The position numbers and the translations under genes are program-made. The notes under the pieces were generated by a model. The model was not told where the DNA came from and searched no databases. It was given only the letters and a program-made list of their open reading frames with translations. A stretch of DNA of 63,768 bases, the filler included, from Folioceros fuciformis (Eukaryota), in assembly GCA_049999805.1 (NCBI GenBank). It is 25 parts of 25 records of this genome, joined end to end, with 100 filler letters (N's around TTAATTAATTAA, not from the genome) between each part and the next. Parts side by side here need not be neighbours in the genome. Positions count along the whole stretch, not along the records: positions 15,252 to 16,280 come from JBNGIO010000030.1; 24 more parts are not named here. One strand, written 5' to 3'. Positions 1-63,768 of this stretch are shown one piece after another; positions within the stretch are counted from its first letter, which is position 1; each line of letters begins with the position of its first letter.

Positions 1-470
1 GTCCTCCTGTGATCAATGAGACTCCTGTCGAGCAAGGTCTGGAATTCACCTCGAAACTCGTTACCCTGGTCTGTGAGCACTTCCGCGCAGCTCCCAAATC
101 GGCTGAGCACACACTGCAGAAACGCTCTGCTAGTGTAGTGTGAAGTTCTCTGTGGCAAGAACGCTACTTCAACCCACTTAGAGAAATGCTCAATCATGAC
201 CATGCAATGTCGGTTACCTTGCTTTGTGAGGGGAAGCTCTGGCATAAGGTCAACCGACCATCTAAAGAATAGCCCCCTGATTGGTAGGGAGTGCAACACC
301 ACATCCTGGGTGTTAAATCGGGCTTTGACTGCATCACATGTAGCACACTTAGCAACCACCTTCTCGACATCTGCATACATCCCTGACCAGAAATACGTGC
401 TTTTCAGCATGTGGTGTGTCCTCTTCACACCAAAGTGGCCAAGGGTTTCGTGCACCTTGGTCACTATGCC
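1..470 (-). other. Integrase domain (HHCC zinc finger plus first two Asp of DDE core)
   Basis: VHETLGHFGVKRT...YFWSGMYADV..CATCD...RWSVDL...IEHFSKWVE...VLTDQGNEF. Confidence 0.92.
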
Positions 471-3400
471 CACTCTTTCCTCATGACTTGGTACTTTCCT
501 CACGAGTTCTCCTTCTAACAGTAGCAGCTCACCATTTTTCCATGAGTATTTGGCCACGCGCCTTCTGAGTTTAGCCAAGCCTGCTTCAGTCATTCCAGGC
601 ACTGTGCCTTCCTTCAGCAACTGTAGGGCTTGAGGATGTCTCCAAACATCCCTGACGGACTCTGTCAACACATGTCCTTCTTCATGCTCACCTGTCCTGG
701 CCATGAGTGCCATGAAGCTGCTGGGTGCACCATCTACGTGCCCCTCGTCCTGTCGAGCTCCTGTGACATCCTTGTCACTGTCCAGCGGATTTCTGCTTAG
801 CCCATCTGCATTGTGATGTACCTTGCCTGCCCTGTGCACGATCTCCATATCGTACTCAGATAGTAGCAGTGCCCATCTGGCTAGCTTACCACTTAACTTC
901 ATGTTGGTCATCAGCCAATGAAGTGGCTGGTGATCTGTGACCAGTTGAAAACGCCTTCCATACAGATAGACCCTGAAATGCAGAACTGCCCATACCGCAG
1001 CAAGACACTCTCCCTCATATGAGGAGTAGTTCACTTCAGCGGAGTTGTTAGATCGGCTTGCATAAGCTATCACTCGCTCAACACCATCTGCAATGTGCCA
1101 TACATGAACCTCTTTCGTCACACTCTTGGTGGACAGTTCAGTATCCACAGCGGCCATGCTGAATCTCTCGCGCAGCAGCTCGTCTTCCTCTGCCTTAGGA
1201 ACCTCTTTATCCTGCAGTAGTTGGAGGAAAGGCCTTCGCTTCCCTTCGGCTTTTGCAAGTTGGAACGCCAAGCCTGTGCTTACCAGCCACCTTAGACTGT
1301 ACAAGTCAAATGCCTGTCCGAGCATCCTGCACCTTGCAGATTCTGTGATGCCCATGGTCTGAGTGTCCTTCTTGGCAAAGCCCATCGCTTGCTCGCGTTC
1401 CTCAACATTGAGCTCTCCAAGCTCATTCCCTTTCAAATCCAGAATCACACCATCTCCTCCTGGTCTGAAGGCATAAGATTGCGGTGTGCTCACCAGAGTT
1501 GGCCATGCCCTTCTGGATTCCCCTACTCGATTCACAGGGTAAAATGGCAACTTGTCCATCCTCTTCACCTGTTGTGAGCACCTTCCCAACTCTAGGATAT
1601 CATCCACAACCTTCCGCTTTGGAGTTGTCAAATTCCTGTGCTGTCTGAGCACCTCCAGTCCAGCCACATTTGTCCAGTAACTGCGAAGCCTGTGTGCATA
1701 TGAGCCACACTGCACCGCGTCCATGATCAGCTCATTGCCGAACCACGCCCGAATCTCTTCATACAGGGCCCTAACAGCTGGACGTTTGTCCATGGCTGCA
1801 CACACATTCTCCAGAATGTACCAACATCGTGGATTCGCAATCTGGACTTCTCGCGTGATTCGTGCGAGCTCAGCAGCCAACGAAACGCCTTCACCGTTGC
1901 CTCTGCCTGCTGTCGAAAATGTCTTGCATTCCCATCCCGCGATCAGCATATCCACTGGGCTTGACAAGGCTTGTAGCTGCCGCTTCCCAACCAGGTTCAC
2001 GTCTGTGGGCAGCCTGCTCTGACAGCCTCGAACTGCTTCCTCGCTCAGTAGTGTTGGATACTGTTTGCAGAACCTGAGGATTCGACCCCTAGCGACAGCT
2101 CGAATCTTCTCATCCTTCTCCACGCAGGTATATTGCCGTATCTTGACGCCACACTGCAACACCGCTTCCAGGCCACTGCTGATTCCCGAGCAGAGCTCCA
2201 ACAAATGGATGCCTTGAGCGCCCACCTTCCATCGTACTAGAGCATCGTCGATGCGTCGATCTCCCGACTTGGCAGGCCCCATACCTGGGATCGACCTCTC
2301 AGGACATGTGTCTGTGAGATTCCACGGTCGATCCTCCTTCCTTCGCTGGTTCTCTCGAACCCTCGCTTGATCCAAATATTCTGAGCGCACCACCTTAAGC
2401 ACACCCTTCTGCTCTCTTGGCTTTGGCATCTCCAGAGAGGATAACTCCTGCGTTTCCTCCCACATCTCATGTCGATGTTCACTCTGAGCACTGCGGGCAA
2501 TCATGGTGCTACCTGTCATCCTCGTCCTGCTCTTGCCACCACTCCTATTCATCCTTAGAGGAATTCGTGCAACATGCGTGAAATCTCCTCTCCACCAAAA
2601 TGGTCTGTAGAAAGCTTCAGCGTGCAAGGGATCAACCCCCATGGCAGGACGGTGAGTTCCGTCCGACCCCAGCAAGACATCATATGTCTTCGCACTGGTG
2701 ACCAAACATCTCACTTCAACGATGCTGGCATCCTTCGTGCCAGGCTTCAATTCAATCTTCACGGGCCTCCTCGTCATTCCCAGTACCTGTTCCTTGGTAC
2801 CTGCAGAGGTGGTGATGTTCACGTCGCTCGGAACGAGCTTGTGTCCGTACAGCTTTAGTGCCTCCTGCACCCGTGCTCCCAGCAGTACCGGATCCGCTCC
2901 TGTGTCTACAAGTACGTTTACTGGAGCATAGCCATCAAAGGTCACGTGCCGTCCCGTGTTATCAATCATGGCAACACCTCCTCCACCTCGCGCCTCTGGC
3001 ATCAGATGCTCGCCACACAAACTGGCCATACTAGGGAGAGATCCTGCGGATTCAAGCTCCTTTCTCAGCCATTCTCGCATGATGTTTTTGAAGTTGTTGC
3101 CTTTCACTCCCAGATCCACAAGACTTACTGCAGGCACCTCCATGGCCTTGTCCAGCAACGCCTCAACGTCTCGACCTGATCTTGACACCTTCTGTGTCGT
3201 GGAGTTTCCCTCGACCTGCCGGAAACTCTCCGGCATCTTGGTCGATTCCCGTTCCGGCACTCCCTTCGCAGTGACGCCTTCACCAAAGTTAGCAACAGCC
3301 TTTTTCTTTTTCTTGCGCACCGCCATCATGCCAAATGCCTCATCATCATTAGAGTCAGAGAACAAAATCCTCTGCTCTATTCTGCTGGCCATGTTGGCCA

Positions 3401-4325
3401 TCTCCTTCTTGAGCTCCTCCACTTGCCCAAGGAGAGCCTTACGACTCGGGCCCTTGCCCTTCTCGTTCTCAGCTGATGCAAGCTTGGGCTTCAGCTCTGG
3501 ATGAGCTTCCCAACACGCTGCCTCCATGTGACCCCATCTGCCACAAGACTTACAGGCTTCCTTGCCCTTCGGACCACCTGGCTTGTAGTCGCATTCGAAC
3601 GCCTTGTGCGCTCCACAGCATCTGCCACACTTCACAGCTGCTTGACCTGCATTGTTAGCTGGCCTCTCCTTCGGCGCATGTGGCTGCTTGCCATGTCCTG
3701 AGGACTGTGCTTGCTCCCGGTACTGGTACCTTGGAACAAACCTGGAATTCCCGTGTCCTCCAGACCCGTGCTGCGAGGAGCCCTTCACGACTCCGTGATT
3801 TTCCAAGTAAGCCTGGCTTACTGCATCTCCTTTGAGCACCTTCTCAGCAATTTGGTAGGCGTCTATCAACTGATATCTTTCTCCCATCGCTCCATGCAGC
3901 GAGTCCATTACCTTCCTTCTTTGTCTGGCAGGCAATGCTGCTATGAAGATCTTGGCAGCCTCCCTCATCGTCTTCACTTCCGTGTCTTCCACCAGAACCT
4001 TCAGTCTGAGGTAAGATGCACGCAATGTCTCGTTAGGCCTGAAAGAAAACCTCGACAGTTCCTGGATCTTTTCCAGTGAAGCTGTAGGAAACATGGTGGT
4101 TAACTTGGCGAACATCAAGTCCACCAGATGCTCGAGCTTGTCCTCGTCAGTAGGGGGTGCAGTCGAACCAGCCCTCTTGGCCGCCTCGTGCACTGCTTCT
4201 CTTCTCTCGGCCACCTTCAGGATCCCAGCCTTCTCATCTCTGTAATACATTAGAGCCTCACCCGCAAGGTAGGATGACATCTTCATGAACGCCATCCTCT
4301 GAGTGAACTCGTCCTTGTATTTCAT
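3..4325 (-). CDS. Gag-PR-DNMT-(partial RH)-IN polyprotein, over 1440 aa, open at the window edge
   Basis: Manual translation found no stop from ~4427 to base 3. Motifs: CGRCCGAHKAFEC and CKSCGRWGHMEAAC knuckles, VLVDTGA protease, DNMT motifs, VIAYASRS/YEGECLA/TDHQPL/NADGLSR RNase H, HETLGH..CATC zinc finger, WSVDL and LTDQG integrase core. Confidence 0.9.
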   Translation of the reverse strand, partial: MKYKDEFTQRMAFMKMSSYLAGEALMYYRDEKAGILKVAERREAVHEAAKRAGSTAPPTDEDKLEHLVDLMFAKLTTMFPTASLEKIQELSRFSFRPNETLRASYLRLKVLVEDTEVKTMREAAKIFIAALPARQRRKVMDSLHGAMGERYQLIDAYQIAEKVLKGDAVSQAYLENHGVVKGSSQHGSGGHGNSRFVPRYQYREQAQSSGHGKQPHAPKERPANNAGQAAVKCGRCCGAHKAFECDYKPGGPKGKEACKSCGRWGHMEAACWEAHPELKPKLASAENEKGKGPSRKALLGQVEELKKEMANMASRIEQRILFSDSNDDEAFGMMAVRKKKKKAVANFGEGVTAKGVPERESTKMPESFRQVEGNSTTQKVSRSGRDVEALLDKAMEVPAVSLVDLGVKGNNFKNIMREWLRKELESAGSLPSMASLCGEHLMPEARGGGGVAMIDNTGRHVTFDGYAPVNVLVDTGADPVLLGARVQEALKLYGHKLVPSDVNITTSAGTKEQVLGMTRRPVKIELKPGTKDASIVEVRCLVTSAKTYDVLLGSDGTHRPAMGVDPLHAEAFYRPFWWRGDFTHVARIPLRMNRSGGKSRTRMTGSTMIARSAQSEHRHEMWEETQELSSLEMPKPREQKGVLKVVRSEYLDQARVRENQRRKEDRPWNLTDTCPERSIPGMGPAKSGDRRIDDALVRWKVGAQGIHLLELCSGISSGLEAVLQCGVKIRQYTCVEKDEKIRAVARGRILRFCKQYPTLLSEEAVRGCQSRLPTDVNLVGKRQLQALSSPVDMLIAGWECKTFSTAGRGNGEGVSLAAELARITREVQIANPRCWYILENVCAAMDKRPAVRALYEEIRAWFGNELIMDAVQCGSYAHRLRSYWTNVAGLEVLRQHRNLTTPKRKVVDDILELGRCSQQVKRMDKLPFYPVNRVGESRRAWPTLVSTPQSYAFRPGGDGVILDLKGNELGELNVEEREQAMGFAKKDTQTMGITESARCRMLGQAFDLYSLRWLVSTGLAFQLAKAEGKRRPFLQLLQDKEVPKAEEDELLRERFSMAAVDTELSTKSVTKEVHVWHIADGVERVIAYASRSNNSAEVNYSSYEGECLAAVWAVLHFRVYLYGRRFQLVTDHQPLHWLMTNMKLSGKLARWALLLSEYDMEIVHRAGKVHHNADGLSRNPLDSDKDVTGARQDEGHVDGAPSSFMALMARTGEHEEGHVLTESVRDVWRHPQALQLLKEGTVPGMTEAGLAKLRRRVAKYSWKNGELLLLEGELVRKVPSHEERVGIVTKVHETLGHFGVKRTHHMLKSTYFWSGMYADVEKVVAKCATCDAVKARFNTQDVVLHSLPIRGLFFRWSVDLMPELPLTKQGNRHCMVMIEHFSKWVEVAFLPQRTSHYTSRAFLQCVLSRFGSCAEVLTDQGNEFRGEFQTLLDRSLIDHRR
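790..1087 (-). other. C-terminal half of Ty3-type RNase H
   Basis: DGVERVIAYASRSNNSAEVNYSSYEGECLAAVWAVLHFRVYLYGRRFQLVTDHQPL...NADGLSR. The N-terminal DAS motif is absent. Confidence 0.9.
1280..2213 (-). other. C5-cytosine DNA methyltransferase domain within the polyprotein
   Basis: Motifs in canonical order: I GIHLLELCSGISSGLEAVL (~2165-2213); II YTCVEKD; IV VDMLIAGWECKTFS (Cys codon 1926-1928); VI YILENV (~1803-1820); VIII DAVQCGSYAHRLRSYWTN (~1669-1722); IX EEREQAMGF (~1377-1403); X LGQAFD (~1305-1322). Confidence 0.9.
2660..2920 (-). other. Retropepsin aspartic protease domain
   Basis: NVLVDTGADPVLLG (DTG at 2898-2906) and C-terminal YDVLLGSD. Confidence 0.85.
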
Positions 4326-4609
4326 CTTGTTTTTTCCGCCATTGCCCAACGAAACTTCTCCTCGAAATCTGCAAGAGACATGCTTCCATGTTTTCCTGTG
4401 AAGACATCGTTCTTACTTGGTGTGAACTCAAGCTCCATTCTTGCAGACTCTCCGCTCCAATCGCCAAACTGTCTCCTTGTGACTGGCGCGTTGTCTCTGT
4501 ATTGTTCCGGTGTCCTCTTGAATGGCGAGTAGTAGTCGTCGTGCACTTCTCCGACTGAAGACGGCACAGGTGTCCTTTCGTCAGTCCACCCTGATCTCAG
4601 GAACACCAT
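4322..4609 (-). CDS. Probable Gag N-terminus, separated from the main frame by a 1-nt shift in an A6 run (~4330-4335)
   Basis: MVFLRSGW...FTGKHGSMSLADFEEKFRWAMAEK resembles a gag start. A -1 shift continues into NKMKYKDEF of the long frame. Confidence 0.6.
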   Translation of the reverse strand: MVFLRSGWTDERTPVPSSVGEVHDDYYSPFKRTPEQYRDNAPVTRRQFGDWSGESARMELEFTPSKNDVFTGKHGSMSLADFEEKFRWAMAEKTR

Positions 4610-4833
4610 CAATGGTTACTTCTCCTATGCCTGACCACTGCACGGATGTTGTCAAAGGGCAAATTGTTTCCACCGTTAGCCCAATCAGCTAGCCAGAAAA
4701 GTACATCCACTGCCTCTATCCACAAACGACTCCAGACGTATGCAGGCTCTTCTCCAGACAGCTCTGCTAACTCAGCAATCGTGAGACTACCACACCTAAG
4801 CCGTGTATAATCAATGGCAGAATTCCTGTCCAT
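4609..4833 (-). CDS. Small upstream ORF (74 aa) in the 5' leader, stop overlapping the gag ATG (TGATG)
   Basis: ATG at 4833. The stop and the following in-leader ATG overlap in a TGATG string at ~4607-4611. No homology recognised. Confidence 0.3.
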   Translation of the reverse strand: MDRNSAIDYTRLRCGSLTIAELAELSGEEPAYVWSRLWIEAVDVLFWLADWANGGNNLPFDNIRAVVRHRRSNH

Positions 4834-4993
4834 CAGAAAAACATCAGCCTATCTCTTAGTGCTGCCTCTGCAACACCCAACCTTCTCGGATCGCAGCTGT
4901 CTCCTGGGTTGGATGGTGGACGATTTCCGCCTCTTCATCCAATCTCCAGCGCGCCACAGTCTCCTCCAGTACCGTATCTTAGTCCCCAACAAG

Positions 4994-5004
4994 CGGATTG
5001 TTGA
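4994..5004 (-). promoter_or_regulatory. Non-tRNA primer-binding site (TCAACAATCCG), candidate self-priming PBS
   Basis: Directly follows the LTR end ...CACCACA. 4994-5007 and 5122-5135 form a perfect 14-bp inverted repeat. Confidence 0.75.
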
Positions 5005-5158
5005 TGTGGTGAAATCAAGCTGGAAAATTCTCCCAACCTGGCATTGCAACGAACCACAAGAACCTCTAGGAGACAAAGACACAGCAGGGACGAAGTATGG
5101 CTGTCTATTGGAACAAGACAAACATCAACAATCCGAGAATCCATGGCTGGGTGCCTAC

Positions 5159-5165
5159 ATATATA
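5159..5165 (-). promoter_or_regulatory. TATA box (TATATAT) of the LTR promoter; predicted TSS ~5135
   Basis: Minus strand CCTATATATGT, 30 nt upstream of the PBS-complementary sequence. Confidence 0.6.
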
Positions 5166-5636
5166 GGCAAAAACCCCCAGGAGTTCTTGATGAAGTGTCC
5201 ACCCGTATCGATGGTGGGCACTTTATAATCCTACTTTCCTTGATTTATGATTTTTATGTATTTTTTAATATCTTCTAATATAAATCTGCTATCTATATAT
5301 GTGACATAGCACCGCACCTTTCATGCACAACCATGCATATAGGTTATATGCGCCATGACACATCACCTGCCACATGTCCACATACATCACATGTCATCCT
5401 TCATCTCCATATACATGCATACATGGCACACATGCATACATAGCATACATGCATATATGGCATACATATCATGTACAGGCCATCCATGGGCCATGTACAT
5501 AACATCATAAGCATCAGGGCTTATGCCCGAGATGCTCCAGTCAGATGCTCCAGTCAGTATCTAGTCATCAGGGCTTATGCATCAGGGCTTATGCCCAGGA
5601 TGCTCTGTTTCCCATACAGCAACAGCATGACAGCCA

Positions 5637-5808
5637 CCTTCTGCAACTCCACCAACCTCCCCAGCAGGGTATCAACTTCCCGAGAGCTTCCCAGCCCTCG
5701 CCTCCTGCTCCCTACATGGTTCCTTCTGCAACTCCACCAACCTCCCCAGCAGGGTATCAACTTCCCGAGAGCTTCCCAGCCCTCGCCTCCTGCTCCCTAC
5801 ATGGTTCC
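5637..5808. repeat. Tandem duplication, 85-bp unit x2, within the LTR
   Basis: CCTTCTGCAACTCCACC...CTACATGGTT starts at 5637 and 5722 with apparently identical units. Confidence 0.9.
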
Positions 5809-8800
5809 GGCTAGCAGATCTAGAACATCTTCGGTGCCCGAGACAAGCTAACTTCCTTCCACAGGCCCCCCTTCGCCAAGTTGGAGAACTATTTGCACAC
5901 TTTCACTAATAAAGCTTGGTGAGACAGGACTCCAATTCTGGCTCGGACGCGAGGATGTGAAGAAGAGGGCCGACGAGCCTCTAGCTTGCTGTCCAGGTCC
6001 AATTCGATTGATCTCGCCCGATGCACGACTGCCTGCTCCTTTGGATCCGGTCAGCCCCCATCTTGATTCGTCTCAGAGTCACCTGCCAGCCGGCCGGACC
6101 GGGTCCTGCTAATCCGTTCTGCCTTCCTGCTTGAACTCGCAGTCTGCCTAGGCGATCCGGCCAGGCACCTGCCTGCCTGGATCCGCCTGCAACACGCCTG
6201 TTGGCGACCTCCTGCCGGCCGAGATTCGTCAGCCTATCCATGTCGCAAGGTAGCCCCTTGCTCCTTGCTTGATCGACCTAGCCACGATCCAGCCCGTTGC
6301 CAGGTTGCACATCCCCTGCAGCGGCCCCTGCTAGTCGATCAGCCAGGCCGCCTGCCTAGCTCCAACCGTGCTAGCCGCTTATCCAGCCACCAACAGCCTG
6401 GCTACTGCAGCCATGACTCAGCTAGCTCGTCGATTGGCTACGGTTTAGTCAGCCAACTTGGCTGCTTGATCCGCAGACCCGCCTGCCTACTTATCCAGAC
6501 CCGCCTGAGCAAACAGCCAGGCCGCCAGTCATCAGCTGGCTGCTTGCCTGCAGTCACCTGGTGATATCCGTCTGTCCTGATCTTGCCAGACCTCCTGGAG
6601 CCTGCCAGCCAGGCGCCCTCCAGCTCTGACTAGCGCCTGCCAGGAGCCTACCACCGACCCGCCTGGCTGCTACCTGCCCATTCAGCCCGTTGGATCCCGC
6701 CGGGCCTTAGCCCAAATCCAGCCCCCAGCCTACTGCACCTATGGGTCCGGTTAGCCTGCCACCAACGCGACCGGCCTAGCAATTCGGCTAGGCCGCTGTC
6801 GGGATCCACCTGCTGTCCGGCCGGCTGAATCCCACCTTGCCCCGCAGTCGGCCGGATCCACTCGGGACCACAACCCAAACCCAGCCTACCCCTGTGCCAA
6901 CACGGCCTGCTTCAATCCTGCCCTGGCCTGCCATGCCCTGGATCGCCCTGCCAGCCAGGATCCGGCTGCTGTTGGGCCGCTTGCCAACTTCCGGATCCAG
7001 CCCCGGTCCTGACCAGCTTGAATCCGCCCTGGCTGCCTGCTGACCGCCTGCAAGTCGGGCGACTGCCTGGCTAAGGCAGCCAGCCAGGCAGCTGCCTGGC
7101 TTCGGGATCCGATCCCAACTAGCCTGCCAGCCAGCAGGTCTCCCCTAGCCAGACGGCACGCCGGCCTGCTCCTGCCGAGCTGGACTGTCTAGCGATCCCG
7201 CCCGCATCTGCCTGGACCACCTGCCAGGCCGCCTGTTGGACGGCCTGCTCCTCAGCAACCGCCTGGCTGCCGCTTGGATCCGACCCAGCCAGCCACGTCG
7301 ATCTAGCCTCAGACTCGCCCACCAGCCAACCGTTTGCCCAGCCGCCCGGCAGCTGCGTAACTGCCTAGCTGGATCCGTCTGCCTGCCAGGCCACACGCCA
7401 GCCGCCTGCCATGATCTTGTCCTGCTATGCACTTGGCCGCTATCCATCCAGCCTTCTGTCCCTTGGCTGGATCCAATCGCCCATGCCTTGCTGATTCACC
7501 TAGTCGCCAGCCGTCAGGGGGCAGCCTGGCTGCCTGCCCGCCTGCTGGCTGCCTGCTGCTAGGCCGGGCTGCCTACCTGCAGCCGGGCCACTGATGGCCC
7601 AGCCCCAGGCGGGATCCACGCCGTTGCTGGCTCTAGCCATGACTAGCCGGCCAGCCCGACTGATCGCACAGCCGAGCCGCTGCTGGCCCAGCCTTCCTCT
7701 AGACCCCTACTAGGCCCCTTCTAACCGGCCGCCAATCGACTATCCAACCAGGCCGACTGGTGCTGACTGGCCAGCTGGCCTAGATCCACCGCCTAGATCC
7801 GGCCTAGCCTGATCCGACCCCGGCTACATGCCTCCACCCTTCTAGACCATCTGACCAGACCGGCTAGCCTAGCAGCCGGGCCACTACTAGCCCAGCCACC
7901 TGCCATGCCTGTCTACACTCCTCCCCTCGGCCAGGCGCTGCTGGCTGCCTTTCTAGCCCTCCGCCATTCGACCAGCCCGGCCACCCACCTGCCTGCAGCC
8001 ACGACCAATCCGGCCGCCCAGCCAGGCCCCAGGATCTGCTGGCCAAGCAGCCAGGCCGACTCCCGCTGCTCTTGCCTGCCTGCAGCCCGCCCGCTGGGCT
8101 GGCCACTGCCGGGCCGGTCTGGGTGCCTGCATGCTAACGGGTTGGGCCGCCTGCCCCTTGTGCCTGTGGCTGACCTATTCTGATCCATCTCGGCGGCCCG
8201 TGCAGCCCGATCAGATCGCCCGGGGACTGCTTGGACCTAGCAGCCATCGACAAGTCGGGTCGCCTCCCTGGATCCCCCCGGCCAGTCGGTCTGCTGGATC
8301 CAACCCGTAGCCCGCCATCAACCCACTTCGACACAGCCTGATCCGTCTGCCATGCACCCTGCCGGCTTTCTGCTATGCAGGGCTATCGAGCTGCCCGCCC
8401 GTAGCCCAATTTGCTAACGGTTCGTTGCTGGCTGATCGGCCCAGAACTTGAATGAACCTCCTGCTGGCTTCCAGACCCAGCTGTCGCCGAGCCGTCGGTC
8501 GTGCACCTGATCCGGCTCCCCACCGCTGCAGCCAGCTTGGTGCAGTGGCACTTGAAGCCCCCTCCTCGTTTGACCGACTTGTTCCCCTGGTCTGGCTGGA
8601 CAGCCATCATCCGCGATTGCCCAGCCCCAATTGCCTGTCCCCAATTGCCCAGCCCTCGGTTGATCGGAACTGGATCCAGCCAACCTGCTTGCGCACTCGC
8701 CTGGATCCGGTGCTGGCCGCCTGCCAGCCAGCTGCGACTAGCAGTCTGCCATTTCCCTTCCGGGTCTGGCCAGGCAACCAGACCACGGCCCGCTCGCTGC

Positions 8801-10088
8801 CTGACTGCATCTGGGCCTACCCGATCTGCTGGCCAAGTTCCTCAGCAGCTGGGTAGCCCTGTCTGCGTTCTCGGCTCGGACCTCCCCCGCCTTCCAGGAC
8901 CCAGTAGCCCTACCTGGCCTTCGGATCCGCCTCAGCCGGCCGGCCTGCTATTGTCCACGCTACTGAACCACCTGCAGCACCTTGGCGACCCGGCCTCCAG
9001 CCGACACCCCCCACTAGCCAGCCCCTGTCTAGCCAACTCTCACAGTAGCCCAGCCACCTGCCCTGACTCCGTCCCGCCAGCCCCTTGCCTGGCCTACCGA
9101 TCTGATTTTGGCCAGCCAGCCTGACGCCAACCCCAGCCAGTTGATCCGCCAAGTCGCCCGGCCGAACTCGCCCCATGCAGGCGGTGCCCATCCTAGCCCC
9201 CGTCCTGCTCCAGGCCATCCGTCGGGCGGCTGCTGGCTAAGCTCCTCCACATCTGTGCGTCCCGTTCCCCATGGCCTGGCTGGCCGGGACCCTTGCTGTC
9301 TTCTGCCTGCCCCGGGCCCACTGGCCAGGAGCAGCCAACCGATCTAGAACCAGCCAGGCAACTAGCCTGCCGGCTGGTTGCCTACCTAACTCCCTACCCA
9401 GAAGCCAGGCTGGCGGCTTGTGCACCTGTAGCCAGGCCGGTGGCTGGCTCACGAACCCAGCCACACTCGCGGCCGATTTCTCCTTGCCGCCCGCTTGGCC
9501 TGGCACGCCATGGAGTCTGCGCCGCCGCCTGGTCTGCCTCCCGAGCCAGTCGCCTTCCAGATGCCTAGTCGTCGGCTGGGCCACCTGCCGATCTTCCACA
9601 GCCGGCCCACCTCCACCCTCCAGGCCATTCACTCAGGCCTTCCTCCTGAACATAACCGCTCATCTGCTCCCTTGGCTACCTAGCTGCCCTTCGGATCTGA
9701 TGCCTCCGCAGCCTTAGCCCCTCCTTGCGTGGACGTCTACTCTTAGGGCCTCGGCTCATGCACCTCTACCTCCATCTTCCGCTTCCACTAACACCAGCCA
9801 GAGGGGACCCCGACTCACCTCCCATGACCCGTTCTAGGGTTCCTCGTCCATCTCGCACCCAACCCTGAGGAATTGGAGCCTGTGTCCTATCTACCACACA
9901 CCCTCCTTAAACCTTATTCACTAACCCACTAATCTAACTACTTAGTCACTAACCCACTAATCTAACTACTAATCTAACCTAATCTTCTAACCGTTTTTCT
10001 ACAAAATTCAATAAGAGATTCCAAAAAAAAGAAACCCTACCATTTTCTAGGGTCTATTCCTCCCGTGGCCTCCACAGCTGCCTTGCAC

Positions 10089-10143
10089 TATGTTGTGTGC
10101 TTGCGGATGCACATGTATATGTTGTGTGCTTGCGGATGCACAT
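10089..10143. repeat. 29-bp tandem duplication
   Basis: TATGTTGTGTGCTTGCGGATGCACAT at 10089 and 10118. Confidence 0.85.
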
Positions 10144-12044
10144 ACATGTGATTGACATGTTTGCACTTCAAAGTTCACTCTTGGATTACAATTTATAATA
10201 TATTCATATTCTTGTCTCATAATGCAAGTTCAAGTTTGTGGCAATGCGGCTATGTGCATAAGCAAGCGCTCACCTTGACTTTGTTGCAACGGGTTATCGC
10301 GCTTCTTTTCTTACATGATAAAATAAAAGAAAATAATTATAACAAAATTGATCTAAATAAGAGTGTGGCACCACACAAAAAACAAAATGAGGAGCCTTTT
10401 GGCATTTTACAGGGTTACCACGATGATGGGCGTATGCATGAAATCATAAATGCAAAGAAAAGAAAATTAAATGATATGGATTTCATCGATGAACGGCACT
10501 GCGGTAAGAAGGCAAGATGCGATGCCGTCGACCTACAATGTCATGATGTAATAGTAAGTCGTGCAGTTGAGGACTTCATTTCAAAATTCGGATCCATGCA
10601 AATTTAAAACTGAAACAATATCTTATAAAATCCTATCCTTTTCTCTCTCTCTTATGGAAGGACTCTTTTTTTCTTCTATGAGTTCTTTTATCTAAAATAT
10701 TTTTAATGTACAATTAATCTTCATTTCTTTTAATCTTAAAATAATTTTATTTATTTATAAGTACTAAGAGTTTTCCAAATTTTGAAAATCATGCAAATTA
10801 GTTACCTAAAAATAGCCCGAACATACCATCGATTACGATTATTTGGATCCAATTCATCAAGTTTTCTCAATCTTCTATGTCTTCTTCTTTCGCTTAGCAT
10901 CCCTCGAACATGTATGGATTGTCATACTTGCATGAAATTAACATCATAATCAAAATTTATCATCCATGCTTGATAATATCAATACCCTATCGGGCACTAC
11001 CTTTGTATGTTATGTGGCTATTCTCGGGGAATCACGAGACTAGCTCTAGACTAGCTAATCGTTTTGAGGGGATGTTATTCAGCCCGATGCATGCTACGTT
11101 TGTTTGCCTTCAAGTAGCATGCGATCACGAGGGATTGGTGCATGAGTTTAGGGTTGCCCTACATATAAACCCTAAACCCTATATATATATATATAGATAT
11201 ATATTGATCATATAAAAGGTTTGAAAAAAATACTTCAAAGTATTTGAAAAATAAATTAAAAAACGAATGCCCTAAATGAATTTGAAACCCTAATTGATAG
11301 ACATACAAAGTACATGACCATGACCATTATAAATTAGCCTGAGCACTCTTGGCTAAGCTAGTATGCTGAGGTACGTTTTCACTTTTGCTCTCTTCCCCTT
11401 TGGTCCCCTCTCCTCTCCTCTCCACTTTTTGTTTTTGTTGAATGTATTCTCTCTCTCTTCTTTGGTTACATTTTTCTTTTCTTTCTTAATGTGTTTTATC
11501 GATTTTGTGTGTCACATGAGTGCGTTTGGTTTCTTGGATTGTTCCCTTTTTCTCTTGTTGTGTGTGTTTTCTTCTTTTTCTTAGGGTTCTTTATTGTCTC
11601 TTCTCTTTCTAATATGTTTGACCTAAGTGCTTTTTTCCTTCTTCCATTGTTTCTATTGTGTTTCCTCTTAGAGTTTTTTTTGTTTTGATTTTGGTTTTAG
11701 TTTTTTTTCTTTTTGAGCTATTCTTTCTCTCCTTCTTTTGAGGGTTTCATTGTTTTTTTGTCGTAATCCTAATCTTAGTCTTAATCTTAATCTAAATCTT
11801 CATGTTGTTCTTGTTCTTTTTTTTTCGCGAAGGAAAAAAATATGATTATTCGTAGTTTAGGCTACACCAACGGCTTTTCAATTTCGTACGCAACTGAAAG
11901 AGATCTTAGCCTGCACTCAAAGACTAAGCTGCAGAAGCGAGCAAAGCTAAACTTCCCTACGATCAAGAGCCACACAGCCCTTACCTGCCCCACGGGCAGG
12001 AGTGATCCCATTGGTCATTGTGTCGGAGGAAGCCTGCTAGTATC

Positions 12045-12816
12045 TGATAAGTAGAATGCTAGAATCGATAGAGAAAGCATCGGTTGCGCGTAGTGCGCCG
12101 TGCGTCTTGCAATTGACACTTACACGTACATGTCCCGTGAAAGAGACATGACGGTTATAACGATTAGGGTTAGCTAATCTACACCTGAACCTAATTAAGG
12201 GTAATTAATACCCTATCACTCCCACTCAGGTCGAATGGTTAGTGTAGTTTTAGTTCTATACTAATTATCTATCTATTTGTTTGTTTGTTTGATTAGAAAT
12301 TTCTAAAACCTTTTAAGAAACTTGAACTAGACCTATAAACGTTACCCTAGACAAAGAAACTTCATCGTCGGGCTCCGTTCTTCGGCCTTCAGTCTTCGCG
12401 ACGCCGCCAGTCTTCACGCCGCTCATCGCCATGCCTGCTGCTCTTCGGATCGGAGCTCGTTGTCCACTGCAAGCTTTTCCCTGAGGCTCTCAAGCCAAGG
12501 GCAGCTGCATGCTCATAGTGTTTTACGCGTCCTAGGGCCTTGGTCAAGATATCTGCTGTCATTCTCTTAGTTGGGCAATAGACAACCTGGATAATTCCTG
12601 TTGCGGCCATCTCTCGAACGAATCTATGCTGGATTTCGATATGTTTGGTGCGGGCGTGAAACCTGGGATTCATAGTGAGTGCTATCGCACTCTGATTGTC
12701 ACAGAATAGCGTGATCGAGAGCTGCTGTTCAAAGCCGAGCTCGCGCAATTCTCCCACTGTCCACACAACCTCCTTGGTTGCTTCTGTAAGACTTTTAAAC
12801 TCTGCCTCTGTGCTGG
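12045..12816 (-). mobile_element. Ty1/copia 3' end: RNase H C-terminus, PPT and 174-bp 3' LTR (12045-12218)
   Basis: CDNQSAIALTMNPRFHARTKHIEIQHRFVRE...ADILTKAL. PPT GAGTGGGAG abuts the LTR, whose termini are TGATA...TATCA. Confidence 0.88.
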
Positions 12817-12916
12817 NNNNNNNNNNNNNNNNNNNNNNNNNNNNNNNNNNNNNNNNNNNNTTAATTAATTAANNNNNNNNNNNNNNNNNNNNNNNNNNNN
12901 NNNNNNNNNNNNNNNN
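12817..12916. other. Artificial contig linker, first of 24
   Basis: 44 N + TTAATTAATTAA + 44 N. Further copies start at 13962, 15152, 16281, 21855, 27274, 28452, 29628, 31083, 32596, 35898, 37886, 40924, 42677, 44727, 48041, 49853, 51964, 53405, 57173, 58428, 59586, 60793 and 62339. Confidence 0.98.
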
Positions 12917-12986
12917 ACAGTGGGATAAGTGTGGCCACTAAAGGTGGAATCCGTCGGCAATCAGTGCCCGGGGTTTTGCCTCCACA
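12917..12986 (-). repeat. Family B/E LTR left terminus (TGTGGAGGCAAAACC...)
   Basis: Near-identical sequence at 28339-28451 (+), 40838-40923 (+) and 58528-58592 (-). Confidence 0.85.
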
Positions 12987-13787
12987 GATGCAAAGGCTGC
13001 CATCTAGAAGAACAGATGGGCAAGCCGTGACCGACGAGAAACGAAAAGCACGAGACAGAGAAGCAAGCAGACAGTTTCCAAATATGATGATAACTTGATT
13101 ATGAATAGAAGTATTTGTACAGGAAATTGTAACTGTCATGGCATAATTGTGCGGCCTACAATTGGAACTACTAAACTGTTCAAATCGCCAGGGAAATCGC
13201 AGTCTACCATTACAAGTCACATCCGGACTCCCTCCAGTTCAATTCCAACACTGGTGACCGTCGATAAGGTGTGCAGGGAACCAGTGAACAGGCTGGACCT
13301 GCAAACCAGTAAGCTTTTCGGCCTATGTGAGCACCACCCCCAAGGTGTGGAGACTGAAGCTCCACATAGCCGCCTTTAGCAAGCGACACAGACAATACTT
13401 GAAGAATCTTTGCATCCTACAGTTTCTAGTTGAGTTGTGTTGCCAACTGCTCAGTCAGTAGGGAGATGCTGTTCGAGCGGCCGTGAAGCCTAACATTCCA
13501 CCCCTGGATTCATGGTTTTTCTAAAGATAATTTCATGGTCATATCACTACTGTTGAAATAGTTGGTGAAATCCCAACAATGGTTGCAGCTAATTCGGTTG
13601 GGCTCGAAGTCACCATGGTTGGTGCAGCTCTTGATTCTCCTGATGCCCTATGTCCTATGACAGCAATAGGTAATGCATTATTGGCCATAGCTGTTGCAAA
13701 AGCCCGATTAGGGGTACAAATGGTAGCCACCATGCCAATCTGCTCCAAGGCACACTGTGGGCTGAAAGCTACCTCTAGCTTTAGCCT

Positions 13788-13887
13788 TAATTTTGAATTT
13801 GTTGCCTCAAGATAATTTTGAATCTGTTGCCTTAAGAAGATAATTTTGAATCTGTTGCCTCAAGATAATTTTGAATCTGTTGCCTCA
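13788..13887. repeat. ~25-bp minisatellite, ~4 copies
   Basis: TAATTTTGAATCTGTTGCCTCAAGA repeated. Confidence 0.85.
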
Positions 13888-14061
13888 AAGTGTGAGTTCC
13901 AGGCATTCCGCTGTTAGAAGTGTTGGGTATAAAACCCTAACATAGCTTATGGCTTAGGTTANNNNNNNNNNNNNNNNNNNNNNNNNNNNNNNNNNNNNNN
14001 NNNNNTTAATTAATTAANNNNNNNNNNNNNNNNNNNNNNNNNNNNNNNNNNNNNNNNNNNN

Positions 14062-15151
14062 CCGCCAGACTGCTAACGTGGCTGTCAAAGGCAAGACTGA
14101 AGACACCAAGACGGTGAAGATCCTCACCGTCTGTCTAAGCACCCAGCCGCAGCCAGACCAAGGGTGGTACTTGGACAATGGTGCCACCGCCCACATCTGC
14201 AACGACGACGCCCTCTTCTCCAAGCTGGACCGACGCCCCATCAGAGAGAGGGTTCTTCTCGGCGACGAGAAGAACAAGTCCAGCCTGCCCATCCACGGCC
14301 AAGGGACCTGCGAGCTATCCCTGTCTGATGGCTCTACATTGACTCTCGAGCCCGTCCTCTGTGTGCCACAGATGGGAAAGAACCTCGTGTCCCTCAGCCA
14401 GCTATTGCAGCACAGTCCACTGGAAGTAAACTTCTCCCGCGACTCCTGCTGTTTTTATAGACCAGCCAGTCCTAACTTGTGTCTCTTGGGAGCCATCCCC
14501 CAAGATGGTCTGTACAGACTTATTCTGAATGGCAAACAAGGACCATTTGCTTACGCCGCTAGACAGTCAGCCGAAGACCTGGCTGCGTCTGAAGAGCGAG
14601 ACGTTCACATACTTCAGTGAGTGGCTTTCAGTGGCTGAACGCCAGGCTGACCAGAAACTGAAGACCTTGTGGAGCGACAATGGCACGGAGTTTGTTAACC
14701 ACGAGTTTGATGTTTTCCTCCTGGAGTGAGGAATTCAGAGACAACTGACAGTACCTTACACTCCACAGCAGAATGGAGTAGCGGAGCGCAAGAACCGGAC
14801 GCTTCTATCCATGACCAGGAGGATGCTGCTATGGTCTGGACTTCCACAAGGCTTCTGGGCTGAGGCGATTGTGGCAGCAACCTATATCTTGAACCGAGTC
14901 ATCACAAGCTCAGTTCTCGGCCGTACCCCCTACGAGGTATATTGGCAGCGCAAGCCCAGCATTCAGCATCTACGGGTATTCGGCTCGCCCGCCTTCGCCC
15001 ACATCCCTGCCCAGAAGGAACGCAAGTTGGATGATAGGGCAAAGAAGCTTATTTTTGTGGGCTACAGCGAGAGCTCCAAGGCCTACAAGCTCTTTGACCC
15101 GGGGACGCACAACATCACCCTGGCGCGCACAATCACCTTCCTGGAGCCAGT
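14062..15151 (+). mobile_element. Ty1/copia protease-integrase fragment with internal deletion and frameshift
   Basis: WYLDNGATAHIC protease; LKTLWSDNGTEF, QQNGVAERKNRT and FWAEAI integrase. The pre-integrase zinc finger and first integrase Asp are missing at ~14585. Confidence 0.9.
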
Positions 15152-15522
15152 NNNNNNNNNNNNNNNNNNNNNNNNNNNNNNNNNNNNNNNNNNNNTTAAT
15201 TAATTAANNNNNNNNNNNNNNNNNNNNNNNNNNNNNNNNNNNNNNNNNNNNAACTTCCTTGGAAGGACAGGATGAAGAAGATAAGTTGTGGGTTGTGCAT
15301 TAGATGCAAAAATTGTGTGCTAAAGAGTGCAGTGGCGTAAAGTTGGAGGAGGATTCAATGAGAGCAAATGTTGCTAAAACATTGGCTGGAACTTTAAGAG
15401 AACTTGAAAAGAGGTAGACTAAATTTCAGCTAGATGATAAGATTCAGCCCTATGCAAAGCAGGCAGTCTGTAAATTGGAACCTATTTATAATAAAATTAT
15501 GACTTTGAGTTCATCTATGTAT

Positions 15523-16190
15523 GGACTGGTCATGCTTGAGCTATTTACTGGAATTGTATTTGGTTTGGAGGCTGTGTTGGTTGTTGGCTATGTAGTTAAG
15601 CACTACATTTATTGTGATCCATATGAAGTTTATTAGGCAATTGCAAAGGCTAGGTTGTTTCAGTTGTGTAAGAAATGAACAAAAGGCTAGCACTAAGACA
15701 AGATTTTGAAGAAATCAAGTATTATTTGGGAGAACCTATAGAGTTGGATGCGGTGCAATTTGGATAAAGGGCTCACTGACTTCAGTGTCTCTAAAATAAC
15801 TTGATGCGCAAGTATTTGTTGCAAAGGCACGTAGATAATTGACATATGAATGAGGAGTTGATAGTTTATCAGACTTTAGATGAGGGGCAAGTAAGTGGGC
15901 AAGTAGTCTCATATGATAGACAACCCTTTTTTTTTGTGAAAAAAGAGTGAGCTTAGAAGGGCATGACCAACATTTCTTAGTTGTGAAAATGCTAATGCAT
16001 TTAAAGGAATTGGACCTGGAATGGTATTTGATACCATAAGAAATATATATAGGATGTTTCGTCACCCATGGAGAGGGAAAGGGCTATGGGTTTTGATATG
16101 GACACCACTTATGCAGAGGGCATAACATTTGAGTAGAGGAAAAAGTAGCTTGGGCAAGCTATGGATTTGAATACCATTAACTGGATTATA
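15523..16190 (+). pseudogene. Decayed C5-DNA methyltransferase, homolog of the domain at 1280-2213
   Basis: GLVMLELFTGIVFGLEAVL..VKHYIYCD (I/II); LGEPIELDAVQFG*RAH*L (VIII); RRA*PTFLS..NAFKGIGPGMVFD; ERERAMGF (IX); LGQAMDLNTINWI (X). Motifs IV-VI are deleted near 15680; many stops. Confidence 0.85.
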
Positions 16191-16541
16191 CTGTCAATAA
16201 AAGTTTATCAGGAGTGAAAACGGAAATGGAAAATTATTTTGAATACAAGAATAAGAAAGAGAAGTTTGTGTGAAGCAAGTNNNNNNNNNNNNNNNNNNNN
16301 NNNNNNNNNNNNNNNNNNNNNNNNTTAATTAATTAANNNNNNNNNNNNNNNNNNNNNNNNNNNNNNNNNNNNNNNNNNNNATAAGCACTGGAAATTTTCC
16401 TTGCGATTTGTACTTAAGTCCTAGATGCTGTGTTCCCTTCAGGTAGCGTAGGACTCTTTTAACTCCTGTCCAGTGTGCTGTGCCAGGGTCAGAGAGGAAC
16501 CTGGAGAAGACTCGTGCAGCTGGAGCTACATCAGGCCTCGT

Positions 16542-19500
16542 TCATCCACTGATCCAGATAAGGCATCCCGTTAGCATACTGTAGGGTTTCTTTGCCATTT
16601 CCAACTTCTCTGCTTCTGTTTTTGGACTCTGGTCTGTGGAGAACTTCTCTCCCACAGCCATTGGAGTGATAGCTGGCTTGCAGTCTGTCATGATGAATCT
16701 TTCTAGCATTTGTCTCACGTAGTGTGCTTGGTGGCAGAAAATACTACTCTTGTCGGGACTGATCACTATCTGTATGCCTAGGAAGAAAGTGAGCTGTCCC
16801 AAATCCGTCATGGAAAATTCAGCAGTGAGGATGGACTTTACTTTCTTCATGATGTCTGGAGAGTTAGCAAATATCAGTGCATCATCGACATACAGTGCCA
16901 AGATGGCAAATAATTGCCCTTGCCTCAGGATGTATACATTTGTGTCAGCATCACTCTGGGTGAATCCAGATTTTACCAGGTAAGCATGGATCTTTTGATA
17001 CCAGATCCTTGGTGCTTGCTTTAAGCCGTACAGGCTCTTTCTTAGTTTGCATACCTTATGTGGTTCTGACTTGCTGACATAACCCTCAGGCTGGGTGATA
17101 TACATCTCCTCGTCTATTTCACCGTGCAGAAAGGCAGTCTTGACGTCCATCTGGTGAATATCCAGTTTGCACTCAGCAGCCAAGGCAAAGAGCATTCTTA
17201 CTGAAGAGGCTCGTACGACAGGTGAGAATGTCTCATGGAAATCCAGTCCTTCGACCTGTTTGTATCCATGAACAACATACCTTGCCTTGTATCTCGCTAC
17301 TGACCCATCGGGGTTCAACTTCTTCTTGAACACCCACTTTCCTGTGAGTGGTTTGCGTCCTGGAGGCAGGTCTACCAGCTCCCAAGTTTGGTTGTCGATG
17401 AGAGACTGATATTCAGAGTCTATACCCACCTTCCAGAGCTTACCTTCTGGAGAGGACAATGCTTCCTTCAGTGTGGCAGGTTCTCCGAGGTCCTGGGCTG
17501 CCATCAGGGCGCATGCAACATAATTACGAGGTATGTGCAAGTCCTGAGCTCCAGGGGCATCTGAGCTGGATGCGAGGTTTGCATGTTTTCTTCGATGCTC
17601 CTCATCCAGTTCATAGCTTAGCGGTTTGTGAGTCCACTGACTTGGATCCGTTGTATGTGTCCTTGCAGATCTCCTGGGTTCCTGCGGTGCTTGAACCACT
17701 TCTTCAGCAGCCTGGGAGTGAGGCTGCTCCTGGTTCTCCTCAGTTTCAGATGGAGGAGAATGTGGGGGACTGTTGTCAGTCTCATTGTCATATTCCTCAT
17801 GCTGAGGCTTGTTGTCCTGGTCGCTTGTCTCCGAGGTAGAGTCATCAGCAGTGAGGTCAGGTTCATCTTCCGGGAAGGCAGCAGCAGGCTGTTCAGCGGC
17901 AGAGTGTGCTGGCTGAGAGGTAACCAAGTGCTCATCATGTGTTGAAGATGCATCTTGTTCATCAGTTGTGAGGCGTTCCAGGCCAGGTACGTCTCTGCTC
18001 TTTTCTGAGGCTTGCAGAAGAAACTGCTCATCAAAGATAACATTTCTGGCATGCAGGAAACGACGATTCAGGGGGTCATAGAGTTTGTAGCCTTTGATGC
18101 CCTCTGTATAACCAATGAACAGATGTTTGGTTGCCTTGAAGTCCATCTTGCGTCTGACTTCATCAGGTGTATGGGCATATGCTGGGCAGCCCCAGATCCG
18201 CAAATGGTCCACTCGAGGTTTGACACCAGTCCATCTCTCAAAGGGTGTGGCGTCAGCAAAGGCACGAGTGGGTAGCTTGTTTTGAATGTAGACGGCTGTG
18301 GCAACAGCTTCTGCCCAGAAGCACCGGGGAAGCCTGGCAAGATGCAGCATAGATTTGGCAGCAGCTTGGGTGACCTTGTTTTTGTTCTCAGGCAGAGGGT
18401 TTTGCTCATGCTCGTAGGGAACGGTAAGTTGCCGTAGAATACCCTCCCGTGAGCAAAAGTCGGTGAATTCTCCTGAGGTAAACTCCCCGCCATTGTCACT
18501 TCTCAAGCATTTCAATTTCTGACCTGTAAAGCGCTGGGCATACGAGAGGTACAGCAGAAAACAAGAGAAAGCTTCACTCTTGCGCTTGAGAAAGTAAGTG
18601 ACTGTAAAGCGACTCCAGTCATCAATGAGATGCATGAAGTAGAGGGCACCACTGAGGGAAGGTGTGGACATGGGGCCACAAAGATCAGTGTGCACTGTTT
18701 GAAGTAACTGAGTAGCTCTCGTTGCATCTTGACTGGGATGTGGAGCCTTATGATGCTTCCCTTGTATGCAGGCTTCACAAAAGATGGAAGTCTCTGACTT
18801 GAAGTGAAGAGGTGTCCTGTACAAGGATGAAGCAGGCAGAGTCCGGAGACGTTGAATGTGAACATGTCCCAGTCGGCAGTGCCACAGTTGTGTCTCACTA
18901 GGAGAGCTAATGGCTGTTGCATGAGCAGCTGGTGCCTTCAGCTGCTGGATGGGGTTGCTCTTCAAGTTGAGCTGATATAAGTCATTTTTGAGAGTACATG
19001 TGACCAATAACTGGTGTGGTGCAGCAGCCTCCCGCAGAGCAAGACCATCAGTTGTCATCTCCAGGGTAAGCAGAGGAGGAGACAGGCGTCTTAGAGACAC
19101 CAAATTTTTGGCCATCTGTGGGACAAAGATGACGTCTAACAGAGTGATGGTTTTGCCTTGTGCAGGGTGAAGGACAACTGTGCCAGTGCCCTCAATGCAT
19201 AGCCCACTATCATCACCTAAAAGAACGAAGTGTCCCTTGGGAGAAGACTTGAAAGTGGTAAAGGCTGTGCGAGTGTTGCAGACATGCGTGGTGGCACCTG
19301 AATCTAGATACCAGGCATGTCTGTCTTGAGAAGAAGAGACCATACACACTGTGAGGATGGCCCCTGTACTTTTCTTTGAAGATACATGAGCAGATGGAGG
19401 AGCTTCTCGCTTGGGTTCACCATTCTGCTTCTTACGGCATTCAGATTCCACATGCCCTGGGATCCTACACCATGTGCAAGGACCTCGCTTGGCATTGTTG

Positions 19501-19598
19501 GACTTGGAGGCTGACCATGCAGGGCGAGGAGAGCCTGGTTTGTAAGGTGGGCGATTGCCACCTTGAGCACGCCGTCCTCGTCCTCGAGAAACGAACAT
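16542..19598 (-). CDS. Copia pol (Zn knuckle-PR-IN-RT), prematurely stopped; frame continues past the stop
   Basis: 1018-aa ORF. Readthrough gives *TRPDVA...HWTGVKRVLRYLKGT. Confidence 0.9.
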   Translation of the reverse strand: MFVSRGRGRRAQGGNRPPYKPGSPRPAWSASKSNNAKRGPCTWCRIPGHVESECRKKQNGEPKREAPPSAHVSSKKSTGAILTVCMVSSSQDRHAWYLDSGATTHVCNTRTAFTTFKSSPKGHFVLLGDDSGLCIEGTGTVVLHPAQGKTITLLDVIFVPQMAKNLVSLRRLSPPLLTLEMTTDGLALREAAAPHQLLVTCTLKNDLYQLNLKSNPIQQLKAPAAHATAISSPSETQLWHCRLGHVHIQRLRTLPASSLYRTPLHFKSETSIFCEACIQGKHHKAPHPSQDATRATQLLQTVHTDLCGPMSTPSLSGALYFMHLIDDWSRFTVTYFLKRKSEAFSCFLLYLSYAQRFTGQKLKCLRSDNGGEFTSGEFTDFCSREGILRQLTVPYEHEQNPLPENKNKVTQAAAKSMLHLARLPRCFWAEAVATAVYIQNKLPTRAFADATPFERWTGVKPRVDHLRIWGCPAYAHTPDEVRRKMDFKATKHLFIGYTEGIKGYKLYDPLNRRFLHARNVIFDEQFLLQASEKSRDVPGLERLTTDEQDASSTHDEHLVTSQPAHSAAEQPAAAFPEDEPDLTADDSTSETSDQDNKPQHEEYDNETDNSPPHSPPSETEENQEQPHSQAAEEVVQAPQEPRRSARTHTTDPSQWTHKPLSYELDEEHRRKHANLASSSDAPGAQDLHIPRNYVACALMAAQDLGEPATLKEALSSPEGKLWKVGIDSEYQSLIDNQTWELVDLPPGRKPLTGKWVFKKKLNPDGSVARYKARYVVHGYKQVEGLDFHETFSPVVRASSVRMLFALAAECKLDIHQMDVKTAFLHGEIDEEMYITQPEGYVSKSEPHKVCKLRKSLYGLKQAPRIWYQKIHAYLVKSGFTQSDADTNVYILRQGQLFAILALYVDDALIFANSPDIMKKVKSILTAEFSMTDLGQLTFFLGIQIVISPDKSSIFCHQAHYVRQMLERFIMTDCKPAITPMAVGEKFSTDQSPKTEAEKLEMAKKPYSMLTGCLIWISG

Positions 19599-19659
19599 GG
19601 CTCGTGCAGGATTGCTGGAGGAGGCTCCACGACCACGAGTATGAGTGGCCTCCTCGTTG

Positions 19660-20803
19660 AGCAGGCGCCAATGATATCTGAGAGTGTGATTTGAGATTGT
19701 GTCCCAGCAGCTACTGCGGCTTGAGCTGTTTGTATATGTTGATTCTGAGTACTCACAAAGCTGTTGTATTTTTCTGGTAGTGACATAAGGAGGGCCACTG
19801 CAGCTTGGAGTTCATCAACAGCAGTGCCAGCCGTGATCAGGTTGGTACGTAGCATTCTGAAACGGCTGACGTGATTCTCAACAGTATCTCCATCTCGCAT
19901 TCTCAGATTGTAGAAGACACGTGTAGCATGAACGAGTGTTGTAACACTTTTCTTTTGGTGCACTTGGCAAAGGGAATCCCATATTGCCTTCGAACTGTCT
20001 GCCTCCCGGGCATGAGACATCATGCTTAAGTCCAAAGCAGAATGGATTACGTTTTGAGCACGAAGATCCTTGAGTTTCCAGGCATGCTGGTCTGCTTGAC
20101 TTGCAGCAGTTGCACCTCCAGCAGGTGTTGCTGGCATTGGAGTTGCTCCAGTGACATACTCCCAAAGTTCGAGTTCTTGTAAGATGGTGTGTACCCGAAT
20201 CATCCATATGTCAAAGTGTTGGCCACTAAATCTATCTTTGTCTTTGAAGTCATACTTAAAGTTGTTGACTGTGACGTTTGCAGGAGGATTAGTGCCCATG
20301 GCTGTGTATTGACTAAATTGCGTCTGACTTAGATCAAACAACTGATCAAGATGAAGTGAAGAAGAGTGACTAGATGCTGGTGAATTATGTGAGGACCTTG
20401 GTGTGGAGGCAGAGCTACCAGAAGAGGGAGGCTGAGAGAAAATGACACCGGATGATAACGTGCCTAAAGTGCTTACAGAAGCTAATGCTGGATCTGGAAG
20501 GGTGTACTCGTCTGAGTAGTCGAAGGGATTTTCTGGAAGGACAGGTGTCTGTTCAAACCCAGAAATTGGTGACTCTTCGGATACCACTTCAAATCCAGCA
20601 GTTGGCAGCGTTTCAGGTGCTTCTTCAGATCCGACTCTTTCTGGTGACGTTCCAGATCTTGGGCTTGAAGGTGACGCTTCAGAGCTCGATCTTGGACGCG
20701 ACGTTCCGGGTCTAGTAGGAATCCGGCGCGGTGGCCTCCCGGCTGGGCTTGGATCCCAAGGTTCCGACATGTTCAACCACCATCTTTCTTGATTTCTCTT
20801 CAA
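19660..20803 (-). CDS. Copia gag with long Ser/Pro-rich N-terminal extension
   Basis: FKDKDRFSGQHFDIWMIRV...LWEYVTG...IWDSLC...LLMSLPEKY. IIGA is frameshifted from the expected LLNEE. Confidence 0.85.
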
Positions 20804-21362
20804 GTGTCATCTGTGTCAGGAATGCGGCCACCTCAGAGATGACGTCGTTCTTGGGTCTCCCACCAGGTAGAACGCAGGGCGGCTCTGAGTGGAAATTTGG
20901 CACAGTTTGATGCAGATTGATGAACGCTGTTCTTTCTGGCTCAGTTTCCAGTTGCTGAGCGCTCTGCTGCTTAATCACTCCTTACAGGTGGGCTACCTTC
21001 GTGAACAATGCATTCAGGTCATGAGACAGATGTTTGGCTCTGCAGTTGATGTTGTCAACTTTGTCACGGAGGCGCCCATCCTGGACTTCGCGCATTCGCC
21101 GAAAGTCACACAATGTTGCGTGTGTGTGACGACGCTCCTCAGCGAATAGCTGGTGAAGAGTCCTCAATGCCGGCTGTGGCAGGTCAGGTGCGACCTCAGG
21201 CGCGCTCGCAGATGGATGCAGGTGCGCACTCCTTCCGCAATTGCTGCAAGAGCTCTCAGCTTGGTAAGTGCAGGGTGGTGGACGTGCACTCCGCGGTGTG
21301 GCCTCCGCTATGCTGACTCTGTGTGGATAGAAGGTGCGCCTTGAGCGACCATTGCGAGGCAT
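20712..21362 (-). CDS. Extra ORF 5' of gag, coiled-coil; probably one ~216-codon ORF split by a TAA at 20982-20984
   Basis: The track ORFs 20982-21362 and 20712-20978 are in the same frame. Motif NIx9DLxxLxxxVxHL is shared with ORF 39556-40047. Confidence 0.55.
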
Positions 21363-21796
21363 TGCTTAGGATAGCAGTCTAGTCATTTACCTATCTAATG
21401 CAGGCCAGTGGACTGACTCCTGTGTTCCTACACAGGCTTCTTTCCTACAGCAGATTGAGTCTTACACACATGATGAACTAGATGCAAGACAAGCTAGGAG
21501 TGTTCTTGGTTGAACATGCTGTGCAGGGCAGAAACCAAGGTGACAGGCTAGCGAATTAGAGGTGCAAGTTCAACAGGGTGGCTCAATGCTTCTTGGCGCC
21601 AGGTGCGCAAGTGCTAAGCATAGTAGTGATTGACAACCTCCGCCAGGAAGGTTTCCGCCATCACGCCAAATCGGGTGAGTGAGAGTCTGAGTGCATGAAT
21701 TGCAGCACGAAAATTTTCATGTGTCAGAGTTCTAATGCAGGACTATGATTTACAGATCTCACGCCGGCTAGGAGGCGACATGGCGGAATCTGTCAA

Positions 21797-21812
21797 CCAA
21801 GCTCTGATACCA
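21797..21812 (-). promoter_or_regulatory. Initiator Met-tRNA primer-binding site
   Basis: TGGTATCAGAGC canonical copia PBS. Confidence 0.9.
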
Positions 21813-22541
21813 TAGCGTAAATAGGATCGATAGCGTAGGAAAGAATTGAGAATCNNNNNNNNNNNNNNNNNNNNNNNNNNNNNNNNNNNNNNNNNNNNTT
21901 AATTAATTAANNNNNNNNNNNNNNNNNNNNNNNNNNNNNNNNNNNNNNNNNNNNTGCAACAAGGGTTTTTAAGGTGTTTTCCTGAAACGTCGTAACTATT
22001 CGCTAAGTGGCTATTCGCTTAATTATGACATAAACGAAACGCTAACCCTAACGGGGTTTAATTTCCAACACGCCCCCGTAAGCGAATCGGCCAGGTTAGC
22101 GACGGAAACGCGAGAGCAGAATGGGAGAAACACTCCTCGTCATTCTGAACCTGTGCGTCCTGGCAATCGCAATATACATCCTTCACCAGCAACAGGGAAA
22201 GAATGCACAGCCTGGCACGACACAACCACAGCACGAGCGACGCAAAGCACAGCATAATGTGGAGAAGACGTGCACGATGGAGTAGAGATGGAGAGCAGCG
22301 GGATGGAAAATCCAGCTGATGTGCATGCTGTCACTGAAGCGTAAAACCAGAACTGCAGGGGCTGAGAAAACGGTGGAAGAGCTCCAACTGAAGCATCAGC
22401 TGAAGCAAGCAGCAGGATGTCCGCTGCCGAAGACTCCAAGACGTGCAGCAGAACACCAAGGGCTGCAGGAAGATGGCGATTCAATCTGAAGGAGAGCTTC
22501 ATCCGCCAAAGGCTGCAGTCGCACAGCTGTCCAAGGATCAC

Positions 22542-25500
22542 TTAGCTCGCGAGAGAGAAATCTGTGACTCCCAGAGTAGCCATATGTCGCGCATGTGGAG
22601 AGGAAGGCAGAAATTTTGTGAGAAGATCAGCAGGATTCTCCTCTGTAGGGATATACTCAATTTGTACTTCCTTTTCTTGCACAGAGTGGCGAATAAAATG
22701 GTGATGCACCTCGATGTGCTTAGTTCTCGCGTGAAATCGCGGATTGGCAGTCATAGCAATCGTGGACATATTGTCACACGAGATCACAGTGGGCTGAGAT
22801 GGCAGAAACCCTAAACCACTGAGGAAACTGTGTTCCCAAATGGCCTCCTTGGCTGCTTCGGTCAAGGATTTGTATTCCGCTTCCGTCAAGGAGAGGGCAA
22901 CACTAGCTTGTTTCTTTGCAGCCCAGTGCACAGCAGAATCGGAGAGAAGAAAACAGTATGCGGAGATGCTTCGACGAGCATCAGGGTCGGTGGCCCAATC
23001 AGCATCGGCAAAATCACACAGAGCCTGATCCCGAGATCGCCCCCGGAAGCAGAGCCCATACTGTTGAGTGCCTTTCAGGTAACGCAAAATCCGTTTAACG
23101 GCACCCCAGTGCTCCTTTCCAGGATTGTCCATAAATTGAGAAACGACACTAACCGAGTACTGGATGTCCGGGCGAGTCCAGCAGCTGATGTAATTGAGAC
23201 AACCAACTGCATGGCGATAGGGCACTGGAGACATAGCTTACCGATCTGCATCAGTCTGAGGGCACTGATTGCGAGAGAGCTTAGCACCAACTGGGCCAGG
23301 AGTAGAAACAGGCTTCGAAGAATCAAGATGAAATCGTCGAAGAGTCTCTGCAATATACTTAGCCTGATGGAGAAAAATGGTACGAGAGGCTGGCTCACGA
23401 ACCAACTGTACCCCCAAAACGAAAGTAAGTGGACCGATGTCTTTCATGTCATATTTGCTGTGCAGCATCTGCTTTACCCAAGCTAAAAGTTCAGGGTTGT
23501 TTGAAGCCAAAATGGCATCATCGACGTACAACGCCAAAATCACCAGTTTACCATTCTGGGAGTACAAGTAGACATTAGCATCACCAGGATTTTGTATAAA
23601 GCCGATGGACTTAAGGTATTTGTCGATGGCCTTATACCACTCCCGTGCTGACTGCTTTAAACCATAGATGGTCTTCTTTAGTCGATAGACCCAATCTGGG
23701 TGTTCAGGATCCGCAAAGCCCTCGGGCTGCTGCATGTAAATATCCTCTTCTAACTCGCCATACAGGAATGTCGTACAGACGTCCATTTGTTGAAGATCCC
23801 ATTCATAGGCAGCAGCAAGAGCAATGATCATGCGTATAGATTGGGTTTTCACAACCGGACTAAAGGTTTCAGTGAAATCCACACCAGGAATTTGAGTAAA
23901 CCCACGAGCAACAAGGCGAGACTTGTGTCTGGAAATCTGGCCTTCAGCGTTAAGTTTGTGTTTAAATACCCACTTGCAGCTAATAACTTTTCTGCCTGCG
24001 GGAAGAGGACAGAGCTCCCAAGTGGAATTCTTGATGAGTGAATTATATTCATCTTGAATGGACGGCTGCCAGTGATGTTTATCAGGTCCTGTAATGGCCT
24101 CGGTATATGTGCGAGGTTCGAGCTTAGAAAAGGGTTGCTCAGCAGAATCCAGCAAAGCAACGCCAGCTCTTGAATGACGAAAATCAATTGAGGCATATGG
24201 TGGCTCCACCCACTCTGAAGGAGGTGGACGAGACCGACGAGGATATCTTGATTCAGTGGCATCCATGGATGGTGGAATTACCACATGAATTGTAGCATGG
24301 GGAGGCTCCTCAGACGGTATAGCAGGTGAAGCATCTGGAGGAACATCTGAATGGGCATCAGATGTGAAGGAGGAGGTAGGTATACCCGTCGCGGCTTGAT
24401 CCTGCTCAGATGCATGTGGCTGATCTAAAACATCAGCCATACCAACTTGGGAACCAGCAATTTCCCTTTTTAATTGTGGTAAGTAAAAGGAGTCCTGTTC
24501 TTCAGAGAAAACTGCAGATGTATCTGGCCCCAAGGAACCAGGTACAGAAGTAGCAGGGGAATCATCTGAAGGATACTCTGAAACATCTTCATCCTCAAAA
24601 GCATCGATATGTTCAACAGAAGACTGGTTATGTGGCAGAGAATCGAAGAACGGTTTAGCAGGTACGATAATTTCCTTAAAGGTTACACTTCGAGCATAAA
24701 CGGCTTCCTTGGAAAAGGTATCGTACAGCTTGTAGGCTTTCACCTCTTCTCCATATCCGACAAATATAAGTGGCTTCGCTCTGGCTTCCAATTTCTTCCG
24801 TTTGTCCTTTGGAATATAGGCATAAGCGGGAGAACCGAAGACACGAAGGTGGAGGAGACTAGGCTTTCGCCGCCAGACAACCTCAAAAGGTGTCTTATCT
24901 GCCACTGCCTTTGTTAACAAACGATTGAGGATGTAAGTTGCGGTTACCACTGCCTCTGCCCAGAAACCTTTACTTAATCCTGACCACTCAAGCATACTCC
25001 TTGTCATTCCAAGCAGTGTTTGATTTCGTCTTTCCGCGACCCCGTTCTGTTGCTGGGTGTAGGGAATAATCAACTGCCGAAGTATGCCATGATCAGTAAG
25101 GAATTGGGTAAAGTGAGAGTGTACGAACTCTGTCCCGTTGTCTGATCGGAGGCACTTCAAGGAACAACCAGTTTGCTTCTGAACAACAGGCAGCCAGTCC
25201 TTAAAAACACTGAAAGTATCGGACTTCAACCGGATGGGGTAAGTCCATGAATACCTGCTATAATCATCCGTAAGTGTAAAGTAGTACTGGGCTCCTCCCA
25301 AACTAGGAATATGTATCTTACCAGATATATCAGCGTGCACCAACTCTAACACATTGGATGCACGATGAGCGACAGTTCTAGGGAAGGGGAGCTCCTTTTG
25401 TTTAGCAACTACGCATGCATCGCATAAAGGAAGATCCTGGAAACATTTTGGCAGGGGTTCCCTATAACAGGTAAGACCAGAAAGCCTAATCAGTTTATCA

Positions 25501-27044
25501 CGGTTAGCATGACCTAATCTGGCATGCCAAAGACTGGCAACAGCAGCTTGAGAAAGACGTGCTGAATTGATCGAATCCCTAGTTACGCATGTCAGATTCA
25601 TCTGATAAAGATCATGCACTAATTTGCCATCAGCAACGACCTCTTGTCTATCTCCCCCTTTCTTCACTAACACACATCCTGTGGCAGTGAAGTACAGGTC
25701 AAGCTGATGCAAGGATAGAAGCTGGCTAACAGAAAGGAGATTCTTAGCCATATGAGGAACATGCAACACATGATCCAAGTGAAGGACTAAGCCATCAAGA
25801 AGACGAAAACGGCAAGTGCCACTCCCCCTGATGGACAGACCTGTCCGTGTTATCTCATCACCCAAGAGGACCTTATCTCGTAAAGATGAGGACCGGTAGT
25901 GAGTAAATAGCGATTTATCATTGCAAATGTGTGAGGTTGCACCTGAATCTAGGTACCAAACGTGTGGAAGAGATGGGAGAGAGGAGGCCAAGCAAACCGT
26001 CATCACAACGGGAGGTTTGCTGGAAAGGGAAGAAGAACGATCTCGGGTTGCAGTCACGTGAGCTTCAGCCGGACGAACAGGCTTCTCAACTCGACGGGGC
26101 TCACCAGATTTCTTCTTCCTACATTCTCTTTCCCAGTGTCCTTGGATACCGCACCAATTGCATGCACCTACTCGTTTCTGGGAAGTTGAAGGCTTCGAAG
26201 TTGAAGCACCAGGTGAAAATTTGCCTCGTGTGTTCTTGTTCTTAGCATACAGGACCTTGTCAAGTTTTGTGCGTCCCGTATGCTGTGTGGAACTAACACG
26301 GCTTTGCTCCTCTTGCAGCAAAGCACCGACCACATCAGTGAAATTGATGCGCGAAGGAAGACCTAAGGCAACAGCTCTGTCAGCTTCACGGAGGGTAGAC
26401 CCATTGCTGGACACGAACGGTTGGTAGCTAGGAGGCAGACTAGTAAGTAACTGAGCAACAACATCCAAATCTGGAAACGATGAACCCAGATGGATCAATT
26501 GTGCTCGAAGCTGACGAAAACGAAGAATGAAAGGTGAAACTTTTTCTCCCTCTTTGAGTCGTAGAGAAAAGAGCTCGCCTCTCACAGCACACATGGTGAG
26601 AATGTTCTTTACTTCATAAGTTTGCAGCAGTTGGTTCCATATGTCCTCAGCCTTAGAAATAAATGCCACATCTGGGAGGAGAACTTCATCGAGACCACTG
26701 ATCAATACCGCACGAGCGACACTATTCAGGTTCTCTCACCTTGATTTCTCCTCTGATGTGGAAGTTATTGACGGCTTCGTAATTGTCCCATCTACCACAC
26801 CCCACACATGTCTTGCTTGCAGGGCTGCAGTCATACGAACACGCCAGCTTTCAAACTTGGTACCATTGAAGCGATCACGCTCTTTGAATTCAGCAACATA
26901 AGTAGGCTGAGGTAAGACGGCAGAGGGAGTCGGAGGGGGAGAACTGTCTGGAGTGCCTCCCGCGCTCCCGCTGCCACCTTCTCCAAAGCCTCCTCCTCCT
27001 GCACTGAGATCACCTTGCCCTCCGCGTCGGCGCTCGACTGACAT
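22542..27044 (-). mobile_element. Ty1/copia gag-pol, full coding length with two premature stops
   Basis: Three collinear in-frame ORFs (27044-26736, 26705-23238, 23234-22542) carrying gag, CNWCGIQGHWEREC, WYLDSGA, integrase, RT LYVDD and RNase H (ADADWA, TEAEY, CDN, ADLLTK). Confidence 0.95.
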
Positions 27045-27373
27045 CGTGTCTGACTGTTAATCTGAGGGAGCAAAATGGGAGATATGTCGATTGATCAGGC
27101 CGACAACCTCACATTGGTCACCTCAGAGAGAAACAATCGGAAACACGGGATCGACAGCGCCAGAAAAAACGGCAGATGTGCAAAATCGTCTTCAGGGAGG
27201 AATTAGCTGCAGGCGATCAGCAATCGCATGGAGCTAACCTTCTCCGCTGACGAATTTTCACATCTGCAGACAGNNNNNNNNNNNNNNNNNNNNNNNNNNN
27301 NNNNNNNNNNNNNNNNNTTAATTAATTAANNNNNNNNNNNNNNNNNNNNNNNNNNNNNNNNNNNNNNNNNNNN

Positions 27374-27453
27374 GAAAAAGAAAACCAAACCATACCACTA
27401 TTAACCCTTTTTCAACCAAAACAAACTACTACCCCAAACTTTGGAGGTTCACA
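27374..27453 (+). repeat. Family B/E LTR right terminus (...CCCCAAACTTTGGAGGTTCACA)
   Basis: Also at 35998-36043 (+), 44582-44726 (-), 52064-52207 (+) and 59686-59790 (+), each with a different flank. Confidence 0.88.
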
Positions 27454-28338
27454 GCATAATTGCATCCTCTTAGCCTAAGTTTGGTTGTAGCGTATTACAC
27501 CATTGTTAGAAGTTCATGGCTCGGCCCTCTCCTTGCCATTGGCCTCTTGCCATCGCGATGTAGGGTGGGCATGAACCCCAACCTTGGTCGAGGCAGCGGC
27601 CCCCGCAATGAGGGAGACCTTGAGTTTCCCTCATTGAGGTAGGGTGGCCTCTCACCTCCCAGCATCGTGTAGCATCCTTTAATCCCTTAACATCCCCAAC
27701 ATGACAACTTGCACAAGAGCCATGTCTGTCGCGTGGGTGTCATCTTTTCTTTTCTTTTTTTGTGGGGAAAAGATCGTTGTGGAACGTAAAATTTTTGGAT
27801 ATGGGACGGCTCTTATCCTACTGTGTTGAGTGCTTTGCCTAGAGAGTGGTTTGATTTGTGTCTTCTTTTCTTCTTTATGTCTATACGAATCTCGTTTTGT
27901 GTTCCTTGGTCTTTGGTGGTCAATTTACATGTCGAACATACCTACGCATTTGATAGGTCTGAGGAGTCACTTTTTAACCAGGTTTTCCATCAATTATTTT
28001 AGTATTCCTGACAGGAAGAGTGAAACTATTAAGACAGTTGGTCTGATCTTGGTAGGTTGGCCTACAGCCATTCAAAGTGTCTTCATGAGAAGTGTGTTTG
28101 TCAATCCTACGTGTCAGTAGGAGGATAAAACTCCTAACTCTAATAAGGTAATAAGGAATAGGTGTTAGTTAGTGTCAGTTAACTATCCATGGATAATAAG
28201 CCTACGTGGTGGGTAGGTCAGACAATGGGAGGACGCCCTGTACTTGAGGAGATCACAAAAGATTCGGGGCACATGTAAGCATGCATAGTAGGAGTAAAAT
28301 AGCAGGGAGTATACACATGTAGCAAGTAGCTTCCGCGG

Positions 28339-29627
28339 TGTGGAGGCAAAACCCCGGGCGCTGATTGCCAACGGGTTCCACCTTTAGTGGCCACACTTAT
28401 CCCACTGTCGTTGAGACATTGGGTTTCGTTCCCACGAAGGAGCGATGGGGTNNNNNNNNNNNNNNNNNNNNNNNNNNNNNNNNNNNNNNNNNNNNTTAAT
28501 TAATTAANNNNNNNNNNNNNNNNNNNNNNNNNNNNNNNNNNNNNNNNNNNNGAGACATTGGGTTTCGTTCCCACGAAGGAGCGATGGGGTTCCTTGCTAC
28601 TGTGGATGGAGGGTCGAACTTGATCGACTCGATGATGGATTCGAGGGCTCCCCTCCAGCTCCGATCAGGCGTAGGATAGGCCTCGCTGTCCGGCGGTCAG
28701 CTGCACCTCTCTCGGTGCCCAGAAACTCACTCCAGTCACTACAACGACCCTAATCTCTTAGATCTGCGACTTCCCTCACTCACTTCACTCACTCTCTCAC
28801 TCCAGCACCAACACCAGCAACTAACAATGACACCACTACCTTCTACACTTCCCTACTGACTCCTCCTATCCGGCAAGAGTCACTAGACTAACCCCAAAGA
28901 AAAGAAAGAAGGGAACATACTCCCCTCTTGGATATCTTCCCCCCTACAACCTTACCAGACGCCATGAAACATGGCCGGCCTACAGCACTTGTCCAAACAA
29001 GGAACAAGAGTGGACAGGTCGAGAGAAAGACACATCCTTTACAATCAAGAGCTAGAGGCAAACCCCTACACCCTGGTCATTACACCTTGTGATCCTACCA
29101 GACACTGTACAACCGGCAACACGCTGCCCGCGATCCTACCAGCCACTGTACAGCCGGCAACACGTGGCTTACGATCCTACCAGACGTTGCACAGCCGCCA
29201 ACACACTACAGGTCCTAAACCAAGCAGGGACAGACCACAAGAGCTCATGAAGAGAGGACCTCCAAGAGCTCACGAAGGGATAGACTGACTCCCAAAGTGA
29301 ATGACTCCCTCCTTCTACAGGCTCACCTGATCTTATAGGAGCCTCTCTCTCTCTCTGACTTCACCTCTCTCTAACTTGAGAAATATTATTTTAATAGGAC
29401 CACTAGCCTAGCCGGCTATCACCAGCCACTTATTTGGACTTCTAGCACATCCTGCCACCAATGAGCTCCTGGCCCTACCACCACAAGGATCTACCACCTC
29501 TTAGACTATCCTGAGACTTCAGAGGATGTCTGATCTTCAAAGATCTGCGGACGCTGCCTCTTCCTTGCCGGATGGCTGCTCGCTAAGTCTTCCCCTGCAA
29601 CTGTTCATCCTTGGTGGCTGAGCCAGC
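28339..29627 (+). repeat. Family B/E LTR left terminus and interior, across a linker
   Basis: Contig 28552 begins with the same GAGACATTGGGTTTCGTTCCCACG that ends contig 27374-28451. 29270-29627 matches 41024-41392 in reverse. Confidence 0.8.
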
Positions 29628-29827
29628 NNNNNNNNNNNNNNNNNNNNNNNNNNNNNNNNNNNNNNNNNNNNTTAATTAATTAANNNNNNNNNNNNNNNNN
29701 NNNNNNNNNNNNNNNNNNNNNNNNNNNCAAGGGGCTCTCTTCGGAGCAATTCGCACAAGCTCGGACACTCATGGACATGAGGTAGACCACTCGCCTATGA
29801 AGGTAAATTGGCCTTTAAGGGGGCGGT

Positions 29828-30100
29828 TGTAGGGTTATTAAAGACCAATGTGCTTAGACTAATGTGTTTAGTCTAAGATTAGTGTCTAGTTAAGTATCAT
29901 TAGTTTAGATTAGCTTAAGCTAATCTGTAGGAAGCTTCTTGTGCAGCTTCCTGTGGGGTTCTTGAGAAGCTTCCTAGGGAGCTGTTCTAGGGGGTATAAA
30001 TACCTTCTTGAGCTCCCATGTATTGGTGTGACTCTATTGTGAGTGTGTGTCCTCTGTTTCTCCTCCTCCTTGCCTCCTCCTCTCTTCTCCTTCACCATGT
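29828..30100 (+). repeat. Family C LTR 5' part (TGTAGGGTTATTAAAG...), preceded by PPT-like AAGGGGGCGG
   Basis: Copies at 49461-49622 (-), 57003-57172 (+) and 60893-61130 (+). TATAAA at 29995. Right end not determined. Confidence 0.8.
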
Positions 30101-31182
30101 AGTTTCTAGAGCATTCCTTCATGTCCCTCACCAGCAGATCCCACCAGCCCAACCCATACCTCCAGCCACACCTGCACCAACGCCAGCACCTTCCCGTCAA
30201 CCTGCAGCAACCACTCTAGACCTCATCTTCGACTTTTCCGAAGAACAAGACCTTGACTCACCTACATCACCACCCTCGGGCTCTATGTTTAGCCAACACC
30301 CTCGGATTGAGAGGGGGAACAGTAGGCTCAAAGCGCTTTAGGACGAGGACAGGTCTACACACTGCAAGGCTCCCATTTCTAGCAAGTAGATCTGCAATCG
30401 GACAGCTATGCAGGCACTCACTACGGCGGTCTAAGCAGTGGCCACTAAGCAAGCGCACACGTCCAAGGACTGCTTGGCGTGCATGCGGACACCTCTCCAC
30501 AACGCGCACACAAGGGATCAGGCCGACCTACATTGACTGCAGCCCCATGGCTGCAAATAGGCCAGCACACCTCACAGGTAGGCGCGCGAGGCAACCCCTT
30601 CACCAACGCGCCCCACAAGTCGGAGGTAGCCTTGGACAGGATACAACATACACAAATGGACACGGGTTCTCCTTTGCATACGACAAATGAAGCCCCGATA
30701 CCTCAACCACACAATACTCAAGGCCTATCCCAACACTATCCTGGCACCCCAAAGGCAAGTAGAAATATTTATGATAATTATCCTATTGCCCAATATTCCA
30801 AATATATAGATAATGCCGGATATGAAGGCCTTGATTTTGAGGACACCATTGACGATCTACCACAACAACATGATAGCACTAATGACACTAGGGGAAGACG
30901 CTCTCAGCGTACCAATGGCAGCAAAATACACAAGTACTCTCCTACTAATTGGAGAGACCTTGAAAACGCTTTAGCATATTGTCTTACTGCAGCTATAGAT
31001 CAATTTGTTCCAGCTAGCTATGAGGATGCCATCACTGAAAGGATCATTAGAGGAGCATGGTGAAGGAGAGGAGAGAAGAAGGNNNNNNNNNNNNNNNNNN
31101 NNNNNNNNNNNNNNNNNNNNNNNNNNTTAATTAATTAANNNNNNNNNNNNNNNNNNNNNNNNNNNNNNNNNNNNNNNNNNNN

Positions 31183-32430
31183 GACATATGGAGTAGATTT
31201 TGAGGAGACGTTCAGTCAGTTGCCAAAATGGCAACAATTTGAACCGGGATTGCATGAGCGGCATCGAAAGGTTGGGTCCTACATCATATGGATGTGAAAA
31301 ATGTGTTCTTACATGGAGAATTGCTGGAAGAAGTATACATGGACCAGCCACCAGGTTATGAGGATTTGGATTATCCAAATCATGTGTGCAAGCTGAAAAA
31401 CACGTTGTATGGACTGAAACAAGCCCCGAGGGCTTGGCATGAGCATTTTGCTCAACATCTAATTCACATCGGATTCAACATGGCAGATGCGGATCATTCG
31501 TTGTATGTGTGTAGAAGTACAAAAGGACTGGTCTTTGTGATCATTTATGTGGATGATCTAATCATTGGAGGTAATCAGTTGGATCAAGTGGAGCAGATCA
31601 AGGAACTTCTGCAACAAGAGTTCAAGATGACGGACCTAGGTGAACTGAAGTTCTTCTTGGGCATTGAAATTATATGAACCAACACAGGCATTTGGCTGTC
31701 ACAGCGGAAGTATGCGTCGGATGTACTAACTAAGTATGGTATGGCTGAGTGCAAGCCAATCTCGATTCCTTTGGATCAAAATCTGAAGATCAATGCTCAT
31801 GATGGTGAAGCAATTGAAGATCCAACAATGTACAGGAAGATTGTGGGTAGCTTGATATATCTCCCTCTATCTAGAGCAGATTTAAACTATACAATGGGAC
31901 TGCAGAGTCAGTTTATGCAGGCGCCTAGAAAGCCATATTTGGATGTAGTAAGGCAAACGTTGCGCTATGTGAAGGCAACTATGGATCATGCTCTCTTTTA
32001 TGCTGTAGATTCAGAACTAAACCCGTGTGGGTACACAGATGCAGATTGGGCATGAAGTGTTACGGATCATAGATCTACAAGTGGATTCATATTTTCACTT
32101 GAGAGTGCAGCAATGACATGGAGTAGCAAGAAGCAGCCTCCAGTGGCTTTATCTAGTACAGAAGCTGAATACAAAGGCGCAGCAATGGCAGCGTGTGAAG
32201 TGACTTAGATTTATAAGTTACTCGGAGATTTTGGATTGTAGGTTAATGATAAGGTTGTTATCTACTGTGACAATCTTCGCAACATACAATTGGCACGAAG
32301 CCCAGTGTTTCATGCCAGGATGAAACGCATTGAGACGAGCAGATAGCCGATATATTTACTAAGCTAATGGGAGTAGAGAAGTTGAAGAAATTCCGAGCTA
32401 TGTTAGGCATACAGATGCTATGTTGAGCTT
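31183..32430 (+). pseudogene. Degenerate Ty1/copia RT-RNase H
   Basis: MDVKNVFLHG, LYGLKQAPRAW, IYVDDL, GYTDADWA and STEAEY, with several stops. Confidence 0.92.
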
Positions 32431-32695
32431 GAAGGCTATGTTGTGCCCTTGCTCGTGCAAGGGCTCAGGCCGGGGCTGGTGTGGGTGCTCGGTCCGGGTC
32501 TAGGACCGGCGCTCGGACGAGTGAGTGGATCCAAGCGCTTGTTGCTTGGGATCTAACTTCTAGAGTCAGTGGTGCTGGGATCGATTCTAGCGCTGNNNNN
32601 NNNNNNNNNNNNNNNNNNNNNNNNNNNNNNNNNNNNNNNTTAATTAATTAANNNNNNNNNNNNNNNNNNNNNNNNNNNNNNNNNNNNNNNNNNNN

Positions 32696-32892
32696 TGGCT
32701 ATGGCTATGGCTATGGCTATGGCTATGGCTATGGCTATGGCTATGGCTATGGCTATGGCTATGGCTATGGCTATGGCTATGGCTATGGCTATGGCTATGG
32801 CTATGGCTATGGCTATGGCTATGGCTATGGCTATGGCTATGGCTATGGCTATGGCTATGGCTATGGCTATGGCTATGGCTATGGCTATGGCT
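32696..32892. repeat. (ATGGCT)n hexanucleotide microsatellite, ~33 copies, truncated by the contig edge
   Basis: Perfect repeat visible in the sequence. Confidence 0.97.
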
Positions 32893-35800
32893 ACAGCTAC
32901 AGCTCTCCCCGCCTAGCCTAGCCTAGGGTAGGGTAGTAGGGCGGGCGCTGGGCCCCGGCACCCCCGGGCCCGCGGGCCCTGACCCCTTGCCCCTTTCAGG
33001 GGTCCCGCCCTCTACGTACGTAGCTTAAACATCAGCATGTCTGTGTAGGTAGCTACCTGCCTGCCTGCCTACCTACATTTGTTACACGGCTATCCCTATA
33101 ACTGCCATCACATATATGATATGATATTAGAAGAAGAAGCCGAGCGGGCGTCAGGGAGTCAGGCTAAGGGGGTCAGGGAGCCAGGGATTCAGGGATTCTG
33201 CAGCAGTAAAAGTAATATACGACAAGCAGAAAAGAAGCAGCCTAGAAGCCGCACTGCGCCCACTGCGCGGTGCGGGTCATGTTCATTCCGCTTCCAGTAC
33301 TCGGACAGACACAAACCGCTTAACTGTACCAGCATGTGCGCTGGTACATACATACCCTAGTAGCGGTTACAGTTACGATAGTCCGGGTTTTCGGCTTACG
33401 GCCAATGATTTTAGCCGCGTTAATCTGTGACTGACCAGGGTCCGAGCGCCCGGGGCCCAGGGCTACGTGCGCAGAGCAGCGCAGTGCAGTGCAGGCATTC
33501 GCTTCTTATAATAAAAGTCAGCCGGGCAGCCCGCCGGGCTGGGGCTAGGGCTGGGGCTCCACCTCTGCTGCTGCCTCTGGCCCTCAGGCCTCTGCCTCTC
33601 CTCTCCTCTCCTCTCCAGCCTCCCCACATGTGATGAGAGCCCACCCACCCAGCCCACACGGGCAGGCAGCCCAGCCCCAGGCTCCAGGCTCGGGCTCGGG
33701 CTCGGGGCAGAAGCCGAGCCTCCGTTGAATGTGGCGGGCGCTGACACATTCCTCTCTTTCTATCTCTCTTTCTTGCTTGCTTCCTCTCTGTCTGTCTCTC
33801 TCTCCGCGCTTCAGAGCTCCACGCTTCCCAATGAAAACACACGCCCCAGGCCAAGGCACGGGCCATGGCTGCCTGCATGCGCCTGCAGCCTACACCAGCT
33901 CGCTCCAACGCCTCCCACGCACTTCGTCGCATTAGCGTATTAATAATCAGCCAGGCATTTCGGGCTCCGAGCCCTAGTCCGAGTCCTAGTCCGGGTCAGG
34001 CGCCATCTGCTCAGTCCTACAGCCTATCGATAGCCTTTCCACCTGCTGTAATTCTCGCGCCAGAGATGCCTTCTCCGCCTCCCGTCGTCCCGTCTTCCCC
34101 TCCAATCCCAACGTGCTCTCCCTGCACAAGTTGCGCGCTCCCGCGCTCCTCCTGATAACCTCTTACCCGCACGGGATTAGCCCGAGGTCACGCATAAGGA
34201 GGAGGAAGACCAGGAGAAAGAGGAAGAGGAAGAGGCTCGGGGGACCCTCGGGCACAGCAAAAACAACAAGAGGAGGAGCACAGCTGCGGCAGCCGGAGGC
34301 GGAGTCGGAGGCGGAGTCGGAGTCGGAGTCGGAGCCTGGAGGGAATGCAGCCACTCCCGATGACGGAGCAAAGACCCGGGCCGGGCCGGGCCATGCCTTG
34401 CCTTGCCGTGCCGGGCCCCCAGGGAGGGAGGGAGGACGGACTCCCGCTCCATCCCACAGTCCTCCCGCCCGGGTCCCGCGCTGTGGCTCTCAGTCCTGCG
34501 CCTGTGCCTGTGCCTGTGCCTATGAATGAGGTCATAAATGAGGTCAATAATTACACATTACCATCCCTGAGCCCTCCATCACCATTATGTCATGTACCCT
34601 ACCCGCCTACGCCTGGCGCCAATTCCCACACTCGCAAGATCTTTCTCCGACTCCGAGTCCTGCCGTCACCGCCTTACAAAATCCCTCGCGCAATCCGATT
34701 CCACACCACAGCCAATGCCCCCCCGCCTGCATTCAACACCTATCATGTACTTGACCCAACTCCCTACCTTTTCCTTTTTACTTCTAGCCTGCAATCCTTC
34801 ATCTCTCTGCAGCCCTGCAGAAATGAATGCGGCCATAACTTCCACGTCCGGATCCCAATTCCCCCACAGTCCTCACCCACATCCACAGGGAGGATGACCA
34901 CAGCCGCAGCCCCCCAGCCACCAGCCACATCCGCAGCCCCAGCCGCTATCTCTCTCACAACTGCAACTGCTCTGCTCTGCCCTGCTCGGCTCTGCTCTGC
35001 CCGGCCCTGGCCTGCCCAGCCTGCCTGCACATGCCTTGAGAGGCCTTGACTCTACCTTTCTCTCTGGCCCCGGGTCTGCATACTCCATATGTACTCGGGT
35101 TGTGGTGCCCCGTCTCCAGCCTACTACGTCTTCCCATCTTGGCACGAATTGGGATTGCAAGCAGATGACTGACTGTTGAAGCAGGATGGGGACCGCCCCG
35201 CCCTGCCCCGCCCCGGTCCGGCCCAGCCCAGCCCGGCTCGGCCCGGCCCGGCCCGGAAGCCTCGGCACTCAGGCCCCTTCACTGGCCGAGGATCAGTGCT
35301 GCCCGACAAGAGTGCCCGCGCAGCCCGCCCGTGGGCAGCGGGTACCCGGCACCGGGCAGGGGCGGGCAGCTCTGCCATTATTCTATCTTGGCGACCGCCT
35401 ACAAACTACCTGGCCCACAAGTATTATATGTACAGAGAAAGAAAAGAAGAAAGAAAAAAAAAGGACGGGATGGCTTTAGGGGAACCGGGACGGAGGGGGA
35501 GACTGTCCCGGTGCCGGTGCCGGTGCCGGTGGCAGTGGCAGTGCCGGTCTCCGCCCCCTCTCCCGCTCCCCGGAGACTAAATCCCAGCGCTTTAATGGAG
35601 GCGACGGGTGGCGTCGGTTAGCTCTTTTGTCGCCAACTAACGACGCCAGGCCTGACAGGCCCCACCGCACCTGTCAGGATCATGGCCGAGGCCACCAGCC
35701 TATTAACCTCCACCACCGATACCGCCGTGCTCTAAGCTTTTAGCGCTCCTATTATTAGCAACCTGGATGGTTAAACCCGGGAGTGCAACAAACAAGCGCG

Positions 35801-36043
35801 CGCTTGGTCGCTAATTTCAGCCATTTCTACCCCCCGCCGGGTGAGAAAATGCGCACCTTGCTCCTTGCAACTCGCTCCCCGCCCCGCATTTCTACCCNNN
35901 NNNNNNNNNNNNNNNNNNNNNNNNNNNNNNNNNNNNNNNNNTTAATTAATTAANNNNNNNNNNNNNNNNNNNNNNNNNNNNNNNNNNNNNNNNNNNNTTT
36001 TTCAACCAAAACAAACTACTACCCCAAACTTTGGAGGTTCACA

Positions 36044-37409
36044 ACTGGACATGAGCTATGCAACTCTTTACCACATCTCGAATATAGTCGTAGTAAAGCT
36101 CAATGTGTTTTGTTCGAGCGTGAAATCTAGGCTTGGACACAAGGGCAATAGTAGACATGTTGTCATAGTGGAGTGGAGTGGGGCTAGTCTGAGATAAGTG
36201 AATGGCTTCGAGAAATTGCCTTTCCCATTCTAATGCCTTGCATGCATCAGTTAGAGACTTATACTCTGCCTTTGTGGAAGAGAAAGCTAGAGACGTTTGC
36301 TTCTTACAAGACCAACTCACTACGCTAGATGCTAGAAGGAAGACATAAGCAGATAGGCTACGTCGAGAACTGAAATGAGCAGCCCAGTCACCATCTGAAA
36401 AGGCTGTAAGTGAAAACTTCTTCTTGCCACATGAAGTATAATGTAAACCATAGGACAAAGTACCCTTTAAATATTTGTAGATTCACTTATCAGCTAACCA
36501 GTATGCCTTTCCAGGATTCTTCAAAAACTGTGAAACAATACTAACTGCATAGCTAATATCAGGCGATGTCTAATTGGATAGAAAAATAAGGCTACCCACA
36601 GCTTCTGCATAGGGAACTGATGCCATGAGCTCCTCATCGGATGTAGACTGAGGAGATTGATCTAGTGTAAGTTTAACCCCTACTGCAGAGGGTGTGGAGA
36701 TAGGCCTAGCAAAATCCATATGAAATCAGTTTAGGATTTCTTTAATGTACTCTGTTGGATGTAGAATAACCGAGAGTGTAACCATGTCTCTCAAAATCTG
36801 TACACCCAAGCAATACTGCAGAGAAACTTGATCAATCATCTCAAACTCAGAACAAAGGAGGGATATAACCCAATCCATGTGAGCCATCTTATCACTAAGA
36901 AGAATGGCGTCATCAACATAGAGAGCCAGAATGACAAATGAAGACCCAACAAAGAGGTAAAACACATTTGAATGAGCTGGTGATTGAACAAAGTTATGCT
37001 TCTTGAGGAAAGATGTAATCCGTTTGTACCAAGCACGTGGGCTCTACTTAAGCCCATATATAGTTTTTAATTACTTGCAGACCTTAGAGGGATAACGCTT
37101 GTTTACAAATCCTTTTGGTTGGTCCATATACAGGACTTCTTCAAGTTTGTCATGCAAGAATGCAGTGCACACATCCATCTCGTGTAATTCGACGTCAAAC
37201 TCTGCAGCCAAAGCAAGAAGAATACGAATAGATGGAGGCTTAACTACAAGAGAAAAAGTGTCTTCATAATCAATACTAGGTATTTGTGAGAAACCTCTTG
37301 CTACCAACCAAGATTTATAACGAGCTACAATCCCATCTGATTTCAACTTGGTTTTAAAAACCCATTTGCAAGATATAGATTTACGCCATGGTGGGAGATC
37401 AACCACCAT
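36044..37409 (-). pseudogene. Degenerate Ty1/copia RT-RNase H
   Basis: CKWVFKTK, LVARGFSQ, LYVDD, SDGDWA and ARTKHIE, with stops and frameshifts. Confidence 0.9.
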
Positions 37410-37507
37410 TGATATTGAAGTAGTGGCCCTCTGGACTGCCCATCCAACTCGAATAAGGCAGCTTGCTTGGAAACCAAGATGGTTCTCTCAGGGGGAAGTC
37501 TCTATAG

Positions 37508-37720
37508 CTACCAGCCAACTTCGTTCCAGATACCTTGCGCATAGACACACTGAAAGAAGATATGTTGACTTTTGTGCGAGGCACCAGCATTGCACAGCCT
37601 GCAACCTTCCTCCCCCATGGCCACCAACAACCCGTCCCAGTGGTCTGCATTAGGCAAGCAAGCTTTAAAGAAACACCAGATGGTTACCCTCACCTTGGGG
37701 GGATCCCTAAGGTCGACCAC
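37508..37720 (-). mobile_element. LINE (L1-like) ORF2 C-terminal zinc-finger (zf-RVT) fragment
   Basis: PPKVRVTIW..ACLPNAD...CRLCNAG..SQHIFFQCVYAQGIW fits the zf-RVT pattern. Confidence 0.7.
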
Positions 37721-37985
37721 ATGAGTTTGATCGTTGTCCTTTGCCTCAACCTAGGCGCTAGTCGACTTTGCCGAAGAGATTTTTGTGTGCGCACTAGGCG
37801 GAGGTCAATGGCTGCCGACGGAAAGTTGAAGAGTGATTTCGCCATTGCCTGCTTACTTCCTGCGCTCCCTGGCCACGTATAGAGGNNNNNNNNNNNNNNN
37901 NNNNNNNNNNNNNNNNNNNNNNNNNNNNNTTAATTAATTAANNNNNNNNNNNNNNNNNNNNNNNNNNNNNNNNNNNNNNNNNNNN

Positions 37986-40660
37986 GCATCTAAGACCCTA
38001 CATTCTGTTGGAGTGAACAGTGTATGAGTACTGTTGTCTAAGTTCATTTTCCTAACAGAAATAAGGTTCCTTGTCATTTCAGGCACGTGGAACACATCTG
38101 TGAGTAGAAGTTTGATGCCTGAAGGGACAGGAAGCTTAACTGTGCCAATGCCTGGACACACAAGCCTGCCATCATCACCTAGGTAGACAAATCTGTCTTG
38201 TACTAACCTGTATGTGACGAATGCATTTCTGTCGAGACAGATGTGTGCTGTTGCACTTGTATCAAGGTACTATTCACTGACTGGTTTGCCTTGTGTATTT
38301 GCAGATAAACAGGTGGGGTTAGCAAGAGGGTGTATGAACTTCCTGGTTCCAACAGTGAGAGCTGAAGGTGAGCCATGCTTTGTCACAACAACATGTGTCT
38401 GAGAAGTGGAGCTGCCCTCCTTGCGAGGTACCCCGGCCTGCTTCTTTCGACACTCGTTTTCCCAATGGCCTGGAATCTGGCACCAGTGGCACTTTCCAGC
38501 CTTTTTGGGTTTCTTCTGTGTAGAGGCTCCCTATGAGCCACTAGCACCTGAGGTATTCTGTCTACCTCTAAAGTATGGCTTCTTTTTGCCTTTGTTGTTG
38601 TTGATATATAAAGCTTGCTGTTTACTAGGACGTTTGAATTGTCCCCTTGTAGCTTCTTCTTGAAGAAGTGCACCCAAAAACTCTGAGAATGAGGTCTTGG
38701 GAAGGTCAACTCCAGCAGCTTTGGCTATTTTTCGACCTTGAAGCTGTGAAGTGTTGTAGGAGGTAACAAAATGTTGCCATGACTCTGGCAGAGTCATCAT
38801 AAAGTGTAAGATCAAAGCTGAGTCATTTACACTTTCTTGTGCAGCACTTTCGAATTTAGAAACAAGGGATCTGAAAACAGTTAGATGTCTTTCAATAGAT
38901 TCTCCTTCTCTCATTCGCAAAGTCTGGATATTTCGAAGGGCAGTCAACTGAGTTGTGTCATCTGTTCCAGCATACAGGTCCTGAAGCCGCGTCCATATCT
39001 TAGCTGAGGTTTTGCAACCAGAGGTCTGTCTCAACATATCAGTCGTCAGGCCACTCCGGATAAGGTACTGTGCTGCTTCATCTTTGATGACCCAGGCATC
39101 CTGTGCCTTCTTCTCATCAGTTGATGGTGTAGTTCCAGGAGGTATTGTAGCTGGAAATTTAGTTTCACCATTTGCCCATTTCCAGAGCAGTTTATTTTGT
39201 AATGCTCATCGCATCCTAATGACCCAAATGTCATAGTCAGCCCCCCCAAACCTATCCTTTTCCCTAAATCCCTCACCTGCTAGATTAGTATTAGGATCAC
39301 CCATGTTAGGGACTATTGTTATTCCTCCTCACTGTGAAGATGTTATGGATGAGACACTAATCAATCTGTCTGACCTAATTCATGCAGGTCAACAACAGTT
39401 GGATTTGAGGGAAAAACCTGAGATGTGAACAATGCATTAGGTATGGGCTGCAAATTGCAGCCTCCTCATTACAAAGGTAAGGCAGGATCGAACTGTTGGT
39501 CAACAATGTGTAGATTGACCATATGTCTTTCTGTAATGTTTCTTATGTTCTGATCTCAAATTTCCCAGCGATTGAAAGCGTAGGTTGAACATGATGGACA
39601 TGAATTTGGATAATCAAACTTGTAGTGTTTGTTACGTTTACCTGCTGGCTTGCATGCTGTTCCTCTAGTGGTAGGGTTAGCAAGAAGGGCAGGTTTTAGC
39701 AAAGCAAGTAGTTTAAAATCCAGATGCCCAATATGCTCAAGCAAACTTCGTAAGTCAACAGCAATTGCAGCAAGTTTCTGGCTTATGTTTTGAAAACGCC
39801 TGTCAACATACTGCTGATGTGCCTCCAACCTAGAAGCTAATTGTGTTGCGCTTGTGTGTGGTGCAGCATTTGTGGTTAGGAACCCCCTAGGGTTACCATT
39901 GCCATCAAAAGCACGCTCTGCAGTTAATCTTTTGACTGCATTTGGTTGTGCACCAAGACCCCTTCGTCGATGCCGCTGATTATGTAGCAGTTCTTCAAAG
40001 GGAATCGGCAATCCTGGCAATTGTTGCCCTTCCAAAGGATTGGCCATTCATCAGGCCAGGAGTTTTGTATTCACAAATTTTTCAAAGACATTTTATAATT
40101 TCTATCTTGACTTTGTGTAGAAATTGTGAACATTCCCATCAAATGTTCTAATGCAACTGGCATGAAATTGCATTAAAGCAATTTAAAAACAGAAACATTA
40201 AACACATTGTCAAGAAACACACTATGTCTAAACACAAATCAAGAAAGAACAATATAAAACAGTTTCTTGAAAAACTTTTATATTTTCTTATTAGAAACCA
40301 TTTCCTAATCAAGAAAGCAAACACAAAACATATATTTATGCATATCAGAATATGCACAATTTAATGTGCATTCCTAAGAATGCAATTTACACCTATCATG
40401 GCTCTGATACCATGACAAAATTAATAAAAGGTGTAAATCAATTACATTTAAGTAATTACATTATATGTATTTATCAAAAAGAGAGTAAATTAAAGAAGAC
40501 CACAACTAGACTTAAAACTAGTTAATGGAAAGGCATGACCTTTAGCTAGAGACACAACCCTAGCGAAACGGTAAGTAGCTAAATAAAAAACTACATCCCT
40601 ATACACACTAGATACGTGCTAAATAATAACACGAAACCCTAAGCAATGATTCAACACACT
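37986..40660 (-). mobile_element. Ty1/copia 5' half (LTR end, PBS, extra ORF, gag, protease), degenerate
   Basis: PBS TGGTATCAGAGCC at 40412-40400 after ...TGTCA; gag; CHWCQIPGHWENEC; YLDTSATAHIC. LTR 5' limit approximate. Confidence 0.85.
39556..40047 (-). CDS. Extra ORF (163 aa) between PBS and gag, coiled-coil
   Basis: Intact ATG-started ORF with the heptad-like segment VDRRFQNISQKLAAIAVDLRSLLEHIGHL. Confidence 0.6.
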   Translation of the reverse strand: MANPLEGQQLPGLPIPFEELLHNQRHRRRGLGAQPNAVKRLTAERAFDGNGNPRGFLTTNAAPHTSATQLASRLEAHQQYVDRRFQNISQKLAAIAVDLRSLLEHIGHLDFKLLALLKPALLANPTTRGTACKPAGKRNKHYKFDYPNSCPSCSTYAFNRWEI

Positions 40661-41392
40661 ATCTTCTATTAATACCTTTGGGCTTGGGAAATCTGGGTGG
40701 TGTAGGAGGGTGTGGTTCTCCAGAGGCATAGTGAAACTCACCTCTCACACCTGCGGGCATCAAATGTAGCTCAAGAAAACAACTAGCTTACAGGCTGCTG
40801 GGGTGCAGGACGACGGTGTGAACCTGCCTAGAGCATCTGTGGAGGCAAAACCCAGGGCACTGATTGTCGACGGGTCCCACCTTTAGTGGCCACACTTATC
40901 CCACTGTCGTTGAGACATTGGGTNNNNNNNNNNNNNNNNNNNNNNNNNNNNNNNNNNNNNNNNNNNNTTAATTAATTAANNNNNNNNNNNNNNNNNNNNN
41001 NNNNNNNNNNNNNNNNNNNNNNNACTCATACTCCTCCCCTGGAGGTTGGCTCAGCCACCAAGGGTGAACAGTTGCAAGGAAAGACTTAGCGGGCGGCCAT
41101 CCAACAAGGAAGAGGCGGCATCCGCAAATCGATCAGACATCCTACGAAGTCTCAGGATAGTCTAAGAGGTGGTACATCCTTGTGGTGGTAGGGCTAGCTC
41201 ATTGGTGGCAGGATGTGCTAGAAGTCTAAATAAGTGGCTGGTGACAGCCGGCTAGGCTAGTGGTCCTATTAAAATAATACATGTCAAGTTAGAGAGAGGT
41301 GAAGTCAAAGAGAGAGAGGCTCCTATAAGATTAGGTGAGCCTGTAGGAGGAGGTAGTCATTCACTTTGGGAGTCAATCTGTCACTTCGTGAG

Positions 41393-42676
41393 TGTGGACT
41401 CCACATGCTGAATAGGTCCCCGGATAATAGAAGGATTTCCTTTTTTTAGAATCGCTGAGTGGATCCTGTAGTGAAATGGTTAGAAGATTAGGTTAGATTA
41501 GTAGCTAAATTAATGGTGAGTCAAGAGGGCCTAGGAGGGTGTGTGGTAGATAGACACGGGCTCCGGTTCCTTAGGATACGGTAACAGAGGAATAGGAACC
41601 CTAGAACGGGTTATGGGAGGTTAGCCAGGGTTCCCTTTGGGAGATGCTGGTGGAAGAGCCGAGGCTCTCTCTAGCTGATGCTGGTGGAACGGCGGTAGAC
41701 AAACCCAGCCCGTCAGCAAGCAGGCAGGCAGTGCTGCCTAGCGGCTGGCTGGGACGGATCTGGGCGGGAGGGCAGGCTAGAGTCAGGCCCGGCTTGGGGT
41801 CTCGAATGAGTCCAGCTAGTAGAAGATCGGCCGGCTGAGGTGGATCCAGGCTGACCGGGCTGTGCAGCCAAGGGGAGGCCGAGGGCCGGTTGGAGGCTGG
41901 TGGGTTGCTGAGAAACCTAGCCAGTAACAACAGGGCACCAATTGGCAGGGCTTAGGCGGGATGGCAAAACGGCGAAGTTAGATTCGGGTTGGTCTGAGGG
42001 GATGGCAGGCAGCTGCAGTCAGGCGATCCAAGCCTGCCAGCAGTTGGACCGATCGGCAGAGGCAGATTTGAACTAGGTGGTCGGCTGGCTAGCTGGCTGA
42101 TTCTGGAGCTAGGTAGGCGGGCCGACTAGTCGGGAAATCCAGGCCAGGCGGGCCTCGACATGATCCAGGCCGTAGGAAGGCGCCACCACCGGCTGGTTGT
42201 GGATGGTGCTGGAGCGGACTAGGCAGGCTAGAGGCGGACCGGATCTAAGCTGGCGGCAGGCTGGTTGTTCTGACAGGTGAGCTACCTGGCTAGATCGACC
42301 AGGAAGGATAAAGACAGGTCCTAGCGGACCGCTGGCCGGCAGCAAGGGCTGAAGTAGGTAGGTGGGCCTACGCGTCCAGGCAGCCAGGCAGACTGCATCA
42401 TGGCCGATGCAGGTAGGCGATGCCACCGAGTCGGCCGCGAATGAGACTAGAGTGGACCAGGCAGAGCAGGTTTAGCCGGCGGAGTGGATTAGGCGAGGTG
42501 TGTGTGGGCGCTGGCCGGATTGCTAGGTAGCCAGCAGGTGAACCAGTAATAGGCTGGCGGGCAGTTAGATGGTAGGCTGGTCCGGCCCTGGCTGGATCAC
42601 GGTAGGTAGATCAGTCGGGGGGGGCAGGAGGTTGCTCTCGCATCCCTGGTGGAAGGCTATGGTGGAATCTGGGGCT
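41393..42676 (+). repeat. Diverged family-A-like LTR (relative of 5005-10076) nested in a family B/E LTR
   Basis: Begins TGTGGA. 41430-41640 matches the reverse complement of ~9826-10060, followed by the same GC-rich degenerate repeats. The left flank 41024-41392 is B/E sequence. Confidence 0.8.
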
Positions 42677-43771
42677 NNNNNNNNNNNNNNNNNNNNNNNN
42701 NNNNNNNNNNNNNNNNNNNNTTAATTAATTAANNNNNNNNNNNNNNNNNNNNNNNNNNNNNNNNNNNNNNNNNNNNGGTTGTTGTAGTGTTTAGAGTTGC
42801 AAGGCACCGAGAGTGCTCAAGGCTTGGAAAGGAGCCTTAGGCTGTGTTTCCTCAAATCCGTTCTAATTGGTGTGTGTTTCTGATGTGGTGGTATGATCTG
42901 AAAGAGGGGGGGGGGGGTTGCAACCTGGTTGTAGCTTCCTTCTGCAGGTTCTGACGTATGGTTTCTATCACATAGATTGAGGGGGCTGTAGGCAGTAACA
43001 GCTACAACAGTTGTGACTGCGAAGATCTGTCCACAGGTCGGAATTGGCAACCTAAACCTTTGGTAGGGTAGGAGTGATAGTCCTAACATGTTTGCAGTTG
43101 GCAGGTGTAAACGATAAAATGTTTAGGAACTCCCTACTGAGGTGTGCTTCGGAGTGATATTTTTGTTTTTTTGCTAAGTTTGGTGTGGAACCAGATTAGG
43201 TTGGAAGTAGGCCAAGGTATTTATGCTCAAGAGCTCCTTGGCCTATGAAGTTTTTAGTTTTGAGTTGGTTTGATCAATAACTGGTCCGTGGACTAGGAGG
43301 GGGGGGGGGCTGATTGTTCCTTGGCCTTCGGCCTTTGAACAATTCACAAAAGCCTATATAAGAAGGAACCCCATAGCTATAGAGTCTGGTTGTGATTGGG
43401 GTCAACTCGGGTGTAGAACAACACCGTCGGTGGACTTAGGTTGAGAAGGGAGGTAGCCAAAGCTCGGTGACAGTCGCGGAAGGCGGATGGTGGTCGTAGA
43501 AAGGGCAACTAATAGTGGAAGTTGGCGGAGGTAGTGGAAATCGGAATGACCACGAACGAATGGAAACCCTAAGAGAGGGCCCAAGTGTCCAAGAGTTATT
43601 TTCAAGAGGAGCGCAACCACAACTGAAGCAGCATAGGGGAGCGGACTCGGTAGACAAGGAGTGGGCTTACAAGCGGATCATAGGGAACAGAGAGGAAGCA
43701 GCGAACGTGGGCCCGTAGCGATCCCCTAACAGACTCGAGGAAGTGCGAGGCTGTGAGGCACAGAACAGGAG

Positions 43772-44160
43772 GTGGCAGCGGCGCACAAGCTAACCCTGGA
43801 GGAGCAACAAATGGAGGAAACAGCCGCTGAGCTAACGCTTGCAGAGTTGTGCAGGGATGCCGCACCTGGACCCATGGCACAGGTCGAGGTTGCGCTTTGG
43901 CCCAACATGGACCATTGGAAGGCCCGTGCAGGTGAACTGGTGGAAGAGTTGGGACTTGGGTTCATTACGAAACGATGGAATTACATGAACCCAAGCTTGG
44001 TACAGGAGTGTGCACAGCAGCTGCGAGGTAGGACAAAGGTGGAGGGTATCAGAGGAAGACCACAGGACTAGGATTTGGGGTTGGCGAGAGTGGTATATAG
44101 GCGCATCCAGGAGGAGGCTAGCGGGCTCGTACTCGAGTCTCTGTGGAAACGTAGCATGGT
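43772..44160 (+). pseudogene. Retrotransposon accessory ORF fragment, homologous to 54361-55882
   Basis: WPNMDHWKARAGELVEELGLGFITKRW aligns with WPNMDH*KVRASSLVQELGLGFMGKKW at ~54428. Confidence 0.6.
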
Positions 44161-44188
44161 ACCAACAGCAACAAAGTTTGCAGTGCTT

Positions 44189-44581
44189 TGCTAATTAATA
44201 AAATTGATTACAAGAGGTGGGCTTTTATAGCCTGTGTCTGAAGAGTTGTACCTCTTCGGTACTAACTACCAAAGAGTATGACCACGCTAGCTAAGTTACC
44301 CATAACCAACCTGGTCTATACTTCTAACTCTCCCTCTCAGACTAGTTGGGTTATCTAAATCAAAGAACTAATAATCATTTGCCGCTGGAGTATTGTATAA
44401 GTACTACGGTCTTCAACTAAACTCAACTCACCGATCATCACCAGCCGCAAGTAAGATTGAAGCAAGCGGTCTACAATAGCTATCAACTTCTAGTAATGTA
44501 TCTCTGTGGAAGCAATGTTTGAACTTTGGCAAGGATTTTGTCAGTATATCTATTGTATTATAGTCTGTGGGTACATACTGT
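44189..44581 (-). mobile_element. Ty1/copia 3' end with PPT and short LTR (~44189-44329)
   Basis: QYVPTDYNTIDILTKSLPK; purine tract GAGAGGGAG before the LTR. Confidence 0.65.
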
Positions 44582-44885
44582 TGTGAACCTCCAAAGTTTG
44601 GGGTAGTAGTTTGTTTTGGTTGAAAAAGGGTTAATAGTGGTATGGTTTGGTTTTCTTTTTCAACTTATTTTCCCTAATTTTCCTTTATTTTATGGTCATT
44701 TTTCCTATTTTTCTTTGTGCTAATTANNNNNNNNNNNNNNNNNNNNNNNNNNNNNNNNNNNNNNNNNNNNTTAATTAATTAANNNNNNNNNNNNNNNNNN
44801 NNNNNNNNNNNNNNNNNNNNNNNNNNTCTTTTGTAAGTATCTTGAATAAAGAGCAGCATCTAGAGGAGGTGGTCTGCGAGTCGTC

Positions 44886-45113
44886 AGTGGACGGCGGGCT
44901 ACTTGGAGCCTAGTGCTTAGTCGTGTGAGAAGGAGTGAGTGAAGTGGACGGCGGGCTACTTGGAGCCTAGTGCTGAGTCGTGTGAGAAGGAGTGAGTGAA
45001 GTGAACGGCGGGCTACTTGGAGCCTAGTGCTGAATCGTGTGAGAAGGAGTGAGTGAAGTGGACGGCGGGCTACTTGGAGCCTGGTGCTGAGTCGTGTGAG
45101 AAGGAGTGAGTGA
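44886..45113. repeat. 57-bp minisatellite x4
   Basis: Units start at 44886, 44943, 45000 and 45057 (AGTGGACGGCGGGCTACTTGGAGCC...GAGTGAGTGA). Confidence 0.93.
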
Positions 45114-48100
45114 TTTTGTAAGTGGAACGCTGCAGAGTGAATAGACGAGATTCGAGGCCGGTGCTTCCTTTGAAGCTGCGTAAGGAAGGGGGCGTTACTT
45201 CTGAGATCCTTTAGCATATTAGGGACATCACAAATATTTTGAAGGTTGTTGTGTGTCTGCCACCTCGCTATGTGAGTGAGATGAGATAAAAAGAGTCAAC
45301 AGACCTTTCAAAACGTGACTACAACCAGCTCAAGTTGACTGCTAGTTCAAGAACTGGTGCTCTGCGTTCTCGAGCTAGCCCTGTGCACATGGTTAGCACA
45401 GTCTACAAATCACCAAGAGCAGACTTGCTAGAAACGAACAATGATGGAATCATGCAGCTGGAGAACATAAAAAATGTGCTGTAGGTCTGATGCGGGCATG
45501 TAAAGGAGCGGGCTTAATTACTGCTTCTCAACCTGCTCCAGTGAACACTTCTGCGGAGATTCCTGAGAACTCGTCAATTCCACTGATCAGATTCCCACTG
45601 GCCTACAATGAAAATGACATGAGAGCAGTATCCGACATAGCACCAACAATACTGGAAAATGTGGTTGCTGACACAACACAGGGCTGGACCCCGATAACCG
45701 CTACTTCGTCAATGTGAGCCCATAACTAGCCTGAACAGGTCTTATCCTGGTTCAAGCCTCAAACTGGGTTGCTGGTCTATTTACGGCATCAAAGAATTTG
45801 AAGGCTTGCAACAGGGAGATAAGATCAAGCCTCTTCGGATGCCAATTCTTGGAAAACACTTCATTCAAAACGGGTCACTCCTTCTACCCTCTATTCATCT
45901 ATCGCAAGCCTCAGTGCACAATCACATATCATAATTTGTGGTAGACGGTTCGTTGATCGCAGGAACCTTGACAGAATCATACTTCCAGCTGCGAGCCCAG
46001 ACCTCGCCTAAGTAGGTGGGTACATCCTATTCAGGCTTCAAACTTGGGCCACTATCCCATTTACGGCATCATGAAGCTCAACGTTTGCTCCTAACACATA
46101 GATCAAGCCCCTCCACATGCCCAGTCCTGAAAGCATTGACTTCTAGCAGCTTGATTCCCACTTCACTCTAATCGAATTCACAATACGTCGTACAAGGACA
46201 TGGTTGAAATGTGGTCACAGCACCAGGGCAGTAGCGTGCTTCTCAAAGTCGTCCTACAGTATGTTCCAGCCCGCAAGTTCCAGAAACAAAGACGAGCCCT
46301 GAAGATGATTCAGACCTTAAACCACCAACCAAAGACATTCGTATCCAAAATGCCAGCTCCAATCTGCACACTCTATTAATACCCTGGAGGCAACCATGCC
46401 ATATCCAACAAGCACTTATCTTGGAAGAAGAGCAGATTGTTCAATTGACGTAAGTAGCCAACTTCCCTGGCTTGAAGGTAGCCTTTCCCATGACTTACGA
46501 GTGCCCCTTACAGTCCAGACTTATCCTTCCGTGCAGTAATCTCATGGGAGATTAGTAGTCAAGAGTTGTTTGTTGTCAAACATGTAAAGAAGGGAATAGG
46601 AGACAAGGCCAAACCCTTGGCAAGGCGATACAACCTTCCAGCTAATGATATTATTAGTCAGGAGACACTTCAGTGCAGAGGTCACGATGGTCAACATAGG
46701 AAGGGTGGTCCGGTCGCCACCGAGTTACCATCACAAAGCATAATAGTTTCGAACTGCCATCCATCATTCATTACTACAAACGCACAAATTGGTCATGACA
46801 CCCGGTTGACCAACGGTGACAACAAGGAAACAACTAAAAAATGAGAAATCTGATATCCTCGCACACTAAGATATCATCCGAGTAGCTGAGCGACGACAGC
46901 AGCATGGCTGGTTCTGAGTACTGTACATGCTGGGGTCAAAATATGTCTCAGGGCTCGTGAGACCATGGACGAACCTGCACAGACCAATAAAAGGGGCTGG
47001 ACCTCCTTAGAAGGGGAGATTCAAATGCAGGAGAATTACCAGTGGACGTTTCTGACCGGTGACGACGACATAACATCGAACCCACTGATGAACCATCCAA
47101 CACACAAGGAGAGACTTCAAAATCCGGTATCACTCAATTTCCAAATGACTCAAAGGGGTCAGGCACACGTTCAGGCTTGTAAGCGACAGTAACACCGGTG
47201 GTTTAGACTGCAAGAAAACTCAGCAAAGGGATAATGCTGCACAATTTGTCATCAGGCCACCGAATAAGATTGCATGCAACTCATGTGGCTAATGGTACGA
47301 TCCGGAGAACCATCTCCAAGATCATTGGAGTCAGGCGTCTCCTTGGAAAGCCAGGATGTCGAGCAAGGAGATGCTCCAACCATGGCTATCCATACTCACA
47401 TGAAAAGGCTGATACCCTTCGTGGCAAAGCTGAGCGCCTGAGCATCAGATTTCTAACCAACAATCGGGACTTGCCTATGAGGTGAACAGGGTTTAGGGCT
47501 CAGGGCTTACGGTCTTCGAGACCGCGGAAATCAGGACTCGCCAATAGAGGTCACCTACGTTGAAGCTAAAGATGAACTGGCCAATCGAGGCCCCGCCACA
47601 TCGACTAACGTGGTGTATTTACGACGTTATTAAATTCAGAGGTCTGACAAAAGCAGATAGATTATGATGGCGTTCCGCATAGGAGAGTTCCACATCCTTC
47701 CTGCACAAGGCGTTGCACAATGCACAAAAAGGGATCAGACATTAGATCTTAACTCCATGACAAAGAACCCTCGAGCTCGAGCACAAGTTAGATCTATGTC
47801 GTGCAAAAGGCAAAGGGAGCATGCATGCAAGCAAACAGACAGAAAGGATTTACAAATAAATACTTTATCATAAATTTATCTAACTGTTGACAATCCACTC
47901 AGCCAGTTCTTGTCTTTTGTTCACGTTTTCTCCGTAAGAATCCAGACCAATTGAGACGTACAGTACCTGTAATTTGCTCCGGAGATTGGCCATACAGATT
48001 TTCTTGGTCTCGTGATGTTGTCCAGGCCAAACGGCAACAGNNNNNNNNNNNNNNNNNNNNNNNNNNNNNNNNNNNNNNNNNNNNTTAATTAATTAANNNN

Positions 48101-48140
48101 NNNNNNNNNNNNNNNNNNNNNNNNNNNNNNNNNNNNNNNN

Positions 48141-49460
48141 GCTGAAAGTGAGGGGGACGAATCCACCGTTGCTGGAGTGGAAGGAGCACTTTCTTCCCTT
48201 ATTCCCTGAACGGCCAGTTGTGTTTGCAGTGGAAAGCGAGAGGGACGAATCCACCGCTGCTGGAGTGGAGGGAGAGCTCCTCCTTCCCTTATTCCCTGAG
48301 TTGGTTGGCTGCATTTTGAATCTGGAGTTGAAGAGAGTGTGAGTTGAGAAGGAGAAGGAGTATGTGAGAGAAGAGAATGTGTGGAGAAGAAGAAGTGTTG
48401 GAGAATGCATGAGAAGAGTGAGTAAGAAGAGGAGGAGAAGGAGGCTGAAAAGATGGAGTGAGTTGAGAAGAAGAGAGTGAGGACTGATTTTTGTCTGTAG
48501 CTGAGAAGAGGGGGACAAATCCACCGCTGCTGGAGTGGAGGGAGATTTCCTCCCTCCCTTATTCCCTGAACCATCAGCTGCGTGCTAAATCTGATTGTTG
48601 GAGACATTGTTCAAGAGTTGGAGAAAACGGCTAAGAAGATTGCAGGAGAATGGAGGAGGAATGCTGAAGAGTGGATGCGAAATCTAGAGAGTTGCTGCGA
48701 GATTTTGAGGTGTTTGTAAGCGGCTATGGAAGCCTATGGAGACCCATGAGAAATTGTGAGGGATTGTGGGGAGTTGTGAAGGATTTGTTGGAGATTGGTG
48801 GGCATTGCTGAAGATTGAAGCCCTTGGGGGCAGGCCTGCGAGAATAATTGTGATCCAGAGCCCTTATGTGTGTTTTGTATGTGTGTGGAGTGTTGCATGA
48901 GTGAGTGGGGAGGTGTGGCTGATGCGCAAGGCTTTGTTCCCCAAGGATCAGCCCTTGCATGTGTGGGGAGGCATGGAATAACCCAGCTCTGTGAGTCTGG
49001 AAGGTCTAAGGCAGAAACCCATAGCTGGAAACCCGTGGCGACGCCTGTGCCGGAAATAATTAGTTAGGGTTTGGGGTGGGACCCACCTCGGAGGTAGCCG
49101 AAGCGGCTACCGGTAGTTAACAGACCACGGAGGTAGCCGAAGCGGCTACCGGTGGTCGAAAGACAACGGTAGTAGTCCACTAGGGAACGAAGGGTAGCCC
49201 AGTGGGCAACCAAGAGTAGTCTAGGGGGGGGTAGTCCCTGGAGCGACTAGGTGGTAGGAGAGTCGTCCGGTGGGAGAAGTAAGGGGGCTGGGTAAGGACC
49301 GAGCACTGGACGTGTGTGTGTGGGTCAGTCGAGTTTAGGTGCTAATTGACTTTAGAAGCTAACCTGTGTAGTTTAACACGAATCGTTCCCTTGGGATCAA
49401 ATCCCAGAGCTACAACGACATAGAGGGCTTGTGTGGACCTCGCGGTACCCCCGGGTACCA
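48141..49460 (+). repeat. Probable 3' part of another long LTR (family D) inserted in a family C LTR
   Basis: Ends ...GGGTACCA abutting family C sequence. ~60-bp subrepeats at 48150, 48239 and 48508. Confidence 0.5.
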
Positions 49461-49699
49461 TATTTTAACCCCACAGGAAGCTTCACAAGAAGCGCACAAG
49501 AAGCTGCGCAAGAAGCTTCCTACAAATTAGCTTAAGCTAATCTAAACAAATGATACTTAACTAGACACTAATCTTAGACTAAACACATTAGTCTAAACAC
49601 ATTGAGCTTTAATAACCCTACAACCTCCCACTTAAAGGCCAATTAACCTTCATAAGAGAGTGGTCTACATAATGCCCATGACTGTCCGAGCTTGTGCAA

Positions 49700-49852
49700 A
49701 TTGAGTGGATGATGGTCTTTCTTGGTCGCCTCATTGAGCTTGCTGAAGTCCTGGCAAACCCTCACCTTGCCAGCTTGCTTCTTAGGCACCACCACAATTG
49801 GAGCTACCCACTCACTAGTTAGGATAGGATAGATGACTCCAGCCTCCAAGTA
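49700..49852 (-). mobile_element. Ty3/gypsy RT N-terminal fragment joined directly to the 3' UTR, PPT and LTR of family C
   Basis: LEAGVIYPILTSEWVAPIVVVPKK..VRVCQDFSKLNEATKKDHHPL, then sequence matching 29745-29827. Confidence 0.85.
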
Positions 49853-50132
49853 NNNNNNNNNNNNNNNNNNNNNNNNNNNNNNNNNNNNNNNNNNNNTTAA
49901 TTAATTAANNNNNNNNNNNNNNNNNNNNNNNNNNNNNNNNNNNNNNNNNNNNGAAGAGAGGGTGGTATTGGTGATCACAACCATGAAAACAATACACATC
50001 ACCACTGTCTTACTATGGAGGTCCGAGGTCTCCATTTAAGTAGTACATTTAGGGCTACACAACTTCCAGGTTCAATATGGCATAATCTACACTATCCTAA
50101 GTTCACTAATAACTAGAACTAGTCTAGTATGA

Positions 50133-50193
50133 ACCCAACTGGGGTAACTAACACCACATGAGTTTAGCTCATATAGAGCTCGATAACTCAACA
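50133..50193 (+). repeat. Family F terminus (...GATAACTCAACA), probable LTR end
   Basis: Near-identical copy at 62439-62499 with a different right flank. Confidence 0.75.
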
Positions 50194-52399
50194 AAGGGGA
50201 GGGACAAGAGGCCTGTGGAGAGCGAGGTCATCTAGTGGGGATCTAGCGGGCTGACAAATCCCAAGGCCAGGAGGCGGCTGTGAATCCTTTAAAGGCAAAT
50301 ATGCAGGACAGTTTTTCCACTCCCCTGGACGAAGTTCGGTCTCGGGAGGCATCGTGCTTGCTGCTTGGCAACACACATCACGTGAACGCTCTGGCAAGTC
50401 CTGAGTCAGACGCTGCTGCTAGGGAGGATGGCGAGAGTGGGGTGGAGTGTGACTCAGTTTGTGGCTGGGTAGGTCAGGAGGAGACGGGAGTGTAGACAGT
50501 CCCTAATGTTGGAGTCCACCAGGCAGGGCGGGCACAGGATGGGAAGCTGAATTTGGTAGTTTCCCCGCCCACCGCTGGTAAGAAGGCGCAATCTCCCTTT
50601 GGGCTTGGGGCAGCTAATGTGGATCATCTGGGGGAAGACTCTTCCAATAATCAAATGTCGGCTTCTAAGGTGGGGAGCGGACATTTTGAAGCCATTCGGG
50701 TGGCTGAGTCGTCATCGATGCTCCCGGCTTCAGGGAATGATGGAATACTAGATACGCTCTCTGGGTCTAATCCAGGATCCAACACGGTTTTTGATGAGCT
50801 GACGGCATCGACTCCCCAGACGTTTTGTGATAGGTTGGCTCCTGCGAGCTCGATTCAGGGGACAAGCTCTGTCATTTTCGCTCAAGCAGTTGGGGAGGAA
50901 GTGGGAAGGGAATCCCCCAAGGTGCCTCATGGGCCTCCGTTTCCCGCTTCTACACGAGGGAACCCAACATTCCACAACCTGCCGGTTTTGGGTCACCAGT
51001 CTCCCGGGCTTGGGGGTAACCCCGGTTTTGTTGGAACCATAGTGCTAGGCGCTGAAACGGCTTCCAGTCCCGTTGCGTAGAAAGTGGTATCAACGTCTGT
51101 GTTGACCACAAGCACACGGAGGAGCATGGAGGTGGGTGTGGGGAAGAGGACTCGTGTCTCGGACGATCTGTCATTAGGTAATCAGCGGTAGGACCAGATA
51201 GCTATGGCCAAGGCAAGGAAGGTGTTGAATAAAGTTGTTCAACGCATGGCCTTGGATATCACCTCCCTGGAAGGGAAAAAAAGTAAGGTGCTGGAAGGGA
51301 CAAGGGGTGGCAATAGATCTCTCGAGAAAGCTTCTGCTGGTGTGGGGAACGCCCCATTAGCAGTCCGCAAGCACCACAGACTTGGAGCAGGATGGGGGTC
51401 TGGAAGGGGTGGAAGTGGTTATGTGTGTTTCGGAAAACCCGAGGTGGACTGTACCAACCCCATAAAATGTGCCAACCCCACCCTGAGAGATAATGCGGTG
51501 TACACATCCAAGGAGGACTTATTCTCCACCCCTTGTGCTGAGGACGAGGAGGACGCTGACACTGTCTGGCATGAGGTGCAGGCCGTTTTCTCCGGGGATG
51601 AAGGAAGCACCTCTCCATTAAACTCCTTGGAAAAGGACTTGGTGCGGGCTAAGGTGGTGCAGGCTAAGGTGGTGCAGGATGGATATTCTCCTTCAGGGTA
51701 GGAGGTATCATATTTGCCAAGTTGTCAGGAGCTCAGGAAGGCGGAAGGTACAACAAGGAGGAAAGGCAGACTTTTTACGATCAACTTAACGGTTATGAGA
51801 AAGGTTTAGGACCTTTATTCTTTTCTGGTGGTGATAGGAGATGGGGGGGAACAGCTACCCCTTAGCATCACACTACATCAACTGCATGCAGCGCAGGAAA
51901 AGATTTTTTACTTCTTGTCTGCCGAAGGGGTTCCTGTAGGCAAGGAGGGTAAGGAAGTGGAATNNNNNNNNNNNNNNNNNNNNNNNNNNNNNNNNNNNNN
52001 NNNNNNNTTAATTAATTAANNNNNNNNNNNNNNNNNNNNNNNNNNNNNNNNNNNNNNNNNNNNAATTAGCACAAAGAAAAATAGGAAAAATGACCAGAAA
52101 ATCAAGAAAAATTAGGGAAAATAAGTTGAAAAAGAAAACCAAACCATACCACTATTAACCCTTTTTCAACCAAAACAAACCACTACCCCAAACTTTGGAG
52201 GTTCACACACCTCTAAAAGCTATCAGGAGGTCCAACAGAAACAAACCTACACGAAGTGAATGGAAAGAGCCACCATACACTCCTGGTGATACCCTCATAG
52301 GTCACATGGAGTGCCAGGCATCCTCCATCTCTCAACCTCACACCGACCACTTGGAAGATGCTGCACACTAGGCACTGTCAGCCATTGAAATGCATGGAG

Positions 52400-53404
52400 T
52401 ACCCTATCCATAGACGAGCTTCACTAGAATGGACAGCCACAGTACAATCAGAGTACGACTCCCTAATGAGCAACAAAACTTGAAAATTGGTGGACTTACT
52501 GAAAGGAAGAAAACCTATCTCCTGCAAGTGGGCATTCAGGCGCAAACTGAATCCAGATGGAACAGTAGCAAGACATAAGGCCAAACTCGTTGCAAGAGGC
52601 TTCACTCAAATCCCTGGCTTCGACTACGAGGAAACCAGACTTTTTAGTCCAGTAGTGAAGTTGACCTCCATTAGAATTCTTCTCGCCTTTGCAGCACACC
52701 ATCACCTACAAGTATACCAAGTTGATATCAAAACCGCTTTCCTTTACGGAACACTCAGCGAAGACATATATATGCTGCAACCACCGGAATTCGTGAAGGA
52801 CTCACAAAAGGAACACTACGTGGATCAGTTACTTGAGAGGTTCAAACTCAAAGATGTGAAACTAGTCTCGACTCCGATAGCCATCGGAGAGAAGATATCA
52901 GCAGAGGACTACCCCAGCACACCTAAAGAAACAAGAGAGATGCAGCAAGTCCCATACAGCGAGGCAGTCGGAAGCCTGCTGTACCTATCCATATGGACCA
53001 GACCCGACATATCCCAAGCAGTAAACATAGCATCAAGATACCTTTCGAACCCAGGAAGAGCACACTGGACTTGCGTAAAACGAGTGTTCCACTACCTCAA
53101 GGGAACAAGATCCCTAGGATTGCTGTACAGAGGTATACCTACCAAGCTCACACTCCTATCTCACTCCAACGCAGACTGGGCAGGTGACCCAGATGCAAGG
53201 AAGTCGATAGTTGCATACTGTATGAGCATTAACAACTCGACAGTCTCCTGGAGCTACAAGAAAATGCATATAGTGTGCTTATCAAGCACAGAAGCAGAAT
53301 ACGCAGCAACTTCACTCGTAGCCAAAGAAATCCTGTGGATATGCCAGTTCCTGCCTTCTGCGTCGCATTGCCTTGCCTTGCCTTTCCTTGCTATGCCGTG
53401 ACAC
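52400..53404 (+). pseudogene. Ty1/copia RT-RNase H with in-frame deletion of the RT catalytic core
   Basis: QPPEFVKD joins SQKEHYVDQLL; YGLKQ and YVDD are absent. Confidence 0.85.
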
Positions 53405-53719
53405 NNNNNNNNNNNNNNNNNNNNNNNNNNNNNNNNNNNNNNNNNNNNTTAATTAATTAANNNNNNNNNNNNNNNNNNNNNNNNNNNNNNNNNNNNNNNN
53501 NNNNTGGGTAACATTTAAGGAGGTGTAACAATTAGAGAATTTAAGTATTTATCAAAAAAAAATTAAATTTATTAAACATATTTAAATTTATTAAAAATAT
53601 TTAAAACATGAAATATATCATATACTGTTATTTATTTATCATATATTTTAATAAATGTATAGTAAAATATTATATACTTAATAATATTATAAATTTATAA
53701 TAAATAAAATAAGAAATGA

Positions 53720-54358
53720 ACTTCAAAATGGCCTAAAAAACGGGTTATTTCTACTTGTTTCAAGAAGACCTAACTTGCTTTAAAACTTCTTTGTCAATCT
53801 ATTGCAAATTTCTAATTGTAGACATCATGTCGTTTGGTTGTTGCTCCAAAAGCATGTGTATCACCCCCAAGTGCATCTTCCACTTGAGCACGACCTAAAA
53901 TAGGCCTTTCTTGATAATATTCTTCAGAAGAATTTTCAACATCGACAACTTCATTTTCGAGTGGAGGTTAAATGGAAGCCCATATATCATCTGTATCCGG
54001 AGTAGAAAAGATAGCACATGCATTTGTCACCTCATAATCAACAAATTCTTGTGCATACATAGTAGGCGTCAATCCAGTTGTGCCAAGTCCCAAATCCCTC
54101 AGCTGACAAAGAAGCATTTCTATTTCTGCATAATCTCTATTGAACAAATCTTCATGTGTTGCTTCGTTGTCTTGCTATTGCTCATCATCATTGTTAGGAT
54201 CCCATGTCTCAAAACTAAGTTGATTCAAGCTTATATCCGACATGCTAGCACTTGCTCTCTCCTGCCATAACCTAGAGTGTTTCCAACAATTTCTAATGAT
54301 TTTCCCTTTAACATCGATACGCCAAGCTTTTTCCAACAGTCACAGCAAGATATACATC
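53720..54358 (-). pseudogene. pogo/Tigger-like (DDE_1) transposase C-terminal remnant
   Basis: DVYLAV/LLEKAWRIDVKGKIIRNCWKHSRLW, an acidic tail and terminal KQVEITRF; frameshifted. Confidence 0.6.
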
Positions 54359-54360
54359 TG

Positions 54361-55882
54361 AGGGTATGGAGCTTGGAGTGGAGCAAAGGATGGTGACTCA
54401 ACTAGGGCCAGCGATTTCCACTGTGTAGTGGCCAAACATGGACCACTAGAAGGTTCGTGCAAGCTCCTTAGTGCAGGAGCTGGGCTAGGATTCATGGGGA
54501 AGAAGTGGTGTTATGGCAGCCTTGCGCTAGTACAGGAGTGTTCCTAGTACCTGAAAGTGAGGGTGCTAGAGGGAAGCCTGAGGCAAAGACTGCAGGACTG
54601 GAGCCTGGAGCTTTTTTAGGAGGTATACGAACGGGAAGAGGCAAAGCAGGGAGGCATCGTAATCAACCTTTAGAGAAAGAAGACTTTGAAGACCACCGTG
54701 ACTGCGCTCATGAAGCCTGGAGAGGTGAGAACTAACAACGGCTAGGTAGTCTGCCAGTTGGCTTCAGCCTTATTGGTCAGGCTAGCCAAATGAATTTTGT
54801 GCTTCCTGCAAAGCAAGAAGATAGATCATATAGCCGATCATTTTCTAGTCTTCCTTCATGAGGTAGTTAGTGGTGCCCAAGTGAACTGGACCCGGATTAT
54901 TTTTGAACGGGCATGTGAAGAAAGGGCCAACCTGTTAGCGAATTCACCCCATCCCTCCCTCCTCTCACCCTTCTTGATTCATCTTTTTGCCCATACTAAG
55001 TGCTTAACCGAGTTGGAAGTGGTGTCCTCCATCCATAGTTGGAAGCGAGTCAAGGAGGTCAAGGTTGAGGAAGAACCTAGAAATGCTTCGGGGGAGGATT
55101 CCAGCAGCTGGGAGTCTGAGACACTGGGAGATTCAGAAGGGGATATCGCAACCATCAAGAAGAGGAAGGCTCAAACCACAGGCCGAGGTGAGGCCAAGAG
55201 AGGAAAGATCGGGCAAGGGGAACAGGATGTGGCAACCCCGACCACAAGAGCCAAGGTTGCCATGGAATTGCGGGAAGAACTTGGGAAGGGGAAGAGGCAA
55301 CCCGCACCCACTGCAGCACGGAAAAACAATGGGCCAAGAGTTAATGAACCTGCAGTTGGAGTAGGAGGGTTAGTGTTAGCGGCGGAGGGTTCAGAGGAGT
55401 GGGAGGATATTTTCGGGGCCTCACCCTTTAGCAGACCAACAGGGGCGAAAGCGGAAGGCGTAGCCTGAGTAAAAGAGTGGCTCTGGAAAGGGATAGGGCT
55501 GAGTGCGACCCAGATCAGCGACCTATAGGGATTGTCCTTAGCCATAGCCTAGACCCAGACGGATATGCTCAACCAAGTCACAATGGCGCTCACATGGCTT
55601 AGCATGCAAGGGCAGTAGCAGAAGGTGCTGAAGGAAAAGCTGGAAGAGGTTGAAGGAAGAAATAAGGTAGCGGAGGACCGATGGAAGGTGAGTGACGAGT
55701 TGCTGGGTAAAGCACAAGAGGAGTTGAAGGTACTGGCAAATCAACAGGAAGCCTTGGTGAAGCAGGTGAAAACAGTCCATGTCACAATCGAAGAGCTTCA
55801 GAATGAAATCTCGCGGACTCGGGAGCTAGTTGCGACCCTGGACAAATTCAAAAAGCTAGCTGAGAGATACAAGAGGGGATGA
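54361..55882 (+). pseudogene. Degenerate retrotransposon accessory ORF with C-terminal coiled coil
   Basis: FLHEVVSGAQVNWTRIIFER motif, a charged linker and a heptad-rich end (LKEKLEEVEGRNK...IEELQNEI). Confidence 0.5.
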
Positions 55883-57272
55883 TATGAGGCAAGGTCTAGG
55901 TCAGGGAAATCAAAGAAGGGGAAGAGTTTCGCTACCACGGTGGATGAAGCCGCAACCGTAGTGGAATCAACCACGGTTGCCAAACCTGGAACTAGGGTGG
56001 CTGAGCCAGCAACTATGGGGAAGGAGGGATGGGAATGGTGGAACCAGCTACCGACAAACCTATGGTAAGGGGGTAGGCAACACCCTTGGAATGTAGGAGG
56101 CAGCCACCCAGGACTGTCAACGAGAGGAGTGGGTAAGGACCTCTCCAGTAGGGGGCCACATCGTGCTACCATGTAGGGATGAAGATACCCATGTCCCTAG
56201 CTTCCAATTGCATGGTAAGCGGGATCTCACTCTAAATGTGTATGTGGTGGTTGGAAAAAAGAGGGGGCCAAAATACTGGTTGCATCTTTTAACAGCCACA
56301 GGCTATTACCACTCGTTCTTGCGAATGGGTGTCGGAGCGTACCCTTCACAAGTGAGACTACAGGAGATGATAGAAGAGGAAGTGTGGGCTTGGGTGGAAG
56401 CCCACACGGTGTGGTTGTCCAATGATGAAGAACCAAAGGGGAGCCCTAGGAGAGTGGAAAGAGCTGTGAACAGTGGGAGTGAAGTAGAGGCATTATGGGA
56501 AGATCTCCCGGATCAGCAACGGGGTAGAAGGGCCTGGGGGATTCTAAGAGAGTGGAGGCCGAGATGGCCATAGCGGAGACGGGCACGATAATCTAGGAGG
56601 CACTAGGTCATAATCTTATTATAGGATAAATAATTCATAAAGTTTGAACCGAGTAGTGTTGACCGTAGAAGCGTGCTAGGAACCTTTAATTATTTCTTAA
56701 GACTCTGAAAGGCTGTGGCAATAATGACGCTCCAAGGCTGGATGTATGAGGGGCAGGGTTACGTCCCTCTTGATAGACAATTCCAGGTGTGAACTTCTGT
56801 ATGTTGAATTTGTGCGCTGTGGGTTGGAGACATCCGATTGATGGAGGCCTGATTTGGCATGCTGTCCCCCCCTCATCACAACAGGACCATGAAGATCCTT
56901 GGGGTGGTCAAGCGCTGTGTGACCAACTTTGCAACTGGTGTGGCTAGTGGAAGGGGTGCTTCGCACATGTGAGGAAGAGAAATTTTTGCAGAAGGTTAGG
57001 GTTGTAGGGTTATTAAAGCCCAATGTGCTTAGACTAATGTGATTAGTCTAATTAGACTAATGTAATTAGTCTAATATCAGTGTCTAATTAAGTATCATTA
57101 GTTTAGATTAGCTTAAGCTAATCTTTAGGAGGCTTCTTGCATAGCTTCCTGTGAGCTTCTTGTGAAGCTTCCNNNNNNNNNNNNNNNNNNNNNNNNNNNN
57201 NNNNNNNNNNNNNNNNTTAATTAATTAANNNNNNNNNNNNNNNNNNNNNNNNNNNNNNNNNNNNNNNNNNNN

Positions 57273-57368
57273 CCCTAACCCTAACCCTAACCCTAACCCT
57301 AACCCTAACCCTAACCCTAACCCTAACCCTAACCCTAACCCTAACCCTAACCCTAACCCTAACCCTAA
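57273..57368 (+). repeat. Telomeric repeat (CCCTAA)16, i.e. TTAGGG type
   Basis: Perfect hexamer array at the contig start. Confidence 0.95.
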
Positions 57369-58427
57369 TAGAAGGAAAGTAAAGCTTTTACTACTTTCTA
57401 TTCTAGCTATATAAGATATAGTAGCTTTATCTACTAAAATACTCTAAATTACGGCTTTTTATTAGCTATAGAAGGTAGTATTAGACTCTATATTTATATA
57501 TAAGAGATTTTATAGATTATTATATTTTCTTTTTATAGTATAATTAATAAGATAGTCTTATTCTTTAGTATATTTATAGTCTTTAAAATAGCTAACTATA
57601 TTAAATCTAAAAGCTTTATACTATTCTTATAATATAGTAAAAAGTCTTTATACTATACTTTCTTCTAAATAAAGTATCTTTAATATTTCTATAGTATATA
57701 CTTACTTTTCTATATTAGGTATATAGTTTAATTATAGCTTAATATTATCTACGTACTATTCTTTAAGAATTTTCTAGACTTCTTTAGATTCTAGAAGCTA
57801 AATACTTTTCTCTATATAATTCTTTAATATATATTAACTAAATATAATTATAATATAACGTATAATACTAGAGCTAATTTTAACTTCTAGATATCTTTTA
57901 GTTACTCTTTTTATTATAGTTAATATATATATAGATATTTTATATTACTTACTAGTTTTATCTATTTAGATAAATAAACTCTATACTTAAAAATAAACTA
58001 TACTTTTAGATCTATCTTATAGTATTATAGTTAAGAATACGTAGAAAGAGTATATAAGTTAAAAATACTATACTAAAAGATTACTAACTTTCTATAGTAG
58101 AAACTAGTATATAATTTTTAGTAATTTATTATAATTATATCTCTTATAGTATCTTAGAATAATAGTAAGAAGGTTATTAAATATAAATATATTCTACTTT
58201 CTATCTACTACGCTATTTTTATATTAGATACTTAGTACTTTTATAAGATATCTAGGTTAGCTACTAGTAAAATAGATAAGTAAAAAAAATACTTCTAGAA
58301 ACTTTTAAATATATTTATAGTATTACTTAGACTTATTATAATTAAGCTATAGTTAAATAGTCTACTACTTATAGTAGTTCTCTTTAACTACTTTAACTAT
58401 TCTTATATAAATAAAGAACTTTCTATA
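57369..58427. other. RIP-mutated AT-rich subtelomeric DNA, probably from an ascomycete fungus
   Basis: On line-by-line reading, no CpA or TpG dinucleotide in ~1.06 kb and abundant TpA. Confidence 0.85.
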
Positions 58428-60409
58428 NNNNNNNNNNNNNNNNNNNNNNNNNNNNNNNNNNNNNNNNNNNNTTAATTAATTAANNNNNNNNNNNNNNNNN
58501 NNNNNNNNNNNNNNNNNNNNNNNNNNNGGGATAAGTGTGGCCACTAAAGGTGGAACCCGTTGGCAATCAGTGCCCGGGGTTTTGCCTCCACATATTGGAT
58601 TCGGACAGCAAATTTGCAGCGTACCTAGGTTGGATTCAGTGCATGGAATTGAGAACAAAAACAAAAACAGGCAGATGTGAACGCGAATCAGGACAACAGC
58701 GTCTTCAAGTTTGGAGGAAGAGTGGTACTCACGAGAGAAACTGATCACATGGTTGGGAATTTTGCTGCTGCCTCTGACCCTCACACGCATCATGTTGAGC
58801 CCCGTCTTCCATTGGTGTGCCTGGTTTGGAGATTGTTCCCAGCGAATAGATCCTGGTTTCCTTCCACAACTCACCAAGGGGTAAGAACTCTGGCACAGAA
58901 GTAGCATTAGTCTGTGATGCATATTTGCAACAAACCTCCAAAGTAGATTTCTCGGTGATGGCTTAGGTGGATGCGGCTCTGGCTGGTGCTCCCATCCTCT
59001 TCTTCTGGCACAGTCCCCGCTTCACAGCCTTGTGCGCCGTGGTGACCGCTGAAGATGCACCCGCATTGACCAAGCGCGGCAGCCACTACACTTGCTTGCT
59101 TGTTGAGGAAGCTCTTGCGGCTTTTGGATGATCTTTTCTTATCTCCTTGGTGGTGAAGCGGCCATGAGCATCTCTTTTGTAAGTGCGCCTCCGATTCTGG
59201 TCACCATCAATATCAGTACATGGTGCCATCGCAAAGTTGCCGAAGCTTGCTTGCTATTTTGTGCGCCGTTTTTGAAACCCGACACAAGAAATTAAACCAA
59301 TAACTGGAAGTGGACTAACCAGGTTGGCGGAACGACATGCAACTCCATCATGTTTCCACAAGAGTGTGAGAATAACTGTTGTGCTTTTGTACTACCTATC
59401 GTTTATGTACTCGACATTACTTGAAGCTGAAGCGATGATACGAGGGAAACTAAAGCCTAGTGGATATAGCAACAAGTGGGAGTGTTGAAATGACTTCATT
59501 AGGGTGTTGCCTATATCAACTAGGGCTAGGGCACGTTTCATATTTTAATTTTAGATATGGATGCACCTTGTGAAAGGGTGCACTCNNNNNNNNNNNNNNN
59601 NNNNNNNNNNNNNNNNNNNNNNNNNNNNNTTAATTAATTAANNNNNNNNNNNNNNNNNNNNNNNNNNNNNNNNNNNNNNNNNNNNAAAGGAAAATTAGGA
59701 AAAATAAGTTGAAAAAGAAAACCAAACCATACCACTATTAACCCCTTTTCAACCAAAACAAACTACTACCCCAAACTTTGGAGGTTCACACAATACACTT
59801 GACGGGTTGCTATGAAAGCACACTTCGTAATCGCTAACCCCCACTGGTATCAGTATCGAAGTTTGCAATTCGTTTAGTTTAGGTTCGTGTGAGTTTTCTA
59901 AATAGCAGGAATACAACTTCTCACACATCAACATAGCCATGCTAAACGGACAATTTGTGACCAAGACCAAATTTGTGAATTTAGGATGTTATTGTGAGCA
60001 GCTTGCTAATTTTTCAGCTACACAAACATGCTGAATTTCATTAGCCACCTGATACTTGATCATGTTTGTCATGAAACACTAATATCCTGACGTGATGTTG
60101 AGCCACCAAAAAGTCTCTCATTTATTAACAACTCCCACTCCTTGTGTAGGGTATGAGCAAAGGATTAACAAGAAATAGAATTTGGACCACGGGGACAGAA
60201 TTTCCTTTGATCCTACTTCATCGGATTTCAAATCTGAAAGTGAGGATCGTGAAGCCGGTGACATGGTAGATGAGGATGAAGATGGTTGTAAAAATTCGAC
60301 AGGCTCACATAAGGACCATAGTCACTGGTTAGTATTTGACTCTCCTAACGAGAGTTTATAAGGGAGCTAGGATACTCCCCAAGGCCCAGTGTCTGAACTT
60401 GTTTGTTAT

Positions 60410-60790
60410 GCAACTCTTTGCTTAATGGCTTTGTAAAAAACACCAGTAAGATTTTCTTGTGTATGGACATACTCCAATATTACTTTTCTAGTTGCGACCA
60501 AATCTCTTATAAAATTATATTGCACTTCCACATGTTTTGTACGAGAGTTAAACACTGGATTTTGTGCCAAAGCAATTGCACCTTGATTATCTGGTTTTGG
60601 TGTGCTCTTTGCATCCTTAATACCCAGATATCGTTGTCTGTTCCATTGAAACGATCCCTCTCCTTAAAATCATCACTAGCTAGATTTGTAAGTCCTGACA
60701 TCGTAAGAGGACTTGATACTCTTCTAGTCAACGTACGAGGAGGACGAAAAGGAAAAGGGTTCCAATTATTGTCAGCTTTGTTAATTTCAT
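60410..60790 (-). pseudogene. Copia deletion derivative: gag N-terminus fused to RNase H C-terminus
   Basis: FKERDRFNGTDNDIWVLRMQRA followed within ~15 nt by DNQGAIALAQNPVFNSRTKHVEVQYNFIRD. Confidence 0.8.
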
Positions 60791-61139
60791 CCNNNNNNNN
60801 NNNNNNNNNNNNNNNNNNNNNNNNNNNNNNNNNNNNTTAATTAATTAANNNNNNNNNNNNNNNNNNNNNNNNNNNNNNNNNNNNNNNNNNNNAGACTAAT
60901 GTAATTAGTCTAAGATTAGTGTCTAATTAAGTATCATTAGTTTAGATTAGCTTAAGCTAATCTTTAGGAAGCTTCCTGCATAGTTTCATGTGAAGCTTCC
61001 TTGTGAGCTTTTCTAGAGGGTATAAATACCCTCTTGAGCTCCCTTTGCAATAGAGCTGTGAGAGACACTGTGAGACTTCTCTTTCTCCTCTCCTCCTCTC
61101 TTCTTCTCTCCTCTCCTTCACCATGCTCCTCTATCGATC

Positions 61140-62230
61140 CTTTCAAGAACCAAACATATTGAAGTACACCGTCACTTTGTGAGACATGTAGTGGAAACTA
61201 AACAAGTAAGGCTAGAGTATATTCCTAGAGAGTTAAATGCAGCAGATCTCCTTACCAAGTCCCTACCTAGGCTGAAGCACTATCAGTTCAAAGAAGCCTT
61301 GCGAGTCTTAGGCCCACTTCACACAGTCAACAAGTCCAGCAGTAAGTGAGAAGAGTGGCCATGAGGCTGACAAAACTAGTGCCGAGAGGAAGTCTACTCT
61401 ATTCACTCTCCACAGTCCGACCTTTTTCCCTCAGAACTCTCCTGAGTTCGATGTGGAAGGAGAATCGAGCTCTGTCTTTTCATCAGCTCTGTTCCTTAGC
61501 CTGGAAGTCAGCTGGCACAACAATAACATCTAAGCCCTCAGTGAGCTGTTCCGTTCTTGTCGTACCCAAGGAATGTTCAGAGAGACTCTTCGAGAGGTGG
61601 TGGCACTGCTCTATCTCAAGCTGTCTATCTCCTTGGTCAAAGCCTCTTCTCGCTTCTTCGCTGTCACCAGTAAGTCCTGCCAGTACTTGGTTGCTCCCCT
61701 GTCAGCGACTCTGTATGGAGGCTCCCCTTGAAGGTGGAAAGGACAAGGAAGAGCATATAGAGGAGGACAGGTGCAGATTCGACGCGCCATAGCTAGAACA
61801 TCGAGTGTCCCAGCAGACATGAAGCAAGGTGGTGGGCGCGCAATAGGTGGTGACGGCTCCTTGTTGACGCTGTGAGGATCGTTGCTATCTTCCGTGTCAG
61901 ATGCTGACAAATCAATAGGCACAGCCCGTGTTCCAACCATGGCGGTGACCTTCAAAGTGTGAATGAGGAGCTTCTCAGCTGAAGACTATGTAGAGATTGA
62001 GGAGCGCACACCGAAGATTGATCTTAGGTTCAGCTTGCTTTAGGTTTTATTTGTATACCCAATGAGAGGCGGTGTTGCAGATAATTACAACATATATAAT
62101 ACCTTAGTTATACATTGGGTTATACCTAAAACAAAGGGTAAACCCTAAATACAGTTATGTAACCATTTTACGGGTACAGGCTACATGCCCCTAACCCCCA
62201 GCAAATTCAGTCTAGTCCTTGTTGCAATGT
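61140..62230 (+). mobile_element. Ty1/copia 3' end: RNase H tail, long 3' region, PPT and LTR starting at 62073
   Basis: RTKHIEVHRHFVRH..EYIPRELNAADLLTKSL; GAGAGGCGG followed by TGTTGCAG. LTR right end uncertain. Confidence 0.7.
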
Positions 62231-62499
62231 TTGGTGTGCACTGAGTTCGACCTGAGAATTTGTTAGTGCATACCAAAAACTTAACTATATGATAGATGAG
62301 AAGTAGAGCAAAGCTTTAAAGCACTGAGTATCTGAGAGNNNNNNNNNNNNNNNNNNNNNNNNNNNNNNNNNNNNNNNNNNNNTTAATTAATTAANNNNNN
62401 NNNNNNNNNNNNNNNNNNNNNNNNNNNNNNNNNNNNNNACCCAACTGGGATAACTAACACCACATGAGTTTAGCTCATATAGAGCTCGATAACTCAACA

Positions 62500-62963
62500 T
62501 TGTCTGCATCATGCTCCATCTTAAGCTTGGTTTGTGAAGTCCAGCCGAAGGTGGCTTTACACGGATCTTATGCGTTTGGAATTCCAGCAAACTCGGGATT
62601 GCCCTCATAAAGGGCAGCCATCGCCTCATATTGCACCCAGGTAGAGTTCACTTGGCCTGAGCTTGTCTTAGACTCCTTCTCCTTCTTGTACTTTTTCTCC
62701 AAATTCTCCAACTTTTGCTAGGACTTTTTTGCCGTCAAGCTAGCCATCTTGCAGGAGCTACTCACATCTTTAGAGATTTGTGCCCAATGTCTTGTCGCTA
62801 AGTTGTCGCGCTTGAGGTGAGCCACTTGCATCTCGATATACACCGCGATTAAAGTTGCAGTTGCTTCTTCGGTCCAAGTGATGACCTCCGAACTTTTTCC
62901 TACGGCATCTACATATTCCCTAGTACAACCCAACAACACAGCGTCATCTGAATCGTGCTCCAT
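62500..62963 (-). pseudogene. Myb/SANT-like (trihelix or Harbinger ORF1-type) DNA-binding protein, disrupted
   Basis: WTEEATATLI..Y...LKRDNL..RHWAQIS...KS*QKLENLEKKYKKEK...STWVQYEAM..GIP; premature stops; cut by a family F terminus. Confidence 0.7.
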
Positions 62964-63768
62964 ATTTTCAGTACCGGCCAGAAGTGACTCTTGAGTACTT
63001 GTATTGGTTTAGATATGCATGGCTTCCTTCATTGTTCAGCGAGGGCCTGCAACACCAAGGCAAGGTAACGTACGGCCTTGTCCACAACACCCTCAGCAAT
63101 TCTATCGGGCTAGGTAATGATGAGATTACCAAGACTTATGGATCACGGGCGGTTGTAAAGGAACCAGGCAGTATAGCCCTACAATTAAAGGGTCTTTTTC
63201 TACTCGACTGCAATTGGAAGGCGTAGTAAGGGGGCAGCTCTTTGTGGAAAAGAAGGCCAAAAATAAGCTATTCCCCTTCCTTTCAGAGTGAATTGCGAAT
63301 AGCGCCGTTCACTTTGTCGTCCTTCATGTGAAAAGCCCTTGAATAGAGCAAATTAACATTAAATGGTCTCGTGTGCAAAGGTTGGAATCAGGTCTCTAAC
63401 CGCTAGCACATTTGTAACTAGTGATGAATTGATCAATCACTCTACGACCAAGGGGATATACTCCAATATGCCCCCCAGCTCAGAGTGGGGTATACTTTGA
63501 GATGTATAAATGACATCAATGGTCCCCTTGAATATAGACCTCTGACCTCCATAAATATTATATACCTAGACAAATGTTAGGAGATACTCTTAAGGATAAA
63601 TACTTTTTTTATAAATAGTATATATTACTTGTTTTAGGAAAATAGACACTCCCAATTACTACAATCCAATGAAAATAGGCACTACCAATCAGTAAATTTA
63701 AATCTATAAAAAATATTTTAATTATTTTAGTATTAATTATTATTATATCATTATAATACTCATAAGAT

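Follow-up and report, generated by a model that had tools for sequence, protein, structure and literature searches.

A Tf1-type self-priming signature in a DNA methyltransferase-carrying Ty3/gypsy-like lineage with a member in Folioceros fuciformis

What primes reverse transcription in a retroelement whose terminal repeat is not followed by the usual tRNA-type primer binding site (PBS)? This question is raised by an element on the minus strand at the beginning of a stretch of 63,768 nucleotides from Folioceros fuciformis (25 joined parts of assembly GCA_049999805.1, hereafter the window). The element is Ty3/gypsy-like and carries a C5 DNA methyltransferase (DNMT). Its open reading frame of 1470 codons (positions 3-4412, minus strand) comprises, according to Pfam and to the alignment with relatives, a Gag with a zinc knuckle, a protease (PR), the DNMT, the C-terminal part of an RNase H and an integrase (INT), and continues past the start of the window, so that its own C-terminus lies outside. 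The Pfam matches of this frame are an aspartyl protease, the C-terminal four fifths of an RT-linked RNase H, and the zinc and core domains of integrase. The DNMT inside this gypsy-type polyprotein gives a weak PF00145 match (residues 804-877, E 0.001, under the curated cut-off), which sits between PR and RNase H; in relatives, the DNMT aligned with this region scores 2e-9 to 7e-12. The other large frames of the window are copia elements: Ty1/copia elements on the minus strand, with gag, integrase and RVT_2, and a plus-strand RVT_2 fragment (16542-20806, 23238-26735, 52484-53401). Repeats of 100-240 nt connect the regions at 27-30 kb, 41-45 kb, 49-52 kb and 57-61 kb, and two tandem arrays occur at 32660-32941 (12-nt period, about 23 units) and 44829-45170 (57-nt period, about 6 units).

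In the alignment with relatives that show the domains DNMT-RT-RH-INT-PHD, full copies have the order Gag-PR-DNMT-RT-RNaseH-INT-PHD, and both the reverse transcriptase (RT) and the N-terminal RNase H are absent in frame from the window copy. Full-length relatives end in a C-terminal PHD finger, and a PF00385 chromodomain, sought on their integrase, is absent. The closest database proteins are 40-53% identical, one coming from Closterium and one from Klebsormidium nitens, the latter (P0032) with 40% identity across 22% of the query. The solved structures nearest to a full-length family member are Ty3 proteins (7q5b, 4ol8). Of 105 protein matches, those that bear a name and fall outside the DNMT/PHD group carry the labels Ty3-I or K02A2.6-like, and Tf2 is absent from them, which is a weak hint as regards membership of the Tf1/sushi clade. 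The RT-less junction near 1090-1290 is covered in the DNA runs described below (X1 and X2) to a depth like that of the remaining element, and a contig of a third run (X3) spans it; the abundant form in the genome may be a non-autonomous Gag-PR-DNMT-INT derivative. In another X3 contig, 20 other letters stand between 688 and 1087 in place of window positions 689-1086, one contig each of X1 and X2 has a loose end at 1087, and depth is about halved over 869-1085. The joint, the loose ends and the depth together indicate that many copies carry a further deletion or replacement in the RNase H and the start of the integrase.

The place of a PBS depends on where the terminal repeat ends. In this regard, Logan contigs of four public runs were aligned to positions 1-6500 of the window at 80% likeness. 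Two of them, X1 and X2, are DNA runs that share the organism label. X3, seen through its contigs only, is guessed to be an RNA run, since in it the flank of the element is deeper than the high-copy element itself and skip joints occur. Contigs of other copies (three in X1 and two in X2) agree with the window from 5008 upwards and diverge below, so that the repeat ends at 5008. A sequence-only reading of this DNA had placed that end at 5005 and had noted that no TGG-initiated PBS follows it; the boundary has moved by three bases, and the second point holds, since a TGG, sought in the window copy from the repeat end onwards, is absent within 19 nt. The nearest one lies at 4988-4986, 20 nt downstream on the minus strand, where TGGGGACTAAGA... 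(from 4988) would be a possible tRNA-type site oddly distant from the repeat end. Below 5008, two consensus strings built from the loose ends have their last four letters and one eight-letter word in common; this likeness indicates that elsewhere the repeat precedes related sequence and not a random flank.

At its other side, the repeat opens with TGTCATG (5632-5626, minus strand), a terminal heptamer shared with related families, and one X3 contig has a loose end at 5632. The summed word depth in X1 and X2 is about 250-1050 in the coding part, about 970-2600 over 4992-5642 and 37-113 past 5643, a drop in copy depth of some 15-40-fold beyond 5643 that agrees with a repeat start at 5632; this profile makes the window element a high-copy one with its 5' edge near 5640. 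The 5' terminal repeat, which we call A, is thus LTR-like, 625 nt long (5008-5632, minus strand), as depth, loose ends and TGTCATG place it, and holds the promoter, the predicted start of R and U5. No second copy of the repeat was found within the window. Its upstream third varies among subfamilies, as judged from contigs that leave it at 5508 (three of X1 and three of X2, with shared sequence and a consensus agreement of 0.7), at 5432 and at 5388 (single contigs); short internal duplications occur within 5510-5600, and this upstream part is rich in short repeats of the ATG/CAT type. One base of the repeat, 5044, is private to the window copy, all 13 X1 and all 11 X2 contigs having another letter. 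Just outside, 5 nt past the 5' end of the element, there is a perfect 85-nt tandem duplication (5637-5806), and this duplication and the G+C-rich flank to about 10000 are deeper than the element in X3 and show skip joints; the flank is probably an expressed host gene.

Direct reading of the minus strand reveals a perfect 14-nt complement between CGGATTGTTGATGT at 5135-5122 (arm 1) and ACATCAACAATCCG at 5007-4994 (arm 2), which breaks off past 14 nt on both sides. The previous reading had reported an exact 11-nt complement (CGGATTGTTGA at 5135-5125 and TCAACAATCCG at 5004-4994), the same length as the 11-nt self-primer of Tf1, and this agrees with our reading. It had also extended the pairing to 14 bp into the end of the LTR: the 14 bp are exact, but with the repeat ending at 5008 the second arm lies wholly outside the repeat, at the position of a PBS. 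Arm 1, predicted to form the first 14 nt of the transcript and to be its self-primer, begins 30 nt downstream of a TATA box (TATATAT, 5165-5159, minus strand), as originally pointed out; in relatives, the spacing is 29-32 nt. When the 14-mer is searched with up to two mismatches through the whole 63.8-kb window, two sites are found, which are the two arms, against a mean of 0.22 matches in shuffled sequences. Arm 2, the predicted PBS, abuts the repeat end, a placement to which the complement, the boundary at 5008 in the contig set and the shuffles described below all point. The predicted leader (5135-4985) folds at -44.2 kcal/mol with a z of -1.9, a modest margin that 9 of 200 shuffled sequences equal, and the leader of the related locus L081 has a z of -3.05. 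Across the leaders folded, the first 13-16 nt pair with the site after the repeat, in these two leaders in the minimum free energy (MFE) as well as in the centroid structure, and in another related locus, L018, and six metagenome copies in the MFE fold. Both structures of the window leader contain in addition a predicted 10-bp hairpin in U5 (5016-5040, minus strand), 8 nt upstream of the PBS, which may be a counterpart of the U5-IR stem-loop of Tf1 that Lin and Levin reportedly described in 1998. Not all copies of the repeat seem to keep arm 1, as one X2 contig passes from 5076 to 5153 by way of 17 letters (its word depth is 336, that of the repeat about 2000-4000), a joint that we read as a repeat variant without 60 nt (5136-5077), arm 1 included. 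As for the transcripts, X3 contigs end at 4979 and 5089, and one X3 contig (5089-5634) crosses 5135 uninterrupted, which is uninformative on the start site because such a contig is expected from transcripts of the 3' copy or from read-through.

If the two arms work as a pair, the pairing should be kept in relatives whose sequences have changed. A scan of metagenome contigs gave 80 loci with 45-51% protein identity, all but six of them from one DNA family (hereafter the metagenome family), and a scan of a prokaryote genome collection gave eukaryote contigs from contaminated bins (L081-L086); no relatives were found in viral contigs. The related loci are therefore metagenome or contaminant contigs, L081-L083, L085 and L086 being eukaryote retroelement contigs in prokaryote-labelled bins and L084 coming from a contig assigned to a bacterial MAG; the assemblies of L081 and L018 are collapsed or permuted. 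In the metagenome family, repeat A is about 300 nt long, starts with TGTCATGCC and contains TATAAAA. Its arm 1, AGTTTTTCTAGA(ATT), lies 32 nt past this box in all six copies examined, and its arm 2, TCTAGAAAAACT, the exact reverse complement of AGTTTTTCTAGA, follows directly after the 5' A, the duplex reaching 15 bp when the last three bases of A are counted. The copies of this family are old, with their two A repeats 84-96% identical; of the 17 5' copies listed, 9 keep the 12-mer TCTAGAAAAACT unchanged, and the other eight, old and decayed copies whose own two A repeats are 84-92% alike, have one to three changes in it.

A third family is represented by L081, whose A starts with TGTCACG, with arm 1 (ATCTTTGTCAAGT) 29 nt past TATAG and arm 2 (ACTTGACAAAGAT) located at the end of A after another 176 nt. 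The locus L018 shows 73% DNA identity to L081 and has the arms ATTCTTGTCAAGT and ACTTGACAAGAAT, or in full GACATTCTTGTCAAGT and ACTTGACAAGAATGTC, which form a 16-bp duplex. Between both loci, two neighbouring bases of arm 1 change (C to T and T to C) and so do their partners in arm 2 (G to A and A to G), that is, two compensatory pair changes separate the subfamilies L081 and L018. Altogether, three DNMT gypsy families share one geometry, with arms of 12-16 nt, the first 29-32 nt past a TATA box and the second abutting the repeat, and this occurs with arm sequences that are mutually unrelated, in relatives with protein identities of 45-51%. Arm 2 starts with TGG in none of the three (window, metagenome, L081/L018). 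The pairing between the start of R and the PBS, which was to be followed across related families, has therefore been kept through changed sequence, as three unrelated arm pairs and the two compensatory changes indicate. Further arm pairs were sought at the 5' ends of L017, L061, L079, L003, L011, L073 and L054, where truncated or unrelated flanks gave nothing usable, and the contigs of L083, L085 and L086 (45-47% identity) stop short of the 5' end. A small, more distant gypsy element (32% identity; 6916-12156 of L084) has identical 248-nt TG..CA LTRs and a TGG-type PBS, so that the self-priming signature is specific to the DNMT lineage. Two of these relatives also show how their frames are arranged: L081 has one in-frame stop (3491/3492) between Gag-PR-DNMT and RT-RNaseH-INT-PHD, L018 has a single one at 5085/5086 in the same arrangement, and the downstream frame measures 1047 codons in both, a pattern that suggests programmed read-through, which would place the DNMT in the abundant product.

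The 3' ends of the relatives have a more unusual arrangement. Both related families have the layout A1-PBS-internal-PPT-B1-NN-A2-B2, where PPT is a polypurine tract. In the metagenome family, a G-run is followed by a repeat B of about 177 nt (ATACATGAG...CACGACA), two bases, A and a second B, and the third family shows the order PPT-B-GC-A-B in L082. Among 57 loci with B, 25 have B-A-B, 23 a single B followed by flank, four B-A followed by other sequence, and five reach the end of the contig; the short form A...B is thus about as common as the long one. Of 31 junctions from B to A, 25 have a gap of exactly 2 nt, and B was found upstream of the 5' A in none of the 16 copies with sufficient upstream sequence. 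Elements of this family start with TGTCATG... and end with ...CACGACA, whereas A itself ends in ..CAAT and not in CA. Ends were read in 13 elements, of which 8, six long-form and two short-form, are flanked by perfect 4-bp target duplications; of the remainder, one has a 3/4 duplication, three have truncated or mutated 3' ends and one is ambiguous. Loci with split repeats include L010, L016, L046, L060, L075, L076, L043 and L077. At the A2/B2 joint, A stops with the base that immediately precedes the PBS in its 5' copy, and the first base of B2 is the base after the G-run, or polypurine run, in B1. The joint therefore coincides with the expected starts of minus- and plus-strand synthesis, provided that arm 2 is the PBS. 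In the window copy there are hints of this layout only, namely the TGTCATG start shared with the A of the relatives and the similar continuations below 5008, as its 3' end lies outside the window. Two familiar classes were considered for the relatives and rejected: a canonical LTR element with equal TG..CA repeats does not fit the lack of B upstream of A (0 of 16) and the B-A-B ends (25 of 57), and a tyrosine-recombinase element of the DIRS/Ngaro kind does not fit the presence of rve and Integrase_H2C2 domains, the absence of a recombinase domain and the 4-bp duplications in 8 of 13.

With these data, the 14-nt complement of the window is probably a self-primer/PBS pair of the Tf1 type, in a DNMT-carrying Ty3/gypsy lineage with a PHD finger in its full copies. 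The sequence-only reading had proposed that the DNMT lineage is self-primed, a proposal that now finds good support in the pairing, its position, the geometry in relatives and the covariation. In such a mechanism, transcription would start at or next to 5135, about 30 nt past the TATA box, as the spacing suggests, and the first 13-14 nt of the RNA would fold back onto 5007-4994, just after the 5' repeat, as expected from the sequence match and the predicted fold. By analogy with Tf1, the RNase H of the element would then cleave the RNA where the duplex ends, and the 3' OH so released would prime minus-strand DNA through U5 and R, no tRNA being required for priming. As the window copy has no RT, the signal could be used there only with enzymes from full-length copies.

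Could the same pairing have arisen for another reason? The first possibility to weigh is a chance complement within a repeat-rich, low-complexity LTR, which might be fed by the ATG/CAT-type short repeats in the upstream part. As a control, 5000 dinucleotide shuffles per sequence were searched for a complement of at least the observed length starting within -3 to +6 of the repeat end. For the window, one of the 5000 shuffles reached the 14 nt, so that chance is not strictly null for this single copy, but none did so for L013 (16 nt) or L016 (15 nt) and one for L081 (13 nt); two more families with zero or one success each, the same place, the same TATA spacing and compensatory changes leave coincidence with a negligible probability. 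A second possibility is that a host tRNA, a tRNA half or a small RNA primes at 5007-4994 or at 4988, the match at 5135-5122 being secondary. Half-tRNA priming does occur in plant copia lineages (PMC6317226), and the TGG located 20 nt past the repeat end would offer such a primer a site. A PBS set by a tRNA, however, should stay conserved and not co-vary with the LTR, whereas the three families have unrelated non-TGG PBSs, each fitting its own R start, with two compensatory changes between L081 and L018; besides, the TGG stretch at 4988 is without counterpart in relatives. Priming by a host RNA at either site is accordingly very improbable. A search for tRNA genes gave none in the window and a single odd tRNA-Tyr(ata) call among 47 related loci.

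It is harder to set aside a leader helix conserved for another job, such as packaging, dimerisation, control of translation or help in strand transfer, with a different primer in use. Pairing and covariation indicate selection for a helix, and not for priming as such, and the start of transcription is predicted from its TATA spacing. What speaks against such a helix is where its arms lie. In the window as in the metagenome family, arm 2 begins immediately past the last base of the repeat, precisely where a PBS must be, and there is no other conserved candidate PBS at the repeat end; arm 1 is found in all three families at the TATA spacing of an RNA 5' end; and in relatives the joint between the end of A and the start of B marks the start of minus-strand DNA at the same boundary. 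We consider this explanation unlikely, and retain self-priming as the reading of the arm pair. From the covariation, self-priming predicts an RNA start at 5135, an RNA of 13-14 nt joined to the strong-stop DNA, and a rescue of transposition by compensatory mutations.

If the lineage is self-primed, how does it come to have repeats of a DIRS-like kind? The layout of the relatives resembles a 2-LTR circle cut open at a CA-NN-TG site in its interior. Under such a model, self-priming at the end of A and plus-strand priming at the G-run before B would give an ordinary product with an LTR of the form B-NN-A, and integrase would open 1-LTR and 2-LTR circles at the ..CACGACA-NN-TGTCATG.. palindrome and insert them with a 4-bp duplication. 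If true, the model would yield both A-int-B and A-int-B-NN-A-B forms, would account for DIRS-like split direct repeats in an element with an integrase, and would make the joint between the end of A and the start of B a fossil 2-LTR circle junction. Equally, recombination of one B copy with the other could turn the long form into the short one. That the lineage combines self-priming with insertion from circular DNA by a DDE integrase is then a tentative idea, possible but rather doubtful at present; in any case, the layout of the relatives provides a route to study the origin of DIRS-like split repeats and the use of a circle junction by DDE integrases.

Self-priming would release an LTR element from dependence on host tRNAs. 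Moreover, silencing by tRNA fragments is directed at primer binding sites of the tRNA type (PMC7472051), and a self-primed element would escape it as well. Together with an own DNMT and a histone-reading PHD finger, self-priming would point to an element with several means of coping with host control.

Among known systems, the closest in mechanism are Tf1 and Tf2 of Schizosaccharomyces pombe and Tj1 of S. japonicus. In Tf1 and Tj1, the PBS that follows the 5' LTR is the complement of the start of their own mRNA, and the primer is proposed to be released through cleavage by RNase H; self-priming of Tj1 and of Tf1 relatives was itself proposed from such a signature (PMC4600332). The likeness, which on our side is read from sequence, lies in a self-complementary PBS after the LTR and in the lack of a tRNA PBS. 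In contrast to Tf1 and Tj1, the elements described here have a duplex of 13-16 nt and a polyprotein in which a DNMT lies between PR and RT and a PHD finger replaces the chromodomain, and their relatives carry split direct repeats and not two equal LTRs. The window element is thus predicted to work like Tf1 as a class of mechanism, which does not imply a placement in the Tf1/sushi clade.

On the side of the coding sequence, the nearest precedent is KnitGypsy-Dnmt3 of Klebsormidium nitens, a gypsy Pol ORF with an embedded Dnmt3-like DNMT. According to de Mendoza et al. 2018 (PMC5890265, Fig. 4c legend), it has gypsy domains and a DIRS-like repeat arrangement, as in the relatives found here. The window element belongs to another family, as it shows about 40-50% identity to any database relative. 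The main text of that paper, whose supplements may hold a repeat map, contains no occurrence of PBS, 'primer binding' or 'self-prim', and the name KnitGypsy appeared nowhere else in the literature searched. As for the repeat order A1...B1A2B2 of the related families, it resembles that of Ngaro/PAT-like DIRS elements, which in contrast encode a tyrosine recombinase, whereas here we find a DDE integrase, TG..CA ends and 4-bp duplications. Ngaro/PAT-like DIRS elements are not known to make target duplications.

The sequence-only reading had also taken the combination of a DNMT with self-priming to be apparently undescribed. This stands for the combination, as a search of full-text literature for self-priming together with a DNMT gypsy element returned nothing relevant, and the link between both appears not to be in print yet within the literature searched. 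The mechanism, for its part, reaches beyond Tf1: in the survey of Neumann et al. 2019, self-priming is predicted for 12% of the plant LTR elements covered, namely Tcn1 chromoviruses and TAR copia elements (PMC6317226), and the main text of this survey has no occurrence of 'methyltransferase' or 'Klebsormidium'. Tcn1, from mosses and club-mosses, and TAR share with the window element the condition of green-lineage LTR elements with predicted self-priming, but as described there they belong to the chromoviruses or to copia, have ordinary LTRs and carry no DNMT. What we would have here is therefore a new lineage with a known mechanism, since self-priming had already been predicted for Tcn1 and TAR of plants.

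Follow-up and report, generated by a model that had tools for sequence, protein, structure and literature searches.

Contig C30 of the hornwort Folioceros fuciformis is, with high confidence as to both its identity and its state, a non-functional remnant of a DNMT3-like cytosine methyltransferase (DNMT) domain from a Ty3/gypsy element of this plant, belonging to a lineage named family B. The whole 1029-bp contig (C30:1-1029) is contained, with a 100% match, in the window, that is, in the entire 63,768-nucleotide stretch of joined contigs that was analyzed. When the whole window was searched with the contig-1 polyprotein by tblastn, three colinear pieces were detected in C30: 15523-15675 (39%, E 1.5e-5), 15675-15944 (34%, E 2e-7) and 16071-16211 (43%, E 3.9e-5). 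Outside C30, the best match elsewhere in the window reached only E 2.7. The top C30 piece scored 49.3 bits; of 500 dinucleotide shuffles, 394 produced a match at all, and the highest of these reached 23.1 bits. The first-pass annotation had aligned this segment motif by motif with the contig-1 DNMT, and all four motifs were located (Table 1). The motif numbers are those we take to apply to DNMTs; they agree with how an intact relative aligns to DNMT3A.

Table 1. Features of contig C30 and of the comparator element on contig 1 (positions in the window)
Feature	Position	Strand	Remarks
Piece from within pol of a DNMT-gypsy element, family B (whole of C30)	15252-16280	+	both ends are contig ends
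Protease-DNMT linker remnant, in frame with motif I, 2 stops	15252-15522	+	74-80% to relatives with protease directly upstream
DNMT N-terminal part, 1 stop	15523-15671	+	motif I, LELFTGIVFGLEAVL, at 15535-15579; motif II region at 15604-15627
Junction of the 277-nt frame-shifting deletion	15671-15675	+	same junction in sibling C5067
DNMT C-terminal part, 8 stops	15672-16196	+	shifted frame at 15940-16036
DAVQFG	15747-15764	+	
RAH	15768-15776	+	immediately followed by a stop
ERERAMGF	16071-16094	+	
LGQAMDL	16149-16169	+	
Domain end and start of DNMT-RT linker, 2 stops	16197-16280	+	sibling C5067 (96%) runs on into RT/RNase H
Family-A comparator on contig 1, open 1470-aa frame	3-4412	-	Gag-like/PR/DNMT (1274-2213)/RNase H/INT

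The segment had also been described as riddled with stops and devoid of motifs IV to VI, and this description held. Thirteen stops were counted in 338 homologous codons. At about 15671/15672, 277 nt are missing; the stretch that relatives have here measures exactly 277 nt in 11 of 19, 275-279 nt in 15 of the 19 and 290-375 nt in the remaining four. Motifs IV to VI are absent because of this single deletion, which took motifs III to VI, including the catalytic Cys and the Glu of ENV. Microhomology at the deletion amounts to at most 2-4 A-rich bases and was not demonstrated. The frame is shifted again by -2 at 15939/40 and by +2 at 16035-36. C30 lacks the hallmarks of an active enzyme: motif IV with its Cys and motif VI with its Glu are deleted, and in place of an open frame the region 15523-16190 has three frameshifts and nine of the stops. 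With the catalytic center lost and the frame shifted and interrupted, no enzyme is made from this copy.

One close sibling, C5067, differs from C30 at 25 of 638 nt; the two share 8 of 10 stops as well as the deletion and the -2 shift. Since these dead features are common to both, we infer that the sequence was duplicated once more after dying, for which segmental duplication and the machinery of another element are both possible. The sibling (C5067:1387-3367) is cut off inside the DNMT domain and there abuts unrelated DNA that, by eye, resembles a decayed PPR gene.

The DNA of C30 matched at least 37 contigs, itself included (40 of 55 candidates were scored), with 70-81% identity to most of the 36 others and 95-96% to two. 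The proposal that the DNMT was carried by a retroelement had been tied to protease (PR) and reverse transcriptase (RT) sequences beside its relatives. Both were found: among 23 relatives examined, nine have PR upstream and RT downstream, six have PR only, five have RT only, and three have neither. The two siblings with 95-96% identity each carry one side, PR in C2795 and RT/RNase H in C5067. Three copies (C6341, C5742 and C2927) extend, in broken form, through RNase H (RH), integrase (INT) and PHD, and the order of the family-B element is Gag-PR-DNMT-RT-RH-INT-PHD. All 29 family-B copies examined are broken and none is stop-free in the DNMT domain; no intact copy was found among them. Family B formed one clade with 100/100 support in a DNMT tree (IQ-TREE, 38 rows) and again with 100/100 in an RT/RNase H tree (32 rows). 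A first DNMT tree (FastTree, 85 rows), from which nine near-identical young copies and eight short ones had been left out, had given the family a local support of 0.48. The C30 row includes about 33 wrong-frame codons, which lengthened its branch.

It is extremely improbable that C30 is a processed pseudogene or a decayed paralogue of a host DNMT3 gene. The fold is indeed DNMT3-like, and C30 alone, being short, shows neither PR nor RT; however, PR and/or RT adjoin 20 of the 23 relatives examined, and the host has a DNMT3-like gene of its own, split into exons, on C4480, with the C30 segment not among the close matches of that gene. The host loci that are distinct from the elements comprise two DRM, two CMT and one DNMT3-like locus, and the host DRM had its best matches, at 46-54%, across land plants, so that it gave no information on the host lineage. 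Exons, rearranged DRM motifs, a CMT chromodomain and a lack of retroelement flanks characterize host-type DNMTs, whereas in family B the DNMT lies beside PR and RT. The first-pass annotation had named intron-containing host genes without such flanks as the kind of relative that would overturn its reading; since the relatives lack introns and have PR and RT as neighbors, and the host DNMT genes lie elsewhere, this was not what was found. As a separate observation, the host genome yielded a neochrome beside one canonical phytochrome, in agreement with what PMC4525182 reports for hornworts; the neochrome, a phytochrome-phototropin fusion, is one long open frame (C1350:1-2439). By phytochrome exon 1 the host is close to Anthoceros: identity is 99% to an Anthoceros cluster, 94% to Nothoceros and no more than 90% to 29 other sequences, and a tree joined it to Anthoceros with 100/100 support.

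That the elements entered the assembly from a contaminating alga or microbe is likewise very improbable, although C30 is only 1 kb long and many database relatives come from environmental samples or algae. Against it stand family-B matches on contigs of 68-628 kb, a complete element of another family (C) with its target duplication inside a 386-kb contig, a decay at CG and CHG that suits a plant host, and named relatives in Marchantia and Sphagnum assemblies. Origin from a retroelement resident in the hornwort is the reading we adopt.

Several old and abundant families of such elements had been predicted from two DNMT hits. The contig-1 DNMT domain gave 129 matches on 98 contigs of the genome, and the 66 copies examined make up no fewer than four clades: A, which holds contig 1 and older relatives; B, which holds C30; C; and D. 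Number and abundance were thereby borne out; the age fits family B only. Eleven DNMT domains, all in families A and C, are stop-free and most of them are 98-100% identical to their family reference, and by this identity two of the at least four clades are young. The three families compared (A, B and C) are mutually only 37-40% identical. An intact family-C element encodes a single intronless frame of 2386 aa with the Pfam order PR-DNMT-RT-RH-INT-PHD, including rve and an integrase zinc finger, and a Pfam scan of this polyprotein gave no match to a tyrosine recombinase, DAM or chromodomain. The DNMT of the intact relative matched human DNMT3A (E 8e-11) with colinear, unrearranged motifs, and M.HhaI at only E 0.95.

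The contig-1 element lost its RT, relative to C6046, by an in-frame 1095-nt deletion between two TGCAGA repeats (window 1087-1092, minus strand). Since its frame is still open after this loss, it looks like a young non-autonomous copy. Elsewhere in the window, long frames at 16542-20806 (minus), 22542-26735 (minus) and 14018-15151 (plus) show, by eye from the ORF list, a copia-type order of protease, integrase and RT. For placement among the REXdb clades (Selgy, Phygy, Chlamyvir), the text of the REXdb paper contains no mention of PHD or methyltransferase.

The AT-richness of C30, which the first-pass annotation had stressed, is real but is mostly a family trait. GC is 37.7% in the C30 segment versus 53.0% in the contig-1 domain, and the CpG observed/expected ratio is 0.19 versus 0.61. 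All 29 family-B copies have a GC content of 36-42% (about 41% in the best kept), and the RT-integrase region of the family has 39-40%; C30 lies about 3 points below the best-kept copies and equals its nearest sublineage. The sense strand of family B is C-poor (C 0.11-0.12, G 0.25-0.30), also along the whole pol region (C about 0.11, G about 0.28), with C at 0.06-0.12 at fourfold sites, and this depletion is much weaker or absent in the measured regions of families A and C. Because the depletion is strand-biased, symmetric decay after insertion cannot have produced the family-B composition.

Many of the stops had been read as fitting methylation-driven deamination. The transition spectrum as a whole is linked to methylation, whereas the stop list itself is weak. 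Transitions in C30, with the context taken from 22 relatives and the sites non-independent, affected 40% of CG, 31% of CHG, 20% of CHH and 11% of A/T positions. Tests of CG plus CHG over CHH against four single relatives gave Fisher p values of 0.004, 0.03, 0.04 and 0.08, the last being non-significant. The excess was clear in the two families with an intact copy to supply the context, A and C; in family A the values were 18.5% (CG), 15.7% (CHG), 5.8% (CHH) and 6.4% (A/T). These transition spectra show preferential decay of the copies at CG and CHG after insertion. This fits the methylome pattern of A. agrestis, which is reported to have CG and CHG methylation and almost no CHH methylation (PMC10952607). 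Silencing by host MET1- and CMT-type enzymes may have led to such decay. Of the 13 stops in C30, eight are pure C>T or G>A changes, three of them at CHG, five at CHH and none at CG, so that the list is poor evidence for methylation decay; no clean case of the postulated CGA>TGA change was found in C30. Across copies, 177 stops were counted, including 47 TAG at Gln positions and 19 TGA at Arg positions. Since CHH transitions in C30 exceed those at A/T, part of the C loss goes beyond CG and CHG methylation. The CpG depletion of young copies cannot be assigned, being attributable to the enzyme of the element and to that of the host alike.

While alive, family B retained its methyltransferase domain. 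The dN/dS ratio is 0.15-0.18 between family-B sublineages and 0.22-0.75 among closer copies, as expected from selection while the elements were active and neutral decay afterwards. Motif IV is readable as G-W-E-C in 15 of 23 family-B copies, and it is EC instead of PC in all three hornwort families aligned. Families just 37-40% identical all keep the catalytic Cys, the EN in motif VI and the AHR.R in motif VIII. Substitution patterns and alignments show that purifying selection acted on the DNMT domain during the diversification of family B, with its catalytic residues kept.

A protein of Klebsormidium, K. nitens GAQ93235.1, has PR followed by DNMT; it matched family B at 34% (E 2e-52) and C30 directly (E 3e-7). 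It falls into a DNMT clade of 44 sequences (FastTree local support 1.0) together with hornwort, Marchantia, Sphagnum and Closterium sequences. Judging by its PR-DNMT order, GAQ93235.1 is probably one of the KnitGypsy-Dnmt3 copies described by de Mendoza et al. 2018 (PMC5890265). Since the family DNMT groups with this protein, the hornwort elements are of the KnitGypsy-Dnmt3 kind. As described there, KnitGypsy-Dnmt3 has an intronless DNMT3-like domain in the gypsy Pol frame, unrearranged motifs and purifying selection, and the legend gives DIRS-like A-coding-B-A-B repeats with gypsy domains, all as in the hornwort elements. The hornwort elements differ in that their host is a land plant, in their at least four deep clades and 129 matches, and in motif IV, which is WEC instead of FPC. 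In addition, gene models from Marchantia and Sphagnum that are annotated as DNA methyltransferases or hypothetical proteins resemble Gag-PR-DNMT(-RT) pieces of the same lineage.

The same DNMT lineage also occurs in a second architecture, RT-RH-DNMT-INT-PHD, in Haematococcus and many database proteins. Among 144 database relatives, 66 have RT or RH before the DNMT and 11 have PR-DNMT or DNMT-RT, the rest being too short to tell. Its presence in two positions means that the domain moved at least once. In the ESM Atlas, only generic C5-methylase clusters were matched.

The ends of the elements are unusual. In the complete family-C element (C6246), a repeat A (470 bp) is followed by the coding region, a purine tract, a repeat B (111 bp), GC, and again A and B. 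Identity is 97.2% between its two A copies and 96.4% between its two B copies, and an ATCT duplication flanks the element. The B/A junction is a palindrome, CACGACA-GC-TGTCGTG, found exactly at three places in the genome and in decayed form in other families. B-A-B 3' ends are present in C6133, C5455 and C6373. Family-B elements start with TGTCATGAC and end with GCACGACA; the A-coding-B-A-B layout was seen only in part, since the junction is present in one of five clear 3' ends and the other four stop after B. Solo A-B units lie at three loci; two have 4-bp duplications (CTTA and GAGC), and the third seems to be a copy of one of these two. Element ends are TG...CA with a 4-bp target duplication. 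The A/B repeat layout may extend to family A. The 5' end of the contig-1 element lies in window 5089-5634, with TGTCATG at 5632 on the minus strand, and a contig from a separate sequencing run (possibly DNA reads) continues through a B/A-type junction at this end.

Other known systems resemble these elements in part. SymbioDIRS-Dnmt3 of Symbiodinium likewise has a DNMT3 domain in Pol and A-coding-B-A-B repeats (PMC5890265). However, it and other DIRS elements use a tyrosine recombinase, whereas the hornwort polyprotein has a DDE integrase instead, and the insertions have TG...CA ends and 4-bp duplications, which places them outside DIRS/Ngaro. EpiLTRs of Euglena and Cymbomonas, LTR elements of a gypsy-like type, are described as carrying both a chromatin reader and a cytosine methyltransferase (bioRxiv 10.64898/2026.05.21.726589). 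Their DNMT is sister to DNMT4 and accompanied by DAM and a chromodomain; the hornwort elements have a DNMT3-like domain and PHD, and by Pfam neither DAM nor a chromodomain. The text portions of PMC5890265 contain no junction palindrome, target duplication or primer site for KnitGypsy-Dnmt3.

A putative primer site was found within the hornwort elements themselves. In two family-C copies, the stretch right after the 5' A is complementary to the inside of A over 15-18 nt. In family B the same complementarity spans 11-20 nt in 7 of 11 copies, versus 5-8 nt in 60 control 24-mers. In family A it was not found, only 7 nt being complementary when measured against a guessed repeat end. Self-priming LTR elements of the Tf1/Tcn1 type similarly have a stretch 3' of the 5' repeat that is complementary to the inside of the repeat (PMC6317226, PMC2864245); unlike the hornwort elements, they are chromoviruses with ordinary two-LTR ends.

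With the purine tract at the start of B and the primer-like site at the end of A, standard reverse transcription would give BA-internal-BA, with free ends lacking TG...CA. We tentatively propose that reverse transcription is self-primed from the A-complementary site and that the resulting BA-internal-BA cDNA closes into a circle. The DDE integrase would then cut one internal palindromic junction and not the free cDNA ends, yielding an A-internal-B-A-B insertion with a 4-bp target duplication. The methyltransferase of the element could mark the cDNA at its CG sites, the ones within the junction among them. If both circle junctions were cut equally, the mirror form A-B-A-internal-B would be expected; it was found at none of 20 family-B A loci and none of four family-C 5' ends, which counts against the simplest version of the circle.

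By analogy with related elements, there is about an even chance that in the living family-B element the DNMT domain acted on cDNA by CG methylation. The domain sat in the polyprotein between protease and reverse transcriptase; released from Pol within the particle, it could have methylated CG sites of new cDNA, so that fresh insertions were pre-marked. The kept Cys, Glu and Arg and the purifying selection argue for a working enzyme in the living family. SymbioDIRS-Dnmt3 methylates CG de novo, and in the text portions of PMC5890265 these are the only retro-DNMTs for which this is reported. The Klebsormidium domain had no methylase activity in yeast, a result its authors call inconclusive (PMC5890265). 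This inactivity, together with the PC-to-EC change at motif IV in the hornwort families and in 60 of the 144 database relatives (44 have PC), would also suit a non-catalytic role, in which a DNA- or SAM-binding module targeted or protected cDNA together with the C-terminal PHD finger. We consider such a role rather unlikely: the catalytic Cys, EN and AHR.R persist at such low identity between families, and the related DIRS-borne Dnmt3 domains do methylate CG de novo (PMC5890265).

A 2019 review states that such elements are absent from land plants such as tracheophytes (PMC6338049), and two later papers, in the parts of their text available, give the range as "streptophytes" only (PMC12344493; bioRxiv 10.64898/2026.05.21.726589). 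A literature search that reached few subscription papers found no report of DNMT3-gypsy elements in bryophytes or other land plants, although supplementary trees may hold bryophytes. Within the same limit, it found none of an end anatomy with A-coding-B-A-B repeats, a palindromic B/A junction, a 4-bp duplication and a self-complementary primer site. The DNMT3-gypsy family is apparently unreported in land plants and was by all appearances recently active, and its end structure suggests an unusual integration route.

The C30 copy itself is an ordinary dead relic, and the interest lies in the family. With at least four hornwort clades, two of them with young stop-free copies, it offers new natural enzymes with which to find out what the DNMTs of retrotransposons do. 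Relatives are at hand in Marchantia and Sphagnum gene models, the hornwort host type has a published methylome, and the integration route indicated by the repeat layout is open to testing. Tentatively, and with somewhat less than even confidence, we suggest that the DNMT3-gypsy elements form a green-plant lineage of ancient origin, which all three bryophyte groups have kept and which was recently mobile in hornworts, and that may be self-priming, integrate a circular intermediate and carry a writer (DNMT3) and a reader (PHD) of its own. Elements with such an odd repeat layout would probably escape ordinary two-LTR finders. If the suggestion is true, this would be an LTR retrotransposon that integrates through a circular intermediate and brings along its own epigenetic writer and reader.
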